DNA from: Nitrosopumilus sp.
Lineage (GTDB): Archaea; Thermoproteota; Nitrososphaeria; Nitrososphaerales; Nitrosopumilaceae
Assembly: GCA_965207075.1 (NCBI GenBank)
Contig: CBDBLO010000002.1
Span: 96,001-160,000, forward strand
Length of the DNA: 64,000 bases
Reading direction: 5' to 3'
Each line of letters opens with the position of its first letter. Position 1 is the stretch's first letter. The notes beneath the pieces are model-generated. The model was not told the DNA's origin and ran no database searches. It saw only the letters and a list, made by a program, of their open reading frames with translations. A program made the translations under genes and the position numbers. Shown in pieces: positions 1 through 64,000 of this stretch.

Positions 1-792
1 GCAGCGGAGGGGCTGCTGGCGCACGGAAGGGGCGAGGCGCTCGACTATCTGCTCGGCGAGGAGACCGGCGGGGCGGCCAGGCAGGCGTGCAGGGCGGCCG
101 CGGCCGCGCTGTGCGCGTCGGACAGGCCGGTCATATCGGTAAACGGAAACGCGGCCGCGCTGTGCGCGGAGCAGCTTGTATCGCTTGCAGAGTGCACGGG
201 ATCCGCGCTGGAGGTGAACCTGTTTTATGACAGCCCCGGGCGGAGGGGCGCGATAGCGGGGCGCCTGCGACAATACGGCGCCAAAAGGGTGCTGGGACTT
301 GACCCGGAGAGAATGGCCGTGCTGCGCGGGACGGACTCTGCGCGCAGGATGGTCGACAGGGACGGAATCTTCGCGGCCGACACGGTGGTGGTGCCGCTTG
401 AGGACGGGGACCGCACTGCCGCGCTCAAGCGGGCGGGCAAGACGGTCATCACGTTTGATCTCAACCCGCTGTCCAGGACCGCGCAGGCCGCGGACATCAG
501 CATAATAGACAACATCACGAGGGCGATAGACGTGCTCTTGGAGGAGTGCCGGAATCTTGCAGGGGAGGGCGGCGGTGACGACCGCGGCGGCGGTAGAGGA
601 GGCGGCAAGGCGGCGGCCCGGATTGCGCGAGACTTTGACAACGAGTGGAACCTAGCGCAGGCAGTGCGCCAGATCACCGGCAATCTGGGCCGCCTGCAGG
701 GCGTGCGGGCGGCGGCAAGCGGCAGCGGCGCAGCTGCCACGGCCGCCACGGCTCCCGCCGCCATTACGGCGCACGGCCCACAACCGGAGTGA
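1..792 (+). CDS. 4-phosphopantoate--beta-alanine ligase (archaeal phosphopantothenate synthetase), 5'-truncated by window edge
   Basis: Frame open from base 1. Motifs AHGRGEALDY, ISVNGN, VVVPLEDGDRT, DLNPLSRTAQAA. Sits upstream of panB and coaBC. Confidence 0.9.
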   Translation, partial: AAEGLLAHGRGEALDYLLGEETGGAARQACRAAAAALCASDRPVISVNGNAAALCAEQLVSLAECTGSALEVNLFYDSPGRRGAIAGRLRQYGAKRVLGLDPERMAVLRGTDSARRMVDRDGIFAADTVVVPLEDGDRTAALKRAGKTVITFDLNPLSRTAQAADISIIDNITRAIDVLLEECRNLAGEGGGDDRGGGRGGGKAAARIARDFDNEWNLAQAVRQITGNLGRLQGVRAAASGSGAAATAATAPAAITAHGPQPE

Positions 793-810
793 CCGGCCGG
801 GAACAGGACG

Positions 811-1704
811 GTGGACGCGGTGGCAGGATCCAGAAACGGCAATGGCGGCAAAAGGATTACGATCCGCGACATTGCAGAAAAGAAGAGGCGCCAAGAGCGC
901 ATCTCTGTGGTTACGAGCTACGACTATGCCCTCGCGTCCCTGTGCGACGGGGCGGGCGCCGACATCCTGATGGTCGGCGACAGCGCCGGGATGGTCATGC
1001 TCGGGTACGAGAACACGGTCCCGGTCACGATGGAGGAGATGTGCATGTTCACCGGGGCGGTGGGCCGCGCAAGAAAGAGATCGTTCATAGTGTCCGACCT
1101 GCCGTTCATGTCGTACCAGACGGGCGTATCCGACGCCATTGCAAACGCGGGCCGCCTGGTCAGGGCGGGCGCCGACGCGGTAAAGCTGGAGGGCGGCGCC
1201 GAGATGGCGTCAAAGGTAAGGGGCATAACGGACGCCGGCATCCCGGTCATGGGACACATAGGGCTGCGGCCCCAGACGGCGGGGCTTGCCGGCGGATACA
1301 GGGTGCAGGGCAGGACAGCCGCGGAGGCCCGCAGGCTGCTTGACGACGCGGCGGCCTTGGAGGAGGCAGGCGCCTTTTCGGTGGTGCTGGAGCTCGTGAC
1401 GCGCCAGGCCGCAAAGGCCGTTACAGAAGGGATCTCCATACCCACCATCGGGATAGGCTCGGGCCCCGGATGCGACGGCCAGGTGCTCGTCATACACGAC
1501 ATGCTGGGGATGTACGACGCGATAAAGCCAAAGTTTGCAAAGAGATACCGCAACCTGTCAGACGAGATCGCAGGTGCGGTGTCCTCCTATGTGGGCGACG
1601 TCACAGGCGGCGTATTTCCCGCACGAGAGAACTGTTTTGAGATGGACGAGATCGAGTGCGGCAGGCTGGCAGAGGATTTGGAGAAAGGGCGGACACCAAC
1701 GTGA
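811..1704 (+). CDS. panB: 3-methyl-2-oxobutanoate hydroxymethyltransferase
   Basis: TSYDY, ILMVGDSAGMVMLGY, SDLPFMSY, VKLEGG, GHIGLRPQ, IGIGSG..CDGQVLVIHD. Confidence 0.97.
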   Translation: MDAVAGSRNGNGGKRITIRDIAEKKRRQERISVVTSYDYALASLCDGAGADILMVGDSAGMVMLGYENTVPVTMEEMCMFTGAVGRARKRSFIVSDLPFMSYQTGVSDAIANAGRLVRAGADAVKLEGGAEMASKVRGITDAGIPVMGHIGLRPQTAGLAGGYRVQGRTAAEARRLLDDAAALEEAGAFSVVLELVTRQAAKAVTEGISIPTIGIGSGPGCDGQVLVIHDMLGMYDAIKPKFAKRYRNLSDEIAGAVSSYVGDVTGGVFPARENCFEMDEIECGRLAEDLEKGRTPT

Positions 1705-3113
1705 CCGGACATGTAGAGAGGAGAGGAGAAGGAACGGCGGCAAGAGATAGGCGCGGGGCAGGTAGGCCCGGTGGTGGTGGTAGTAACAGTAATAGCAAAA
1801 ACAGCGGCAAAAAAAGAAGTCGCGGCAGGCGGAAGGGAGAGGTCAGGCACCCGTCCCTTGACATCGTATCGTCGGACGGCCGCGAGCTGCGCGGAAAGAG
1901 GATCGTCCTCTGCATCGCGGGCAGCGTGGCGGCCTACAAGGCGATAGAGCTTGCAAGGCTCCTGATGAGGCACGGGTGCAGCAGCGTCACCTGCGTGGCC
2001 ACAAAGGCCGCGACCAGGCTGATCCGCCCCGCGTACCTCAAGTGGGCCACCGGAAACGACGTGATAACCGACCTGACAGGCGACATGGAGCACATAAGGC
2101 TTGCAGACTACGGCAGGTCCGACATCGTAGTCGTGTATCCGGCCACGGCCAACACGATAGGCAGGCTCGCAAACGGGATGGACGACGCCCCCGTGTCCAC
2201 CGTGCTGACCGTCGCGCTCGGCTCAAAGATTCCAATCGTGGTATGCCCCGCCATGCACGAGTCGATGTACGAGAACCCGGCGGTCCTGCGGAACATCGAC
2301 TTTCTGAGCAAGAGGAGAGGTGTCTCGTTTGTCGGGCCCCAGATGACGGAGGGAAAGGCAAAGGCGCCCGAGCCGGAGCACGTGCTTGGCCACGTGATCT
2401 CGAGGTTCGGCCCCCCAGAGTCCCCGCTCAGGGGCGCGCGCGTGCTGCTGACTGCGGGCCCCACCATAGAATTTGTGGATCCGGTGCGCGTGATCTCAAA
2501 CGTCAGCTCGGGCAGAACCGGGGTGCTTTTGGGGGCTGAGCTTGCGGCGGCGGGCGCCCGCGTCACCATGGTGTATGGCCCCGGAACGCACGAGCCGCCC
2601 AAGGGCGTCAAGACGACCAGGGTGGAGACGGGCGCCGAGATGCGCTCCGCGGTGCGCTCCGCGCTCGGGGGCGCGAGGTTCGACGTCATTGTAATGGCCG
2701 CGGCCGTATCCGACTATGCGCCCGTCAGGCGGCGGCGCACAAAAATAAAGAGCGGCGGCGGATCAGGCGGGCTCACGATCAGGCTCAGGCGCGCGCCCAA
2801 GATCATCGGCATGGCAAGGAGGATGCAGAGGGACGCGCTATTGGTCGGGTTCAAGGCCGAGGCCGACGTGTCCAGGGTGGCCCTGATAAGGTCTGCGCGC
2901 GCCAGCATGGCGGAGTCGGGCGCGGATCTCGTGGTTGCAAACGACGTCGGATCAGAGTACAAAAGGAGGCCCGGCTCGAACAACGTCATAGTGGTGTCGC
3001 CGTCATCCGAGTCAGAGTCCGGATGGCGCAAAAAGGAGGCGGTGGCCGGATTCATCAGGAGGGCGATAGAGGCGGAGCTTGCGGCGTCAGCGGCCGAGCA
3101 GGCGGGGGTGTAG
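1701..3113 (+). CDS. coaBC: bifunctional phosphopantothenoylcysteine decarboxylase / phosphopantothenate-cysteine ligase
   Basis: GSVAAYKA, PATANTIG, PAMHESMY, TAGPT.E.VDPVRVISNVSSG, AAVSDY, GFKAE, VANDV. Start uncertain; GTG at 1701 overlaps the panB stop. Confidence 0.95.
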   Translation: MTGHVERRGEGTAARDRRGAGRPGGGGSNSNSKNSGKKRSRGRRKGEVRHPSLDIVSSDGRELRGKRIVLCIAGSVAAYKAIELARLLMRHGCSSVTCVATKAATRLIRPAYLKWATGNDVITDLTGDMEHIRLADYGRSDIVVVYPATANTIGRLANGMDDAPVSTVLTVALGSKIPIVVCPAMHESMYENPAVLRNIDFLSKRRGVSFVGPQMTEGKAKAPEPEHVLGHVISRFGPPESPLRGARVLLTAGPTIEFVDPVRVISNVSSGRTGVLLGAELAAAGARVTMVYGPGTHEPPKGVKTTRVETGAEMRSAVRSALGGARFDVIVMAAAVSDYAPVRRRRTKIKSGGGSGGLTIRLRRAPKIIGMARRMQRDALLVGFKAEADVSRVALIRSARASMAESGADLVVANDVGSEYKRRPGSNNVIVVSPSSESESGWRKKEAVAGFIRRAIEAELAASAAEQAGV

Positions 3114-3117
3114 CCAC

Positions 3118-3957
3118 ATGGGTGCGGAGGAGGGATACAAGAAGAGAAACATGGAGGCGTGGAACGAGCTGGCCCCCAAGTACCACAGGCGGTGGGCAAA
3201 CAGGGTGGACGGGCCCCTGCAGAGCACCGCGAGCCTGATCAGGGACGTCGGGATCGCGGAGGGCGACGCGGTGCTCGACGTGGCGTGCGGGACCGGCTTT
3301 GTCACAAGAATGCTCGTCCCGGCCGTAGGCGACTCCGGGCTGGTCGTCGGGGCCGACGCGTCCGCCTCTGCAATCAGGATAGCCAGGAGGGGGAACAGAA
3401 AAGCTCTGTTCGTGAACGCGGACGCCGAGAACCTGTCGTTTGCAAGAAGGTTCGATGTAGTTACGTGCCAGTACGCGCTGTTCTTCTTTCCCGACGCCCC
3501 GAGGGCCCTGAGGGGGATGAGGAGGAGCCTCAAGGCGTCGGGCAGGGTGGGCATAGTGGTGCACGGGGGCAGGGACAGGGTGCCGTATTACGGCGCGATA
3601 TTCGACGCCGCTGCAAAGTACATACCCGACTACGTCCCGGAGGGGACGCCCCAGCTTGACAGGTACTCCACCAAGGGCAAGCTCGGTGCGGAGGTAAGGC
3701 GCGCCGGATTCTCAGAGGTGTCGGTCAGGGAGCGCACGTTCCAGTACAGCCCCGGCACGTTTGAGGACTACTGGAGGGGCTACCTGAGGTACGTGGCCAA
3801 GCCCATCAGGGCAAAGATCGACGCCCTGGGACGCGCGGAGAGGAGGGAGTTCGTCGAGGAGGTGCGGCGCAACGCCGAGCCGTATGCCGACCGGGACAGC
3901 GGCGGTGGCGTCATAACGTTTCCCTGGCAGGTTTTGATACTGACGGCGATGCGTTGA
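3118..3957 (+). CDS. class I SAM-dependent methyltransferase (UbiE-like)
   Basis: VLDVACGTG motif I, ADAENL, FDVVTC. ATG at 3118 lies just after the coaBC stop. Confidence 0.88.
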   Translation: MGAEEGYKKRNMEAWNELAPKYHRRWANRVDGPLQSTASLIRDVGIAEGDAVLDVACGTGFVTRMLVPAVGDSGLVVGADASASAIRIARRGNRKALFVNADAENLSFARRFDVVTCQYALFFFPDAPRALRGMRRSLKASGRVGIVVHGGRDRVPYYGAIFDAAAKYIPDYVPEGTPQLDRYSTKGKLGAEVRRAGFSEVSVRERTFQYSPGTFEDYWRGYLRYVAKPIRAKIDALGRAERREFVEEVRRNAEPYADRDSGGGVITFPWQVLILTAMR

Positions 3958-3980
3958 TAACACGGGGCCGCCTTACGGGT

Positions 3981-4514
3981 ATGATGGCCAGGGACAAGCG
4001 CAAGAAAGCCAGGGGTTCAGACAAGGGCGGCGCAAAGCCCCCGGGTTCCTCGGACTCTAGCTTCAAGGCGTTCCTCAAAAAGCGGGCCCCCATATACCTC
4101 GGACTGCTGGCGCTCTTTCTGGTGTTTGTAGTACCGGAGCTCACAAAGGGCAGCCTCAATGATGTGATGCCCGAACTGGAGGCAGGCGACGCGCGCGTGG
4201 TCGACATGCTGATGTCGTACAGAGGGCCCGACGGCTCGGGGTTCAGCATGGGGGAGGCCATATCAGACAGGATCACCGAAGAGTTCGGCGACAGGATCTA
4301 CGGCCACAAGGAGACCGCGGTCACTGTAGTGGTGAGCGCGGCCGACGACGGGGGGGCGGCGGCAGAAAAAGAGGCATACGACGTCGAGTTTGGGATCGAC
4401 ACGCACGAGGGCCAGCTCCGCTACACGTGGACAGTCGACGCCGGCTCCGGTACAGTGACGTCCGACGACCCGCCCTCAAGGCACGTGGTGGACGTCGTCA
4501 ACTTTTACGACTGA
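3981..4514 (+). CDS. hypothetical single-pass membrane protein
   Basis: Basic N-terminus, one TM helix (IYLGLLALFLVFVVP), acidic soluble domain. Confidence 0.7.
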   Translation: MMARDKRKKARGSDKGGAKPPGSSDSSFKAFLKKRAPIYLGLLALFLVFVVPELTKGSLNDVMPELEAGDARVVDMLMSYRGPDGSGFSMGEAISDRITEEFGDRIYGHKETAVTVVVSAADDGGAAAEKEAYDVEFGIDTHEGQLRYTWTVDAGSGTVTSDDPPSRHVVDVVNFYD

Positions 4515-4519
4515 CCGGA

Positions 4520-5623
4520 TCATACCGTGACAAGATCCTTTGTGAACCTGTGCAGCACGCCGGGCGCCTGTCCCGGCCCCCGGATCACAAGCGAGTCCTC
4601 TATCCTGACACCGAACCTGCCCGGCAGATAGATTCCCGGCTCGACTGTTATCGCCATTCCCCTGCGAAGCCTCGTCGCAACGTTCCTGGAGACGGCGGGA
4701 AGCTCGTGCACCTCCAGTCCTATGCCGTGGCCCGTGGAGTGCACAAAGTATCTGCCGTACCCCTGCCGCTCTATGTACGAGCGGCACACGGCATCCACGC
4801 TGCCGCACGCGGCGCCGGCCCTGGCCGCTGCTAGCCCGAGCCGCTGCGACTCCCGCACTATATCGTACACGTTCTGCGCCTCCTCGGAGGCGGGCCTCCC
4901 CACCGCAAACGTGCGGGTCGCGTCAGAGACGTATCCCTTGTACCTCAGGGTCAGGTCCACCACGACCATGTCGCCCCTCCTGAACCTACGCCGCGAGACC
5001 TGGGCGTGGGGGAGCGCGCCGTTGGGGCCCCCCGCTACTATGAGCGGGTTCAGCGTGGAGGAGTATCCCACGTCAAACGCGCCCTGCGCGGCGGCCTCGG
5101 CCATCAGGACGGCCTGCAGCTCGGACTCGCGCTGCCCCGCCCTCATCCTCTGCGAGCATACCTCAAACAGGCCGTCTATGATCCGGGAGGCCCTTCTCAG
5201 GACCGCAATCTCAGACGGATCCTTTACCATCCGGGACGCGTCAAACGGCTCCTCGGTCTGTATGATCTTTGGGACCGCCCTCTTGAGGTACGTCATGGTC
5301 CGGTAGTCCCGGCAGTCGGTGCACGTGCCGCCGCCGCCGGCGCCGTCCCGGCGTCCGGCCCTTGCCACCCTTGCCGCGGTCGACGCAATCCCGCGCATGC
5401 CGCGCTCGGCCACCACGACCTCGCAGCCGCCGGACTCGGACTCGGCCCTGGCCGCCTCCAGCTCGGGGGACACGATGACGGGCTTCTGCCCCCTCTGCAG
5501 TACGGCCGCGGCTTCCCCCCAAAAGCCCGTCATGTAGGATATGTTCTCGGGCCTAAACGCAATCAGCGTGTCAAACTTCATCCTGCTGGCACTCCTCAGG
5601 AGTGACCCGTACCTTGCGCCCAC
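4520..5623 (-). CDS. Xaa-Pro aminopeptidase / prolidase (M24)
   Basis: DLTLRYKGYVSDATRT, HSTGHGIGLEVHE, TVEPGIY, GVRIED. Probable GTG start at 5623. Confidence 0.93.
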   Translation of the reverse strand: MGARYGSLLRSASRMKFDTLIAFRPENISYMTGFWGEAAAVLQRGQKPVIVSPELEAARAESESGGCEVVVAERGMRGIASTAARVARAGRRDGAGGGGTCTDCRDYRTMTYLKRAVPKIIQTEEPFDASRMVKDPSEIAVLRRASRIIDGLFEVCSQRMRAGQRESELQAVLMAEAAAQGAFDVGYSSTLNPLIVAGGPNGALPHAQVSRRRFRRGDMVVVDLTLRYKGYVSDATRTFAVGRPASEEAQNVYDIVRESQRLGLAAARAGAACGSVDAVCRSYIERQGYGRYFVHSTGHGIGLEVHELPAVSRNVATRLRRGMAITVEPGIYLPGRFGVRIEDSLVIRGPGQAPGVLHRFTKDLVTV

Positions 5624-5725
5624 ACGGGGGCGCAGATACCAAACCGTATTAACCTTGAGATGGCGGGGCGCGGCCGGACTACGGAAAACCAAAGTCTGTA
5701 TAAGGGGCCGGTATGTCGCGCATAC

Positions 5726-6895
5726 ATGTCAGATATGATGGCGGCAAGGCGCGAGGGCGGCGGCAACGGCGCGGGCCCCGCAGCATATGAGCCAGGCGCA
5801 GGGGAGAGCAGGAGTGGGAATGCGCAGGATAAGAAGGAGAAGAAAAAGGTGGTAGCCCTGCTCTCGGGTGGCCTTGACAGCCAGCTGGCAGTCAGGATGA
5901 TGCAGGAGCGGGGCTTTGAGGTCTCGGCCGTGGCCATCAAGACGCCCTTTTGCGACTTTGACTGCGGCAGGGGATGCGGCTTTGAGATCAGGGAGAGGGC
6001 CGACGACCTCAACGTGGACCTCAAGACCGTATACCTGGGCGACGAGTACGTCGAGATGCTAAAGAACCCCAAGTACGGGAGGGGGGCCGGATTCAACCCG
6101 TGCATAGACTGCCGCGCAATGATGTTCGGGGCCGCAAAAAAGCGCATGGAGGAGATCGGCGCCGAGTTTGTGATATCAGGGGAGGTCCTGGGCCAGAGGC
6201 CCATGAGCCAGCACGGCCCCGCGCTAAGGACTATAGAGAAGGAGTCGCGCCTGGAGGGCAAGATCGTAAGGCCCCTCTCGGCCGCGCTGCTTCCCGCGAC
6301 CGACCCGGAGAGGGACGGCCTCATAAGGCGCGAGGACATGGGAACGATAAGGGGCCGCACGAGAAGGGCCCAGCTGAGGATGGCCGAGCAGTACGCGATA
6401 GAGGATCCCCCCAACGCCGGCGGGGGGTGCCTGCTGACCGACCCGCAGTTTGGCCGCAAGACCAGGGACCTGTTTGACCACACGGAGACGCCGACCATAA
6501 ACGACATCGACCTGCTAAAGGTCGGCAGGCACTTTAGGTTCGACGAGATGACAAAGCTTGTGACTGGCCGCAACAAGGACGAGAACGGGGTCATATCCGC
6601 GCTGGCGCTGCCCGGCGACGTGCTCCTAGAGGCAAGGGACCACATGGGGCCCGTGTCGGTCATACGCGGCGACTCGAACGGTGGCGCAATAACTGACTAT
6701 CACGTATCGCTTGCCGCGTCCATCACGCTGCGGTACTCTGACGCGCCAAAGGACCAGGACGCGAAGTGGGCCGTAACCGTCAGGAGGGTGCGCGGCGGCA
6801 GGGAAAACGGCGACGACGATCCCGCGGCCGCAGAGCGCGTCGTACACGCGGGGCCGGCGGCAGACGAGTCATACGCCAGGTTCAGGATTAAATAA
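5726..6895 (+). CDS. ThiI-like PP-loop tRNA thiolation protein with C-terminal DUF814-like region
   Basis: LLSGGLDS PP-loop, NPCIDCR, SGEVLGQRPMSQ, GGCLLTD, GRHFR, GRNKDEN. Confidence 0.85.
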   Translation: MSDMMAARREGGGNGAGPAAYEPGAGESRSGNAQDKKEKKKVVALLSGGLDSQLAVRMMQERGFEVSAVAIKTPFCDFDCGRGCGFEIRERADDLNVDLKTVYLGDEYVEMLKNPKYGRGAGFNPCIDCRAMMFGAAKKRMEEIGAEFVISGEVLGQRPMSQHGPALRTIEKESRLEGKIVRPLSAALLPATDPERDGLIRREDMGTIRGRTRRAQLRMAEQYAIEDPPNAGGGCLLTDPQFGRKTRDLFDHTETPTINDIDLLKVGRHFRFDEMTKLVTGRNKDENGVISALALPGDVLLEARDHMGPVSVIRGDSNGGAITDYHVSLAASITLRYSDAPKDQDAKWAVTVRRVRGGRENGDDDPAAAERVVHAGPAADESYARFRIK

Positions 6896-6956
6896 TGCGT
6901 CAGGCAGGCAGGCACAGCTTTGTATATAAAGAAAGTTTTTGAGTGAGAGGATGTAA

Positions 6957-7244
6957 TTGAAGAGTGTGCAAAAGCATGACAGCCCCACGTACCTCAAGGC
7001 GATGACCATAAGGGACCCAAGCGACATACACGGCATCAAGGAGGACATCAAGAGGGACATGATACTGATACTGCGCGTCACGCCGCTGGCGCAAAAGGAC
7101 GTGGCGCAGCTGCGGGGCACCGTCGAGGAGCTGTACGCCGTGGCAAAGGCGGCCGGGGCCGACATTGCAAGGCTGGGCGAGGAGCGCATCATAGTGGCGC
7201 CGGCCGGCATAAAGATCTGGAAGCCAGAGTACGACCTAAAATAG
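6957..7244 (+). CDS. sepF: SepF-family (DUF552) protein
   Basis: 95 aa ending GADIARLGEERIIVAPAGIKIW. TATA-like TATATAAA at about 6923-6930. Confidence 0.75.
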   Translation: MKSVQKHDSPTYLKAMTIRDPSDIHGIKEDIKRDMILILRVTPLAQKDVAQLRGTVEELYAVAKAAGADIARLGEERIIVAPAGIKIWKPEYDLK

Positions 7245-9182
7245 CCTGATCGACTCTTGTATCTGCGGGTTGTGCGCGGGCAGCCTAAAGCTGCGGCGTA
7301 TGCTGGTCGCCAGGTTCTCGGACTTTTTGCGCTCGCCGTGGTTTACAAGCACCCTCCTCAGCTTGGGGCGCAGGCGCTGCACGAACGCCATCAGCTGGTT
7401 GTAGTCGCTGTGCCCGCTGAACCCGTCAAGCTTCTCGACACTGCAGTCGATGTTGACCACCTCGACCTTGCCGCCCCTGCCCACCATCGTAACCTGCCTT
7501 GAGCCGTCAAGGACGCGGCGGCCCATGGTGCCGTTGACCTGGTAGGACACGAAGAGCATCTTGTTGTTCTTGCCCGGCGCTATGTTCCTAAAGTATTCGA
7601 GCACGGGCCCGCCCTCGAGCATTCCGGACGTGGCGAGTATGATGCACGGCGAGTCCTCGCGGAGCGGCTCGTCCCTGTCGTCGGCGTGCTCTATGTTGGT
7701 AAAGTACTCCGAGTCAAACGGGTTGTCGTCAGTCTCCAGTATCTTCTGCTTTAGCTCGCGCGCCAAATACTCGGGGTACGACTCGTGTATCGCAGACGCC
7801 TCGGATATCATCCCTTCCGTGAACACGGGCGCCTCTACCATCTCGCCGGACTTCATGTAGTGGTCTATCACCATCATGATCTCCTGGGCGCGCCCCACGG
7901 CCGGTATCGGTATGAGCACCTTGCCCCCGTCGGCAAGCGTGTTGTTCACGGCGTTGATGAACGCGGACTCGACCTCCTGCCTGCTGGGCTGCACGTCCTC
8001 GCGGAGGCCGTACGTGCTCTCTATCAGCAGGGTCTCGGCGCGCGGGAACCGGTAGTCGGCCGCCTCGAACAGTATGGACTTGCCGAACTTTAGGTCGCCG
8101 GAGTACACAAAGTTGTGCTCGCCGTTGCCGATGTGGAAGTGGCACAGGGCCGACCCGAGGATGTGCCCCGCGTTTGCAAGGACCAGCTTGATGTCCGGCG
8201 AGATGTCGGTGACGGTCCCGTACGGGAGCGTGATTGCCTGACGCATGACCTGCTTTACGTCGCGCTCGGAGTATATCGGCAGGCGCCCCTGCGCCGCCGC
8301 CACCTTGATTGCGTCAAGCTGTATCAGGTTCATCATGGGCAGGGTGGGCTCGGTGCAGTATATGGGGCCCCTGTACCCGTACTTGCACAGCACGGGCAGG
8401 AATCCCGTGTGGTCGAGGTGGGCGTGCCCGATCACCACCGCGTCCAGGTCGTCGAGGGTCATGGCAAGCGAGTCGAGCCTCGGGTACGCGTCCATCGGCG
8501 AGCGGGCGCCGGGGTTGATCCCGCAGTCAAGCAGTATCTTGCTCTCCTGCGTGGACAAAAGCATGCAGGAGCGCCCCACCTGCCCGAAGCCGCCGAGCGT
8601 ATGCAGCGTAACCTCGGTGCGCTGCGAGAGGCGGGGCCTGAATATCTCGTCGCCGACCTGCTTTAGCTGCCTGCTGCGCTCGGCCGACGACTGCTTTAGC
8701 GTGGCGTTTATCATCTGCACCGTGCGCGACTGTATCGTGGTGGACTTGCGTATGCGCAGCCGCCACCCGATCTTCTCGGTCACGTCCGTGTGGTCAAACT
8801 CCCTTGCGTTGCGCTGCAGGAGCCAGGGGCGCTTTGCCTCTATGGAGACCTCGCCGGTGGCGGTGTCAAATATGGTGCCCTGGAGCCCGGCCTCCTCCGG
8901 GACGCACTTGGCTATCATCTTGCGGGCCTCGTCCTCGGGCTTGCGTATGGAGTCCGTGGTCCTGATCACGATGCGCTTCTTTATGATGTTGACCAGCCTC
9001 GAGATGCGCTCGCTGTTCTCCATCAGGAACCGCGGCGTGTTGGTGTACAGCGCGATGCGCGGCCCCTCGTACTCGATCTTCGTGACGTTCGCGTCCTTGG
9101 GTATGCTCTGCAGTATGGTCGCCATGATGCTCTGGCTGCTCGGGGGCGGTTCCCTGGGTGGTGACTGTTGCCTTCTTTGCAT
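7236..9182 (-). CDS. fttA: beta-CASP ribonuclease aCPSF1 / transcription termination factor FttA
   Basis: N-terminal KH region (EYEGP), LGGFGQVGRSC, HAHLDH, AGHILGS, ESTYG, GFSGHSD, NHGE. Adjacent to psmB as is typical in archaea. Confidence 0.95.
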   Translation of the reverse strand: MQRRQQSPPREPPPSSQSIMATILQSIPKDANVTKIEYEGPRIALYTNTPRFLMENSERISRLVNIIKKRIVIRTTDSIRKPEDEARKMIAKCVPEEAGLQGTIFDTATGEVSIEAKRPWLLQRNAREFDHTDVTEKIGWRLRIRKSTTIQSRTVQMINATLKQSSAERSRQLKQVGDEIFRPRLSQRTEVTLHTLGGFGQVGRSCMLLSTQESKILLDCGINPGARSPMDAYPRLDSLAMTLDDLDAVVIGHAHLDHTGFLPVLCKYGYRGPIYCTEPTLPMMNLIQLDAIKVAAAQGRLPIYSERDVKQVMRQAITLPYGTVTDISPDIKLVLANAGHILGSALCHFHIGNGEHNFVYSGDLKFGKSILFEAADYRFPRAETLLIESTYGLREDVQPSRQEVESAFINAVNNTLADGGKVLIPIPAVGRAQEIMMVIDHYMKSGEMVEAPVFTEGMISEASAIHESYPEYLARELKQKILETDDNPFDSEYFTNIEHADDRDEPLREDSPCIILATSGMLEGGPVLEYFRNIAPGKNNKMLFVSYQVNGTMGRRVLDGSRQVTMVGRGGKVEVVNIDCSVEKLDGFSGHSDYNQLMAFVQRLRPKLRRVLVNHGERKKSENLATSIRRSFRLPAHNPQIQESIRLF

Positions 9183-9189
9183 TATATCA

Positions 9190-9882
9190 CTAGAGTTTGA
9201 TTACTGCCTTCTTCTGCTCGTCGGTCAGGAGCCGGAACCCGCCGCTGTCCATCACGGCCAAGTTGATTCCGTCGCCAGTCCCGATGTTTCTCACTATCGC
9301 GGCCCTGACCGCCCTGAGGGCGATCGTCTTGGCTTCCGATACCGTAATGTCCGGCGAATACTCGTCCTCCAGCAGCCCGTACGCTACGGGCGAGCCGCTG
9401 CCCGTCGTAACGTACGGCTTTGGCTCGACGGAGCCGAACATGTCTATGTTGAAGAGCGCCGGCCCCTCCGAGTCGTCGTATCCGCCCACCAGTATGTCCG
9501 CGATGAACGGATAGCCGCGGTTCTGGTGGAATATCAGCGAGCAGAGGCGGGCAAGCGAGTTTATCCCTATGGGGGAGCCGTCCCTCTCCACCCTGTGCAG
9601 CCCGGCGTGGTACCTCAGTATGTCCACTATGTTCTGGGCGTCGGCCACGCCGCCGGCAAGGGTCAGCCCGGCGTGGTCGTCTATCTTCTGGATCTTCATG
9701 GTGTTGTTGTTGGCAATGAAATAGCCTGCCGAGGCCCTCATGTCTGCGCAGAGCACCACCCCGTCACTGGCCCTGATGCCCACGGTGGTGGTACCATGCA
9801 GTATCTTGTTTTCAATGTTGGCCCTTGACAAAAAAGCACCTGTCTCGTGCACGTTTTGGCCTTTTAAATAACTATCCGCCAA
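9190..9882 (-). CDS. psmB: proteasome beta subunit
   Basis: Propeptide followed by HG/TTTVGI catalytic Thr, ADMRASAG, GGVADAQ, TGSGS. Confidence 0.96.
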   Translation of the reverse strand: MADSYLKGQNVHETGAFLSRANIENKILHGTTTVGIRASDGVVLCADMRASAGYFIANNNTMKIQKIDDHAGLTLAGGVADAQNIVDILRYHAGLHRVERDGSPIGINSLARLCSLIFHQNRGYPFIADILVGGYDDSEGPALFNIDMFGSVEPKPYVTTGSGSPVAYGLLEDEYSPDITVSEAKTIALRAVRAAIVRNIGTGDGINLAVMDSGGFRLLTDEQKKAVIKL

Positions 9883-9912
9883 GCCGGTAGGCGGAAATGT
9901 GCCCTCTTAGGC

Positions 9913-9981
9913 GGAACTACTTGCACTATCGACATTTGATATGATCATACATAGGCACATATTAAAGGTGGAACTACTTGC
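9913..9981. promoter_or_regulatory. 12-bp direct repeat GGAACTACTTGC upstream of psmB
   Basis: Exact copies at 9913-9924 and 9970-9981 flank an AT-rich spacer. Regulatory role is inferred. Confidence 0.35.
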
Positions 9982-10073
9982 CGGGCAAGCCAGCGCAGTA
10001 ATGCATCCCATCGGCATTTCAAGACAGATCGCCGCCGCGTTGGATCCGTGTCCGGAGCCGCCAACCTAGGGCG

Positions 10074-10607
10074 CTAGGATGCCGCCCCTTCTGGACTGCT
10101 CCTATATGCCAGCATGAAGCAAAAGCCGCCACACATGACGCCGACTGCCAAAAGTGCGACAAACCCGCCGATTGGCTCTACAAACGAATCCATGATTGCG
10201 GGGGACTGTGGGCCTGGCTTCCCCGTGGCAAACACGTCCAGCAGCCCGCTTCCTGCAAGGCCCGCAAACGTCATGATCATCATGGCCCCGGCGCCGCCGA
10301 CGTTCATCCCGATTAGATGTATGGCAGCCAGCGTATTTGACGCACGTGAGAACTTTTTTTTGAGGGTGATCTCCAAGTGGCTGTAAAACAACGCGGTGAC
10401 TGCTATTGCAACTATGACGATCAAGTGAAACACTATCCCCAGAAAGAACCACTTGGCGGCCCCTCCAAATGACAGTGACAGGTGCTGGATTATATTCACG
10501 TTGGCGTATGTCACCTGCATCCCTACAAGGGCCAGAGCCATCCCGGTAATCACTGCCCCTTGAATTATCGCGGTTATTATGAACCGGTCAACCCATCTCG
10601 TCCTCAA
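10074..10607 (-). CDS. hypothetical membrane protein (about 4 TM helices)
   Basis: Four hydrophobic segments and a HLIGMNVG motif; GC lower than the flanks. Confidence 0.7.
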   Translation of the reverse strand: MRTRWVDRFIITAIIQGAVITGMALALVGMQVTYANVNIIQHLSLSFGGAAKWFFLGIVFHLIVIVAIAVTALFYSHLEITLKKKFSRASNTLAAIHLIGMNVGGAGAMMIMTFAGLAGSGLLDVFATGKPGPQSPAIMDSFVEPIGGFVALLAVGVMCGGFCFMLAYRSSPEGAAS

Positions 10608-10714
10608 CCTACGCGCACCCGTAAACCATAACTCCGTTTGCTTACATCCAGTGCCGGCGCATGCCCATGGCTTTCATATGTGTCGGATTCCAAATAAAGC
10701 TTGGGTTAATGCAT

Positions 10715-10766
10715 CTCAGGTCACCGATTTGACAGCCCCGCTCAGGTCACCAATTTGACAGAGTCC
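10715..10766. repeat. two tandem 26-bp units CTCAGGTCACCnATTTGACAG ending in GAGTCC; possible mobile-element end
   Basis: Near-identical array at 32434-32485. Confidence 0.75.
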
Positions 10767-10860
10767 GCCAAGCCCCGCAGGCACACGCCCGCGGCAGGCG
10801 GGGGCTTGCGCGAACCCGTGCCTGATTCCGCGGCAGCCGGATCGCTACGCCGGCGCCGGC

Positions 10861-11949
10861 TCATACGACTCCGGTACTCTTTGCCAGGCTCAGCGCCTTT
10901 CGCGGGGTCATCTCCGACTCGGACAGTATGGTATAACGCTCCGGCCTGAGCCCCTGCGCCATGCAGAGCGCCCTTACTATGTGGTCCGCGTCAAGCCCCA
11001 CCTGCTCTGCAGTCGTGGGGGCCCCCACATCCCTCAGGGCCCTTGCAATCCTGCGCCAGTCCTGCCCGTGCAGCTTTGCCATCATTATCGATCCGATCCC
11101 GCACTTTTCGCCGTGCAGTCCTATACCGGGGGCTATCGCGTCGAGCGCGTGGGAGAACAGGTGCTCGGAGCCGGAGCAAGGCCTGCTGCTGCCGGCTATG
11201 CATGACGCGACCCCGGCGCTGATCAGCCCCTCGACGATCAGCCTGGCGTCCGTGCCCTTCTCTGCAAACTCGGCCGAGTTCTCGATTACCATCATCGCGC
11301 TCATCGTGGCCAGGTCGGCCGCATACCTCCCATAGTACTCGTCGGTGCGCCTGTGCCCGAGCTGCCAGTCCCGGACCGCGATGATGTTGGCGATCAGATC
11401 GCCGCAGCCGCTTGCAAGCAGCCCGGGCGGGGCGCTCTTGATTATGCTGATGTCCACAAAGACCCCCAGCGGCGCGGATGCCACTATCGAGTGCGGCCTG
11501 TCGCTCTTGATGGAGACAAACGGGCTTGCCATTCCGTCGTGGGACGCGGCGGTGGGCACGCTGACAAACGGCCTCCGTATGCCAAACGAGATCATCTTGG
11601 CGGTGTCAACAGACCTTCCGCCTCCTATCCCGGCGACCATCTCGGTGTCATCCTCCTCGATCTCGGCCCGTATGCGGTCAAGCGAGTCGGGGTTGTTCTT
11701 GCCTGCCTTGTGCCACACGTATGCGATGCCGGCAGACTCGAGCGACTCCTCGACGGTCTTTCTGATGATGCGCCGCACGTTGGAGCCGGACACTAGGGAT
11801 ATGCCGTCGGGCCTTTTCGCGGCGCTGCTGCTGCTGCCGTAACCTACGCCGCCTGCCAGCGAGCAAAGAAACCGCCCAAACCCGTCCAGGTTCTTCTCTC
11901 CTATCTCTATGAGGCGCGGCAGCTCCATAGTATGCATATTGCCCGTCAT
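10861..11949 (-). CDS. egsA: sn-glycerol-1-phosphate dehydrogenase
   Basis: GIGGGRSVDTAK, VPTAASHDGMAS, SRPCSGSEHLFSHALD, LHGEKCG. Confidence 0.96.
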   Translation of the reverse strand: MTGNMHTMELPRLIEIGEKNLDGFGRFLCSLAGGVGYGSSSSAAKRPDGISLVSGSNVRRIIRKTVEESLESAGIAYVWHKAGKNNPDSLDRIRAEIEEDDTEMVAGIGGGRSVDTAKMISFGIRRPFVSVPTAASHDGMASPFVSIKSDRPHSIVASAPLGVFVDISIIKSAPPGLLASGCGDLIANIIAVRDWQLGHRRTDEYYGRYAADLATMSAMMVIENSAEFAEKGTDARLIVEGLISAGVASCIAGSSRPCSGSEHLFSHALDAIAPGIGLHGEKCGIGSIMMAKLHGQDWRRIARALRDVGAPTTAEQVGLDADHIVRALCMAQGLRPERYTILSESEMTPRKALSLAKSTGVV

Positions 11950-12023
11950 CGTAGTACGGAAGCGACCTCTGTATTTATGTCAAAATGGGGCATCCAAGGG
12001 GACGCAGGCGGCACGTAATGTGG

Positions 12024-12947
12024 CTAGGCAGTCCTGCCGTCACCAGAGTCGGCGTTGGTGTCCGGGGTGGAGGTAGCAGTAGTATTGTCACCACTGGCAG
12101 CGTCATCGGCAGCAGTGTCACCACTGGCAGTGTCACCACTGGCAGCGTCATCGGCGGCAGTGTCACCACTGGCAGCGTCATCGGCGGCAGTGTCACCACT
12201 GGCAGCGTCATCGGCTGCCGGAGTATCCGGCTGTTGTTGTGGCGGTGCCTTTGCGGCAGCCTTTGCCTTGTTCTCAAAGCTCTCCACGAACCGCACAGAG
12301 TCCAGATCAGGCACGAACTTGAATATGTCGCGCGCGATCCTGCGCTTTGCGGCGGGCAGTTCCATGGACTCCAGTATGTCCCCCGCAAGCGTGATCGAGA
12401 GGACGCCTGCATCCGTCGCAAATTCCGGTTCCTTGATGCTCAGTCTGGCCAGCAGTATGCTGCGTATGATGTCGTCCGGCTTGTCAAGCAGCGCCTTGAC
12501 GGTCGCGTCATACACAAGGGTCTTGCCGGCGTGCACGTGGTTAAAGTCAATCTGCACCCTGCCGGAGCTCATGAACCTGATTATACCCGGCTTGTCGTCA
12601 ATAAGCACGCGATCCCCCGCCGAGTAGTGGTCGGCGTCCTTGCCGAGCTTCCGCTGCGGATACGTGCGCACCTGTTTCGGATCCCGCACGCCCCACGCCT
12701 TCTCTGGCCCGACCTCTATGGCCCTGCTCTCTCCCACCGACATCTCCCCGAGTCCCTCAGCAAAGCCCTTGAGGACCGGATAGTTGGCCTCCCCGACAGA
12801 GACGAGCCGGGGCACGTACAGAACTTCGGGATCGTGTATCGAACCGGCCTTGGCGTCCTCCTCGCTGGTAGTCTCGATGACGGCGTCGCTGTCCTTGGCG
12901 CGCATCGTATACTCTACTAGAATCAGCGACCCCTTCTCAAAAGTCAA
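12024..12947 (-). CDS. slyD: FKBP-type peptidyl-prolyl isomerase (archaeal long SlyD type) with acidic repeat tail
   Basis: ILVEYT..VIETT, PEKAWG.RD, VQIDFNHVHAGKTL. Confidence 0.9.
   Translation of the reverse strand: MTFEKGSLILVEYTMRAKDSDAVIETTSEEDAKAGSIHDPEVLYVPRLVSVGEANYPVLKGFAEGLGEMSVGESRAIEVGPEKAWGVRDPKQVRTYPQRKLGKDADHYSAGDRVLIDDKPGIIRFMSSGRVQIDFNHVHAGKTLVYDATVKALLDKPDDIIRSILLARLSIKEPEFATDAGVLSITLAGDILESMELPAAKRRIARDIFKFVPDLDSVRFVESFENKAKAAAKAPPQQQPDTPAADDAASGDTAADDAASGDTAADDAASGDTASGDTAADDAASGDNTTATSTPDTNADSGDGRTA
12085..12214 (-). repeat. in-frame 30-bp tandem repeat encoding (DTAADDAASG)n in the SlyD tail
   Basis: About 4 copies of gcagtgtcaccactggcagcgtcatcggc(g/a) plus one 15-bp partial unit. 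Confidence 0.9.
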
Positions 12948-13057
12948 CGGGCCTGCTCTCGAATTTCCACATATTAAATCAAACGCGCTCAGGCTGCCGC
13001 TCGCCCGCTTGCGGCGCCGTCGCCAGACCCCTCCGGGGGTGGCTCCGGCGTACGTCG

Positions 13058-14203
13058 TCAGAGCGCCTTTAGCTCCTCTTCGGCCGCCTTTAGCCCGGCC
13101 TGCGGGTCTGTGTCGTACCCCATCATGGCAAGCGTGGAGGATATGGCAGATATGGTCCGCATCACGTGATAGGGGCTCACCTCACCCATGCACCCCACCC
13201 TGAAGACCTTGCCCTTGAGGTTGCCAAAGCCGCCCGCCACAAGAACCTTGAACTTTGCCGCAAGCGTGTCCCTGAACGTCTTGTCCTCCAGCCCCTCCAG
13301 ATAGTTCAATGCCACTATGGATATCGACCTGTCCTCCTCCTTTGCAAACGGGGTCAGCCCTATGGCGCTGAGCCCCGAGTACAGAGCGTCGGAGCACGTC
13401 CGGTGGCGCCGGAACACGTTTGGCAGCCCCTCCTCCAGCAGTATGGAGAGCGCCTCCCTGTAGGCGTGCAGCAGGGGCAGGGCCGGCGTGAACGGGGTGT
13501 GCCTCGACTCCTCGTAGTACTTGAAGTAGCGTGCCAGGTTAAAGTACATCGTGCTCGGCGGGTTCTCGATCATGTACTTCTTGGCCCTCGGGCTTACTGA
13601 TATCGGGGATATTCCGGGCGGCGCCGCGATCGCCTTTTGCGCGCCCGTCATGCAGACGTCCACGTTCCACTTGTCAACGGGCAGCTCGGCTCCGCCCAGC
13701 AGCGAGACAGAATCCACCACGTAGAACGCGTCGTTTCTCGACGTCAGGTCGGACACCCGGTCAAGATACTTGACCATGGTCCCAGTCGAGGTCTCGTTGT
13801 GCACCACGTAGAACGCCTTTACGTCGGGGTTGTTGTCAAAGGCCTCCTTTACCTGATCAAACGTTGCGTTCTGTCCCGGCGGCGTCTCCAGCCTTACCAC
13901 GTTTGCGCCCTGCCCCTCGATGAGCTGGGCCAGCCTGTTTGAGAACTCGCCGTTTACCGGTATGATCACCTTGTCGTCCTTCTTGACCAGGTTGACGACG
14001 CCCGCCTCGACGGCCCCGGTTCCGGACGCGGAGAGGGCTACCACGTCGTTCGTGGTCTCGAACACCTGCTGGGTCTTTGATATTACGTCCGTGTACAGGT
14101 CCACAAAGTCGTCGCTGCGGTGGTTTATCATGGGCGCCAGCATGGCCCTCATGACCCTGTTGGGAACGTTTGTGGGGCCCGGAAGCATCGCCAGATATTC
14201 CAT
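13058..14203 (-). CDS. class V PLP aminotransferase (alanine-glyoxylate / serine-pyruvate type)
   Basis: MLPGPTNVP, SGTGAVEA, HNETSTG, VDSVS, GAQKA, FRVGCMG. Confidence 0.92.
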   Translation of the reverse strand: MEYLAMLPGPTNVPNRVMRAMLAPMINHRSDDFVDLYTDVISKTQQVFETTNDVVALSASGTGAVEAGVVNLVKKDDKVIIPVNGEFSNRLAQLIEGQGANVVRLETPPGQNATFDQVKEAFDNNPDVKAFYVVHNETSTGTMVKYLDRVSDLTSRNDAFYVVDSVSLLGGAELPVDKWNVDVCMTGAQKAIAAPPGISPISVSPRAKKYMIENPPSTMYFNLARYFKYYEESRHTPFTPALPLLHAYREALSILLEEGLPNVFRRHRTCSDALYSGLSAIGLTPFAKEEDRSISIVALNYLEGLEDKTFRDTLAAKFKVLVAGGFGNLKGKVFRVGCMGEVSPYHVMRTISAISSTLAMMGYDTDPQAGLKAAEEELKAL

Positions 14204-14237
14204 GTTTGCTCTGGATGCCGTCCTGCTTTATTTATAA

Positions 14238-14753
14238 CTAGAGATCCGCCAGGCGCGTCGCCGCGCCGCACCGCCGCAGGACGTCCCGCGTCCCGGACGG
14301 GACGAGCCGCTGCCAGTCGGACGGTGGGGCCCCGCCCCCGATCATGTTCCGGATGCGGGTGCCGGACAGCTCGCCCCGGTTGAGGAACGGGATTCGGACG
14401 GCCCTGACGGCGCCCCTCCTCCTCTCAGAGTAGAGGCGCTCAGTCAGCCGGTCGTTTGTAAACACCACGCCAAAGGGGGGCACGATCTCGTCGATCAGGT
14501 CAAGCCACCTGACGTGGTTCTCCACGTCCGGTATGTCGTATATCTCAATGCGCGCCGCCGTGCCGGCGTCCACCGAGGAGAGTATCATCTCCCTGCGCTC
14601 CGCTGCCGTAAACGGGTTTGCCGCCTCCGGGGGCCTGTTGGAGCTGCCTATTCCGATCCAGAGCCGGTCCGCCGTGCCGAGCGCAAACCGGAGCGCGGAC
14701 ATGTGCCCCAGATGAAACGGCTGGAACCTGCCCACCAAGAGACCGTCGGCCAC
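14238..14753 (-). CDS. nadM: nicotinamide-nucleotide adenylyltransferase
   Basis: GRFQPFHLGH, IGIGSSN, NPFTAAER, LSGTRIR. Probable GTG start at 14753. Confidence 0.93.
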   Translation of the reverse strand: MADGLLVGRFQPFHLGHMSALRFALGTADRLWIGIGSSNRPPEAANPFTAAERREMILSSVDAGTAARIEIYDIPDVENHVRWLDLIDEIVPPFGVVFTNDRLTERLYSERRRGAVRAVRIPFLNRGELSGTRIRNMIGGGAPPSDWQRLVPSGTRDVLRRCGAATRLADL

Positions 14754-14837
14754 TGCTATACTGCGCGGCAGCTCTAAAAAAAGTGTCAGGCCCGCCGCCG
14801 CGGGGTCGGGCACGGCGGCACCCGGGCCGGCAGATGA

Positions 14838-17621
14838 TTACCTGTTCCTGCACTCCATGCATTCGGACGGCAGCATGGAGTGGTCGCCGGACCGCAGGCA
14901 CTCTGCCAGCAGCTGCCGCGCCCCCTCGATTCCAAACAGGCTCTGTATCTCCGGTATGCCGCGCCCCTCCTTCTTGCACCCGGAGCAGGCGTACGTCAGG
15001 CCGGCGTCCTCGTCGTCCTCGTCGTCCTCGTCGTCCTCCCACACGTCGCTGTCCTCTATCCTGCCGCCGCGCGCCCTCTGCCTCTTCACGGCAAGCATTG
15101 CGTCCCCCTTCCTTGCGTCGACGTCGTCGCCGCCGGCCGCCGCCTCCGCGTCCTCGTCGTACGGATCCTCCCATGTCTTCCAAAAGTTCTTGAAGATCTT
15201 CCATCCAAGCTCCACCTCGACCACGTCATAGTTCTGGCGCAGCTGAAAGTTGTCATCGACGTCCACCAGCAGCATGTTCTCGGTCCCGCCGCTCTTGGTC
15301 CCGCGCATGCCCCTTCCTATCATCTGCGTGTACAGCAGCGTGCTCTTGACGGGCCTGCCCACGAACACGCAGTCTATGTTGGGCGCGTCAAAGCCCGTGG
15401 TCAGGACGTCAAAGTTGCACAGCACCTCCAGATCCCCCGACCGGAACTGCTCTATCGCGTTAACGCGGGAGTCCAGGTCCATCTTCGAGTCCACGTACTT
15501 CACCTTCATGTGGTACAGCACCTTTAGCAGCATAGCAATCTGCCTCGAGTGCGCCACGCTGCACCCGAAGAACAGTATCTTGCGCTTGCCCAGCCCGTTG
15601 AGGCGCTTTATCTCCCTGACTATCATGGAGTTGCGGGACCTGTCGCGCCCTATCTCCTTGATCGTCTCCCTGCGGAACTCGCCAAAGGTCGCCATATACT
15701 TGACGTCCTGCGTGCTCAGCTCGTAGTTGCTCGAGGAGAGCACCTTGTGGTATACGTCACACAGAATGTTGCGCATTATGAGCCGGTGGTACAGGTTCTT
15801 CTGGCGCTCCTCAGGCGTCATCTTCGACTCCGTCGGCCTGGGCTCGACTGTAATCCGGGCCGTCGTGACTGACTCGTTGCCGTGGCTGTCCCTTACGGAC
15901 AGCGCCACCTCGTAGTACCCAGGCTTCTTGAACTCGTGTATGATGTTCCTCTGCCCGTCGTACGTCCAGGTCGGGAGCGTGTCCGTCCCGTCCCCCGGGC
16001 CGCTGCCGCCGTCATGCGTGTCGTCATCCGCGCCGCCGGCGTCGGCCGCCTGCCCCTCCGCGTCCTCTCCGGGGCCGCGGCCGTCCTCCGCGCCCTCCAG
16101 GGTGTTGTCGTCGTACGTGACGACGCCGCCCTCCCTCGCGGCGTCCGCAGGCAGCGTCCCCTCCCCCTCCTTCTCCTCTTTGAGCTGTGCGGTGCGCGTG
16201 ATGGTCCACCTAAAGTCCCCGTCCTCGATGTGCCCGTCCCGGTCGTACGAGTTCTCGCCTATGATCTTTATCGGATCCTTCGTGTATGCGATGGTCTGGC
16301 AGTCCACTACGGCGTGGGGCTTGTAGCGCCTCAGCTCCTCGGAGTAGGGTATGGTCGGAAAGTACGTGCCGCCCATGCGCCGCTTGAGCCTGTCAGTGTC
16401 CAGGCCCGTGCCCTTGCCCCGGAACGGCGTGGCCGTCAGGCCGATGAGTATGATCCCCCACTCGGATATCTCCGACTTTCTGTTGTCCCAGTTAAAGCCC
16501 ATCTCCCGCAGCACCCTGGAGTAGGACGAGGCGACGGCGTGGTGCGCCTCGTCTATGATGATGCAGGCAGTCAGCCTGCCGAGCGTCCGGAGCTGCTCGG
16601 GCTGCTCCATTATCTTGAGGAGCGACTGTATCGTGGCCACAATTATCCCCTTCTCGTCAAGCAGGTCGTCCATGCCGAGGGTGGGCAGCGCGCCCCCCGC
16701 GCCCCAGAAGCGGTGCATGTGCAGCGTGGTGCCGCGCCGGCCGACGTCCTCAAAGACGGCCTTGAACGTGCTGAACGCCTGCTCGCAGAGCTCGTTGGAC
16801 TGGGCGATCCAGAGTATGAACCTAGAGTCACGCTGCTGCGCGTTCTTTGAGGGCTTGCCGTCGTTGAGCCACTCTATTATGGTCTCGACAAGCATACGGG
16901 TCTTGCCGGCGCCGGTGGGGATGGATATCATCTTGCGCTTTGCCTCCTTGTCGTTCTCGACCATGGTCCCCTCCAGCATCCTGCGCACGACAATCCCGGT
17001 CGTAAACTGGTAGTCGTACAGGGGGTTGAGCGTGGTGTGCGGGACTATGATCTCAGTGTCCGGCAGCGACTCGACGTACTCCTTTTCTGCCACCGACGGC
17101 GGCAGTCCCAGCACGCCGGCGAGGGCCAGCCCGAGGTTGTTTGTAATCTCCAGGGCCGGTATGTCGGTTATGCGGTTTACAGAGCCCCTCTTTGCGCTGC
17201 GCACCGCGGACCGTACGGCCCCGATTATGTCGTCGGGCTCTGCAAGCCCCTTTGCGGTTACGGTTGCAAGTATCAGGTCCAGAAAGAGCCTGCGCTTTGT
17301 CGTGTCGTTCTCTATGTTCCGCAGAAAGCGCGAGCCGACCGTATCGTACAGTATCTCCGAGAGCCTGTCGGGGTTGAAGACGTCCCTGTTGTCGTCTGAG
17401 AACATCATGATGATGTCCGGGTTGATCTGCGATATTATGGCCGAGAGCTCGTCTGTGGACCACCACTCCTTGAACCGCGTCATGCACAGCTCCTTTGAGT
17501 TTACGACGGCCGGCTCGTCCGTCTTTTTCTCGACCTTGCGCCTCTTTTTTGGCGCGGAAGGTACGTCCTGCGGCTCCGTGGCTGCAGCGGCGACCCCGGC
17601 CTTTCTTGTCCTTACCACCAT
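14838..17621 (-). CDS. SF2 DExH helicase (ResIII / Irc3-like) with internal PKD-like domain and C-terminal CxxC..CxxC
   Basis: LYDYQ Q-motif, IPTGAGKT, IIIDEAHH, GLTATP, VLTTGFDAP, QMIGRGMR. Probable ATG start at 17621 (ORF track gives 17795). Confidence 0.9.
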   Translation of the reverse strand: MVVRTRKAGVAAAATEPQDVPSAPKKRRKVEKKTDEPAVVNSKELCMTRFKEWWSTDELSAIISQINPDIIMMFSDDNRDVFNPDRLSEILYDTVGSRFLRNIENDTTKRRLFLDLILATVTAKGLAEPDDIIGAVRSAVRSAKRGSVNRITDIPALEITNNLGLALAGVLGLPPSVAEKEYVESLPDTEIIVPHTTLNPLYDYQFTTGIVVRRMLEGTMVENDKEAKRKMISIPTGAGKTRMLVETIIEWLNDGKPSKNAQQRDSRFILWIAQSNELCEQAFSTFKAVFEDVGRRGTTLHMHRFWGAGGALPTLGMDDLLDEKGIIVATIQSLLKIMEQPEQLRTLGRLTACIIIDEAHHAVASSYSRVLREMGFNWDNRKSEISEWGIILIGLTATPFRGKGTGLDTDRLKRRMGGTYFPTIPYSEELRRYKPHAVVDCQTIAYTKDPIKIIGENSYDRDGHIEDGDFRWTITRTAQLKEEKEGEGTLPADAAREGGVVTYDDNTLEGAEDGRGPGEDAEGQAADAGGADDDTHDGGSGPGDGTDTLPTWTYDGQRNIIHEFKKPGYYEVALSVRDSHGNESVTTARITVEPRPTESKMTPEERQKNLYHRLIMRNILCDVYHKVLSSSNYELSTQDVKYMATFGEFRRETIKEIGRDRSRNSMIVREIKRLNGLGKRKILFFGCSVAHSRQIAMLLKVLYHMKVKYVDSKMDLDSRVNAIEQFRSGDLEVLCNFDVLTTGFDAPNIDCVFVGRPVKSTLLYTQMIGRGMRGTKSGGTENMLLVDVDDNFQLRQNYDVVEVELGWKIFKNFWKTWEDPYDEDAEAAAGGDDVDARKGDAMLAVKRQRARGGRIEDSDVWEDDEDDEDDEDAGLTYACSGCKKEGRGIPEIQSLFGIEGARQLLAECLRSGDHSMLPSECMECRNR

Positions 17622-17851
17622 GTACAGGGATCCCCCTCCCGCCGCCGCCTCCGTCACGACGGGCGCGGCGCGTCCCGTGCGTTCCGTAGGGCCATAAAGG
17701 GGCCAGAGCGAGCCCAAATAACAATTTTGTCCCTTGCCCCGGGTCGGTGTGCGAACCGGCCTGCCGCGCCCATAATCGAACCGTTTCAGGCACAAGCGCG
17801 CCGCGCGCTCGAATTAGGCAGTCTCGGACGGCGCATGATGTCGCCTGCGCC

Positions 17852-18958
17852 TCACCGGGCGCCAAGCTCCACGAGGGCGTCCATGTAGTCCTCGCCGTTG
17901 ATCCGGAGCTCCTGCTGGCACGTGATGACCGAGTAGAGAACCTGTATCGTGTTCTGGTCGTCTCCGACCTCCCTCACGTCGTGCCTCTCGCGCACCTGCG
18001 CGCCGGCCTCCTCCATCTGCACGACTAGGCCCTCTGTCTCCTCACCGTGGGCAGTCGTCATCTCCACGTGGTCGCCCGTTCCCGGAAAGGACGTGGCGGT
18101 GATCCGCGCCGCCGCCTCCCTCTGCTCCTCAAGTGATGACGCAATCTCGGACAGTCCGCTGTCTTGCGCGTGCCGTATGTGCAGGTCGTACTCGTCTGCC
18201 AGCAGCGAGACCAGTCCGGCCACCGCCGCGTCGTTGGCGTCCCGGAACTCCTGCCGTTCCTGCTGCGCCCCGACCGATGCGGGGTCGAACCCGTTGACCT
18301 TTTCGCGCTCCATGCGTATGTTATCCAGTATCTCATTCAGGCGCTGGTCCGTCTGCCCGTCTCCCCAGTACTTTTGGTACTCGGAGACGCGGACCATGTG
18401 CTTGTTGTTGCGCGTCAGAAAGTCCTCGTACGCGGTATCGCGCTTCTCCTCTATTGTATATGCCGACGCAAGCGTCTTGAACTCCTTGTCGATGGTGCTC
18501 CACGCGGTCTGGGTGGTCAGTACGCCCTCGGCCGCAAAGCTGGAGATGCGCCCGTCTATCATCGCGTCGTATATGTCCTCGCCGACCGAACCCTTGTCCA
18601 GGACGAACGTGCTTTTCAGGGGCACAGCGGCCCCGGAGTAGAAGACCGCCCTGCCGGGAAGCGCGATGTCAATCACCGAGTACTGCCCTGATCCCAGCAG
18701 CGTCCCGTCGCCGTACAGCTGGTACCCGATGCTGGCGACGGTGAACGTCTTTTCGCTCGGGTTGGACACTACAAACTCTACCACGAACTCCGCCTGGTTT
18801 GTAACGGCGTTGACGTCCCTGAGCGTCACGGAGCCGAGCTCGATCTCCGCCTGCTCCAGCGACTCGTTGTCCAGGCTTGCATAATAGATGATTCCGCCCA
18901 TCAGCGCGAGCATGCTGCCTATCGCGACGTACACGGTCGTCTTGCTCTGTAGCTCCAT
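17852..18958 (-). CDS. membrane-anchored LEA_2/WHy-like protein with about 200-aa C-terminal extension
   Basis: N-terminal TM helix, then V.NPSEKTFTV..IGYQLY.DG..LGSG pattern. Acidic helical extension follows EFKT. Confidence 0.7.
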   Translation of the reverse strand: MELQSKTTVYVAIGSMLALMGGIIYYASLDNESLEQAEIELGSVTLRDVNAVTNQAEFVVEFVVSNPSEKTFTVASIGYQLYGDGTLLGSGQYSVIDIALPGRAVFYSGAAVPLKSTFVLDKGSVGEDIYDAMIDGRISSFAAEGVLTTQTAWSTIDKEFKTLASAYTIEEKRDTAYEDFLTRNNKHMVRVSEYQKYWGDGQTDQRLNEILDNIRMEREKVNGFDPASVGAQQERQEFRDANDAAVAGLVSLLADEYDLHIRHAQDSGLSEIASSLEEQREAAARITATSFPGTGDHVEMTTAHGEETEGLVVQMEEAGAQVRERHDVREVGDDQNTIQVLYSVITCQQELRINGEDYMDALVELGAR

Positions 18959-19107
18959 GCGCTACCGGCCCGTGAATTATTAAAAAAGGTTTCAAGACGA
19001 CCGGCGGCCCACCGGTCATGCGGCCCCACGCCCCGGCGTCCAGCTTGGCGCAGATCCGAATCCCCCCTCCCCAAATAGATAATATCCCCTGCCGCTTGGA
19101 CGTCACG

Positions 19108-19605
19108 ATGTCCGCGTTGGAGCAGGCCCTCCTGACATGGGTCCACCTCATATCGGCCTCTATCTGGGTGGGCGGCTCGCTGTTCATCGGGGTTGTCTTC
19201 TCCCCCCTGCTAAAGACGATGGCCGACTCGGTGGAGGACAGGATGAAGATAATGATACGCGTGGGCAGGAGGTTCAACATGGTGGCCATCCCCGCGCTCG
19301 GGATACTCGTGGCCACCGGGCTGTACAGCTCGCACGCCCTGCTTGCCAGGCCGGAGCTCCTGATGGCCACCAGCTATGGGACGTTTCTGGCAGTCAAGGT
19401 GGGGCTGGTGGCCGCGCTCGTCGCGGCATACGTGGCTCACGTGAGGATAATCTCCAAGGGCGTGGAGGAGAGGATAATGTCCGGCGCGCTCTCGACGCGG
19501 GAGGTCCAGAGGCTGCGAAAGAAGATCATAATACTGGGGGAGGTCACCGTGGCGATATCCGTTGCCATACTGCTCTTCGCGGCCCTGCTGGATGCGGGGG
19601 TCTAG
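19108..19605 (+). CDS. CopD-family copper resistance membrane protein
   Basis: WVHLISASIWVGG, ATG.Y, TSYGTFLAVK; 4 TM helices. Confidence 0.8.
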   Translation: MSALEQALLTWVHLISASIWVGGSLFIGVVFSPLLKTMADSVEDRMKIMIRVGRRFNMVAIPALGILVATGLYSSHALLARPELLMATSYGTFLAVKVGLVAALVAAYVAHVRIISKGVEERIMSGALSTREVQRLRKKIIILGEVTVAISVAILLFAALLDAGV

Positions 19606-19653
19606 CCTCTCGTTGCGGCGGCAGCCGCGGCGCCCGGTTGCCCCAGCAAGCTG

Positions 19654-21009
19654 TTATCTGCACATTATCTGGACGGATTTGTCGGTCCATACCGGCACAG
19701 AGTCCGAGTCCAGGACGATCCTCCACGTCTTGTACGAGAGGGGCTCGTCAAGATCGCCGTTTGGGCCAAAGCTGTAGTCGCCCAGCGTCCCCACGCCTAC
19801 AGGCCCATCTGCCAGCTCGTGCAGCAGCTCCTTTACGGTCTGCGTCTGCCCGTTGTCCTCGCGCTCTGCTATTGCGTGCGCCAGGAGCGACACCGCGTCA
19901 TAAGACGAGTAGAGGTAGATGGAACTAGTCGAGGCGACGCCGGCGCCGACCAGCCTGGACTCGACATCGGACTTTAGCTCGTTGTCCTCGCCCGCATACT
20001 GGGTCGCGGCGAGCCCGACCTTGGCCAGGAACCTCCCCACTTCGACGTTGTTAACTAGTTCGCTGCGGGTTGCAATGCCGTCAGGCCCGTACCACGCTAC
20101 GTCGCCAAGGCTGTCGAGTGACGCGTCCCTGTTGATTGCCTGCACCAGGTGTGATATGTCCGCGCTATAGCCCATCATAACGACTGCGACGCTGTCCGCC
20201 CCATGATCGTCAATCAGGCCGGACACCTTATCGTTCAGATCCGATGCAAAGCTGTCATACGTATCGCGTCCCGGCTCGTTTTCGTCATTGTCACGTATTG
20301 CGATGGTAAGGTGGTAGTCAATCGTCCCCTGACGCGCATAATTTGCAGTAAAACTTTCCTCCAGCCCCACCGACCAGATGTCGCGCTCTGGCGTCCCGTC
20401 GGGTTCTGCATGGTGAGAGTTCAGGCCTATCAGGACCGCGTGCGTCTTGCCGTCGACCCGCAGCAGGTTTGAAATCTCGACGGCCTGCACCGAGTCGTCA
20501 ATGGTCATCCTGAACACGCTGTCGTCGGCCCGCAGGGACAGGGCGGTCGACGCGGGCGAGATGACGATAAAGTCGATGCCGGGGTTGGCCGGCTCAAGCA
20601 GGGCCAGCTGGGCCTTGGTGGATGTCGTGTCCGTACTGCCCATGGGCCCGACAAAGTACGTGATGCTATAGTTTTCAAACGCCTCCATCAGCTTGGCTCC
20701 GGCGCGGCTGTGGGCGTGGCTGTCGGACTCGCCGGTTACCCTGAGGTCCATCAGCTCGAGCCTGTAGGTATCCTGGGCGGCGTTAAAGTCGTCCCGGGCA
20801 AGCTCCATGGCCTTGAAGCGGTCGTCGTGCGGGTTGTGGTCGCCCGGGTCTGTCGCCGACAGGATTGTGCCGATTCTGATTATCTTTTCATTGTTCTCAT
20901 CGAAGACCTGCGCGGACGTGGTGATCGCTGGCGCGGCAAGCAGCAGCCCGGACACCGCTGCGATTCCAAGTATGGCGGCAAGCATGCCTGCGCCCCTTGC
21001 ACCCAACAT
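19654..21009 (-). CDS. LivK-like (type I periplasmic fold) substrate-binding protein, orphan
   Basis: Signal peptide, FVGPMGS, ISPASTA.SL...DSVFRM..DD..Q, WYGPDG, SYDAV.LLA, G.Y.F...GDL. Confidence 0.85.
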   Translation of the reverse strand: MLGARGAGMLAAILGIAAVSGLLLAAPAITTSAQVFDENNEKIIRIGTILSATDPGDHNPHDDRFKAMELARDDFNAAQDTYRLELMDLRVTGESDSHAHSRAGAKLMEAFENYSITYFVGPMGSTDTTSTKAQLALLEPANPGIDFIVISPASTALSLRADDSVFRMTIDDSVQAVEISNLLRVDGKTHAVLIGLNSHHAEPDGTPERDIWSVGLEESFTANYARQGTIDYHLTIAIRDNDENEPGRDTYDSFASDLNDKVSGLIDDHGADSVAVVMMGYSADISHLVQAINRDASLDSLGDVAWYGPDGIATRSELVNNVEVGRFLAKVGLAATQYAGEDNELKSDVESRLVGAGVASTSSIYLYSSYDAVSLLAHAIAEREDNGQTQTVKELLHELADGPVGVGTLGDYSFGPNGDLDEPLSYKTWRIVLDSDSVPVWTDKSVQIMCR

Positions 21010-21237
21010 AAGAAAGAGGGCAAGGCATCCGTTTAAAAGTTTTTAAAAGAAGATATACGTATGTTTGGGCCGATTGGCGCCGCGTGTGCAAAAACCCGAG
21101 AACCAGTCATTCTAGGCACAGGCTGTCGGCTTGGTGGCGCGTACGAGTGCAGTGCGGCGAACGCGTGGCAGACTAGGGGCCGGCAGTTCCGGACAGGGCC
21201 GCATACCACATAAATAGTGAGCACCCGGATTCAGTCC

Positions 21238-21741
21238 ATGGGCTATCTGGGCAACCATCTGGCCACCGTGGCGACCGGCGTCTTTGCGGCGGTCCTGACC
21301 GTACTCTGGCCGGTCTTTGTCGACTTTGCGCCCGTGCTGGACTTTGTCTTTATAATGGCGGTTCCAATCATGTGGTTTCTGGTATTTACCTGCTGGATAG
21401 CCCAGAAGAGCGCCGACTACATGCACTCGATCCACCACCACCACCACAATGACGATGCCCCTGCGGGAACCGTGCTGCAGTACGACGAAAAAAAAAGCTT
21501 GACGGTGACGGCGACGGGCGGGAGCCATAAGGGCGCCCAGAGCGAGATAGCAGACCTGCAGAGCGTCCAGAGCGAGCTTGCAGCCGACCTCGAGGGGCTC
21601 AAGGAGTCCCTCAAGCTCAAGGACAGCGAGATTGAGAGGCTCAACAGGCAGATTGCAAACCTGCAGACGCTCGTACAGATTGAGACCCTCAAGGCGGAGC
21701 TGGCAAACCTGAAGATGCTGGCATCAAAGCACAAGAAATGA
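21238..21741 (+). CDS. hypothetical protein: 2 TM helices, poly-His tract, C-terminal coiled coil
   Basis: TM helices, then MHSIHHHHHND, then a heptad-rich tail. Alternative GTG start at 21217. Confidence 0.75.
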   Translation: MGYLGNHLATVATGVFAAVLTVLWPVFVDFAPVLDFVFIMAVPIMWFLVFTCWIAQKSADYMHSIHHHHHNDDAPAGTVLQYDEKKSLTVTATGGSHKGAQSEIADLQSVQSELAADLEGLKESLKLKDSEIERLNRQIANLQTLVQIETLKAELANLKMLASKHKK

Positions 21742-21800
21742 GAGGCGGCAGAGGCGCGACTCGGCGCCATGGTAGCCACCGCACGATGCCCCAAGTATGA

Positions 21801-21926
21801 TTATTCGGAGCAGTGGCAGCATTTCCTGCCGCGGCCGTCAGGATGGTTCTTTTTGCAGGACGGGCAGCTTACGGCCCCGCCGAAGTGGCACCTGCACGCG
21901 CACGTCCCGGCGGCGGGATCCATCAT
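21801..21926 (-). CDS. 41-aa Cys/His-rich metallothionein-like microprotein (absent from the ORF track)
   Basis: Hand translation MMDPAAGTCACRCHFGGAVSCPSCKKNHPDGRGRKCCHCSE*. Starts 5 nt after the flavin reductase stop. Confidence 0.6.
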   Translation of the reverse strand: MMDPAAGTCACRCHFGGAVSCPSCKKNHPDGRGRKCCHCSE

Positions 21927-21931
21927 CGCCG

Positions 21932-22477
21932 CTACCTGCCCTGGGCAAGCTTCGAGGCCATCCCAAGCGTCCCGTCCACCATCTCCCTGAGCCTTGCCTG
22001 CGCGTCGGCGCTGCTTATGGCGCCGTCGGCCACGTCGCCCGTGGTCATAAAGACGGCCTTGGGGTTTGTAACCACGCCGAAATACGACATGAGCTGCGTC
22101 AGCACGGTCTGCACGTCGGTGAAGCCTATGCTGCCTGCCGCCATTACGGCCATGCCCGCCGTCTTCCCCGGCGTCTTTTTGTAGTCTATATACTCAAAGA
22201 GGTTCTTCAGGGCCCCGCTGAAGAAGGAGTTGTAGATCGGCGTTCCGACAAGCCAGACGTCGGCCTCCGTTATCGCCTTTGCGGCGGACTTTGTAGCCTC
22301 GCCATACTCTACGTCAAACCCGTGAAAGCATTCTACCTGGCCCTCCGACAGGTTGACAAACGTGGTGTCGCTCCCGTCGCCGCCGTTCCTATCCATGGCG
22401 TACTCGTAGACGTACCTCATCATCGTCTCAGTGTTGGCGTTCCTTCTGGGACTGCCTGATATTACCACCACCCGCAT
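21932..22477 (-). CDS. NAD(P)H-dependent FMN reductase (flavodoxin-like)
   Basis: VVISGSPRRNANT, GTPIYNSFFSGALKNLFEY. Confidence 0.9.
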   Translation of the reverse strand: MRVVVISGSPRRNANTETMMRYVYEYAMDRNGGDGSDTTFVNLSEGQVECFHGFDVEYGEATKSAAKAITEADVWLVGTPIYNSFFSGALKNLFEYIDYKKTPGKTAGMAVMAAGSIGFTDVQTVLTQLMSYFGVVTNPKAVFMTTGDVADGAISSADAQARLREMVDGTLGMASKLAQGR

Positions 22478-22557
22478 GTCACGCCGCCGCGCCTGTCTCA
22501 TTTAAGTCAAAGTAAGCGCAGGGGCGCAGGGCGGCCCACCGGCGGCATCAGCAAGAG

Positions 22558-22650
22558 CGGGCTTGGAGGGCTTCGATCCCTCGACCTGTAACTTAGGAGG
22601 CTACCACGCTATCCATACTGCGCGCCAAAGAGGCTCTGCGCCACAAGCCC
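22558..22650 (-). tRNA. tRNA-Arg(CCT) with an 18-nt non-canonical D-loop intron
   Basis: Acceptor stem GGGCTTG/CAAGCCC; anticodon arm GTAGC-CTCCTAA-GTTAC; T arm GAGGG-ATCGAAG-CCCTC. Length 93 nt = 75 + 18. TTAAATAA box upstream. Confidence 0.9.
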
Positions 22651-22680
22651 AGCGTGAGAAATGTCGCTAATTATTTAAGC

Positions 22681-23457
22681 CTACTCGGAGGACGAAGGGG
22701 CACGGGCGCCTGAACCCGCCGACGCGCCGTCGGCGGCGGCCATGTCCCTGATCATGTCCTGCATTCCCTCCCAGACGCCGCCGGCATCCTCGTTGCGCCA
22801 CCGCTCAAAGTATGTCACGTCCCCCAGCGCAAGCCTCGGAAGCCAGCCGGCCTCCTCCAGGTCCGGCCTTGGCGCAAACCTGTCGACGTGCCCCAGGCAC
22901 AGGTACGCTACAGGCACGACGTGGCCGGGTATCTGCAGCACCTCCCTGAGAACGTCGTTTGAGAGTATGCTGACCCATCCGACCCCTATGCCCTCCGTCC
23001 TGGCCGCCAGCCAGAGGTTCTGGATGGCGCAGCAGACGCTGTACAGTCCCGTCTCCGGTATGCTCGATCTCCCGATCACGAACGGGCCAAACTTCGCGGG
23101 ATCGTACGTCACGCACAGGTTGAGCGCCGACTCTAGTATCCCCTCCAGCTTGAAGGACAGGTACCTTGACCTCTTCTCCGGGTCATCCCGCACCGTGTCC
23201 GACGATCTCTTCCTTTCGGCCTCAAAGGACTCTTTTATCCTGCGGCGGGTCGCGGCGTCCCTTATCAGTATGAAGTTCCAGGGCTGCGAGAAGCCGACCG
23301 ACGGCGCGTGGTGCGCCGCGTGGAGGATCCTGGCAATCGTCTCGTCGCTTATGCGGCCAGGCCTGAAGTGCGACCTCACGTCCCTCCTGGTGTAGATGGC
23401 CTTGTACAGGCCCCCCCTCTCCTCGTCGCTGAAATCGTCTGAAGAATTACCGGCCAT
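22681..23457 (-). CDS. bluB: 5,6-dimethylbenzimidazole synthase
   Basis: IYTRRDVRSHF, AAHHAPSVGFSQPWNFI, LKLEGI-like SFKLEGI, SVCCAIQNLWLAARTEGIGVGWVSI. Confidence 0.93.
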   Translation of the reverse strand: MAGNSSDDFSDEERGGLYKAIYTRRDVRSHFRPGRISDETIARILHAAHHAPSVGFSQPWNFILIRDAATRRRIKESFEAERKRSSDTVRDDPEKRSRYLSFKLEGILESALNLCVTYDPAKFGPFVIGRSSIPETGLYSVCCAIQNLWLAARTEGIGVGWVSILSNDVLREVLQIPGHVVPVAYLCLGHVDRFAPRPDLEEAGWLPRLALGDVTYFERWRNEDAGGVWEGMQDMIRDMAAADGASAGSGARAPSSSE

Positions 23458-23523
23458 GCTGATGCGTCAGGGGCCATCCCTGTTAAACCTTAATAATACC
23501 TGCGCCAAGGTTTGTGATCCGAT

Positions 23524-23600
23524 GGGCCGGTAGTCTAGCTGGTTAGGATACCGCCTCGACACGGCGGTGATCGTGAGTTCGAATCTCACTCGGCCCACCA
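23524..23600 (+). tRNA. tRNA-Val(GAC), CCA encoded
   Basis: Acceptor stem GGGCCGG/TCGGCCC-A-CCA; anticodon arm CCGCC-TCGACAC-GGCGG; T loop TTCGAAT. Confidence 0.92.
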
Positions 23601-23843
23601 TCGATATGATCTTTTTAGTAAGCGCATGGGCGGAGGCAGACCAGGCCATGCGCGATTAATTCCGGAGCGCGCGTCATCGAGGATAATGCCCGAAAACCTT
23701 GTCTGCGCCCGCAAGGCGGGGGCCGCCGCCGGCAACGCCGGCCCGCGCAACAACCCGGATTCACGCCTGCTTATGATCATATGATAAGCAGCGCACCGCA
23801 GCCGGCCCGCGCCCAAGTTAAAAAACAGGGGTTCAAAGCAACC

Positions 23844-24089
23844 CTAGTTCTTCGCACCGACGCCGCGGGATCCGCCGTCCGCCTCCCTCGGCATTGTGGA
23901 CTGTAGAACGTTTATCTTTTCTAGCAACTCGTTTCTTAGATCCCTTGCGACCCGCCGTACCGTGGGCCTCGGGACGCCCAGCTCGTCGACCACCTTGTTG
24001 TAGATGACTTGCTTGTCCGTCAGTCCCTGGTCGAGAAAAGAGTTTATCGTCGCCTTTATTCTGGCGCTCTGGTTCTTAGAACTGATCAA
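23844..24089 (-). CDS. small hypothetical protein with HTH-like motif
   Basis: DKQVIYNKVVDELGVPRPTVRRVARDLR. Probable TTG start at 24089 with a TATA-like box upstream. Confidence 0.7.
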   Translation of the reverse strand: MISSKNQSARIKATINSFLDQGLTDKQVIYNKVVDELGVPRPTVRRVARDLRNELLEKINVLQSTMPREADGGSRGVGAKN

Positions 24090-24231
24090 CGGATACTCGG
24101 TATGGGCCGTTCTATATAATACTATATCAAAAAAAGCCAAAACAAATGCAGACTTTGAACTATGATCATAATATATCCGGTCCGGCGCGGTTCTGCCAAA
24201 GGGTTATTAGGATACGATATGCAGGCAACGC

Positions 24232-24717
24232 GTGTCTACTGCAAAAATAGAGACCGGGCTTGGCGTAATTAAATTCAGACTGCTGCCGGAGCTTGCGCCC
24301 GAGCATGTCAGGAATTTTGAGAGCCTTGCAAGGAGCGGGTTTTACGACGGCACGCTGTTTCACAGGATCATACCGGGGTTCATGATACAGGGGGGGGACC
24401 CCAACACGAAGACCCCCAACAGGGGCTCGTGGGGCATGGGCGGCCCCGGGCACAACATAAAGGCGGAGTTCAGCTCGCGCTCGCACCGGAGGGGGATCGT
24501 ATCAATGGCAAGGGCGCAGGACCCCGACAGCGCGGGGTCGCAGTTCTTTATAGTAGTCGCCGACAGCACGTTTCTTGACAGGCAGTATACCGTGTTCGGC
24601 GAGGTCACGGAGGGGATGGACGTGGCAGACAAAATAGTGGCGCTCCCGAGGGACGCCGGCGACTGCCCCAAGCAGGAAGACGATGCCAGAATGACGCGAG
24701 TGGCCATCGAGGCATGA
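24232..24717 (+). CDS. cyclophilin-type peptidyl-prolyl isomerase
   Basis: FYDGTLFHRIIPGFMIQGGDP, SMARAQDPDSAGSQFFI, YTVFGEV. Confidence 0.97.
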   Translation: MSTAKIETGLGVIKFRLLPELAPEHVRNFESLARSGFYDGTLFHRIIPGFMIQGGDPNTKTPNRGSWGMGGPGHNIKAEFSSRSHRRGIVSMARAQDPDSAGSQFFIVVADSTFLDRQYTVFGEVTEGMDVADKIVALPRDAGDCPKQEDDARMTRVAIEA

Positions 24718-25847
24718 CGAGGCACGCCAAGATACCGCCACGCCTGTTATCGCAGCCGTCCCTGCTGCCGTTGGTGCTACTACTTCCGCCGCTGCTGCTG
24801 CTGGCTGTAGGCGGTTCTTATACGGACGGTGGAGCTGGGAGCGCCCTTGCATATCATAACATGGCGGCAGCCCAAGAGGGGGAGGAGGGCGGCAGCATGC
24901 CGGCCGAGGCAAGCCAGGACTCTATCGAGATTACGCTTGGAACCGGCGATGACGGGCTGGGCATGCGCGTCATGCACACGCTTGACCCTGCAGACGGGCC
25001 GGCACTGCTGCCGTTGGTGGACGCGGGGGGCGTCTACGAGACCACCGTACGCGTGTCGAGCCTGGATGACGTCGGCCGGGAGAACCAACCCGTGCTGGCA
25101 CTGCCATCCGAGAGCAAGAGCGGGCCGGTGGCCGTAATACGCGCAGCGGACGGACGGCCGGCGGTAGCAGAATACAACCTCACCGGCGCGATCAGCCTGG
25201 CAGACGGCGTATACTCTCTGGAGTATGCGTACCCGCACACCACGGTCTTTGTGCTGCCGGACGACGCGTCAATGGTATTTGTAAACGACAGGATCGTGGA
25301 GCTGGGGGACAAGGACAAGATTGCCTGCCACGGGTGCAGCATGACCCTGTACTATGCAGAGGAGATCTCAAGCGGGGCCGAGACTGCCGAGATTGCGGGC
25401 TATGCGGCGTTCCAAGTCGGGATCGCGTCAAGCTCGGGAGTGGGCGAGTTCTCATTTGATGCCCCAAAGGGGGAGATCTCGCTCTGGGCTGACGGAACGG
25501 GCCGCCAGTTTCTGGACATGGCGATCCCGACTGAGCTGATGGGCGAGCCGTTTACGGTCTCGCTTGACGGCAAAAAGATAATCCACCAAAAGCGCCCAAA
25601 CGGCACGCACACATCAATCGCGGCAAATCTGGAGTCGGGGGGCCTGGTGAGCATATCGGGCGCGCCGGCGCAGCACATACTGCAGTACATGCAGCAACAG
25701 ATGCAGCAACAGATGCAGGCGCAGCAGCCGGTGGGCGCGGAGTCCTCGGATGACGGAGCTTGGGTTGCTGCCGCGGCAGTCGCTGGCCTGGCGGCGATAG
25801 CTGCTGTTGCCGTGTTCACCACGAGAAGAAGGTTCAGTCGCCGTTAG
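24714..25847 (+). CDS. secreted/surface protein with C-terminal TM anchor
   Basis: Signal peptide, CHGC motif, beta-rich body, poly-Q linker, TM helix followed by RRRFSRR. Confidence 0.75.
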   Translation: MTRHAKIPPRLLSQPSLLPLVLLLPPLLLLAVGGSYTDGGAGSALAYHNMAAAQEGEEGGSMPAEASQDSIEITLGTGDDGLGMRVMHTLDPADGPALLPLVDAGGVYETTVRVSSLDDVGRENQPVLALPSESKSGPVAVIRAADGRPAVAEYNLTGAISLADGVYSLEYAYPHTTVFVLPDDASMVFVNDRIVELGDKDKIACHGCSMTLYYAEEISSGAETAEIAGYAAFQVGIASSSGVGEFSFDAPKGEISLWADGTGRQFLDMAIPTELMGEPFTVSLDGKKIIHQKRPNGTHTSIAANLESGGLVSISGAPAQHILQYMQQQMQQQMQAQQPVGAESSDDGAWVAAAAVAGLAAIAAVAVFTTRRRFSRR

Positions 25848-26085
25848 AACCGCACGAGCAGAAGCCGTACTCGTCGATCCGGCTTTGGCACTCGGGGCAC
25901 TTTTCACCGTACTCTACCTCCCACGGATGCTTGCCAAACAGGCGGAAGTGATCGTCAATCTCCAGCGGTATTACACGCTCCTCCTCCTCCTCCCCTTCTT
26001 TTGCGTCCGCGCCGGGCCCGGCCGCGGCCTCGGCGCCGGCATCCTCGACGTTGTCGCCGTCGTTATGATTCTCGCTGGCTGGCAT
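25834..26085 (-). CDS. small zinc-ribbon protein
   Basis: PWEVEYGEKCPECQSRIDEYGFCSCG. Confidence 0.75.
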   Translation of the reverse strand: MPASENHNDGDNVEDAGAEAAAGPGADAKEGEEEEERVIPLEIDDHFRLFGKHPWEVEYGEKCPECQSRIDEYGFCSCGSNGD

Positions 26086-26143
26086 TTGATATCATTATCA
26101 CCCCGCACGCACGGTAAATATACGTCAGCTCCAAAAACGAGGC

Positions 26144-26341
26144 ATGGACGCCGACTGCGGCTGCCACTGCATAAAGTGCAAGGGCACGAACCTAAAGACG
26201 GACAGGGTCGGCGAGCCGGAGGAGGACGGATACTATGACATGCACCACACCTGCGCCGACTGCAACGTGCACTTTGACCATCTGGAGGGCGTAACGTTTT
26301 CCGAATGCCAGACGTGCGGTTTTCCAGAAGGCGGGCGGTGA
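26144..26341 (+). CDS. small Cys-rich zinc-finger protein
   Basis: CGCHCIKC, HHTCADC, CQTC in 65 aa; TAAATATA box upstream. Confidence 0.75.
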   Translation: MDADCGCHCIKCKGTNLKTDRVGEPEEDGYYDMHHTCADCNVHFDHLEGVTFSECQTCGFPEGGR

Positions 26342-26352
26342 GACGGTGCAGG

Positions 26353-26961
26353 TCACGCGGGGGCGGCCATTTCGGCGACGGGGGGGCCGTCGCATGCTTC
26401 ATAGCAACCGGCGCGGACTCCGGCGGAGACGTACGTGCTGGCAGCCCCCTTGACGGAGTTTTTGGTGACCCTCTTGCAGATCGCCAGCTCCGTCATGACC
26501 TCCGAGACCGCAAGCGAGCCGGCATGCCAGCCGCATTCGCGGAGGCGCTGGGCAATGTCAGATACGGTGCGCGGATGGTCAAAGAAGGCGTCGGTGTCAA
26601 GCAGCATCAGCAGTCCGTCCCTGACCTGCTCGCGGGAGTGGGCGCGTTGCGCGCGTGGGCCGGCATGGGCCGGCTCCTCTTCAGTGTCATCGTCCCCGGG
26701 GCCTGCGGCGTGATCCGAGAATTCCGGCTCAGGCGCCTCGGCCTCCCTGATGTTGCGCAGTCCCGTGGCGTCTAGATACTCCGGTGATCCGGCCTGCGGG
26801 GGGGCTGGAAGTGGCGCCGGCGGCCTGCCTGCCGCTGGCGCCTCCTGCATGCACAGGGCCATCTCCTCTATGACGGCCCGTACGGTCTCGTTGTCCACGT
26901 AAAAGTCACGCGAGTCTATCTCCACCTCACTTGGGCCCATTCTAAGCCTGACTCGCGCCAT
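26353..26961 (-). CDS. hypothetical protein with C-terminal winged-helix-like domain
   Basis: FFDHPRTVSDIAQRLRECGW..SEVMTELA pattern. Confidence 0.65.
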   Translation of the reverse strand: MARVRLRMGPSEVEIDSRDFYVDNETVRAVIEEMALCMQEAPAAGRPPAPLPAPPQAGSPEYLDATGLRNIREAEAPEPEFSDHAAGPGDDDTEEEPAHAGPRAQRAHSREQVRDGLLMLLDTDAFFDHPRTVSDIAQRLRECGWHAGSLAVSEVMTELAICKRVTKNSVKGAASTYVSAGVRAGCYEACDGPPVAEMAAPA

Positions 26962-27079
26962 ATGGCATGATGCTCGCGCCAAGATATAGTATGCGTAATG
27001 TAACTATGTTGATTGCCTGATCAAAAAAATTAGACTTTTCCCGTGGCGCGGTTAAAAGGAAACTTTGCAGACACAGATC

Positions 27080-27544
27080 ATGGAGCCGTCGAGAAAGGCT
27101 GGCATCATTGCGCTGGTGGCCATCGGCGTCGCGATATTCGGGTACGCGCAGTACGCGTCGGCATCCCACATATCGGTCAACATGACTCACAACGAGCTGC
27201 TCAGCACGGACGGGGACGGCTCTGACTACTACATCGAGCTTGAGTTTGATAACCCGTCGCTGCTTGTCTTGACGGCGGGCCAGACCGAGTTTGTGATAGA
27301 GTCAGACGGCAGGGCCGTGGGCCAGGGCGTCTTGGAGCCGTTTACGCTGACCCCGCTTGACGGGACGACCGTCGGCGGCACGTACCACACTTCCAGCGGT
27401 GACGGGGAGGGCGGCGACGGCGACGCGGCGACAATCAGGATTTCGGGCAGTACGGAGTACGACGTGCTGTTTGCCTCCATCGGGATCCCGTTTGAGTACT
27501 ATCCGACCGACGAGCAGGCAAGAGATTTTATACATCAGAGCTAG
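27080..27544 (+). CDS. membrane-anchored hypothetical protein (LEA_2-like)
   Basis: N-terminal TM helix, ELEFDNPSLLVL. Confidence 0.65.
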   Translation: MEPSRKAGIIALVAIGVAIFGYAQYASASHISVNMTHNELLSTDGDGSDYYIELEFDNPSLLVLTAGQTEFVIESDGRAVGQGVLEPFTLTPLDGTTVGGTYHTSSGDGEGGDGDAATIRISGSTEYDVLFASIGIPFEYYPTDEQARDFIHQS

Positions 27545-27553
27545 CGCGCATTC

Positions 27554-28459
27554 ATGCTGACCGTCTTCGGTTCAGTGGCCCTTGATACCATAAGGACGCC
27601 GAAAAGGACCCTCAAAAACGTCCTGGGGGGAGCCGCGTCATACGCCGCCGTATCGGCAAGCCGCTTTGCAAAGACGGGACTCGTCGCCGTGGTGGGAACC
27701 GACCTGCCGGAGAGGGACCGCCGCACCCTGGGCAGGCACGCGGTTCTTGACGGGCTGGTCACCAGGCCCGGCAAGACGTTCAGGTACGACGGCAGGTACG
27801 ACAGGACGCTCAGCACCAGAACCACGATAAAGACCGAGCTCAACGTGCTTGACGGGTTCAGGCCCACGCTTCCCGGCACGTATGCCTCGTCGCGGTACGT
27901 GTACCTTGCAAACAACGACCCGGATCAGAATCTGGCGCTGCTTGAAAAGTTTGGGCGTGCGAGGTTCTCCATGTGCGACACGATCGACTTTTGGATAAAG
28001 ACAAAGCGCAGCTCGGTCATAAAGCTGATGAAGCGGACGAGCGCGGCCATAATGAACGACTCGGAGGCCAGGCTGCTTGCAGGAGAGGACAACCTGGCGC
28101 GGTGCGCAAAAAAGATCCGGAGGGAGAGCGGCGTCCCGTTCCTGATTATAAAAAAGGGGGAGCACGGAGCGCTCATGTTCTACAAGCAGAAGGTGGTGGC
28201 CGCGCCGGGATACCTGCTTGAAAAGGTGGTGGACCCCACCGGGGCGGGGGACGCCTTTGCGGGCGCCATGATGGGGTACCTGGCAAGCCTGGACAGCAGC
28301 GTGATACGGGTGCGGGATCTCAAGCGCGCCATGATTTTTGGAAACGTCATGGGATCGTTTGCAGTTGAAAGGTACGGGCTGGACGGGCTCCTTGGGGCAG
28401 GCGGAAAGGGCGCGATAATGGGGCGCGCAGACAAGTATACAAGCTCGTTTCCGTATTGA
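27554..28459 (+). CDS. PfkB-family sugar/nucleoside kinase
   Basis: GSVALD, GGAASY, NDSEA, KKGEHGA, DPTGAGDAFAG. Confidence 0.93.
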   Translation: MLTVFGSVALDTIRTPKRTLKNVLGGAASYAAVSASRFAKTGLVAVVGTDLPERDRRTLGRHAVLDGLVTRPGKTFRYDGRYDRTLSTRTTIKTELNVLDGFRPTLPGTYASSRYVYLANNDPDQNLALLEKFGRARFSMCDTIDFWIKTKRSSVIKLMKRTSAAIMNDSEARLLAGEDNLARCAKKIRRESGVPFLIIKKGEHGALMFYKQKVVAAPGYLLEKVVDPTGAGDAFAGAMMGYLASLDSSVIRVRDLKRAMIFGNVMGSFAVERYGLDGLLGAGGKGAIMGRADKYTSSFPY

Positions 28460-28499
28460 GGATTGGTTATGGTGGTGACGGAGATGAAAACGGCGCGGT

Positions 28500-28895
28500 A
28501 TGGTGAGCCACGTGTCGCATGAGGACGGAGACGGGCGGCGGACCGAACCTGACGCTCTGGCGGCGGCGGACCGCCTAGAGGAGATATTCGAGCTGCAGAG
28601 GGGGCTGGCCTCAATGATGAGGCATGGCAGGTACCCGGAGGGCACGGAGGACAGGGTGTCGGCCCTCTGCACCGCGATCATGCACGAGGCAGTGGAGCTG
28701 CAGCGCACCACCAACTGGAAGTGGTGGAAGACGCCGACTGAGTTTGACACGACAGAGGCAAGGGAGGAGCTGATAGACATATGGCACTTTGTAATACAGG
28801 CATCGCTAGAGCTTGGACTGACGCCGGACGACATACTGGCAGAGTACAGGCGCAAAAACGAGATCAACAGGGACAGGCAGAGGGACGGGTACTAG
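28500..28895 (+). CDS. dimeric all-alpha dUTPase family protein
   Basis: EAVEL..TNWKWWK, EELIDIWHF, Y..KNEIN.DRQ..GY. Confidence 0.88.
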   Translation: MVSHVSHEDGDGRRTEPDALAAADRLEEIFELQRGLASMMRHGRYPEGTEDRVSALCTAIMHEAVELQRTTNWKWWKTPTEFDTTEAREELIDIWHFVIQASLELGLTPDDILAEYRRKNEINRDRQRDGY

Positions 28896-28920
28896 CTGCG
28901 GGGGCTGGCCGTGCGGGCGC

Positions 28921-29430
28921 CTACGCGCAGTACCGCCCTATGCACCCCAGGATCTCCGCGCGGTCGGAGTTGCCCGTCATGTCGACTATGGATATGTCGC
29001 TACGAAAGTGTCCGATCTGATCAGGGCTGGCAGTAATATACGGCTCGGGGCTGCGCGAGCGCGATATCCGGTTTGCTGCGCTGCTGCCGTAGCCGCTGTC
29101 ATGGTCAACGCCGTACCTGTGAAGCATGAGCAGGGAGTGCCCCGCGCGGTGTCCCGCCCCGTCTGCTCCGCATACTATCACCGTGCGCACGCGAGGGTTG
29201 CCGTGCAGGTATCCCAGCATGGCGTCAATGCCCCTGTTCTCTGACAGGAGGCGGCCCACTATGTTGACTCGGCCGAGTACGCCGGGATCGGAGGCCAGAT
29301 CGTCAAGCAGAGTAATGTCAGACAGGGTGCAGACGGCAACCGCGGACTGTGGGTTTCCGCGATACGACTCTGGCCGTATGGGTAGTACGATCTTGCACAG
29401 TTCTCCCAGCGCATCGCCTATCGCGTCCAT
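28921..29430 (-). CDS. MtrA-like domain protein
   Basis: GNPQSAVAVCTLS, VGRLLSENRGI, NPRVRTVIVCG, GHRAGHSL, SPEPYI. Probable ATG start at 29430. Confidence 0.8.
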   Translation of the reverse strand: MDAIGDALGELCKIVLPIRPESYRGNPQSAVAVCTLSDITLLDDLASDPGVLGRVNIVGRLLSENRGIDAMLGYLHGNPRVRTVIVCGADGAGHRAGHSLLMLHRYGVDHDSGYGSSAANRISRSRSPEPYITASPDQIGHFRSDISIVDMTGNSDRAEILGCIGRYCA

Positions 29431-31893
29431 TACGGCGTACTGCAAACATGGGGGCGTATAAATCGCGTATCCGACATGTCGGGAATTGTCAGTTCGCTTG
29501 ACTAATCCCCCAGGGGAGGGCAACCGTCCAACCCTCCGCGCCTCCCCCCTCACTCTCCGCCGCCGCCCCCCCCCCCTCTTCTTATCCACCCCGCGCCCAT
29601 TGAGAGCGGGTGCAGATTAGGGCACGGGCCAGTCCAGAACGCGCGGGCGGACGCTGGAGGACGCGTTGGCGCTCTTTCTGGTCTTCCCTCCCGGCCGCCA
29701 CGCCGATTACCGACAGGACTGATCGTAGATGCCGGGCGTCCTGGCCACATCGGCTGTGCCGGCCGCGTGCAGCGCCTGCCGCCTGTCAAGCAGCTTTGAC
29801 AGTCCCGGCAGTACTTCCATGTACTGTACGCGCCGGGGACAAATCCGGCGGAAGGACAGCGAGGGTCATTCACAGGGGCGAGCGGGAACCGCCCGTATGA
29901 TGGTGTGGAAGAGGTGCAGGAATCCAATGCTGCAGGTGGAAGAGATTCCGGTTGTGGAAATATTCTATTATTTGGCTCGCTGACTACGAAGCCGCGTCAA
30001 GGCGCTTTATCATGCATTCAACAGTCACTTTAGCACAGCATCGTCACTTATGCTGCGTTCTAACCCGTCTGTACAAGACGCTATCATTTCTTTGATATTG
30101 TCATAGTCAGGGTAACCTTTGCCCGCCCCCGATATTGGATCTATCTTACCTATCTTTGACAGGGTGTCGCGTATCTCCTTGACTAGTGCAGAAGGTATGA
30201 TGTCGTCCGCATCATTTACCACATCGTTGACGCGGGTTCTATTAATGTTCACAGTCCTGTATGCATCTGCGATATCAGACTGGATGGAGTTGTACGTGCC
30301 AGGACTCTTGAGACGCCTGTCCATCAGGCCGATGCCCAGGAGTATTACTCCAAGTTGGTTCTTTAGCTCCTGCTTGACGAATATGGCCCTCCTCTTCGGG
30401 GATTCGGCGTCTTGTTTGAGTACGGTTAGCGCAGTACGCATTCTGTTGCGATACAGGAACGTGAACAACAGTACGGCCAACCCTGTAGCAAGCAGAATCA
30501 GGTAAAGGCTGTCCGCACCCAGAGTGTATCCGATGTAACCGCTTACAAACGGGCCCACCACCAACCCTATTCCGTACAGTCCCTCATACGCCCCTATCAT
30601 TCTTCCAGCGGCGAGCTTTTTGGAGCCGGCCAGTAGCATGTCGAAAATCACCGGATATATGGAAACAAGTCCAAATCCCAGCAACAACATAGCAACAACA
30701 AACTCTGCAAAGGTGGTGGCCACCATGGATACGGCCATAGCTGCGATCACGCACGACGTAGACAGCAGAAGTATTTTCCTTCTGTGTACGACCAACCTCT
30801 TTGCCAGAAACGATCCTAAAACTTTGGTGATTCCAAAGATGGCGTATAGCTGCATTACGGCGGCGGCGTCGAATCCATGCTCCTGTATAAATACCGGATA
30901 CAGTGACAAAACCAAGCCGAATGTGACGGTGCTGTATAGCAGTACTGTAACCTGCACTGGAAATTTCAGTACCTCCTTGAACAGACGAGGATCTATCTGG
31001 ACCCCCTTTGACTTGTGATGCGGGTAATTTAGTACGAACAGGATAACTCCGACACTTGTTATGCATGCCGTGATCAGAAGAAGCGTACGGTCATCCACCC
31101 CGAACGTCCCCAGTATGAGTGATCCGACCAGCGGTCCTATCATAAAGCCTATCACGCGGCACATCATGAGCTTCGTCGTGAGCTTTACCCTAGTGTCGGG
31201 GTTTTGGGAGACGGCGTGTATCGCCGGTGGCCATATCAGAGAGTATGAAAGGCCCAATAGGAGGCAGTACAGCGTGAGCTCCGTTATGGTAGTCGAGGTG
31301 GATATCAGGTACAACGATACAGCAGACGCTGCAAAGCCGGCCGCAAGCAGGTATTTGTCGTTTATGCGACCCAGCACGATCCCTAGCGCCAGCGGCACCA
31401 GAACATATGGTAGGCAAGTCACCGTTACTATCACTCCGATATCAATGTAGGTCGCACCTAACTCGTTGGCGGCAAAGATTGGTATTATTGGAGCGCGCAT
31501 ACCCCAAACGAAGCCGACCAGTAGTGATGCAGATAGCAACAGATGCGTAGTCCGGTGCACGTAACGTATGGCAAGCACTTGAATATATTTTCGATGTGTG
31601 AACCACAGGCCATTGAGCAGGCTCCGCGCAAGGCCTTCAGCAGCACGTATGGTACGTCGAGGTTCCGCTTCACGCCAGCGCGCAGTAACAGCCATCATGC
31701 GGCAAGTATATACGCAACCAAGGAGACGAAATAGCACTAGGCTGTCCAGATTCAATGGTGGACATGTCACAGGAGTCGACACGCTGCCCTTTGATCTGCG
31801 CAGACCGCCAGTGTATGGAAATGTAGATTCCAATAAATGGCTAATCCGTCGGGGGTGCTGTATTGCCGGATGAGGCAGGCGCACTCGAGGGAA
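29412..31893. repeat. tandem duplication unit 1 (5' end of mtrA-like gene, intergenic DNA, MFS gene, upstream region)
   Basis: Colinear similarity with 32486-35565, including non-coding DNA. Confidence 0.85.
30025..31560 (-). CDS. MFS transporter with C-terminal HisKA/DHp-like helical domain (copy 1)
   Basis: About 12 TM helices, PIFAANELGA, G.VVGPFVSG, tail KQELKNQLGVI. Probable GTG start at 31560 with AATATATT box 22-29 nt upstream. Confidence 0.85.
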   Translation of the reverse strand: MHRTTHLLLSASLLVGFVWGMRAPIIPIFAANELGATYIDIGVIVTVTCLPYVLVPLALGIVLGRINDKYLLAAGFAASAVSLYLISTSTTITELTLYCLLLGLSYSLIWPPAIHAVSQNPDTRVKLTTKLMMCRVIGFMIGPLVGSLILGTFGVDDRTLLLITACITSVGVILFVLNYPHHKSKGVQIDPRLFKEVLKFPVQVTVLLYSTVTFGLVLSLYPVFIQEHGFDAAAVMQLYAIFGITKVLGSFLAKRLVVHRRKILLLSTSCVIAAMAVSMVATTFAEFVVAMLLLGFGLVSIYPVIFDMLLAGSKKLAAGRMIGAYEGLYGIGLVVGPFVSGYIGYTLGADSLYLILLATGLAVLLFTFLYRNRMRTALTVLKQDAESPKRRAIFVKQELKNQLGVILLGIGLMDRRLKSPGTYNSIQSDIADAYRTVNINRTRVNDVVNDADDIIPSALVKEIRDTLSKIGKIDPISGAGKGYPDYDNIKEMIASCTDGLERSISDDAVLK

Positions 31894-32394
31894 TTTATCA
31901 TTCCAGAGTCAATCGTCACCCCGTTACTGAAGGCATCCGTCAGATAGGCCGTGTACTCCAGCCTAAGTGTCTCCTTGCCCGTGTTTTGTACGACTCCTTT
32001 CACGTGCGCGTAACTGGACGTCGCCTCGCAGGACGTCACCGCAAAGTTAACGCCGCAGTCAACTAGACACTTCGGTATTCCGTAAAAACTCGATCTCGTG
32101 CTCAAGCACCTCGTTCATCTCCTCAAGTTTCTTGTTGTCTGCCTTGAGGCGCTCGACGCGTTCATACAGTGCCGAGATCGTCTCTGCTGATTCCTGATTC
32201 TGCGCCTGCATTGTTGAAAGTGTTATGATTCCTTGTTCGACCAAGTACTGGATGGCGTCGACAAACGCACCGTCGTCTATCAGACCTTGTGACCAAAAGC
32301 CCGCTGTGTCCTTCACCCACGACGGTACGCCTCCCGATGGCGTCTCTTCTGCATGCGCCAGGGAGCCGAGATCCGCGGACAAGTAACGGCGCAT
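31890..32394 (-). pseudogene. fragment of a secreted protein with the thaumarchaeal VPxWVKxxAGFW domain, a coiled coil and a frameshifted Ig-like part
   Basis: VPSWVKDTAGFWSQGLIDDGAFVDAIQYLVEQGII in one frame; VKGVVQNTG..L continues in another frame. No signal peptide. Cut at the duplication boundary. Confidence 0.6.
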
Positions 32395-32433
32395 AACTCG
32401 TAGTCAGCAACCCAATTTGAAACAGATTACGAA

Positions 32434-32485
32434 CAGGTCACCTATTTGACAGTCCCGCTCAGGTCACCAAGACTGGACAGAGTCC
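32434..32485. repeat. second copy of the 26-bp tandem motif, at the left junction of duplication unit 2
   Basis: caggtcacctatttgacagtcccgctcaggtcaccaagactggacagagtcc matches 10715-10766. Confidence 0.75.
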
Positions 32486-32761
32486 ATCGCCTATCGCGTT
32501 CATTATGGTGTACTGCAGCACGGGGACGTATAAATCGCGTATCCGACAACCATGGATTGTCAGTTGCTTGACTATAAACCCCCCCGGAAAGGGCAACCGC
32601 CCGCTCTCCTCCCTCTTTTATCCACCCCGCGCCCACGGAGAGCGCGGAATAGGTGCAGGAATCCACCAACGCAGCTGCAGGGGGAAGGGATCCCGGCTGT
32701 GATAATGTTCTGTTATCTGGCTCGTTGACTACGCAGCCACGTCAAGGGGCTTGTCACGCGT

Positions 32762-34303
32762 TCAATAGTCCTTTAGTACAGCATCATCGGTTATGTTGCG
32801 ATCTAACCTGTCTGAGCAGTACGTCACCATCTTTTTGATATTGTCATAGTCAGGATAACCTTTGCCCACTCCCGACATTGGATCGATCTCGCCTATCTTG
32901 GACAGGGTGTCGCGTATCTCCTGAATCAGCTCGGAATGCATGATGTCGTTTGACTCGCTTATCATCTCGTTGGCGCGGGTTGTAGTCAGGTTCATGGTCT
33001 TGGATGCGTCTGCGATGGAAGATTGGACGGAATCGTACGTGCCAGTCTTTTTGAGACACATGTTTATCAGGCCGATACTCATGAGTATTACTCCAAGTTG
33101 GTTCTTGAGCTCCTGCTTGACGAATATGGCCCTGCTCTTCCGGGATTCGGCGTCGTATTTGATCAAGGCTATTGTAGTACGCATTCGGTTGCGATACAGG
33201 AACGTCAACAGCAATACGGCTGCTCCTGTAGCAATCAGAATCAAGTAAAGGCTGTCCGAACCCAGGGTGTACCCGATGTAACCGCTTACAAACGGGCCCA
33301 CCACCAGCCCTATTCCGTACAGCCCCTCGTACGTCCCTATCATTCTCCCAGCGGTGAACTTTTTGGAACCGGCCAGTAGCATGTCGAGAGTCACCGGATA
33401 TATGGAAATGAATCCAAATCCCAGCAACAGCATAGCAACGACAAACTCTGCAAAGGTGGTGGCCATCATTGATACGGCCATGGCTATGATCACGCACGAC
33501 GTGGACAGCAGAAGTGTCTCCCTTCTGTGTTCGGCCAGCTTCTTTGCCAGAAACGATCCTAAAATCCTGGTGATCCCAAAGACGGCATACAGCTGCATTA
33601 CGGCGGCGGCGTCGAATCCATGCTCCTGTATAAATACCGGATACAGTGACAAAACCAAGCCGAATGCGATGGTGCTGTATATCAGTACTGTAACCTGTAC
33701 TGGAAATTTCAGTACCTCCTTGAACAGGCGAAGATCTAGCTGGACTCCCTTTGACTTGTGATGCGGGTAATTTAGTACGATCAAGACAATTCCGGTACTT
33801 GTTATGATTGCTGTAATCAGAAGGAGCGTACGGTCATCCACTCCGAACGCTCCTAGTATGAACGATCCGACCAGCGGTCCTATCATAAAGCCTATCACGC
33901 GGCACATCGTGAGCATCGCCGTGAGCCTTACCCTCGTCTCGGGGTTTTGGGAGATGGCGTGTATCGCCGGTGGCCATATCAGGGAGTATGCAAAGCCCAA
34001 TAGGAGGCAGTACAGTGTGAGCTCCGTTATGGTGGTCGAGGTGGATATCAGGTACATCGCCAGGGCAGACGTTGCAAAGCCCGCCGTAAGCAGGTATTTG
34101 TCGTTTATGCGACCCAGCACGATCCCTAGCGCCAGCGGTACCAGAATATACGGCAGACAAGTCACAGTTACTATCATTCCGATATCACTGTAGGTCGCAC
34201 CCAACTCGTTGGCGGCAAAGATTGGCACTATTGGGGCGCGTATACCCCAAACGAAGCCGACCAGTAGTGATGCAGATAGCAACAGATACGTAGTCCGGCG
34301 CAC
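32762..34303 (-). CDS. MFS transporter with C-terminal HisKA/DHp-like helical domain (copy 2)
   Basis: Paralog of 30025-31560 with the same KQELKNQLGVI motif. Probable GTG start at 34303. Confidence 0.85.
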   Translation of the reverse strand: MRRTTYLLLSASLLVGFVWGIRAPIVPIFAANELGATYSDIGMIVTVTCLPYILVPLALGIVLGRINDKYLLTAGFATSALAMYLISTSTTITELTLYCLLLGFAYSLIWPPAIHAISQNPETRVRLTAMLTMCRVIGFMIGPLVGSFILGAFGVDDRTLLLITAIITSTGIVLIVLNYPHHKSKGVQLDLRLFKEVLKFPVQVTVLIYSTIAFGLVLSLYPVFIQEHGFDAAAVMQLYAVFGITRILGSFLAKKLAEHRRETLLLSTSCVIIAMAVSMMATTFAEFVVAMLLLGFGFISIYPVTLDMLLAGSKKFTAGRMIGTYEGLYGIGLVVGPFVSGYIGYTLGSDSLYLILIATGAAVLLLTFLYRNRMRTTIALIKYDAESRKSRAIFVKQELKNQLGVILMSIGLINMCLKKTGTYDSVQSSIADASKTMNLTTTRANEMISESNDIMHSELIQEIRDTLSKIGEIDPMSGVGKGYPDYDNIKKMVTYCSDRLDRNITDDAVLKDY

Positions 34304-34434
34304 GTAACGTGTGGCAAACGTCTTGAATATATTTTCGATGGGCGTGGCCCACAGGTTATTGATTCGATTCCGCCCAAGTCCTTCAACAGCATGTCTGACA
34401 CGCCGAGGTTCCGCTTCCTCCACGTCAGCACGCA

Positions 34435-35356
34435 CCTATGCTGACGCGGTTGCGGCGTTATGCCGTCGCGCCACAACGGCGCGTCGACCTACCGCGGGAG
34501 CGGCATAATGAAGGGGGGCTCCAAGTGGATACGCAGCGCCACAGTCGAGGCTGTCGCCACCACGATGCGGCGCGACGCGAGGATGGCAAAGGCATGCGCG
34601 AAAACAAGAAGCGGGGCGGGGCGAGCAAGACAAGGTTGCCGTGGCGCGCCACACGCTTGAGATAATATGGTACATGCCGACCAAGAACGAACCGTGCCGG
34701 ATCCAGCGTGCAGAAACCCGTACGTCGTCCCGTCGGCCCCGGGGTTAGGGGCCCCGTCCGACAATCCCGCGCACCCCCGTCGCGCGCCGCGCGGGAGGCG
34801 ATCGTTGCCCGCGCGCGAGCGGGACGTCGGTGGCCTGCCTCGTGTCCGCGATGCGGCCCGCCTCCAACCTGCCGCTGCTGCATCCCCGGCACGTCTTGGA
34901 GGCGTGGTGTATGGTCGGCGATGACTTGCGGCCGTGCGAGACGCCCCTGTGCCCCGGCCTCCGTCTGGGCCTCTTGTAGTCTGTCGGATCCTTCCTTGAG
35001 GCCCTCTTCCGTTTCGGGAAGTTCGTCGACGGCCGGCTGTGCGGGTTCTCGTAGTATGCGGAGCGCCCCGCCTCCCTTGTCCAGCTGCCCCCGCCTCCCT
35101 TGTCCAGCTGCCCCCGCCTCCCTTGTCCAGCTGCCCCCGCCTCCCTTGTCCAGCTGCCCCCTCCCCCCCCCCACCAGCTGCTCAATCTGGATACTGCCGC
35201 TCCAAGGCCTCGTCCCTCCCTTGACCTACGCTATGACCCGCGCAAGCCCGCCTCGCAACAGCTTGACCTTGAGGGGTTTGACACTGCATTCGCGTATGCC
35301 AAGTACCGCATAGAACTGATGATCTGGAAAGTTTGGCCTTGCGTTCAACCTAACCA
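34435..35356 (-). mobile_element. decayed IS66-like transposase remnant
   Basis: YYENPHSRPS..KRP..RPGHRGVS..TIHH...CRGC resembles the IS66 TnpC N-terminus. Absent from the paralogous site in unit 1. Frameshifted. Confidence 0.6.
35065..35156. repeat. 4 x 23-bp tandem repeat CCCCCGCCTCCCTTGTCCAGCTG
   Basis: Three exact copies at 35088-35156 plus one near-exact copy; no spacers. Confidence 0.92.
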
Positions 35357-35632
35357 GTAACGGCCGCCACGCGGCAAAGCATATACATAACCAAGGGGGC
35401 GAAATAGCATCAAGTTGTCCAAATTCAATGGCGGGTATGTCACAGGGGGCGATACGTTGTCCTTTAATCTGCGCAGACCGTCAGCATATGAAAACGCAGA
35501 TCCCAATAAATGGCTGATCCGTCGGGGTGCTGTATTGCTGTATGAGGCAGGCGCGCCCGAGGGAAACGGGAAAGATAAAATGAAGAATAGTGGCGGGTTT
35601 CACTTTTCCACAAGAACGGGGGATCTGTAACA

Positions 35633-36013
35633 ATGAAGGTACTGGCAGTTGACGATAACCAAGATATACTAAATCTGATAAGTCTCATCGTAGAGTCGAT
35701 GGGGCACAATCTCGAGCTTGCACACGACGGCCAGGAGGGACTCGAGCTTATACGCAGCAAAGAATATGACTTGGTTTTTCTGGACATGTCAATGCCCAAC
35801 CTCACAGGCCTTGAGGTCATAGACGCGCTTGTACAAGACGGCATCATAAAGAAGCAGCGCGTAACTCTCTTCACCGCTTCATATCTGGGCGTAGAGGACA
35901 TAGAAGCCGATCTACGCAAGAAGGGCGTTTATTCCATACTGGCAAAGCCGGCAGACATAGATCAGATAACAGACCTGCTGGAGAAGGTTGCGTCTGAAGT
36001 CACATCCGCTTGA
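35633..36013 (+). CDS. stand-alone response regulator receiver domain protein
   Basis: VLAVDD, LVFLDMSMP, FTAS, AKP: acidic pocket, phospho-Asp, Thr and Lys all present. Confidence 0.95.
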   Translation: MKVLAVDDNQDILNLISLIVESMGHNLELAHDGQEGLELIRSKEYDLVFLDMSMPNLTGLEVIDALVQDGIIKKQRVTLFTASYLGVEDIEADLRKKGVYSILAKPADIDQITDLLEKVASEVTSA

Positions 36014-36416
36014 GCAAAAATCGATGACAGGGCAGGGAGGCGGAAGCTAGGATGGGCCGGAGGCATTCGGCCACGCCGTCGGCAATTTCTACGGGCTCCA
36101 AAGCGGCACGGAGCCGCACACGGGAAAGGCGGCAAGGCCCCGGCAGAGGCCGCGGGCGTGCGCATAGACGGAATTGGCAAACGGGCGGCGCTCCTGGCGT
36201 CTGCGTTCATGCGTTGATCTGCATGGGCAGGGGTGAGCGGATGCAGCGCGCACAGGCACGCTGCACAGGTACGTCGTGACATCCCAATCCGCATTGCGGC
36301 AAGTCGCGCGCGGCCGGCCGGGTCCCAGTCTCTGCCATAACTCGCCGCGCGCCGCTTTTGCAACGGCACGGGGTGTTCAAAATCTAAATATACTACAAGG
36401 CAAAATATGGGCATAA

Positions 36417-37928
36417 ATGGAATCCACGACGGCCGAGCAGACGCACGTCGACAAGCCCAAGCTCAAGAAGATGGTACACGAAATGCGCCGGTTGATAAAC
36501 ATGGACGGAATCATCATAGACTGCAACGAAGCGTATGCCGAGAAGCTCGGCTACACCATAGACGAGGTAATCGGGATGAGCATGGATGAGCATACGCCTC
36601 CCGACCACAGGGCCGACATGCGCAGGGAATTCGACGAGTGGAAGGAGACGAAGAAGTCAAAAACCCTCAAGACTTGGATCATATCCAAGGACGGAAAGGG
36701 AATTGAGACGATCTCATCCATAAGCACCAGCATCGACAGCAGGGGCAGGGTAGCGGGCATGTCCGATGTCATGATGGATTTTGTCGAGCTAAAGACGTTC
36801 CAAAAGTACGTGATGATCAGAAAGTTTGAGAGCCTGTACGAGAAATCTCCGGATCTGTACAGGACAGTGAACTACAACGGCACAATCGTAGACTGCAACA
36901 GAACCTACCTGAAAGACCTGGGATACGACAGCAAGGACGAGGTGCTGGGCAGCAACCTGCTCGAGCATACGGCAGACAGGAGCGTCGATACCCTGCGCAT
37001 ACACATGGCAACCTGGAGAAAGACAGGCAGGGAGAAAGACTCGGAAATATGGATGAAGCGCAAGGACGGGACAGAGTTTCCGGCCCTCCTGACGCCAACC
37101 AACATCTACGACGACGACGGCTTCATGATCGGAAGAAACGTGGTCATAAAGGACACGTCAAAGCTGCACGAGACCAAGAAGATGCTCAGCGAGAAGGAGA
37201 AGATCGACAAGATGAAGGAAGAGTTCCTGTCGATGGTTACACACGAACTAAAATCGCCACTCACTCCGATTATTGGATTCGCGCAGGCATTGGCCAGGCC
37301 GAAACTGCTGGGGGAGATGAATGAGAAGCAGATGGAGGCACTGAACACCATCCTGTCGAACGCCACCACGCTCAAGAAGCTGATAGGGGACCTGCTCGAC
37401 GCGCACAAGCTGGAGCTGGGAAAGATGAAGTTCGCCCTCAAGGAGATGTCGGTAAACGACCTGATGGCCGTCATAGAAAAGTCCTTCCAGCTCACGGCGC
37501 AGGAAAAGGGAGTCACGATACAGTGTACGGTAGCAGGCAAAGAAGAGATCAAAATGGTCAGCGATATTGACAGGGTCAAGCAGGTGATCACGAACCTGGT
37601 ATACAATGCGATTGACTTTGTGCCAAAGGATACCGGCAGAATTACGATAACCGCGGAACGAAAGGACCCTGACGTTGTCTTCTCAGTGAAGGACAACGGG
37701 ATCGGCATACCGCCGGAGAAGCAGAAACAGCTGTTCGCAAAGTTCTATCAGGCCGACACATCGCACAGCAGGAAGCACGGCGGAACCGGACTTGGCCTGT
37801 CGATCTGCAAGGGGATGGTGGAGAGCCTGGGCGGCAAGATAAACGTGGAGAGCACGGAAGGGGAGGGAAGTAATTTCTACTTTGCCCTGCCCGTGGGGAA
37901 GCGCATTGAGCCGGTCCCCGCGAATTGA
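36417..37928 (+). CDS. soluble PAS-PAS sensor histidine kinase
   Basis: Two PAS repeats (GIIIDCN, GTIVDCN), H-box THELKSPL, N-box NLVYNA, G1 DNGIGI, G2 GGTGLGLSI; no TM helix. Confidence 0.96.
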   Translation: MESTTAEQTHVDKPKLKKMVHEMRRLINMDGIIIDCNEAYAEKLGYTIDEVIGMSMDEHTPPDHRADMRREFDEWKETKKSKTLKTWIISKDGKGIETISSISTSIDSRGRVAGMSDVMMDFVELKTFQKYVMIRKFESLYEKSPDLYRTVNYNGTIVDCNRTYLKDLGYDSKDEVLGSNLLEHTADRSVDTLRIHMATWRKTGREKDSEIWMKRKDGTEFPALLTPTNIYDDDGFMIGRNVVIKDTSKLHETKKMLSEKEKIDKMKEEFLSMVTHELKSPLTPIIGFAQALARPKLLGEMNEKQMEALNTILSNATTLKKLIGDLLDAHKLELGKMKFALKEMSVNDLMAVIEKSFQLTAQEKGVTIQCTVAGKEEIKMVSDIDRVKQVITNLVYNAIDFVPKDTGRITITAERKDPDVVFSVKDNGIGIPPEKQKQLFAKFYQADTSHSRKHGGTGLGLSICKGMVESLGGKINVESTEGEGSNFYFALPVGKRIEPVPAN

Positions 37929-37978
37929 GACTGGCCAGGCGGCAAGAATTCTTATATTTCAAGATCCAGACGCGCCGT

Positions 37979-38539
37979 ATGGAGTCTGGCCACTTGCAGG
38001 AGACTGACGCGGCATACAGGGTGTACCTGTACGTCTTTTACCTGTGCGCGACCGTCATGGCGGCGGGAGCCGCATACGGGGCGTACGCAACGACTATCGA
38101 GTGGCTCGAGAACGGCACCTACGTCATGGGAGAGGTCGTACACAACACCACCATTCCGTTTGAGAACTTTGCAAGGGTCTCCACGTGGCTATTCTTCTCC
38201 GCCGTGGTGGGCTGGTACTGCGTCTCCAGGATAGGGTGGAAGAAGACCGCGGGGGGCAAGATCACCGGGACCAGGATGGCCCTGCTGCAACTCATGCTTG
38301 TCGGGTTTGCCATCATCACGCTGTACGAGGTCCTGTACAACTTTACCGTCCTCAACGCCCAGATAACGGCCGGGGTGGCGGACGGCGCGGTCCCCGACAT
38401 AGACCGCCTGTCAGTGGCCTATCCGGATCCGGACAGGCCCTGGAACCTGGTCTTCGCGACAAAGATATTCCTTGCAGGGTTTATCATAAGCGCGCACGCC
38501 CTGTACCTGAGCACAAAACCAAGAAAGGAGCTCGACTAG
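37979..38539 (+). CDS. hypothetical membrane protein (4 TM helices)
   Basis: Hydrophobic helices, YEVLYNF, PWNLVFATK. Confidence 0.75.
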   Translation: MESGHLQETDAAYRVYLYVFYLCATVMAAGAAYGAYATTIEWLENGTYVMGEVVHNTTIPFENFARVSTWLFFSAVVGWYCVSRIGWKKTAGGKITGTRMALLQLMLVGFAIITLYEVLYNFTVLNAQITAGVADGAVPDIDRLSVAYPDPDRPWNLVFATKIFLAGFIISAHALYLSTKPRKELD

Positions 38540-38721
38540 CGCGCACGGCGGCGCGCCCGCGGGGAAGCTGTTGTTGCGGCTGCGCCACAACCATGGGCGC
38601 CTAACGTGCGCGAAAGATGGGCAGGCTGTCGGCCGTGACGGGCCGCGCCGGGGCCGGCCTGCCGGGCCGGGGGCGATCCCGCGCGTAGCTTTATACGTTT
38701 ACCGCCGTCAGCCAAACTTGG

Positions 38722-39795
38722 TTGGATGTTGAGGATAGAATAAGGCTGATTGCCGCGCCGCCCACCCAGGAGATCGTAACGGAGGACGACCTGAGGACCA
38801 TACTCGAGACGAACGACTCGCCGAGGCACTACATAGGCCTGGAGATCTCAGGATTCCTGCACTTGGGGAGCCTCCTGAGCGTCGGCTACAAGATAAACGA
38901 CTTTGCGAGGGCCGGCGTCAGATGCACCGTGTTTCTGGCCGACTGGCACACCGTAATAAACGACAAACTGGGCGGAAGCTGGGACGCCGTATCAAGGGTT
39001 ACCAGATACTACCGGGACGCGTTCAGGCTGGTCTGCCCCGACGCCGAGATAAGGCTCGGAACCGACCTGTACAACGAAAAGCCCGGGTACTGGCAGGAGC
39101 TGGTCGCGTTCACAAAGCACATGTCCCTTGAGCGCACCAAGAGGGCCCTTACCATAATGGGGCGCTCAGAGGACGAGAAGAACATGGGCCTGGCAAGGCT
39201 CCTATACCCGCCCATGCAGGCAGTCGACATACACTCCCTTGACGTGGACATCGCGCATGCGGGGATGGACCAGCGCAGGATACACATGCTGGTAAGGGAG
39301 ATATTTCCAAAGATGGGGTGGAAGGTCCCCGTCGCCGTCCACCACGGGCTGCTGCCGGGACTCTCAAGGCCTGCCAGCAGCGGCGGCGGCGGCGTCGCCG
39401 CAGGCGGGCCGCAGGCGGGCGCCAAGATGAGCAAGTCGGATCCCGACTCCAGCGTCTTCATGCACGACACGGACGAGCAGATACAAAAAAAGATCAAAAA
39501 GGCGTGGTGCGAGGAGGGCGACATAGAGAACAACCCGGTGCTGGCAATCGCAAAGGGCATCGTGTTTCATGACGCGGGCAGGGCCGTTACGGTTGAGCGC
39601 CCGGAAAAATTCGGCGGAAACGTCTCGTACGACAGCTACGAGTCGCTAGAGTCGGCGTTTGGCTCCCGCAGCCTGCATCCGGCCGACCTGAAGCGCGCCA
39701 TAGGCGATGAGCTTGCAAAAATCGTGGCCCCGATAAGGGACAGGCTTACGCTGTCAGACGAGACGGCAGAGGCCATCAGAGGCAGCTCCCAGTGA
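38722..39795 (+). CDS. tyrS: tyrosine--tRNA ligase
   Basis: YIGLEISGFLHLG, LADWH, YPPMQAVD, GMDQRRIH, KMSKS. Confidence 0.96.
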   Translation: MDVEDRIRLIAAPPTQEIVTEDDLRTILETNDSPRHYIGLEISGFLHLGSLLSVGYKINDFARAGVRCTVFLADWHTVINDKLGGSWDAVSRVTRYYRDAFRLVCPDAEIRLGTDLYNEKPGYWQELVAFTKHMSLERTKRALTIMGRSEDEKNMGLARLLYPPMQAVDIHSLDVDIAHAGMDQRRIHMLVREIFPKMGWKVPVAVHHGLLPGLSRPASSGGGGVAAGGPQAGAKMSKSDPDSSVFMHDTDEQIQKKIKKAWCEEGDIENNPVLAIAKGIVFHDAGRAVTVERPEKFGGNVSYDSYESLESAFGSRSLHPADLKRAIGDELAKIVAPIRDRLTLSDETAEAIRGSSQ

Positions 39796-39857
39796 CGCAC
39801 GGCGCGGATGCCGGGGCTGTCTGCCTGCCGGGGCCGGTGCGCCGACGCCCGAGTCGC

Positions 39858-40649
39858 TCATGGCGCCGCGCCGAGCCTGTACTTTGACGTATAGCCGCGG
39901 GGGTTTATCATCAGGTCGCCGTACGTGTACGTAGAAGAGTTTCCCACTATGACCGTGCTTATCATGCCAAGCTTGTCGGAGTGGTCCGGTAGGCTCTGGA
40001 GATCCGTCAGCACCACCGTCTCAGAGTCCCTGAACGCGCCCTTTATTATGGCGACGGGCGTCTCCGGCTTGCGGTGCCGCAGCAGTATCTCACGCGTGTC
40101 CTGCAGCTGGTGTATGCGCCGCTTGCTTGCCGGATTATATATCACGAGGACAAAGTCGCCCATGGCAGCTGCCTCCACCCGCTTTACTATGATCTCCCAC
40201 GGGACCAGCAGGTCCGACATGCTGACCACGGCAAAGTCCGTCATAAGGGGCGAGCCCACTATCGACGCGCAGGAGTTCAGCGCGGATATCCCCGGGACAA
40301 TCTCCACCTCGGGGTCGGCCGCCCCGTCCTTGGCGGAGGGGTTCCAGCCCGACTCGGCAAGCGTCTCGTATATGAGGCCCGCCATCCCGTATATTCCGGG
40401 GTCGCCGCTTGACACGAGCGACACGGTCTTGCCGGACCTTGCAAGGTCGATACACTGCTGGGCCCGCTCGACCTCCTGCGTCATGGCGTACCGGTATACG
40501 GTCTTGCCGTCGATGAGGCCCTTGACCAGGTTGACGTACGTCTCGTATCCGACTATGGTGTCGCTCTGGGCAATGGCCTCCTTTGCGCGAAACGTCATGT
40601 GGTCATGGTGTCCCGGCCCGACGCCGACTATGAACAGCTTGCCTGCCAC
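39858..40649 (-). CDS. cobJ: precorrin-3B C17-methyltransferase (CobJ/CbiH)
   Basis: VGVGPG, SSGDPGIYGMAG, SMSDLLVPW, YNPAS, VIVGNS, PRGY. Confidence 0.95.
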   Translation of the reverse strand: MAGKLFIVGVGPGHHDHMTFRAKEAIAQSDTIVGYETYVNLVKGLIDGKTVYRYAMTQEVERAQQCIDLARSGKTVSLVSSGDPGIYGMAGLIYETLAESGWNPSAKDGAADPEVEIVPGISALNSCASIVGSPLMTDFAVVSMSDLLVPWEIIVKRVEAAAMGDFVLVIYNPASKRRIHQLQDTREILLRHRKPETPVAIIKGAFRDSETVVLTDLQSLPDHSDKLGMISTVIVGNSSTYTYGDLMINPRGYTSKYRLGAAP

Positions 40650-40777
40650 GTAGTGACGCAGGGGCCGGTCGCAATTTATCCGTAGCGGCCGCCCCCGAGG
40701 ATCAAGAGGGTGTTTCCCAGCAGACCCCGTGCGGGCGGCTGCGGCGCCGGCCGGCCGGCGGCATCCGCGCCAATAAT

Positions 40778-42409
40778 TTACTGGAACGGGTCTACGAGGG
40801 GCGCGTTGATCACATAGTAGCTGTTGGTTGGCCGCGCGAGGCCCGCCGTCAGCATCCCCTCGTCCCGGAACGACTCTATGTCGGCCACGTTCTCAAGCAC
40901 GGTAGCGTGGGCAGGATCGTTCCACTCCACGGTATGCACGCGCCACAGGGGCGTGTACGCGGTTCCGTTCTGCCACCCGGGTTCGGCGCCAAATATCGGG
41001 GCCTGGAACCCCAGTGAGCCGGAGCCAGTGACGCCGTTCTCAAAGACGTAGAGATCGGCGGCGGCGGCGTGGTCAACCAAACCTGCATACGCGGGTACGG
41101 ACTCGACCCCTATTATGCCGGCGGGGCGCTCCGGGGTCGCGCCAGTCACTATGTGGTACGTGGTGCGCCCGTCGGGGCCCCAGCCGCGGTGGGCCACGAA
41201 CGTCACGGTCATGTTCTCCGTGTCAATCTCAGTTATCTGGCCGCCGCCGTACGGCATCTGGCCCGAAAAGTCGGCGTCCACGCGCACTGCTGCCTGGTCG
41301 TGTCGCTGGTATTTGCCGCCGTCAGTGTTGCCACCCCCGCCGCCGCTGCTGCCGGTGCTGGTGCCGTCGCCCGGCCACCTGACCTGCGGCATGTTCACTA
41401 TAACCACGTCATCACCAAGGGATACGCGTCCGGCCTCCTCCTCCCTGAGTATGTCGTCGACGCTCTCAAGCGTAATCTCGTTCTGTCCTGGCTTCCACGC
41501 CACCTTTATGACCTCGCTCAGCGCGCTGTACCCCGCCTCGGCAGGCGTTGACGAAAAGACCTCGGTCTGGTACCCGTACAGCCCGTCGCCCTCTATCCCG
41601 TTTGTAAACACGTAGACCTGCTGCAGGACAGATTCCGGCAGCGGGGCGGCAGGCGAGTCGGGCGGCAGGGCCAGAACCGGGGAGTGCTGCACGCGCCACC
41701 CCTGCGCCTCGGAGATCTCCGCCGCGTAGTCGGCGTCCCCCGCGTCGGTTATGATGTACAGCAGCGGGTCGCCCTCGTACATGCCCTCGTGCATCGGTAT
41801 GACCGCGGGAACGCTGGTCCTTGAGAGCGGCAGGTGCGGATCGCCGGGCGGCGTCTCCACTGAGATGGTCTGCATGACCACGGGGGTGGGCTCGCCGCGC
41901 ACCCAGCCGTCCACGCTCACGGTTGCGGCAAACCGGTCCTTCCCGTACAGCGCGACTGCCGCCCCGGTAAACTCGACGGAGGCCGCGCCCGCGCCGGTCC
42001 CAATGACGGAGGCCGCGTACCTGGTCTGCCCGTCCACAGTCCACACGGGAAGCCCGTAGTCTGCGGCGTCCTGGATGTCCTCTGAGGTGATCGCGTGGAG
42101 TATCATCACGTCCACCGGCGCGCTCGACGCAAAGGTCATGGAGCCGTCGTATATGGTGCCGGGGTTGGGCGACAGGACGAACGCGATGTGCCTTTCCCCT
42201 TGCTGCTGCTGTGGCTGCTCAGACACCAAGTCCGCGCCAGGCATGCCGGGATCGGCCGACGACGTGAGGGTCTCTGTAAAGTGCACCTTTTTGCGCGTGT
42301 TGGCGTCTGCAAACTGATCCAGCGCGCCCATCGGGACTGCATACAGCGCGCCGGATATGACGACAGCGGCGACTGCCGCGACGGCGGCAGCTGACAGGAA
42401 CCTCTTCAA
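40778..42409 (-). CDS. secreted hypothetical protein with two repeated thaumarchaeal-type domains
   Basis: Signal/TM segment; repeats Y.F.NG..G.G..G.Q..(V/I)F...P....Y..L and V(V/I)N.P. Start uncertain (42409-42466). Confidence 0.75.
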   Translation of the reverse strand: MKRFLSAAAVAAVAAVVISGALYAVPMGALDQFADANTRKKVHFTETLTSSADPGMPGADLVSEQPQQQQGERHIAFVLSPNPGTIYDGSMTFASSAPVDVMILHAITSEDIQDAADYGLPVWTVDGQTRYAASVIGTGAGAASVEFTGAAVALYGKDRFAATVSVDGWVRGEPTPVVMQTISVETPPGDPHLPLSRTSVPAVIPMHEGMYEGDPLLYIITDAGDADYAAEISEAQGWRVQHSPVLALPPDSPAAPLPESVLQQVYVFTNGIEGDGLYGYQTEVFSSTPAEAGYSALSEVIKVAWKPGQNEITLESVDDILREEEAGRVSLGDDVVIVNMPQVRWPGDGTSTGSSGGGGGNTDGGKYQRHDQAAVRVDADFSGQMPYGGGQITEIDTENMTVTFVAHRGWGPDGRTTYHIVTGATPERPAGIIGVESVPAYAGLVDHAAAADLYVFENGVTGSGSLGFQAPIFGAEPGWQNGTAYTPLWRVHTVEWNDPAHATVLENVADIESFRDEGMLTAGLARPTNSYYVINAPLVDPFQ

Positions 42410-42475
42410 TACCCGCACCAATGCATGTTCCCATAAATGATTTTGGACGTCGGCGGAAAGCCGCATCCGGGGGGG

Positions 42476-43891
42476 TCAGCCTGCCCTTCCAAGCCCGAAC
42501 ATGTCGTGCAGGGCCCGCACGGCGCCGTCCGCGTCCTCGTTGCGCACCACAAATGCAAGATTCAGCTCAGACGACCCCTGGGTTATCATGGCCACGTTGA
42601 TCCCGGCGGTACCCATCGACTCGAAGACCTTGGAGGCCACGCCGACAGTGCCGCGCATCCCGGACCCGATGAGCGCCACGATCGACATGTTGGTGGTGAC
42701 CTCCAGCCTCTTGATTATCTTGCCCAGCAGTTTCAGCTCCAGCGAGCTTACGGCCCTGTCCAGATCCGAGTCCCGGACCACTATGGTAATGCTCGACTCC
42801 GACGGGTTCTGCGATATCATCATCACGTTGATTTCGGCCTCCGCCAGCGTGGCAAATATCCGGGCCGCCGTGCCGGGCGTCCCCACCATGCTCCCCCCCT
42901 GTATGTCCACCAGGCCGCTGTCCCTGATGCGGCTTACGCACTTTACGGTGTTCCTGACCGTGGGCGGCGGCGAGGCGGTGACCAGCGTGCCGGGATCCCC
43001 GGTGTTCCTTGAGCTGCGTATGCGCATCGGAATCTCCCGCGCCAGGACGGGCTCAAACGTGCGCGGGTGTATCTGCTTTGCCTCAAAGAGCGCCATCTCG
43101 ACTGCCTCCACGTACGAGACGTGCCTGAGGGTCCTCGCATCGCGCACGAGGCTCGGATCGGCGGTCAGGAGGCCGTCCACCTCCCCCATGAGCCAGATCT
43201 CGTCGGCCCCTATGCACGAGCCTATTATGGTGGCCGTATAGTCGGAGCCGCCCCTGCCAAGCGTCGTGAACCGGCCGTGCTGGTCGGCGCCCACAAAGCC
43301 GCCCACCACAGGAACCACGCCGTCGGACATGGCGGCGCCGAGGATCTTTGCAACCCGCAGGCGGGTGGTGTCCATCAGCGGCCTCGCCTGGCCGAACTCG
43401 GAGTCGGTCACGATACCGGCCTCCTTGCCGGTAAGCGGTACTGCGCGCACCCCGCGGCGGTCTGATATGGCCCCCGCAACCAGCTTGACTGACAGCCTCT
43501 CCCCGAACGACAGCATGTAGTCCATCATGCCCGGCGTCACCTCGCCGAGCAGCACCATGCCGTCTATGAGCGCCATCAGCTCCGCAGAGTCCGAGTCGAT
43601 GGCGGCAAGCATCCTCTTCTGGACCGATGCCTTTTCCGCCACCCGGACTGCCAGGCGCCTGTGCCTCCTGATCATGCCGGAGGCCAGGCGCTCTGCCGGC
43701 CTCTTGTCGCCCCTCTTGATCGAGTCTGCGATGCTCAGCAGGGTGTCCGTGGTGCCGCCCGTCGCGGAGCACACCACGACAAGCCGGCTGCTCCTCGAGA
43801 GTCCGGCGACGTATGCGGCCATGTTGCGGATGTCCTTTGCAGACGTGATTGACGCCCCGTCGTACTTGAGGACGAGCAGCTGCTCCCGCAT
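42476..43891 (-). CDS. lysC: aspartate kinase
   Basis: VLKYDGAS, VVCSA, SFGERLS, TTLGRGGSDYTA, two ACT domains. Confidence 0.95.
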   Translation of the reverse strand: MREQLLVLKYDGASITSAKDIRNMAAYVAGLSRSSRLVVVCSATGGTTDTLLSIADSIKRGDKRPAERLASGMIRRHRRLAVRVAEKASVQKRMLAAIDSDSAELMALIDGMVLLGEVTPGMMDYMLSFGERLSVKLVAGAISDRRGVRAVPLTGKEAGIVTDSEFGQARPLMDTTRLRVAKILGAAMSDGVVPVVGGFVGADQHGRFTTLGRGGSDYTATIIGSCIGADEIWLMGEVDGLLTADPSLVRDARTLRHVSYVEAVEMALFEAKQIHPRTFEPVLAREIPMRIRSSRNTGDPGTLVTASPPPTVRNTVKCVSRIRDSGLVDIQGGSMVGTPGTAARIFATLAEAEINVMMISQNPSESSITIVVRDSDLDRAVSSLELKLLGKIIKRLEVTTNMSIVALIGSGMRGTVGVASKVFESMGTAGINVAMITQGSSELNLAFVVRNEDADGAVRALHDMFGLGRAG

Positions 43892-43923
43892 GTCACACCG
43901 GCCGGTTGCAGCCTTAAAATGCT

Positions 43924-44709
43924 TTAACCCTCGACCCGCGGGGCCAGGTAAAAGTGGATCCTGCCTATGTTCGCAATCTTGCACTCGAGCCTGAGCGGCT
44001 TTGCAGACGAGAACTCGCACGTCACGCGGGACGTGGCTCCCCCGACGGCCTTTATGACCGGATTGAGGTACTCCAGCGAGTAGGTTCCGGTGCTCTCCGT
44101 CTTGGTCTCCACCTCCTCGATTATGTTATCCGAGGAGTTTGCGTCGTCGCTTCCGGAGTCGCGCGAGCCGGACACCCCAAGCTCTATCGCGACCTCGCCT
44201 GAGTCGCCCTTGCCGGAAAACTCCACTATGTTGCCCGCGACGCGGATCGTCAGGTACTCGGAGACCACCTGCACGTCGCCGAGCACCTTGTCAAACTTTG
44301 TGGTGGGGACCACGATCTTGGTGTCGTACGGTATCTTGGGGAGCGGCGTGTCGGTGGCAGAGCTCTCTATCAGCCGTATCCTGTACTTTTTGTTGCGGCC
44401 GACCGTAACGAGCAGCTTGTTGTCATCGGAGATGCTTATGTCGATGCTGTCCTTCTTGTCGGCCCTCTTTATTATCTTGGAGAACTCGTCGATGCGGACG
44501 CCGAACTTTATGTCGCTGTCGCACTCGTACTTTTCAAAGGCCGAGTTGGGCCACGAGATGTCTATCAGCGCCACGTGGGACGGATCCATGCCCCGGAACG
44601 TGATTCCCTCGGCCGTGGCGTCAAAGGTGGCCTCCTCGACCAGCGTGGATATCGCGGATATGATGGTCTTGAGGTCGTCTGAGCCGCTTGTCTTTGCAGT
44701 AAAAGTCAA
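43924..44709 (-). CDS. pcn: DNA polymerase sliding clamp PCNA
   Basis: MDPSHVALI, YSLEYL, PLRL, FYLAPRVE. Confidence 0.96.
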   Translation of the reverse strand: MTFTAKTSGSDDLKTIISAISTLVEEATFDATAEGITFRGMDPSHVALIDISWPNSAFEKYECDSDIKFGVRIDEFSKIIKRADKKDSIDISISDDNKLLVTVGRNKKYRIRLIESSATDTPLPKIPYDTKIVVPTTKFDKVLGDVQVVSEYLTIRVAGNIVEFSGKGDSGEVAIELGVSGSRDSGSDDANSSDNIIEEVETKTESTGTYSLEYLNPVIKAVGGATSRVTCEFSSAKPLRLECKIANIGRIHFYLAPRVEG

Positions 44710-44829
44710 GGTGACTTGGGCGCCGCAACCCCTTGTTAAAAATCATGCTGCTGGAGCTCGGCGGCGGTGGCAGGGGCGGCAGGGCGCGGGGGATTGCCCG
44801 GGCGGGCGCCCCCGCATCGCGCGGCGCGG

Positions 44830-45171
44830 TCACGAATAGTCGCGCCAGGTGTACTGGCATTTCGTGCAGCGGTAGAACTGCGTGGTGGGCTCGTCGGCGC
44901 TCCGGGTCTGCAGCATCCACCATACGGCCTCGTCGTTTCCGCACTTTTCGCACTCTATCTTGATCGTGGGGCGCGACTCGTCCTCGTCTGAATCATCAAA
45001 GACGTTCAGGCCGCTGACGCCTTGGGCGCCGTCGCCATTGTCTGCGGCAGCGGAGGCGGAGGCCGGATTCACTGGTTCCCCGCCCTGCGCGTTGGTATGC
45101 CCGCATTTCGGGCAGATCAGGCCGTCCGCGCCGCGCCTCATCTTCACCTCGCATGTGGGGCAGAACTTCAA
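44830..45171 (-). CDS. tfs: transcription factor S (TFS/RpoM)
   Basis: MKFCPTC, CPKC, CEKCG, LQTRSADEP, CTKC. Confidence 0.95.
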   Translation of the reverse strand: MKFCPTCEVKMRRGADGLICPKCGHTNAQGGEPVNPASASAAADNGDGAQGVSGLNVFDDSDEDESRPTIKIECEKCGNDEAVWWMLQTRSADEPTTQFYRCTKCQYTWRDYS

Positions 45172-45172
45172 C

Positions 45173-45451
45173 TCATTCGACCTTGACTGTGGAATAAAAG
45201 AGATCCTTGAGGCCCGAGGCCGTCTTTATCGCGGACTCGGCCGCCTTTTGGATCTCGGCCAGCGGCGCCGAGGACGAGCCGACCTTCATCCAGCACTCGT
45301 TCGTGAGCGGATGCTTTACTATGACGCCTGCAAAGCTGGTTCCGGCCGCCTTGAGAAGCTCGTGCTGTATTATGTACAGGATTCCGATATCGGCCTCCGC
45401 GATTGACAGGTTGACCTCCTTGGGCTCCGAGCTTACCACATTGGCCTTCAT
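45173..45451 (-). CDS. rpoL: RNA polymerase subunit L (Rpo11)
   Basis: 92 aa, FAG...HPL motif, directly upstream of tfs and pcn. Confidence 0.85.
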   Translation of the reverse strand: MKANVVSSEPKEVNLSIAEADIGILYIIQHELLKAAGTSFAGVIVKHPLTNECWMKVGSSSAPLAEIQKAAESAIKTASGLKDLFYSTVKVE

Positions 45452-45511
45452 GTGAATGCGCCGCCCCAGTTGCGGATATAAATCAATCCTGCCGCAAAAG
45501 GAGGCTAAAGG

Positions 45512-46807
45512 TCAGCGGCAGATCGTGGCAGACGTATCCGCCACAGGGCGCCAGCCGTATCCGTCGGACTTTGGGTATACCTCATACTGGGTGTACGTGA
45601 GCGGAAAGTCCATGTCCCCGTCCGCGCCGAGCCTGTACTCGCCGAGCGCCCCGTCGCCGACGCTCCTGTCTGAGTGGTGGTGTTCGTGGGTGTCCAGCCC
45701 GGCCGCGACGTCGAGTATGAGTGACCTGACCGTGGACGTGGAGTTTATCGCAAGCTCCTCATCGTTTACGATTACGGTGTCTGCGAGCAGAAAGACCGCG
45801 TCATATGTGTTGTACCCATACGTGGAGTCATCCGTAAATGACTGGATTGGAATCGCGCGGTTTGTGGGATTCGGAACGGCCTCAAACTGTGATGCCACAT
45901 AGCCTACGGATTCCAGAAATTGAGCCACGACGGCGTTGCCTGCAATGGCGCTGCTCTGGGACGTTCCGTCCGCCCCGTACCACTTTACAGCACCAAGCGT
46001 GTCGGACAGTTCCGCGTTGGATGCAATGTGCTCGACTAGGGCGATCGTATCGCCGACAAACGACATCTGCACGACTGCAACCGCGTCTGCCCCGTGCGCG
46101 GAGACAAGTTCGTCGACCTCTGCCGCAGCCTGCGCTGCCACGGCAGGTGCGTTGGTGCCATCTTCATCCATCCGGATGGTGAGCGCCACGTTGCCTGCAT
46201 ATTCTTGGGCTATGGCGTCGCGGATCCCCTCACCCCATATGTCATTCCGGTATATGAGAACTATGTACCCCTTGCCGTCGTCTATGAGGCTCTCTGAGAT
46301 GACGACGGACTGTGCAGAGTCGTCTGGAACGAGCCTAAAGAGGCTGTCGTCTTCAATGGCAAGCTGTACGGCGGTGGAGGCCGGCGAGAGCAGGACGACG
46401 TCGTTGGTGGTGTCGGTATACGCCTTGGCCCTGTCAGCCGTCGAGCTGCACATTGGTCCGATGAAATACCGGAACCCCTCAGACTCCAGCTGCTTTATCG
46501 TGTCTACGACTACCTTGTTTGGGTCGCACGGATCTCCGTCGGTCAGGTCGATCACCCTGCTTGTGATGTAATAGTTTGATGTCGTAATGTCCGACTGCTC
46601 GCGGTTGTATGCCTCTACCGCATAATTGAACGCATCCTTGTGCCCAAAGTCGCTCAAGAGCGCAATCTTGATCTCGCCGTCGACGGTCTGGGCAGAGGTG
46701 TCGTGCACGAACAGGCCGTCCTCGGCCGTCACACCGCCAATGGAAAGAGCCGCCGCAACCGCAACAACTGCGCACAGCGCGGGTGTTGGGATCCCTAGAA
46801 GCTTCAC
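45512..46807 (-). CDS. LivK-like substrate-binding protein, orphan (paralog of 19654-21009)
   Basis: Signal peptide, FIGPMCS, LSPASTA, LFRLVPDDSAQ, WYGADG, YDAVFLLA. Confidence 0.85.
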   Translation of the reverse strand: MKLLGIPTPALCAVVAVAAALSIGGVTAEDGLFVHDTSAQTVDGEIKIALLSDFGHKDAFNYAVEAYNREQSDITTSNYYITSRVIDLTDGDPCDPNKVVVDTIKQLESEGFRYFIGPMCSSTADRAKAYTDTTNDVVLLSPASTAVQLAIEDDSLFRLVPDDSAQSVVISESLIDDGKGYIVLIYRNDIWGEGIRDAIAQEYAGNVALTIRMDEDGTNAPAVAAQAAAEVDELVSAHGADAVAVVQMSFVGDTIALVEHIASNAELSDTLGAVKWYGADGTSQSSAIAGNAVVAQFLESVGYVASQFEAVPNPTNRAIPIQSFTDDSTYGYNTYDAVFLLADTVIVNDEELAINSTSTVRSLILDVAAGLDTHEHHHSDRSVGDGALGEYRLGADGDMDFPLTYTQYEVYPKSDGYGWRPVADTSATICR

Positions 46808-46829
46808 TTTACACTATTCCAATGTGGAG

Positions 46830-46843
46830 TATATAAGTTCACG
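46830..46843 (-). promoter_or_regulatory. BRE-TATA promoter of the substrate-binding protein gene
   Basis: Minus strand CGTGAA-CTTATATA, with the TATA box 23-30 nt upstream of the GTG at 46807. Confidence 0.65.
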
Positions 46844-46852
46844 CTGCCGCCG

Positions 46853-48103
46853 GGCGCTGTCCAACTTTTCACCGCCAAAGTCACGAAAAGCTTAAAGATC
46901 ATGACGCGCCCCGGTGGCAAAGCTTATTGATCATATTGTAATCGCCATGTCAATGGCTTCCAAAAGAAGCAAGAAGGACGACAAGAAAAGACAGGATGCC
47001 CATGTGCGGGCATACAAGGCGGAACGGCGAAGGCAGAAGATCAAGGAGTGCCGCGACTACAAGACGTATGAGAGAAAGCGAAGGGGCGAGGGCAGGGTGA
47101 AGAGGATCAGGATCAAGCAGCTAGCTAAACTGATCCGCGACACCCTGCCAGACGCCACAGATACGAACGTTTCCAGGATCGTGTGCGTCGTAGACATGAC
47201 ATACCGCGGCCACTCGTACCGCAGACACGTCGAGTACCTGGATGAGCATTCAGGCTCCGTAAGCATGTACGGGCTAAAAAGAGTTCCCTCGAAATCCGGC
47301 CTCCACGGCTGGGCAGGGGAGCTTGCAGGCGACATGGAGTTCGTGCTGGGGCTCCTCGCCAGACAGGCCGGGGACGACGCGCGCGGCACCCTGCTGGGCG
47401 ACTCGTCGGGGTTCTCCATAGTGAAATACGAGGACTGGGAGGACGCCAAGCGCGGGATCATATCCCGGCGCGAGTTCGACAAGCTCCACATACTGGTCGC
47501 GCCGCACGGCAGGATCGCGACGTGCGCGGTAACCGCGGGACGGCGGCACGACTCGCCGGTGTTCCGGGAGATGTACGGGCGCATACCGCAGGGAAGCGGC
47601 CGCACCATACTGGACGCCGCGTACCTGTGCAAGGCAAACTGCAGGATGATCGCGCGCAGCGGGCGCAGTCCGGTCATATGCCCAAAGGGGAACTCCCGGG
47701 CAAGGGGGCTGCATCCGATGGGCCAGATGCTGAAGTGGTACGAGAGCGACCGTGACGGGTTTGACAGGGCATACCACCAGCGGAGCCTGGTCGAGACCGC
47801 GTTCTCCGTCATCAAGGAGAGGTTTGGCGCCGTCGCGCGCGCAAAGACGTTCCGCATGAGGCAGCTGCAGCTCGCGCTAAAGTGCGTCTGCTACAATCTC
47901 GTCGCCTGATTCCGCATCCGCCCGCAGGGGGGCAGTGCACCCCCCCAGCGTACGCTGCAGACTGATGCGCCACACGCAACCAAAAACCGGAGACTTGCCG
48001 CCGGACATGCCACAATTGCGGCAGAAACGGACCCGCCCATCGCCTAAAGCCCGCTTAATTGTCCATAAAATTGGGGCGCGGCTTACAAGAGTTGGACAGC
48101 GCC
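46853..48103 (+). mobile_element. complete IS5-family insertion sequence (IS903-like ends), 1251 bp
   Basis: TIR GGCGCTGTCCAACT at both ends; 9-bp TSD CTGCCGCCG at 46844-46852 and 48104-48112. Confidence 0.92.
46914..47909 (+). CDS. DDE transposase
   Basis: GDSSGF, KLHILV, LDAAY, YHQRSLVETAFSVIKERFG (YREK motif). Confidence 0.93.
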   Translation: MAKLIDHIVIAMSMASKRSKKDDKKRQDAHVRAYKAERRRQKIKECRDYKTYERKRRGEGRVKRIRIKQLAKLIRDTLPDATDTNVSRIVCVVDMTYRGHSYRRHVEYLDEHSGSVSMYGLKRVPSKSGLHGWAGELAGDMEFVLGLLARQAGDDARGTLLGDSSGFSIVKYEDWEDAKRGIISRREFDKLHILVAPHGRIATCAVTAGRRHDSPVFREMYGRIPQGSGRTILDAAYLCKANCRMIARSGRSPVICPKGNSRARGLHPMGQMLKWYESDRDGFDRAYHQRSLVETAFSVIKERFGAVARAKTFRMRQLQLALKCVCYNLVA

Positions 48104-48461
48104 CTGCCGCCGGGGCCGAACACATGGCAACGTCCACCACCACCACCACCCCCACGAACCGGCCTGTTTGGGTCGATCTTATCGGATGCTAGGATTCCAG
48201 AATTCGTGCGTGTTGCGCGAGGGAGGGGACGAACGGTTGCCGGACTCGTCTCCCGCCCGCAAAGTCTGAGGATGCGGGATGGCAGACACGAACTTTCAGG
48301 GGGCTTGGGTCCCTGCGGCGCCAAAGGTCATCCCCCTCCTCCACGCACGCCCCGCCGTACTGACCAAGTGATCCTTGCTCAAACGCCAACTATTCCCTAG
48401 CACGGGTGCCATGCGCGCCCGCAACGCACACATAAAGCAGGGACGCGCCCACCGCAGTCGG

Positions 48462-49007
48462 ATGGCAGAAAGCAGGTTCTCGGAGGTAACGCTGACGTCG
48501 CCCAAGGCCGAATACTCCCCCGGCGAGAACGTCGAGATAACGGCAGAGTTCTCCATACAGGGAGGGATCAGGAACGCCTTCAACGAGGACGACTGGACCA
48601 AGGCCTACGAGGCAAACGACGTCTCATTCAAGCTCAAGTACGGCGCAAGGCTGGTCACGGCAGGCGGCTTTAGAAAGAAGGCGGTGGGAAGGCCCGTCGA
48701 CACCTACCGCAAGGCATCCATATTCTGGACCAGAAACCCAAAGCTGGTCAACCCCATGAAGGACAAGCGCATATGGGTCCAAGTGGCAAAGAACTTCGAG
48801 CCGTACATCAGGCTGTCGGAGGATGAGGTCCGGGGCGAGCTGTTCGACTTTGCAGAGACGTTCGTCATAAAGCCGTCGGAGCTGGGAGGCGGGGGCACTC
48901 ACAGGATAGGCGCCGAGGTGTACGCGTCGTGGCAAAAGCACCAGTATGCCGAGGCAGGCAGCATAAAGAACGACTCGGACGGAATCGAGATTACGATTCT
49001 CAATTAG
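48462..49007 (+). CDS. hypothetical protein
   Basis: Clean ORF with host-like codon usage, YRKASIFWTRNPKLVNPM, TATA-like CATAAAG upstream. Confidence 0.75.
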   Translation: MAESRFSEVTLTSPKAEYSPGENVEITAEFSIQGGIRNAFNEDDWTKAYEANDVSFKLKYGARLVTAGGFRKKAVGRPVDTYRKASIFWTRNPKLVNPMKDKRIWVQVAKNFEPYIRLSEDEVRGELFDFAETFVIKPSELGGGGTHRIGAEVYASWQKHQYAEAGSIKNDSDGIEITILN

Positions 49008-49038
49008 GGATATAAGGAACTCTGCAGGAGCGTGACGC

Positions 49039-49191
49039 ATGGCAAAGTACGACGGACTGCTGGGACAGCCCGTGCTAGAGGTCGAAGAGCCCGACAAGGA
49101 GGGCGGAATCACGTTCATCTTCAAGGACAACAGGTTCCTCTTCATAAAGGCAAGGGACGGCAAGATAGACACGATCTCGATACCGGAGTGA
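49039..49191 (+). CDS. 50-aa hypothetical protein (absent from the ORF track)
   Basis: MAKYDGLLGQPVLEVEEPDKEGGITFIFKDNRFLFIKARDGKIDTISIPE*; ATATAAG box upstream. Confidence 0.75.
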   Translation: MAKYDGLLGQPVLEVEEPDKEGGITFIFKDNRFLFIKARDGKIDTISIPE

Positions 49192-49206
49192 CGCGGAGGC
49201 CGTACA

Positions 49207-49371
49207 ATGGAAAAGTTTGATCCGATAAAGATGCAGGAGCTGGTAAAGGTCATCGACCCGGAGGACGGTGGCGGTGGCGGCAGGCTGACACTTGTCTTTC
49301 AGAACGGCAAGACGCTCTACATCAGCATAGCAGGCGACGGCGGGCTCGTGGCAGAGTTTGCAGAGGACTGA
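49207..49371 (+). CDS. 54-aa hypothetical protein, apparent paralog of 49039-49191 (absent from the ORF track)
   Basis: MEKFDPIKMQELVKVIDPEDGGGGGRLTLVFQNGKTLYISIAGDGGLVAEFAED*. Confidence 0.7.
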   Translation: MEKFDPIKMQELVKVIDPEDGGGGGRLTLVFQNGKTLYISIAGDGGLVAEFAED

Positions 49372-49422
49372 GCGGCCGCGCCGGGCGGCAGCCAGATCTG
49401 GCATGATCGCATCAGTGGTTGG

Positions 49423-49956
49423 TCACGGTTGCTCCCCGTCGTCACGCCCGTCGGGGCCTGCATGCTGCCTTGCAAAAAAGGCCACCGCGGTCTCCTGTTC
49501 TGCCGACTGGATGGAGCCCGGCCTCTTCTCCCTGATCTCGCGTATGGCCTGCTCGGCGGTACGCCCCCCGTATTTAATCAGATAACAGGCAAGGACGGTC
49601 CCCGCCCTGCCCAGCCCTGCCGCGCAGTGCACCATTACGGGGCGGCCCTCCCTAATCTGCGCGTCGATAAAGTCGGCCGCGTCGTTCAGGCGCCCATGAT
49701 CCGGGGCCGTAAGGTCCGGGGTTGGAACGTGCAGGTACCTCGCGCCCGAGGACGCTATCCATTGCGGAGGCAGCGGGTCCTCAGTCATTGTAACTATGCA
49801 CTTTATGCCCTGTGAGCCTACCGCCCAGTCAAGCTCGTCCCGGCTTGTGGGCCTGCCCGAGCCTGCAAGCCTGCCGTCGACCACCCATGAAAAGTTGGTC
49901 GGTCTTTTCGTAATGCGTCCGTGGACCTTTCTCCACATGTTTCCCGGCCTGCTCAT
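49423..49956 (-). CDS. dual-specificity / protein tyrosine phosphatase
   Basis: NFSWV, VHCAAGLGRAG (CX5R), RPGSIQ..EQ. Confidence 0.93.
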   Translation of the reverse strand: MSRPGNMWRKVHGRITKRPTNFSWVVDGRLAGSGRPTSRDELDWAVGSQGIKCIVTMTEDPLPPQWIASSGARYLHVPTPDLTAPDHGRLNDAADFIDAQIREGRPVMVHCAAGLGRAGTVLACYLIKYGGRTAEQAIREIREKRPGSIQSAEQETAVAFFARQHAGPDGRDDGEQP

Positions 49957-50050
49957 CGCGCGTACGGCAGGGGACGGCTCATTTTTATCTTGCCGGCCCT
50001 GCTGCTGCTGCTACTGCTGCGGTGCACGCGCCCCGTCCCCCCGCCGCGCA

Positions 50051-50755
50051 TCATCTGCTGAGCGCCAGGGCCCTGACCGGGGAGCCGCTTGCGCCCCTCA
50101 GTTTTAGCGGAAGTATGACAAAGTCAAACTCGCTTGAACGTATCTTCCCAAGGTTTGCCAGGTTCTCCACTATTACGGCCCCGGCCTCTGCCAGTACGCG
50201 GTGGGCCGGGAATCCGGGGTCGCCCCCCACGTCTATGCTGGGCGAGTCTATCCCCACCAGTCCCACCCCCTTTGATGCCAGGTATCTTGCGGCCGACCGG
50301 TCAATTCCGGGGTTTGCCAGAAAATAGTCCTTGGAGCCGAGGTGCCCCTCCTGCCAGCCGGTATAGAATATCACCGGCGTGCCGGGCCGTATTGCGCGGC
50401 CGTCCCTTGACTCCTCAAACTCCCTGATGTCGTCTTTGGTGATGGCGCGGCGGTCGCGGCGCCGGCGCTGCGCGGCGGTCGCGGCGCCGGCAGTCCTGAT
50501 CAGAACGGCCCTCCCGACAAGCCTCTCGGGCTTGATCTGGTCGACCCTGAGCCCGTCCCTTGCAAAGTGGTACGGGGCGTCAAGGTGCGTCCCGGAATGA
50601 GTGCTGGCAAGGAGCAGCTCTAGGTTGTATCCATCCTCGTCAAGGGTGGACCATCCTATGAACTGCGGCCTGGGCGAGCCCGGAAACGTCGGGAGCGTCT
50701 TTGATATGGCGAGGGTAAGGTCAAGCGGCTTCAGTGGCCTCCCCGGTGCCTGCAT
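50051..50755 (-). CDS. cyclase family protein (kynurenine formamidase-like)
   Basis: THSGTHLDAPYH, GIDSPSID, IVENL, PLKL.GASGSPVRA. Confidence 0.92.
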   Translation of the reverse strand: MQAPGRPLKPLDLTLAISKTLPTFPGSPRPQFIGWSTLDEDGYNLELLLASTHSGTHLDAPYHFARDGLRVDQIKPERLVGRAVLIRTAGAATAAQRRRRDRRAITKDDIREFEESRDGRAIRPGTPVIFYTGWQEGHLGSKDYFLANPGIDRSAARYLASKGVGLVGIDSPSIDVGGDPGFPAHRVLAEAGAVIVENLANLGKIRSSEFDFVILPLKLRGASGSPVRALALSR

Positions 50756-50965
50756 GTGGCAATGGCCGCGGCCATGGTAAATATGTCATATGCCGGCCGG
50801 TGCGGCATGCGGTGGGGGGGGGAGGCGGGGTGGCGGCAGGGAGGAGCGCATGAGCCCGTCCTTTCTCTTGCGTCAGCCGGCCGGCCCCCTCGTACACGCT
50901 TGCCGCGCCGACAGCATGCGGGGGCATCCATGAAAGGTTAAATACACTTTGGACGGAGTCCAAGC

Positions 50966-51220
50966 GTGCCGACTGCGTACGTCCTGCTCAATTCTGATCT
51001 GGGATCCGACGAGTCCATAATCGACGAGGTAAAGCAGATACTGGAGTCGGAGAACGCCAAGTTCGAGATACAGGGGGTGTATGGAGTGTACGACATAGTC
51101 CTCAAGCTGACGGCCGACGATCCGGAAGAGCTGCGCGGAATAATAACGGACAGGATCAGGAAGATAGGCAAGGTCCAGTCCACCCTGACCATGATGGTAA
51201 TAGAGGGGCAGGGACAGTAG
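50966..51220 (+). CDS. Lrp/AsnC ligand-binding domain protein
   Basis: AYVLLN, VYGVYDIVLK, IRKI..V.STLTM. Confidence 0.9.
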   Translation: MPTAYVLLNSDLGSDESIIDEVKQILESENAKFEIQGVYGVYDIVLKLTADDPEELRGIITDRIRKIGKVQSTLTMMVIEGQGQ

Positions 51221-51233
51221 CAGCATGCAGGGC

Positions 51234-52535
51234 CTACAGCCTCTTTAGCGCATCGAGCAGCGCGTGCATATCGCCCTCGGTATTGAAAAAATGGGGCGAC
51301 GCCCGCACGTGCTCGAGGCTTCCCTGTGAGCGGACGGCGAGTATTATCCCCCGCCGCGCCAGTCTCTCAACCACCTGTCCCGGGCTCGTGCCGCCGATGT
51401 TAAATGATATGATGCTGGTGCGCCTTGCGGGATCGTCTGGCACATACACGGCGACGCCGGGCATCCGGCTTAGCTCGTCATACAGCAGGCCCGCTAGGTT
51501 CCGGTTTATCGCGCGTATGCGGCCGAGGCCGACACCCGTCACATACTCCAGGGAGGCCTCCAGCCCGGCCACCCCGGCATAGTTTCTAAAGCCGGCCTGG
51601 AACCTGTCTGGCGCGTCCTTGAGGGCAAGGCGCCGGGGCGCCGTGTCATTGCTGCTGCCGCTGTCGTTGCTGTTGCTGCTGCCGCTGCTGTCGCGGCCAT
51701 TGCCGCCTTCACCACTGCTGCAGCAAGCATCATGACCATCCAGTGTGGCAGACTCCCCCCCTATCATTATGGGATCCAAGGTGCGGCCTGCCTCCCGGCT
51801 GCAGTAAAACAGTCCGGTGCCCATGGGGCCGCACAGCCATTTTGAGCCGTTAAACGACATATAGTCGCAGCCTATGCGGGAGACGTCGCAGTCTGCAGGG
51901 TCTATGCAGCCGACGGTCTGCGCCGCGTCAAGAAAGAATCTGCAGCCGTCCGCGCGCTCCCTTATGACGCCGCCCGCCTCCTCTACCGGCAGGATGGCGC
52001 CTGTGTTGTACAGGGCGTGGCTCAAGACGACCAGTCCGGCGTGCCCGTCAAGAAGGGACGCGAGCTGGCCCATCTCAAAGAGCCCGTCTCGGTCTATCCC
52101 GAGGCTCCTGATTCGGACGCCTCTCTCGGCCAGCCGGAGCCACGGATACAGGTTGGCATGGTGTTCGTGCTCCATGCCCCGAATTATCACCCCGGCCGCG
52201 TCGGCGCCTAGTCCGAGCCCGCTGGCCACCATGTTTACCCCGTCCGTGGTACTCTGGGTCAGCACGACCTCGTCCGGGCTGCACGAGATTATCTTTGAAA
52301 TCATGCTCCTGACGTTTTGGATCTTTTTTGTTACGAGCTCTTTGGATACGGCAGAGTCCGGTCCCGCCGAATTGTACTCTATCAGAAAGTCCCTCATGGC
52401 GTCTATGCTCGGCTCTGGCATCACGGAGACGGACGCGCTGTTCAGGTAGATTCTGTCTCCCGTGTATGCAAAGTCGTCTGCAAAATCACTCTTGGCCCCT
52501 CCGGCGGGGCGGGCAGTGGAATCATCCAAGCTCAT
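51234..52535 (-). CDS. class V PLP enzyme (cysteine desulfurase / lyase-like)
   Basis: IYLNSAS, STTDG, EHHAN, LDAAQTVG, NGSKWLCGP.GTG, RASPHFFN. Confidence 0.88.
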   Translation of the reverse strand: MSLDDSTARPAGGAKSDFADDFAYTGDRIYLNSASVSVMPEPSIDAMRDFLIEYNSAGPDSAVSKELVTKKIQNVRSMISKIISCSPDEVVLTQSTTDGVNMVASGLGLGADAAGVIIRGMEHEHHANLYPWLRLAERGVRIRSLGIDRDGLFEMGQLASLLDGHAGLVVLSHALYNTGAILPVEEAGGVIRERADGCRFFLDAAQTVGCIDPADCDVSRIGCDYMSFNGSKWLCGPMGTGLFYCSREAGRTLDPIMIGGESATLDGHDACCSSGEGGNGRDSSGSSNSNDSGSSNDTAPRRLALKDAPDRFQAGFRNYAGVAGLEASLEYVTGVGLGRIRAINRNLAGLLYDELSRMPGVAVYVPDDPARRTSIISFNIGGTSPGQVVERLARRGIILAVRSQGSLEHVRASPHFFNTEGDMHALLDALKRL

Positions 52536-52564
52536 TATTATGTCTCAAGCAGCTACCACACGTG

Positions 52565-53263
52565 ATGGATAAAAACCATGGCGGGGCGGGCGGAAAGGGG
52601 TCCGGGCAGGAGGGACAGCCGCCGCCGTCCGCGCCCTCGCATGCAGAACTGCTCGCGCGAAGACTGACAGGCCGGGAGGGACCCCCGCTGAGCGTCATAC
52701 TCTGCACCGGCGCGGCCGCAAAGACGCGGTTTCTGCGCGCGGCGGCCGGCGCGGCGGCCGGATCCGTGCTGTACATGGACACGGATCTGCTGTACGCGGG
52801 GTGCGCAAGGGCGGGCCTCGAAAGGATCCGCGACCGCACGACCCTAGTCTGCCCCGACCAGGACACGTGGCACCGCGATCTTGCATCTGCCATATCCGCG
52901 TCGTCCGCCGGCAGGATGACCGTCATAATAGACTCGCTGAACGGGATCTACGAGATGTACGGTGGGGCTGACTCGGCCATGACTGCAAACACGCACATAA
53001 TGGCCCTCGCGTCGCTTGCAGGGCAGGCCGGCTCGGCCGTCATAGTAGGGGTGCGGGTAAGGAGAAGGATGAGTATGAAGGCGAACGGGTTCGGCGGCGG
53101 CGGCGGCAGAGAGGCGGCGTATGCCGCCCAGCCCACGGCGGCGACTGCCGGGGAATGGGTGCTGCACCCCGGGGGAAGGCAGGTTCCGCGCATGGCGGCC
53201 GACAGCACTTACCTGCTGCCGCCCGAAGGCACGGACGCGCCGCCTGGCAAGGTAGAGGTGTAG
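52565..53263 (+). CDS. hypothetical protein, degenerate RecA-like fold
   Basis: AAAKT, VLYMDTD, VIIDSLNG; Walker A motif degenerate. Confidence 0.55.
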   Translation: MDKNHGGAGGKGSGQEGQPPPSAPSHAELLARRLTGREGPPLSVILCTGAAAKTRFLRAAAGAAAGSVLYMDTDLLYAGCARAGLERIRDRTTLVCPDQDTWHRDLASAISASSAGRMTVIIDSLNGIYEMYGGADSAMTANTHIMALASLAGQAGSAVIVGVRVRRRMSMKANGFGGGGGREAAYAAQPTAATAGEWVLHPGGRQVPRMAADSTYLLPPEGTDAPPGKVEV

Positions 53264-53375
53264 CCGCAACGGCATGCGATCGTTTTCATAACGGTGTTAT
53301 AAAACGGCAAACGCCGTTATAGGTCATGGTTTTACGGCAAGCCTTATTAACAATGAATGGAGATTCTGAATCACA

Positions 53376-53675
53376 ATGCCAGTAGGAATTATTCCTGACA
53401 TCAGCGAACAGATGTGCATAGGCTGTGCACTATGTGTGGAGATCTGTACAACTCTGGGACCTGATGTGCTAAGAGTAAAACCAGTCGAGGGCTGGAAGAG
53501 AGGCAAGGCGTTTGTCTTTTATCCGGAGAGATGCATCTCTGACGGCGCATGCATTGGCGTGTGCCCGACGAAGGCAATCTTTTGGATGAGGCCGATGGAC
53601 TTTACCGTCGGACAACCCGTGCCGCTCTACAAGAACTCAGTCTTTGTAAAGGGCTGGACTGAACTGATTGACTAA
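53376..53675 (+). CDS. 2x[4Fe-4S]-type ferredoxin
   Basis: CIGCALCVEIC and CISDGACIGVCP (second cluster motif has Asp in place of Cys). Confidence 0.93.
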   Translation: MPVGIIPDISEQMCIGCALCVEICTTLGPDVLRVKPVEGWKRGKAFVFYPERCISDGACIGVCPTKAIFWMRPMDFTVGQPVPLYKNSVFVKGWTELID

Positions 53676-53689
53676 GTCGGTTCCAAACC

Positions 53690-53707
53690 TTTTTTTATTT
53701 TATTTTT
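53690..53707 (+). terminator. oligo-T archaeal terminator after the ferredoxin gene
   Basis: TTTTTTTATTTTATTTTT about 15 nt after the stop codon. Confidence 0.7.
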
Positions 53708-53737
53708 GGGCGGGTCTGCCGCGCCTGGGCGTAGTGG

Positions 53738-54940
53738 TCACGGCGGCGGCTGTTGCCGCTGCCCGAATCCGAACCTTGCGGCCCAGCCCCCTCCCGACGG
53801 CTTCTCTTCCTTCTTGTCCTTCCTCTTTGACGGCTTCTGGCCCACCGATATGCTCTCAAGCATCTCGTATGTTATGGTAAACCCGCCCCCCACCATGGTC
53901 GCGTCCTTTGCATACGATTCCTTGTCCCGGACAAGCTCGTCGGGAAGCGTCCTTATGCGCTTGGTCTTGAGGTTGAAGAGGCGTATGGCCTTGCCCGAAC
54001 CCTCCAGTTTTATCACGGCGTCGCCGCTCAGCCCCTGTATCGAGAACTGCTCAAAGAACCGGATGGTGCCGCCCCGCTTCAGTATGATTGCCGAATCGTA
54101 CGTAAGCTTGCCGCCGTAAAACAGCAGCTCGCGGGCAGATATCACCACGTCGTCCTCCACGTTGAGCACCATCACGGTGTCGGCCTCCAGCGAGACCGTA
54201 TTGACCACGTTCTCGGCGATTATCCTGCCCCGGGGGGCCGAGATCCTGGTGCGGTACTCTTGCATGTGGAACACGCCGACCCTGCCCTCCTGGTCGTCCA
54301 CCCTGTACTTGCGGCCGAACACGTTTCCGACGATGGCGCTGCCGTCCTCCACCGTAATGGAGGCCCCGTTCTCTATCCTGTACTTGTTCTCAAGCGGGTT
54401 TACCAGCTTGAAGTCGCCCCGGGTGAGCCGTATCCGGGTGCGGTACTCCTCGGCCCACGACGGGCTTGTAACGTTGCCGCTCATCGTAATGGGGCCGTCA
54501 TACGTCAGGCTGCCGGCCATAAAGTTGCCCTTTATCGAGAGGGCTCCGTTTGCCTTGCGCTCAAGCTCGATCTCCCCCAGCGTCTTTGAGCCGAACAGCT
54601 TTGACGCGGTCATGTTGGCGCGGTTCAGGGCGGCCGCCCACTCCTCGGCGGCCATCATCTCCTTGTGTATCTGCTGGCCCAGTATCTGGTTGCGCCTCTT
54701 CACGTCGGCGTCCGTGTCCCCCGCAAACACCCTCGAGTTTCTCAGGCGCTCGTCGTCCGTGTCCGGATACTTTTTGCCCGCCTTCAGGTCCTCGTACGCC
54801 TGCTTGATGCGGATGAACTGCTTGCTCTCGCCCCCGCGATCAGAATGCAGCCGGAGCGCAAGCTGCCTGAACGCGTCCCGGACCTCCCTATCCGTGGAGT
54901 CCTCGGGCACCCCCAGAATGTCATAGTTTGATTCGACCAT
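53738..54940 (-). CDS. J-domain (DnaJ-like) protein with beta-rich C-terminal domain
   Basis: NYDILGV, AFRQLALRLHSDRGG, F.RIKQAYE.L. Confidence 0.85.
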   Translation of the reverse strand: MVESNYDILGVPEDSTDREVRDAFRQLALRLHSDRGGESKQFIRIKQAYEDLKAGKKYPDTDDERLRNSRVFAGDTDADVKRRNQILGQQIHKEMMAAEEWAAALNRANMTASKLFGSKTLGEIELERKANGALSIKGNFMAGSLTYDGPITMSGNVTSPSWAEEYRTRIRLTRGDFKLVNPLENKYRIENGASITVEDGSAIVGNVFGRKYRVDDQEGRVGVFHMQEYRTRISAPRGRIIAENVVNTVSLEADTVMVLNVEDDVVISARELLFYGGKLTYDSAIILKRGGTIRFFEQFSIQGLSGDAVIKLEGSGKAIRLFNLKTKRIRTLPDELVRDKESYAKDATMVGGGFTITYEMLESISVGQKPSKRKDKKEEKPSGGGWAARFGFGQRQQPPP

Positions 54941-55024
54941 CCCAGACCTGCAGTGGGTCAGTCGGGTTTCATATTTGTGGTTTGATGCGCCGCAGTGCGG
55001 TGACGGTGGCGGCGGGAAGAGCGG

Positions 55025-56512
55025 CTAGGCGTCCGCATACATGGAGATCTCCCACGCGGTGGGGGTCTGTGCAAACGACGAGTACTCGCTGTACTTTAGG
55101 TCTGCGTACACCTCCAGAAAGTCCCTTGTAAACACGTCTACGAGGAACTCCCTGTCGCTTGCAAGCGAGTCGAGGGCGCCCTTCAGCGACGCGGGCAGCG
55201 AGCTGATGTTGTACTCGCGCTTCTTCTCGGGGGTGAGCCTGTATACGTTCTCCTCGACGGGGTCGCCCGGATCAAGCTTTCTCCGGATGCCGTCAAGCCC
55301 GGCCAGCAGCAGAGCCGCCTCCAGCAGGTAGATGTTGGCAGTCGGGTCCGGCACGCGGTACTCGATCCTCTTGCTCTTCTCCTGGTGCCGGGTGTACATG
55401 GGCACCCTCACGGCCGCGGAGCGGTTTCCCAGGCCCCAGCAGACGTTTACCGGCGCCTCAAAGCCCGGAACGAGCCGCTTGTACGAGTTCGTGGTGGGGT
55501 TTGTTATGGCGCAGAGCGCCTCTGCGTGATCCAGTATGCCCCCCACGTAGTACCTGCCGGCCTGGCTGATCTGTGCCACCAGGTCGTTCTCGTCGTACAT
55601 CTCGTTTGTCTGGCCGTTCCACAGGCTCTGGTGCGTGTGCATGGCCGACGCGTTGTCGCCGAATATCGGCTTTGGCATGAACGTCGCCACCCTGTTCTTG
55701 CGCTTTGCCTTTACCTTTACGAGGTTCTTCACCGTGACCACGTTGTCGGCCATCGGTATCATGCGCCCGTACCGGAGGTTGACCTCGCACTGGCCGGACG
55801 TCGCAACCTCGTGGTGCTCGGCCTCGACCTCTATGCCAAAGTGGCGGTACAGGTCCACGCAGACGTCCTTGCGGAACCCGTCAAGCGTGTCCTTTGGCTG
55901 CGAGGGATAGTACCCCTCGCGCACCTCGATGGCGGTGCTGACGTTTCCCTTGGACCAGGGCGACTCCTTGGACTCGATCGAGTACCCGGAGCCCGCGCCG
56001 GAGTGGGTCGCCGCGTACGGCGAGGGATACACGCTTATCGCGTCGAATATGAAGAACTCTATCTCTGGCCCCCAGCTCGTGTGCGTGAACCCGAGCTCGG
56101 ACAGCTTGCCCGCCGCCTTTTCGGCTATTCCGCGCGAGTCCCGGTTGTACCTGGCGTCCGGATGCGTGCTCCCGTCGTACAGGTCGCATATTATCCGCGC
56201 GTTCTTGCGGCCGTGGCCGCCGCCGCTGCCTGCGCCCATGTCATAGTCGTCGGGAAGTATGCGGAACGTGGACGGGTCGGGCAGCATCACCATGTCGGAC
56301 TTGTTGACCGTCTTGAACCCCACAATGGAGCTTCCGTCCAGCTTTTCAAGCCCGTTTACAAAGTTGTCCTCGTCTATCGCATAGGTGGGCATCCCCACAT
56401 TGTGCAGCTCGCCGAAGACGTCCACAAACCAAAAGTCGATAAAGGAGATGCCCTCGCTCTCGACGACATCAAGAACCCTGCCTGCCGTCATCTCCTCGCT
56501 TCCCGTGCTCAT
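55025..56512 (-). CDS. glnA: glutamine synthetase type I
   Basis: LDGSSI.GF, GPEIEFF, HHEVA..GQCE, TFMPKP, NSYKRLVPGFEAP, NRSAAVRVP, IEYRVPDP. Confidence 0.97.
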   Translation of the reverse strand: MSTGSEEMTAGRVLDVVESEGISFIDFWFVDVFGELHNVGMPTYAIDEDNFVNGLEKLDGSSIVGFKTVNKSDMVMLPDPSTFRILPDDYDMGAGSGGGHGRKNARIICDLYDGSTHPDARYNRDSRGIAEKAAGKLSELGFTHTSWGPEIEFFIFDAISVYPSPYAATHSGAGSGYSIESKESPWSKGNVSTAIEVREGYYPSQPKDTLDGFRKDVCVDLYRHFGIEVEAEHHEVATSGQCEVNLRYGRMIPMADNVVTVKNLVKVKAKRKNRVATFMPKPIFGDNASAMHTHQSLWNGQTNEMYDENDLVAQISQAGRYYVGGILDHAEALCAITNPTTNSYKRLVPGFEAPVNVCWGLGNRSAAVRVPMYTRHQEKSKRIEYRVPDPTANIYLLEAALLLAGLDGIRRKLDPGDPVEENVYRLTPEKKREYNISSLPASLKGALDSLASDREFLVDVFTRDFLEVYADLKYSEYSSFAQTPTAWEISMYADA

Positions 56513-56732
56513 GACATACCGTTGCAGAGGTATTATTTAATGGCAAGCGTGCCGCGGCCAACCCAGGGGTTCGGCCTCCCCGCCGCCACCCTCGGGGGGG
56601 GAGGATTCAAGCCGGTCTGAATGAAACGCACGAGTTCGCGTCGGGCGTAAAAGGCAGCCGCGGCGTGGAACTTGTGCCTGATTGCAGGAGCTTCCGTACT
56701 GCACGGCCCCGCGGCGTGGCGTATCCAGATCG

Positions 56733-57908
56733 TCAGCCCTCGTCGCTAAGTATCGGCCCCATATGCCCAGATACAAGCGCGTGGTCGGCTATTACAAGCG
56801 AGACCAGCGCGTCGACTATGGGCGGGGCCCGCGGAACCGCGCACGGGTCGAACCGCCCCTTTATGGTCAGCGGGGCTTCGCTCATCGTGTCTACGTTAAC
56901 GGCAGGTTGTTCCTTCAACAGGGAGGGAACCGGCTTGAAGGCGACCCTCATCGTGATGGGCATGCCGTTTGATATCCCTCCCAGAATGCCGCCGGCGTTG
57001 TTTGTGCGCGTGATTATGCGCGGGCTGCCACCGCTGCCGTCATGGCCGTCTACGACCGCGTACGTGTCGTTGTTCTCTGAGCCGTAAAGCTTCGAGCCGG
57101 CAAAGCCGGAGCCAAACTCCACGCCCTTGACGGACGGAATCGAGAACATGGCCGAGCTTATGTCGGACTCGAGTGAGCCGAAGATAGGTTCGCCCAGTCC
57201 GACCGGCACCCCGGTCGTCACGGATTGTATGACCCCCCCGATCGAGTCGGCCCTCCTCTTTGTCTCCAATAGGGTTTCCCTCATGGCGGCGGCGGTGGTG
57301 GGATCGGGGCATCTTACGTCGTTGCCGTATATCGTGGCGTCGTCATATGTGACGGCGGACCCGCTACCACCGCGTGGCGCAGCTGCGGGCGTCTCCGCCG
57401 TGGCCGCCGGCATGGCAGTCGTGCCTATCGATTGAACGTACGAGCAGGTCTCGACACCAAGCGAGATCCTGAGAAGCTTTCGTGCAATTGCCCCCGCCAT
57501 CACATACGTGGCGGTGATCCTGCCAGAGAACCTGCCGCTGCCCCGGATATCGTTGAAGCGGCCGTACTTTACCATGGCCGTATAATCGGCGTGTCCGGGC
57601 CTGAGGTATGCCCTGAGAAGCTCATAGTGGGTCGAGGGCGTGTCCTGGTTCGCCATGAGCATTGCAATGGGCGCGCCGGTCGTGCGCCCGCGATACGTGC
57701 CAGAAATAATCTTGACGACGTCACCCTCCTTGCGCTGGGTATAGAGGATGCTCTGCCCGGGCCTGCGTCGGTCAAGCATGGGCTGGATGTCGGCCTCTGA
57801 GAGTTCTAGGCCTGCAGGGCAGCCGTCAAGCATGGCGCCGATCTGTTGCCCGTTGGCCTCGCCAAAGCTTGATAGCACGAGCCTCTGGCCCATGCTATTT
57901 CTGGACAT
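56733..57908 (-). CDS. aroC: chorismate synthase
   Basis: RRRPGQS, RPGHAD, GSGRFSGR, IPSVKGVEFGSG, NNAGGILGGISNG, FKPVPS, GRFDPC. Confidence 0.95.
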   Translation of the reverse strand: MSRNSMGQRLVLSSFGEANGQQIGAMLDGCPAGLELSEADIQPMLDRRRPGQSILYTQRKEGDVVKIISGTYRGRTTGAPIAMLMANQDTPSTHYELLRAYLRPGHADYTAMVKYGRFNDIRGSGRFSGRITATYVMAGAIARKLLRISLGVETCSYVQSIGTTAMPAATAETPAAAPRGGSGSAVTYDDATIYGNDVRCPDPTTAAAMRETLLETKRRADSIGGVIQSVTTGVPVGLGEPIFGSLESDISSAMFSIPSVKGVEFGSGFAGSKLYGSENNDTYAVVDGHDGSGGSPRIITRTNNAGGILGGISNGMPITMRVAFKPVPSLLKEQPAVNVDTMSEAPLTIKGRFDPCAVPRAPPIVDALVSLVIADHALVSGHMGPILSDEG

Positions 57909-57930
57909 GCCGTCGCTTTGATGAGTGTAC

Positions 57931-57944
57931 TATAAAAGATTATA
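57931..57944 (-). promoter_or_regulatory. TATA/BRE region of aroC
   Basis: Minus strand CTTTTATA 23-30 nt upstream of the ATG at 57908. Confidence 0.65.
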
Positions 57945-57952
57945 TCGCGCCG

Positions 57953-59379
57953 AATTCTGTTTCCTAATTGCACCAGTAGGCACCCGCCTGGCCGGGTGTT
58001 TTTTGCATGTTAGTCAGGTATTTTTCGCCTTGGGTGTTAAGTGTGCATGACACGATGTCCCACCGCACACAAATGATGGGACAAAGATGCCAGGCACAAG
58101 GCATACTTGCAGGGCATGGCTTTAAGCATGGCGCGGCGGCGCGGTCCGTCCGCAGAGGAGGGGACTGTCCGTGAGCAGGGCCGGGCGCGGCGCGGCTGCA
58201 AAGACTGACAACGAAAAGTACGTCAGGCGCGGCGCGGATCTGGTCATTGAATATGATCCGGAGTGGGAGGATGACGTAAGGCGCGCAAACGAGGGCAGGG
58301 TGGGCGCCCCGTACCAGTACGCGGACACGCTCATCATGCTGGCCGCCGGCATCAGGGTCGCGCAGGGGGTCCGGTACAGGCAGCTCCAGGGGATGGTCGG
58401 CAAGATGATAGGCAGGTCCAACGCGCCCGTGTTCAGCCAGCTGTGCAAGCGGATCAACGGGCTTGACACGGACATCCGCCGGGGCCCGGACGGGATGGTG
58501 ACGGTGTCGGACAGGAAGGGGCCGCGGGTGCTGGCGCTCGACGCGAGCGGGCTCAAGCAGCACAACAGGGGCGAATGGATGAGGGCCAAGTGGAAGGTGA
58601 GGCGGGGCTTTGTAAAGATGCACGTGCTGGTCGACACGGAGACCATGAAGGTACTCGCGCTGGAGGTCACCGACGACTCCGTGGGAGACCCGACCATGTT
58701 CGAGTCGCTGCTCGGACAGGTCGTGGACGCGGACGGCGCCAATGCGGAGGACGGCACGCGGCACGCGGAGCCGCCCGCCGCGCCCCGCTCCGACGGCGGC
58801 GGTCCGAGGTACGAAAACCTGCTCGCGTCCGGCGTCTCCCCGCTCGCGTCGTTCTTCCCGGGCGCCCCCCGGGACCGGACCGCGCCCGACCTCCTGCTCG
58901 GCGATGCCGCGTACGGCTCAAGAAAAAACATATCCGCGTGCGCGCGGGCCGGGGTGACACCGGGCATTGCGCACACCATCAACGTGACGGCGCGCGGCAA
59001 GGGATCCGGAGACGCGTGGGGCATGTCGGTAAGGGACCAGATGGGCGGAAGCCCCGACGCGACGCGCCTGGACCTGATGGGCAGGGAGCAGAAGAGGGAG
59101 AACCAGACGTACTGGAAGGCCCGCATAGGCTACGGCTTTCGCTGGCTCGTGGAGAGCGTGTTTTCGGCGTTCAAGCGCCTGTTCGGAGAGCACCTGTTGG
59201 CCCTCAAGTGGGAAAACATCGTGCAGGAGGTAAAACTCAAGGTGATCCAGTACAACAAGTGGAGGGACGAGTCGATAGTGCGGGAGGCGGGAGGCGGGAC
59301 GTCCTGATGGCATGACGCCCATGTCGCCGTCCGATAGGGACTCGGCAGGCATCCAGATGGCGAATTAGGAAACAAAGTT
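57953..59379 (+). mobile_element. complete IS5-family (IS903-group-like) insertion sequence, 1427 bp
   Basis: Imperfect 17-bp TIR AATTCTGTTTCCTAATT / AACTTTGTTTCCTAATT; 8-bp TSD TCGCGCCG at 57945-57952 and 59380-59387. Confidence 0.88.
58171..59307 (+). CDS. IS5-family DDE transposase
   Basis: N.GRVGAPYQY, YRQLQG, LDASGLK..NRGEW, KMHVLVD, GDAAY, WK..IGY..RWLVESVFSAFKRLFGE. Confidence 0.94.
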   Translation: MSRAGRGAAAKTDNEKYVRRGADLVIEYDPEWEDDVRRANEGRVGAPYQYADTLIMLAAGIRVAQGVRYRQLQGMVGKMIGRSNAPVFSQLCKRINGLDTDIRRGPDGMVTVSDRKGPRVLALDASGLKQHNRGEWMRAKWKVRRGFVKMHVLVDTETMKVLALEVTDDSVGDPTMFESLLGQVVDADGANAEDGTRHAEPPAAPRSDGGGPRYENLLASGVSPLASFFPGAPRDRTAPDLLLGDAAYGSRKNISACARAGVTPGIAHTINVTARGKGSGDAWGMSVRDQMGGSPDATRLDLMGREQKRENQTYWKARIGYGFRWLVESVFSAFKRLFGEHLLALKWENIVQEVKLKVIQYNKWRDESIVREAGGGTS

Positions 59380-59535
59380 TCGCGCCGTAGTTCCGGCCCT
59401 TCCTCCATCCAGTCGGGGTTGATTTGTCCTGATCGCTTTTGCGGCCTTCTTGTCCGGGAACGCCGAGCGGGGTTTGGCAGTCATCTACGTCAAGTCACCG
59501 GTCTAGGTTGTGATCAGTCTTCATACACTAATTGG

Positions 59536-60945
59536 TCAGCTTGCCTGCTTTGGGGGGTCTTGGCCCGAGCGCGTACTGCTATGCCCCGCCTGATGCTTTG
59601 CCGCCTTTATCGCGTCAAGCTCGTCCTCAAAGAAGAACCTAGAGCCCTCCACCGGCCTGAGGTCGTCAAGCCATATGGCGTCCTCGTCATATTTTGCAAA
59701 GAACGGGGTGTGCGCCCAGTCGGGGTTCCTTCCCTGCAGGAACCGGAGCACGAGCATCTTTTGGCCGCCTATCGTGGCGACGCCGGAAACCTGCACCTTG
59801 CCGGGCGTGGCCGACATGCTGGGGCCCCTGACCGTCCTTGCCAGCCCGCTGACTGACGAGTATGCCCTGCTGAATATCTCGTACGCCCTGACAAGCGGCA
59901 CGCCAAAGTAGTGCTGCGCGCCCGTGTCCCTGACCACGAACATGTAGTACGGAATGCATCCCATGCTGACCTGCTTGGTCCACATGCGCCCCCACATCTG
60001 CGCGTCGTCGTTTATGTGCGCAAGCAGAGGCGACTGCGTCCTTATCTGCGCGCCCGTGGCCCTGACCTTCTTGATGGCGGCCGCCACCGCGTCAGTCGAG
60101 AGCTCGTTGAGGTGGTTAAAGTGTGACATGAACGCAAGGTGCAGCCCGCTCTCGGTTATGCGGCGGAACACGTCGAGCATCTCCTCCGCGTCGGGATCCG
60201 TCAGGAACTTGTACGGCCAGTACGCGAGCGCCTTTGTGCCTATCCTGACGGTCTTGAGGTGCGGGAGCCTCGACTCTATTATGGCGTCCGCATACTTTGC
60301 AAATATGCGCGCCTTCATTATCATCGGGTCGCCGCCGGTAAACAAGATGTCGGTAATCTCGGGATGCTCCGACACGTACTGGACCAGCTGCTCGCCCTCC
60401 TTCATTGCAAACTTCATCTCGTCCATCCCGACGAACTGCGGCCACCTGAAGCAAAAGCTGCAGTACGCGTGGCAGGTCTGGCTCTGGCTTGGAAAGAAGA
60501 GGCAGGTCTCCTTGTACTTGTGCTGCATGCCGTACAGCTTTGTCCCGTCCCGGAGCGACGGGACGTTGAGCTCCATCTGTCCGGCCGGGTGCGGGTTGAG
60601 CTGCAGGCGTATCTCGTTTGCGACCCGCGCAATCTCTTCCTTGCCGGCTCCGCTGTTGAGCGTCGACTCCATCTTTGCATAGTGGTCCGGCTTTAGCATG
60701 CCCCTCTGCGGAAACGTCAGGACGAACATGGGGTCGTTTGGTATGTCGTCCCAGTCGATGAGCTGCTCCACCACGTAGTTGTTGGCCTTGAACGGCAGCA
60801 CGTTTCCGACCACCTCCATCTCAGACACCATCTGTTCCGGGACGGACTCGAGCTGCGGGAGGCTCCGAAAGTTGGCCAGCGTGTACGACTTGAGCGAGGG
60901 GGACGCGGATCCGTCGTCCCACACGGTCTGCTGAGCGGATGCCAT
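59536..60945 (-). CDS. KamA-family radical SAM protein (lysine/glutamate 2,3-aminomutase-like)
   Basis: HKYKETCLFFP, CHAYCSFCFR (CX3CX2C), LFTGGDP, RIGTK, HFNH, PYYMF. Probable ATG start at 60945. Confidence 0.9.
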   Translation of the reverse strand: MASAQQTVWDDGSASPSLKSYTLANFRSLPQLESVPEQMVSEMEVVGNVLPFKANNYVVEQLIDWDDIPNDPMFVLTFPQRGMLKPDHYAKMESTLNSGAGKEEIARVANEIRLQLNPHPAGQMELNVPSLRDGTKLYGMQHKYKETCLFFPSQSQTCHAYCSFCFRWPQFVGMDEMKFAMKEGEQLVQYVSEHPEITDILFTGGDPMIMKARIFAKYADAIIESRLPHLKTVRIGTKALAYWPYKFLTDPDAEEMLDVFRRITESGLHLAFMSHFNHLNELSTDAVAAAIKKVRATGAQIRTQSPLLAHINDDAQMWGRMWTKQVSMGCIPYYMFVVRDTGAQHYFGVPLVRAYEIFSRAYSSVSGLARTVRGPSMSATPGKVQVSGVATIGGQKMLVLRFLQGRNPDWAHTPFFAKYDEDAIWLDDLRPVEGSRFFFEDELDAIKAAKHQAGHSSTRSGQDPPKQAS

Positions 60946-61129
60946 TGTAGTTGGTACGCGCGTGCCATATGTTAAAGCTTTAGTTCGCGCGGCGCCCCCG
61001 ACGCTGGTCAGCCATACGGACGGGACGGACGCCGCCGCAGACAAACGATATTAACGCGGTTTGCAGGACTCTGTTGTTGACAGCGTGGATAGCAATGCAG
61101 CGGCAGGGCGGCAGGACCGGTGACGCGTA

Positions 61130-62881
61130 GTGGCGGGGGAGGAAGAGCTGTCGCAGCTCACTGCGGGCGAGCTGCAGGCCGTCCCGCAGCTGCTGGCGTC
61201 ATCAGAGGCCCTGCAGGTCGCGTTTGTCATACTGGCAGTAGGCATCATAAGCATCGTGATAGTATACAGAAAGTTCTCCTCCTGGGTGCGCTCGCAGAGG
61301 TTCTATTACGAGAGGCCGCACATCTCAAGGTTCCTGCGCAGCGTCATGCTCCCGTTCCTTGCCATCGCCCTGATCACCGCCGTCAACGTGTACGTGCAGG
61401 CCGGGATACTCACGGAGGAGGGAGGGGCCGCTGCAGAATCCGCAGCGGCCGGCGCCCTCACCGCAGGCGACGCGTTTGCAAAGATCCTCAACACGTTTAA
61501 CATACTCGTGATCGGGTACGCGGTCTCCCACCTGATTCCAATCATACTGACAAAGCACGAGCGCTACCTGCAGGAGAGGGGCGACTTTGAGCAGTGGTTT
61601 GAGATGCGCGGGTTCGCCGACGACGAGGACGGCCTCTTCCACAGGCTGTACAAGTGGATTCCCCCAAAGGACGCCCCGGAGGACATGGGCCAGGACGAGT
61701 ACGAGGCCATGCTGAAAACCGAGGAGGGCGTAAAAAGGCTGGAGCAGTTCCGGACTGCGCAGGGAAACCCGATAGGCGGGTACGAGAAGAGGGTCAAGAG
61801 CCCGTTTGAGGACTGGAAGAGGTCCGAGCGCGCAAAGTACTCCAAGTACTACGGCGGCTGCATAAGCGGCAACAACGAGACGGGGCTCAAGCTGAAGCCC
61901 GGGGCAAAGCCCGAGGAGATATACCCGATCGACACGTGGAGGGAGGAGAAGCGCCTCAACGGGTACGAGAAGGTGGTCCCCAGCGCGCGCCCCCCGGGAT
62001 ACGCAGAGAAGAAGAGGCAGGGGCTTCCAAAGTCCATAAAGCAGCTCCTTCCAATAGGGCTCTTTGCGGCCACCATACTGGGCGTGCTTGGGTGGTGGGG
62101 CGTCGACCTGTTTGTGGTGGCCACCGCGACCGGCGGATTCTCCATAGGCCTCGGGCTGGCGCTGCAGGAGACCATGAAGAACTACTTTGCATACCTGAGG
62201 ATCAGAAAGGACAAGATCTTCGTGGAGGGCGACAGGATACAGCTGGAGTCCGGGTACAACGGCTACGTGCACAAGATAACGCCGCTTGTCACGTATGTCA
62301 TCGACGCGCTGTACGAGTCGGTGGCCATAATCCCCACAAGCGACTTGGTCACCGCGCAGATCATAAACTACACAAAGGAGAACAAGCTGGTGCCCGCCGT
62401 CGTAAACGTGGGGGTGTCATACCTGAACAACCCAAAGCAGGTCGCGGCCATACTGGTAAAGGTCGGAAAGCGCGCCATGACTGAGATCGTAGACTCAAAA
62501 GGCAGGCACCTCGTAAGGCAGGCGCGCTGCCCGTACCTAAACGAGAACAGGCCGAGCTGCGGGTGTGACAGGGACCTGCACGTAGAGCTGACGCAGCCCG
62601 TGGTCAGGTTTGACAACTTTAACGACTCGTCGCTTGACTTTTCGATGTGGGTCTACGTCCGAAACTATGGCTCACAGTTCAAGACGAAGACCGACATGCG
62701 GATCATGATATATGAAGAGTTTAAAAAGTATGACATAAGGATCCCGTGGCCCATCAGGACCATATACCAGGGAGACGAAAAGCGGGAGGGCGCCGAGATC
62801 GGGTCTCTCGACAAGGAGAGGCAGGGCGTCATCGACGAGCACGGCATAGGTGACCTGCGGCGCGAAGGGGACGAAGAATAG
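61130..62881 (+). CDS. MscS-family mechanosensitive channel
   Basis: GLGLALQETMKNYFA, F..GDRI, G.V.KI, IPTS, VGVSY, FNDSSLDF, IRIPWP. Confidence 0.9.
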   Translation: MAGEEELSQLTAGELQAVPQLLASSEALQVAFVILAVGIISIVIVYRKFSSWVRSQRFYYERPHISRFLRSVMLPFLAIALITAVNVYVQAGILTEEGGAAAESAAAGALTAGDAFAKILNTFNILVIGYAVSHLIPIILTKHERYLQERGDFEQWFEMRGFADDEDGLFHRLYKWIPPKDAPEDMGQDEYEAMLKTEEGVKRLEQFRTAQGNPIGGYEKRVKSPFEDWKRSERAKYSKYYGGCISGNNETGLKLKPGAKPEEIYPIDTWREEKRLNGYEKVVPSARPPGYAEKKRQGLPKSIKQLLPIGLFAATILGVLGWWGVDLFVVATATGGFSIGLGLALQETMKNYFAYLRIRKDKIFVEGDRIQLESGYNGYVHKITPLVTYVIDALYESVAIIPTSDLVTAQIINYTKENKLVPAVVNVGVSYLNNPKQVAAILVKVGKRAMTEIVDSKGRHLVRQARCPYLNENRPSCGCDRDLHVELTQPVVRFDNFNDSSLDFSMWVYVRNYGSQFKTKTDMRIMIYEEFKKYDIRIPWPIRTIYQGDEKREGAEIGSLDKERQGVIDEHGIGDLRREGDEE

Positions 62882-63111
62882 GCGGCGGCGCCAACGGGTT
62901 GTACGCAAGACGGAAGAGACGGGGCGCCCGGCATTTTTGGCGCCGCAGTAACCCGCGCCTTCATCTGCGCCCGCCCGCGCGCAATCAATTCTCAAAAACG
63001 CCGTAAATTGTCCCGGCATGTGTTCATTATTCACGCCTGCACGAGTTTTTTCTTCAACTACGCAGAACGTCTACTGAATGGTTTTTTAACAAGTCACGGC
63101 CGACAAGGTTG

Positions 63112-64000
63112 ATGAAAGTAGCTATCGTGTATAACAAGAAGCGCATAGACGACCAAGACGTGATCAACGTCTTCGGCATGACCACAAAGGAGCACTACTC
63201 ATACAAGACGGTCGAGAAGGTCGCAAAGGCGCTCGAAAAGGGGGGGCACTCCGTGAAGATCATAGAGGGCGGAATGAACTTTATAGACGAGATGAAGGAC
63301 TTTATGCCGCGCGTCGTGGCGGGCGAGAGGCCGGGCATGGTATTCAACATGGCGTACGGCATACAGGGACGCAACCGATACACACACGTTCCTGCCATGC
63401 TCGAGATGCTCGGGATACCGTACGTGGGATCGGGGCCCGAGGCCCACGCGGTAGTGCAGGACAAGGTAATGACAAAACTGGTGCTGCAGAAGAACAACAT
63501 ACCCACGCCCGGATTCTGGGTCTTCACCAGCCCGGACGACGAGTTCGAGGACCTCGCGTTCCCGGTCATCGTAAAGCCGAAGATGGAGTCCACGTCCATG
63601 GGGATGGAGGTCGTCCGCGACAGGGACAGCCTGCGCAGGGCGGTAAGGGGCCAGATGGAGAAGTACTCGCAGGAGATACTGGTGGAGCAGTTCATACCCG
63701 GAAGGGAGTTCGCGGTAGGCCTACTGGGAAACGGCACGCACGTCGAGGTACTGCCGATAGTCGAGATGGATCTCGGGGGCGATCCGGACAGGATCCAGAC
63801 CATAACCGAAAAGAAGTCGGACCCGCTTGACAAGGTGTGCCCAGCCGAACTCACCGAGGAACAGGCGGCCCACATAAAGAAGATCTGCCTTGCGGCGTTC
63901 GGGAAGCTCGGGCTGAACGACTTTACAAGGGTGGATCTGCGCATGTCCCAGGACGGGAAGGTCTACATACTGGAGCTCAACTCGATGGCAAGCCTCGGGC
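63112..64000 (+). CDS. D-alanine--D-alanine ligase-like ATP-grasp protein, 3'-truncated by window edge
   Basis: Hand translation: MKVAIVYN, VFNMAYG, LEMLGIPYVGSG, DKVMTK, FPVIVKP..ESTSMG, LVEQFIPGREF.VG, RVDLR, ILELNS. Confidence 0.88.
   Translation, partial: MKVAIVYNKKRIDDQDVINVFGMTTKEHYSYKTVEKVAKALEKGGHSVKIIEGGMNFIDEMKDFMPRVVAGERPGMVFNMAYGIQGRNRYTHVPAMLEMLGIPYVGSGPEAHAVVQDKVMTKLVLQKNNIPTPGFWVFTSPDDEFEDLAFPVIVKPKMESTSMGMEVVRDRDSLRRAVRGQMEKYSQEILVEQFIPGREFAVGLLGNGTHVEVLPIVEMDLGGDPDRIQTITEKKSDPLDKVCPAELTEEQAAHIKKICLAAFGKLGLNDFTRVDLRMSQDGKVYILELNSMASLG

What the first reader, a model, noticed from the sequence alone, without database searches (positions are those of the whole stretch)
46807..59387. 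Two different IS5-family elements inserted at identical geometry just upstream of BRE-TATA promoters
Seen in sequence: for the SBP gene the start is at 46807, TATA at 46830-46837 and the TSD begins at 46844. For aroC the start is at 57908, TATA at 57931-57938 and the TSD begins at 57945. In both cases TATA is at +23..+30 and the TSD starts at +37 from the start codon. In both the transposase is transcribed away from the host gene, and both TSDs end in CGCCG (CTGCCGCCG, TCGCGCCG). The two elements have unrelated TIRs and divergent transposases. Established knowledge: yeast Ty3 is targeted by TFIIIB (TBP+Brf1), and archaeal TBP/TFB are homologous. Inference: transposition may be directed to the upstream edge of the TBP-TFB complex, a safe-harbour strategy. 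With n=2, chance, a sequence preference or purifying selection in a gene-dense genome remain possible.
Basis: partly seen in the sequence, partly recalled or inferred. Interest (0 to 1): 0.75.

Follow-up and report, generated by a model that had tools for sequence, protein, structure and literature searches.

The report
Jumping genes that land beside archaeal promoters
In this ammonia-oxidising archaeon and its relatives, several unrelated families of jumping genes insert at a fixed distance just upstream of the TATA box of host genes, so the promoter appears to guide where they land.

Summary
In the window's genome, 9 of 11 target sites of IS5-like elements (families A-D) have the 8-9 bp target duplication (TSD) followed by 7 nt and then a BRE/TATA promoter match. 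Chance is 4.4% per site in non-coding DNA. The same holds for 9 of 11 sites of IS481-like elements with 15-bp TSDs. An ISH3-like family scores 4 of 4, at 10-11 nt. IS630-like and two other families score 1 of 13. Different elements reused the same promoter-proximal cut four times. One metagenome contig carries the empty aroC site. Relatives in other genomes repeat the pattern (13 of 20 IS_B/C-like copies). IS orientation is not fixed, and the CGCCG ending of the TSD does not generalise. Targeting anchored on BRE/TATA is well supported. Whether the landmark is TBP/TFB-bound DNA or the bare DNA is unresolved, and the complex prediction never ran. The closest published analogues are bacterial TnGBS/ISLre2/ISKra4 and yeast Ty3. 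Six literature searches found no archaeal report. Earlier unchecked notes of this scan describe similar promoter-side landing in Asgard and DPANN archaea, on other DNA.

The parts
45512..46807 (-). Host gene for a periplasmic-type substrate-binding protein (431 aa, GTG start at 46807). Leaderless geometry.
   Evidence: ORF. Pfam ANF_receptor, 1.8e-13.
46830..46843 (-). Core promoter of the SBP gene. TATA heptamer TTATATA at 46830-46836. 7-nt BRE-position spacer cgtgaac at 46837-46843.
   Evidence: Sequence. Promoter matrix score 7.0-7.4 directly beside the TSD. Genome-wide AT peak at -30..-23 and A-rich -34..-32.
46844..46852 (.). Left copy of the 9-bp target duplication CTGCCGCCG of IS_A.
46853..48103 (+). 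IS_A, 1251 bp, TIR GGCGCTGTCCAACT. IS5-like. Copy A1 of 3 near-identical copies plus one 77% relative in the genome.
46914..47909 (+). IS_A transposase, 331 aa.
   Evidence: Pfam DDE_Tnp_1, 5e-17. NCBIfam IS5_2 89.3 bits, below the 140 cut-off.
48104..48112 (.). Right copy of the TSD CTGCCGCCG.
56733..57908 (-). aroC (chorismate synthase, 391 aa, ATG at 57908).
   Evidence: Pfam Chorismate_synt, 5.6e-122.
57931..57944 (-). Core promoter of aroC. TATA heptamer TTTTATA at 57931-57937. 7-nt spacer tataatc at 57938-57944.
   Evidence: Sequence. Matrix score 12.0 beside the TSD. An AT-rich box lies in the same place upstream of aroC in relative G070.
57945..57952 (.). Left copy of the 8-bp TSD TCGCGCCG of IS_B.
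   Evidence: A single copy is present in the empty-site contig of run X8.
57953..59379 (+). IS_B, 1427 bp, TIR AAYTYTGTTTCCTAATT. IS5 family. Copy B1 of 3 near-identical copies plus 2 copies of an 89% variant.
   Evidence: It is absent from this locus in contigs of runs X7 and X8.
58171..59307 (+). IS_B transposase, 378 aa.
   Evidence: Pfam DDE_Tnp_1 and DDE_Tnp_1_5. NCBIfam IS5_2 184.8 bits, above the cut-off.
59380..59387 (.). Right copy of the TSD TCGCGCCG.

Best explanation
These insertion sequences choose their target by a landmark on the promoter. The transposition complex cuts the host DNA so that the promoter-proximal edge of the target duplication lies 7 nt (occasionally 8) upstream of the TATA box. 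That is immediately upstream of the BRE and about -37 from the leaderless start codon. The element can enter in either orientation, and the distal cut falls 8, 9 or 15 nt further away according to the element's own stagger. The ISH3-like family uses the same landmark with a 10-11 nt ruler. BRE and TATA stay intact, so the host gene keeps its core promoter and the insertion is probably close to neutral. Shown: the fixed geometry, its recurrence in unrelated transposase families and in other genomes, its absence in control families, reuse of the same cut, and an empty site. Inferred: that the landmark is the TBP/TFB-bound, sharply bent promoter complex rather than bare DNA, by analogy with Ty3 and TFIIIB. 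I give about 0.9 to landmark-anchored targeting as such and about 0.55-0.6 to the protein-DNA complex being the landmark. The confidence given is for the whole statement.
For: (1) In the window's genome, 9 of 11 IS5-like sites (10 of 12 copies, families A-D) score >=6.7 at offset 0-2, against 4.4% of random non-coding targets.
(2) 9 of 11 sites of IS481-like elements E/J/K score the same way (Pfam rve, 15-bp TSD).
(3) 4 of 4 copies of ISH3-like family G (5-bp TSD) score at offset 3-4, against a null of 3.6%.
(4) Controls in the same genome score 1 of 13 (IS630-like H and L, DDE_Tnp_4-type F, 4-bp-TSD element I). Fisher test of 22/26 against 1/13 gives 5e-6. Other positions are therefore tolerated, and the pattern is family-specific.
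(5) Four natural re-use cases share the promoter-proximal cut. These are TATA-7nt-CAATCATT[B3]CAATCATT[C1]CAATCATT; E7 and K2 with three copies of one 15-bp target; E5, whose 15-bp TSD is D2's 8-bp TSD plus 7 nt of D2; and B2, whose TSD is the proximal 8 nt of the 14-15 nt beside a J-like end. Only the promoter side is constant.
(6) 16 of 22 TATA-positive sites have a start codon with an ORF of >=50 aa at leaderless spacing (thermosome, methionine-synthase-like, aroC, SBPs). Only 14-34% of equally scoring matrix hits genome-wide do so (p=2e-4 against 0.34). Real promoters are therefore preferred over look-alikes.
(7) The TSD-to-TATA distance is tighter (7, rarely 8) than the TSD-to-start distance (35-40).
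(8) Empty site: one contig of run X8 joins 57944 to 59380, skipping 1435 nt (IS plus one TSD copy), with 8 letters fitting both sides. aroC depth is about 225-550 and IS depth about 0-16 in X7 and X8, apart from one X8 bin (58143-58236) that reads 2883.
(9) Replication with the threshold fixed beforehand. IS_B/C-like copies in three other genomes of the genus: 13 of 20 resolved copies, null 0.93% per window. Two other genera: 3 of 6. IS_A-like: 3 of 7. ISH3-like: 6 of 10 at offset 2-5.
(10) Two species carry independent insertions 1 nt apart upstream of the same orthologous promoter (L091 and L047).
Against: No experiment and no structural or interaction evidence links any transposase to TBP or TFB. 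The complex prediction never ran. TATA and the A-rich BRE are themselves unusual, deformable DNA in a 60% GC genome, so direct DNA or shape read-out would give the same geometry. Exceptions exist: A4 (4.2), B5, E2 (5.0), E6 (2.8), and 7 of 20, 4 of 7 and 3 of 6 copies in relatives. Six TATA-positive sites have no ORF at leaderless spacing. B5 lies 7 nt downstream of a weak TATA, between it and the start codon. That fits a TATA-centred ruler but not a 'safe' one. The matrix threshold of 6.7 was set after seeing the first set. It was fixed for all later sets. Gene calls used for the non-coding null are crude (own codon-usage caller). All copies seen have survived selection. In AT-richer relatives (G141, G036) the signal is weak: 6 of 9 against a high null.
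Confidence: 0.58

Rival explanations
1. DNA-only targeting. Each transposase, or its target-capture complex, reads the sequence or shape of the A-rich BRE and TATA tract at a fixed distance from its active sites. No host protein is needed, and promoters are hit because they are where such DNA occurs.
For: The only sequence shared by the targets is BRE/TATA itself. From recall, not tested here: IS4/IS5-type transposases such as IS231A, IS903 and Tn10 are influenced by bendable AT-rich DNA flanking the duplication. B5 lies 7 nt from a palindromic CTTAAG box on its downstream side. The matrix often scores both orientations of the box.
Against: Three unrelated transposase types (IS5-like, IS481-like rve, ISH3-like) would each need to have evolved read-out of the same motif. 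Targets are one-sided, and the distal flank can even be another IS end, unlike the symmetric flank preferences recalled for IS231A and IS903. Real promoters are over-represented: 16 of 22 sites against at most 34% of equally scoring motif matches.
Confidence: 0.3
2. Purifying selection alone. Insertion is random, and only copies that land just upstream of an intact core promoter survive in a gene-dense genome.
For: Intergenic room can be tiny. At A3 the upstream stop codon lies 1 nt from the TSD. Downstream-of-TATA insertions would usually be lost. All copies examined are fixed or assembled ones.
Against: The room at the two window sites is about 307 and 192 nt, yet both are at exactly 7 nt. 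Control IS families in the same genome sit at other positions (1 of 13). Different elements reuse the identical cut. The offset is constant to within 1 nt in 22 of 26 sites.
Confidence: 0.04
3. Adaptive placement. Insertions are retained because the IS ends change expression of the adjacent gene, for example by removing upstream regulator sites or adding activating sequence.
For: Insertion at -37 separates the core promoter from any upstream operator. Targeted genes include highly used ones such as the thermosome gene.
Against: Both IS ends and several unrelated elements occupy the same position. The targeted genes share no functional theme. In other samples most cells lack the IS at aroC.
Confidence: 0.03
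4. Chance co-occurrence.
For: The original finding rested on n=2.
Against: Binomial probabilities run from 1e-6 to 1e-18 in the larger sets (own genome and IS_B/C-like relatives); the four smaller replication sets give 1e-4 to about 0.02.
Confidence: 0.01

Closest known systems
[quoted passage not shown] Guerillot et al. 2014, PMC3942029, passages read.
   Same: Insertion occurs at a fixed distance upstream of a basal promoter element (15-17 bp upstream of the -35 box of sigma-A promoters). It spares genes. Both orientations occur when the IRs are symmetric (ISKra4 group, ISLbu1).
   Different: Those are bacterial sigma-A promoters and Mutator-like transposases with a shared sequence signature. 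Here the promoters are archaeal BRE/TATA, the distance is 7 nt from TATA, and the transposases are IS5-like, IS481-like (rve) and ISH3-like. For archaea that paper only suggests that ISH6's AT-rich target (AANATNTT, duplicated) might favour promoter or intergenic regions.
Yeast Ty3 integration directed by TFIIIB (TBP + Brf1). Recalled, no paper read here.
   Same: A mobile element integrates at nucleotide precision next to a TBP/TFIIB-family factor complex on a promoter. TBP and TFB are the archaeal homologues.
   Different: Ty3 is an LTR retrotransposon that integrates at the Pol III transcription start. Here DNA transposons land upstream of the BRE. No protein contact has been shown here.
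Flank- or bend-dependent target choice of IS4/IS5-type elements (IS231A, IS903, Tn10). Recalled.
   Same: These are DDE_Tnp_1-type transposases with 8-9 bp (9-11 bp for some) duplications, and AT-rich deformable DNA outside the duplication influences site choice.
   Different: Those preferences are symmetric around the duplication and are not tied to promoters. Here the signal is on one side only, at real promoters, and is shared with rve-type elements.
Earlier notes of this scan on other archaeal genomes (Asgard, DPANN). AI notes, unchecked.
   Same: IS and MITE families of IS5/IS903-like, IS6, IS66 and Mutator-like type are reported to land 5-18 nt upstream of TATA boxes, sometimes with re-use of one spot.
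   Different: Different phyla, elements and distances. None concerns ammonia-oxidising archaea, IS481-like elements with 15-bp TSDs or ISH3-like elements. I did not re-test them.

Membership tests
IS5 family (for IS_B, IS_C; IS_A and IS_D as IS5-like) | DDE transposase matching the curated IS5 model above its cut-off | tested here: met
   IS_B scores 184.8 and IS_C 186 bits against a cut-off of 140 (NF033579 IS5_2). IS_A (89.3) and IS_D (103.4) are best hits but fall below the cut-off, so they are IS5-like only.
IS5 family (for IS_B, IS_C; IS_A and IS_D as IS5-like) | Terminal inverted repeats and short target duplication around a single transposase gene | tested here: met
   TIRs of 14-18 bp and TSDs of 8 bp (B, C, D2) or 9 bp (A, D1).
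IS481 family (for E, J, K) | Single rve-type (retroviral-integrase-like) transposase matching the curated IS481 model | tested here: inconclusive
   Pfam rve is met. NF033577 IS481 is the best model at 161-177 bits but below its 224 cut-off. The TSD is 15 bp. That IS481 members make TSDs of up to 15 bp is recalled.
ISH3 family (for G) | Transposase matching the curated ISH3 model; about 5-bp TSD (recalled) | tested here: inconclusive
   NF033541 scores 114 bits, below the 225 cut-off. A 5-bp TSD is seen in 4 of 4 copies.
Promoter-upstream-targeting elements of the TnGBS/ISLre2/ISKra4 kind | Insertion at a fixed distance upstream of a basal promoter element | tested here: met
   22 of 26 sites in the window's genome, replicated in relatives.
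Promoter-upstream-targeting elements of the TnGBS/ISLre2/ISKra4 kind | Mutator-like (p-MULT 3/4) transposase with the signature motif | tested here: not met
   The transposases are DDE_Tnp_1 or rve by Pfam. This works like that group but is not a member of it.
Ty3-type tethering to a TBP/TFIIB-family complex | Physical contact between the integrase or transposase and the factor complex | not tested
Ty3-type tethering to a TBP/TFIIB-family complex | Integration at the transcription start site | tested here: not met
   The TSD lies at about -37 to -45/-51, upstream of the BRE.

The most novel reading that the evidence does not exclude
The archaeal basal initiation complex (TBP and TFB on BRE/TATA) serves as a general landing pad for transposons. 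At least three unrelated transposase lineages (IS5, IS481-like, ISH3-like) independently evolved to dock beside it, each with its own ruler. This would be a prokaryotic counterpart, and possibly a forerunner, of Ty3-TFIIIB targeting. Taken with the scan's unchecked notes on Asgard and DPANN genomes, it may be a widespread and so far undescribed rule of archaeal genome architecture.
Probability: 0.4. Interest if true: 0.9.

Novelty: new variant of a known kind. Interest (0 to 1): 0.8.

Why it matters
If transposons in archaea find promoters through the TBP/TFB complex, three things follow. First, it explains how IS-rich but gene-dense archaeal genomes tolerate many elements. Second, insertion sites become a free, nucleotide-precise marker of archaeal core promoters in uncultured lineages. 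Third, there is a simple prokaryotic system in which to study the tethering of integration machinery to basal transcription factors, known so far from yeast Ty3. Such transposases could also become tools for promoter-proximal, gene-sparing insertion in archaea. Even under the DNA-only rival, convergent targeting of BRE/TATA by unrelated transposases is, as far as my searches show, unreported for archaea.

Tried and rejected
(1) Complex prediction with TFB core (aa 105-310 of L182:865-1797), TBP (L178:1198-1761:-) and the IS_B transposase alignment A1 was answered 'queue full' or 'not sent on'. It never ran, so there is no result.

(2) No RNA holder was listed for window:56733-59536. Expression and transcription starts could not be examined.

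(3) Rfam at E<=0.1 and ARAGORN on nine IS loci found no RNA gene that could explain the three TATA sites without an ORF.

(4) No orthologous empty site was found by the genome search. aroC and the radical-SAM neighbour are not syntenic in relatives, and the closest aroC is only 72% identical. Only a similarly placed AT-rich box could be shown.

(5) Many copies in relatives were left unresolved by my TIR/TSD script and were not counted. These are 22 of 42 IS_B-like elements, 13 of 20 IS_A-like loci, 5 of 11 and 10 of 20. The 9-copy 332-aa family of G002 had unclear ends.

(6) IS481-like copies in G141 and G036: the script found a TSD in 9 of 20 copies, and 6 of those 9 pass. The null there is high (4.6% per window, AT-rich), so the support is weak.

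(7) The CGCCG end of the TSD was rejected as a target motif. Other TSDs lack it.

(8) A fixed IS orientation was rejected (4 against 6).

(9) Six literature searches and look-ups in PMC6563490 ('promoter' occurs 0 times) and PMC13548323 ('TATA' occurs 0 times) gave no report of archaeal promoter-anchored IS insertion. Supplements were not opened.

Full report
OBSERVATION. The window is G000:C2:96001-160000 of a 2.23-Mb, 60% GC genome in two contigs. Earlier notes of this scan call it an ammonia-oxidising archaeon.

IS_A (46853-48103, 1251 bp, TIR GGCGCTGTCCAACT) is flanked by the 9-bp duplication CTGCCGCCG. IS_B (57953-59379, 1427 bp, TIR AAYTYTGTTTCCTAATT) is flanked by the 8-bp duplication TCGCGCCG.

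Read on the minus strand, each left duplication is followed by 7 nt, a TATA heptamer (TTATATA or TTTTATA), 22 nt and the start codon. The genes are a substrate-binding-protein gene (GTG at 46807) and aroC (ATG at 57908).

The transposases are both DDE_Tnp_1 proteins that best match NCBIfam IS5_2 (IS_B above the cut-off, IS_A below). They share only 28% identity over 121 aa.

THE HOST PROMOTER MODEL. I called 1752 genes with a crude codon-usage caller. Upstream of their starts there is an AT peak at -30..-23 and an A-rich stretch at -34..-32. This is the leaderless BRE/TATA architecture.

An iterated matrix was trained on 850 genes. I used 16 of its columns (-36..-21), so that no base of a duplication is scored. 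Offset d=0 means that the matrix starts directly beside the duplication, so the TATA heptamer begins 7 nt away.

Random 8-9 bp targets reach a score of >=6.7 on either side at these rates:
- d=0: 0.87% genome-wide and 2.75% in non-coding DNA.
- d=0-2: 1.5% genome-wide and 4.4% in non-coding DNA.

ALL COPIES IN THE GENOME. blastn and tblastn found 12 IS5-like copies. These are A1-A3 plus the 77% relative A4, B1-B3 plus two copies of an 89% variant (B4, B5), a 47%-identical relative C1, and a distant pair D1/D2.

Scores at d=0 are A1 7.0, A2 8.3, A3 9.8, A4 4.2, B1 12.0, B2 11.8, B3 10.3, B4 9.9, B5 2.5 and D1 6.7. C1 shares B3's site. D2's true flank is hidden behind a later insertion and scores 11.1-12.1.

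Thus 9 of 11 distinct sites pass (binomial 5e-13 at d=0, 3e-11 at d=0-2). The promoter lies beside the transposase 5' end in A1, B1, B3 and D2, and beside the 3' end in A2, A3, B2, B4, C1 and D1. Orientation is therefore free. The duplications share no motif.

OTHER IS FAMILIES AS TEST AND CONTROL. A self-comparison of the genome revealed further multi-copy elements.

Families E, J and K encode rve-type transposases whose best NCBIfam match is IS481, below the cut-off. They make 15-bp duplications. Nine of their 11 sites pass at d=0-2: E1 11.4, E3 7.5, E5 12.1, E7/K2 9.8, J1 10.6, J2 9.1, J3 6.7, K1 11.2 and K3 7.4. E2 (5.0) and E6 (2.8) fail. E4 has no duplication and was left out. K3's boundary in the script was off by one.

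Family G (ISH3-like, 5-bp duplication) has a box at d=3-4 in 4 of 4 copies. One of two IS66-like copies has one at d=4.

By contrast, the IS630-like families H and L, the DDE_Tnp_4-type family F and the 4-bp-duplication element I pass in 1 of 13 copies. That matches the null (Fisher 22/26 against 1/13, p=5e-6; the D2/E5 site is counted once in each family).

Other positions are evidently tolerated in this genome, so survival alone does not produce the pattern.

RE-USE OF THE SAME CUT. Four loci hold two elements that used the same promoter-proximal cut:
- TATA-7nt-CAATCATT[IS_B3]CAATCATT[IS_C]CAATCATT.
- E7 and K2, with three copies of GAGATCTTGACTCGT.
- E5, whose 15-bp duplication is D2's 8-bp duplication plus the first 7 nt of D2.
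- B2, whose 8-bp duplication is the promoter-side part of the 14-15 nt that follow a J-like end.

Elements with staggers of 8 and 15 nt thus share the proximal cut while the distal cut moves. The distal flank may be another IS. The information comes from the promoter side only.

REAL PROMOTERS. Of the 22 distinct TATA-positive sites, 16 have a start codon with an ORF of >=50 aa at 33-40 nt from the matrix start. The genes include the thermosome, a methionine-synthase-like gene, aroC, two binding proteins, a hydantoinase-like gene and a cupredoxin-like gene.

Genome-wide, only 14-34% of matrix hits of equal score have this, and 685 of 4133 non-coding hits do. The probability is 2e-4 against 0.34.

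The duplication-to-TATA distance is 7 nt (rarely 8), whereas the duplication-to-start distance ranges from 35 to 40. TATA, not the start site, is therefore the ruler's zero.

EMPTY SITE. Twenty listed runs from 11 studies hold part of window:56733-59536. None is on record as RNA. I laid four of them as contigs.

Run X8 has a contig that joins 57944 to 59380. It skips 1435 nt, which equals the IS plus one duplication copy, and 8 letters fit both sides. Loose ends after 57952 in X7 and X8 continue with the right flank (GTTCCGGCCCTTCC...).

There aroC has depth 225-550 and the IS 0-16, apart from one X8 bin (58143-58236) that reads 2883. In X2 the IS is 2-7 times deeper than its flanks. The aroC promoter therefore pre-exists the insertion, and the insertion is polymorphic between samples.

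RELATIVES. With the threshold fixed, four sets were tested:
- IS_B/C-like elements of three other genomes of the genus: ends could be resolved for 20 of 42 elements. 13 of the 20 score >=6.7 at d=0, against 0.93% per window. The two ambiguous copies are counted as misses (p=2e-18). Two species carry independent insertions 1 nt apart at the same orthologous promoter (L091, L047).
- Two other genera of the family: 3 of 6 resolved copies pass.
- IS_A-like elements: 3 of 7 resolved copies pass.
- ISH3-like elements: 6 of 10 resolved copies pass at d=2-5.

IS481-like copies in two AT-richer genomes give only weak support (6 of 9).

MECHANISM. What is shown is landmark-anchored target choice. The promoter-proximal cut is set 7 nt upstream of TATA, at the upstream edge of the BRE, and the core promoter is spared.

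I infer that the landmark is the TBP/TFB-bound, bent promoter, for three reasons. Three unrelated transposase types obey it. It is one-sided. Real promoters are preferred over look-alike sequence.

The rival is direct read-out of the deformable BRE/TATA DNA, and it is not excluded. B5 lies 7 nt downstream of a weak palindromic box, between it and the start of an AbrB-like gene. That shows the ruler can work from either side of the box, and such insertions would normally be lost.

The genome encodes two TBPs and four TFBs. The planned complex prediction never got into the queue.

KNOWN RELATIVES OF THE PHENOMENON. The closest published case is bacterial. TnGBS, ISLre2 and ISKra4-group elements insert 15-17 bp upstream of the -35 box of sigma-A promoters, and they insert in both orientations when their ends are symmetric. 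For archaea that paper only speculates about ISH6's AT-rich target (PMC3942029, passages).

Ty3/TFIIIB is the eukaryotic analogue (recalled). Six full-text searches and two look-ups gave no archaeal report.

This scan has noted similar behaviour in Asgard and DPANN genomes (unchecked AI notes). Those notes also pointed me to the TnGBS paper.

VERDICT. It is a new variant of a known kind, of high interest.

Noticed in passing
G000:C2:1586438-1589132 (locus L005): IS_B3 and a 47%-identical relative, IS_C (1260 bp, TIR TAGTCTGTTGCATAACTC), sit back to back with three copies of the same 8-bp duplication CAATCATT.
   Followed up: yes
G000:C2:2134526-2136200 (locus L007): IS_B variant copy B5 abuts the start codon of an AbrB-like gene, having landed 7 nt downstream of a weak CTTAAGT box. 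On its other side lies an array of about 33-nt tandem repeats (ggtaaagcgtgtaaagcgcgcgtccggcccacc) of unknown nature.
   Followed up: partly
G000 contig C1 (45.9 kb) versus C2:1-87 kb: Most of the small contig C1 matches the first ~87 kb of C2 in long blocks at 85% identity or more. This is either a large duplicated or mobile region or assembly redundancy.
   Followed up: no
window 29907-31671 and 32646-34417: Two ~1.77-kb copies of one sequence lie 1 kb apart inside the window (C2:125907-127671 and 128646-130417). Not examined.
   Followed up: no
window 46887-46934: Inside IS_A, upstream of the transposase start, the motif AAAGCTTA(A/T)(A/T)GATCAT occurs twice 32 nt apart (D7). Each is placed like a BRE/TATA box for a start codon about 22 nt downstream, so they are probably the element's own promoter(s).
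   Followed up: no
G000:C2:179541..1652747 (families E, J, K): IS481-like elements here make unusually long 15-bp target duplications. In relatives the length seems to vary between 13 and 16.
   Followed up: partly
Run X2, loose end before window 57953: Two contigs end at the IS_B left end preceded by another flank (…CACATATAAGAAAACGAACCAAACAAC). This is a further IS_B insertion site in that sample, and it also shows a TATA-like box about 7 nt beyond an 8-nt target.
   Followed up: no
L193 (G162:C1:1448839-1452969): The distal flank of this IS_B-like copy begins with what looks like the end of another IS of the same kind (AGTTAGTTGCACAAC). This is another tandem use of one site, in a different genus.
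   Followed up: no
G000:C2:1648981-1649913 (L182:865-1797): One of the four TFB genes lies about 1.5 kb from the E7/K2 double insertion. The genome has two TBP genes and four TFB genes.
   Followed up: no
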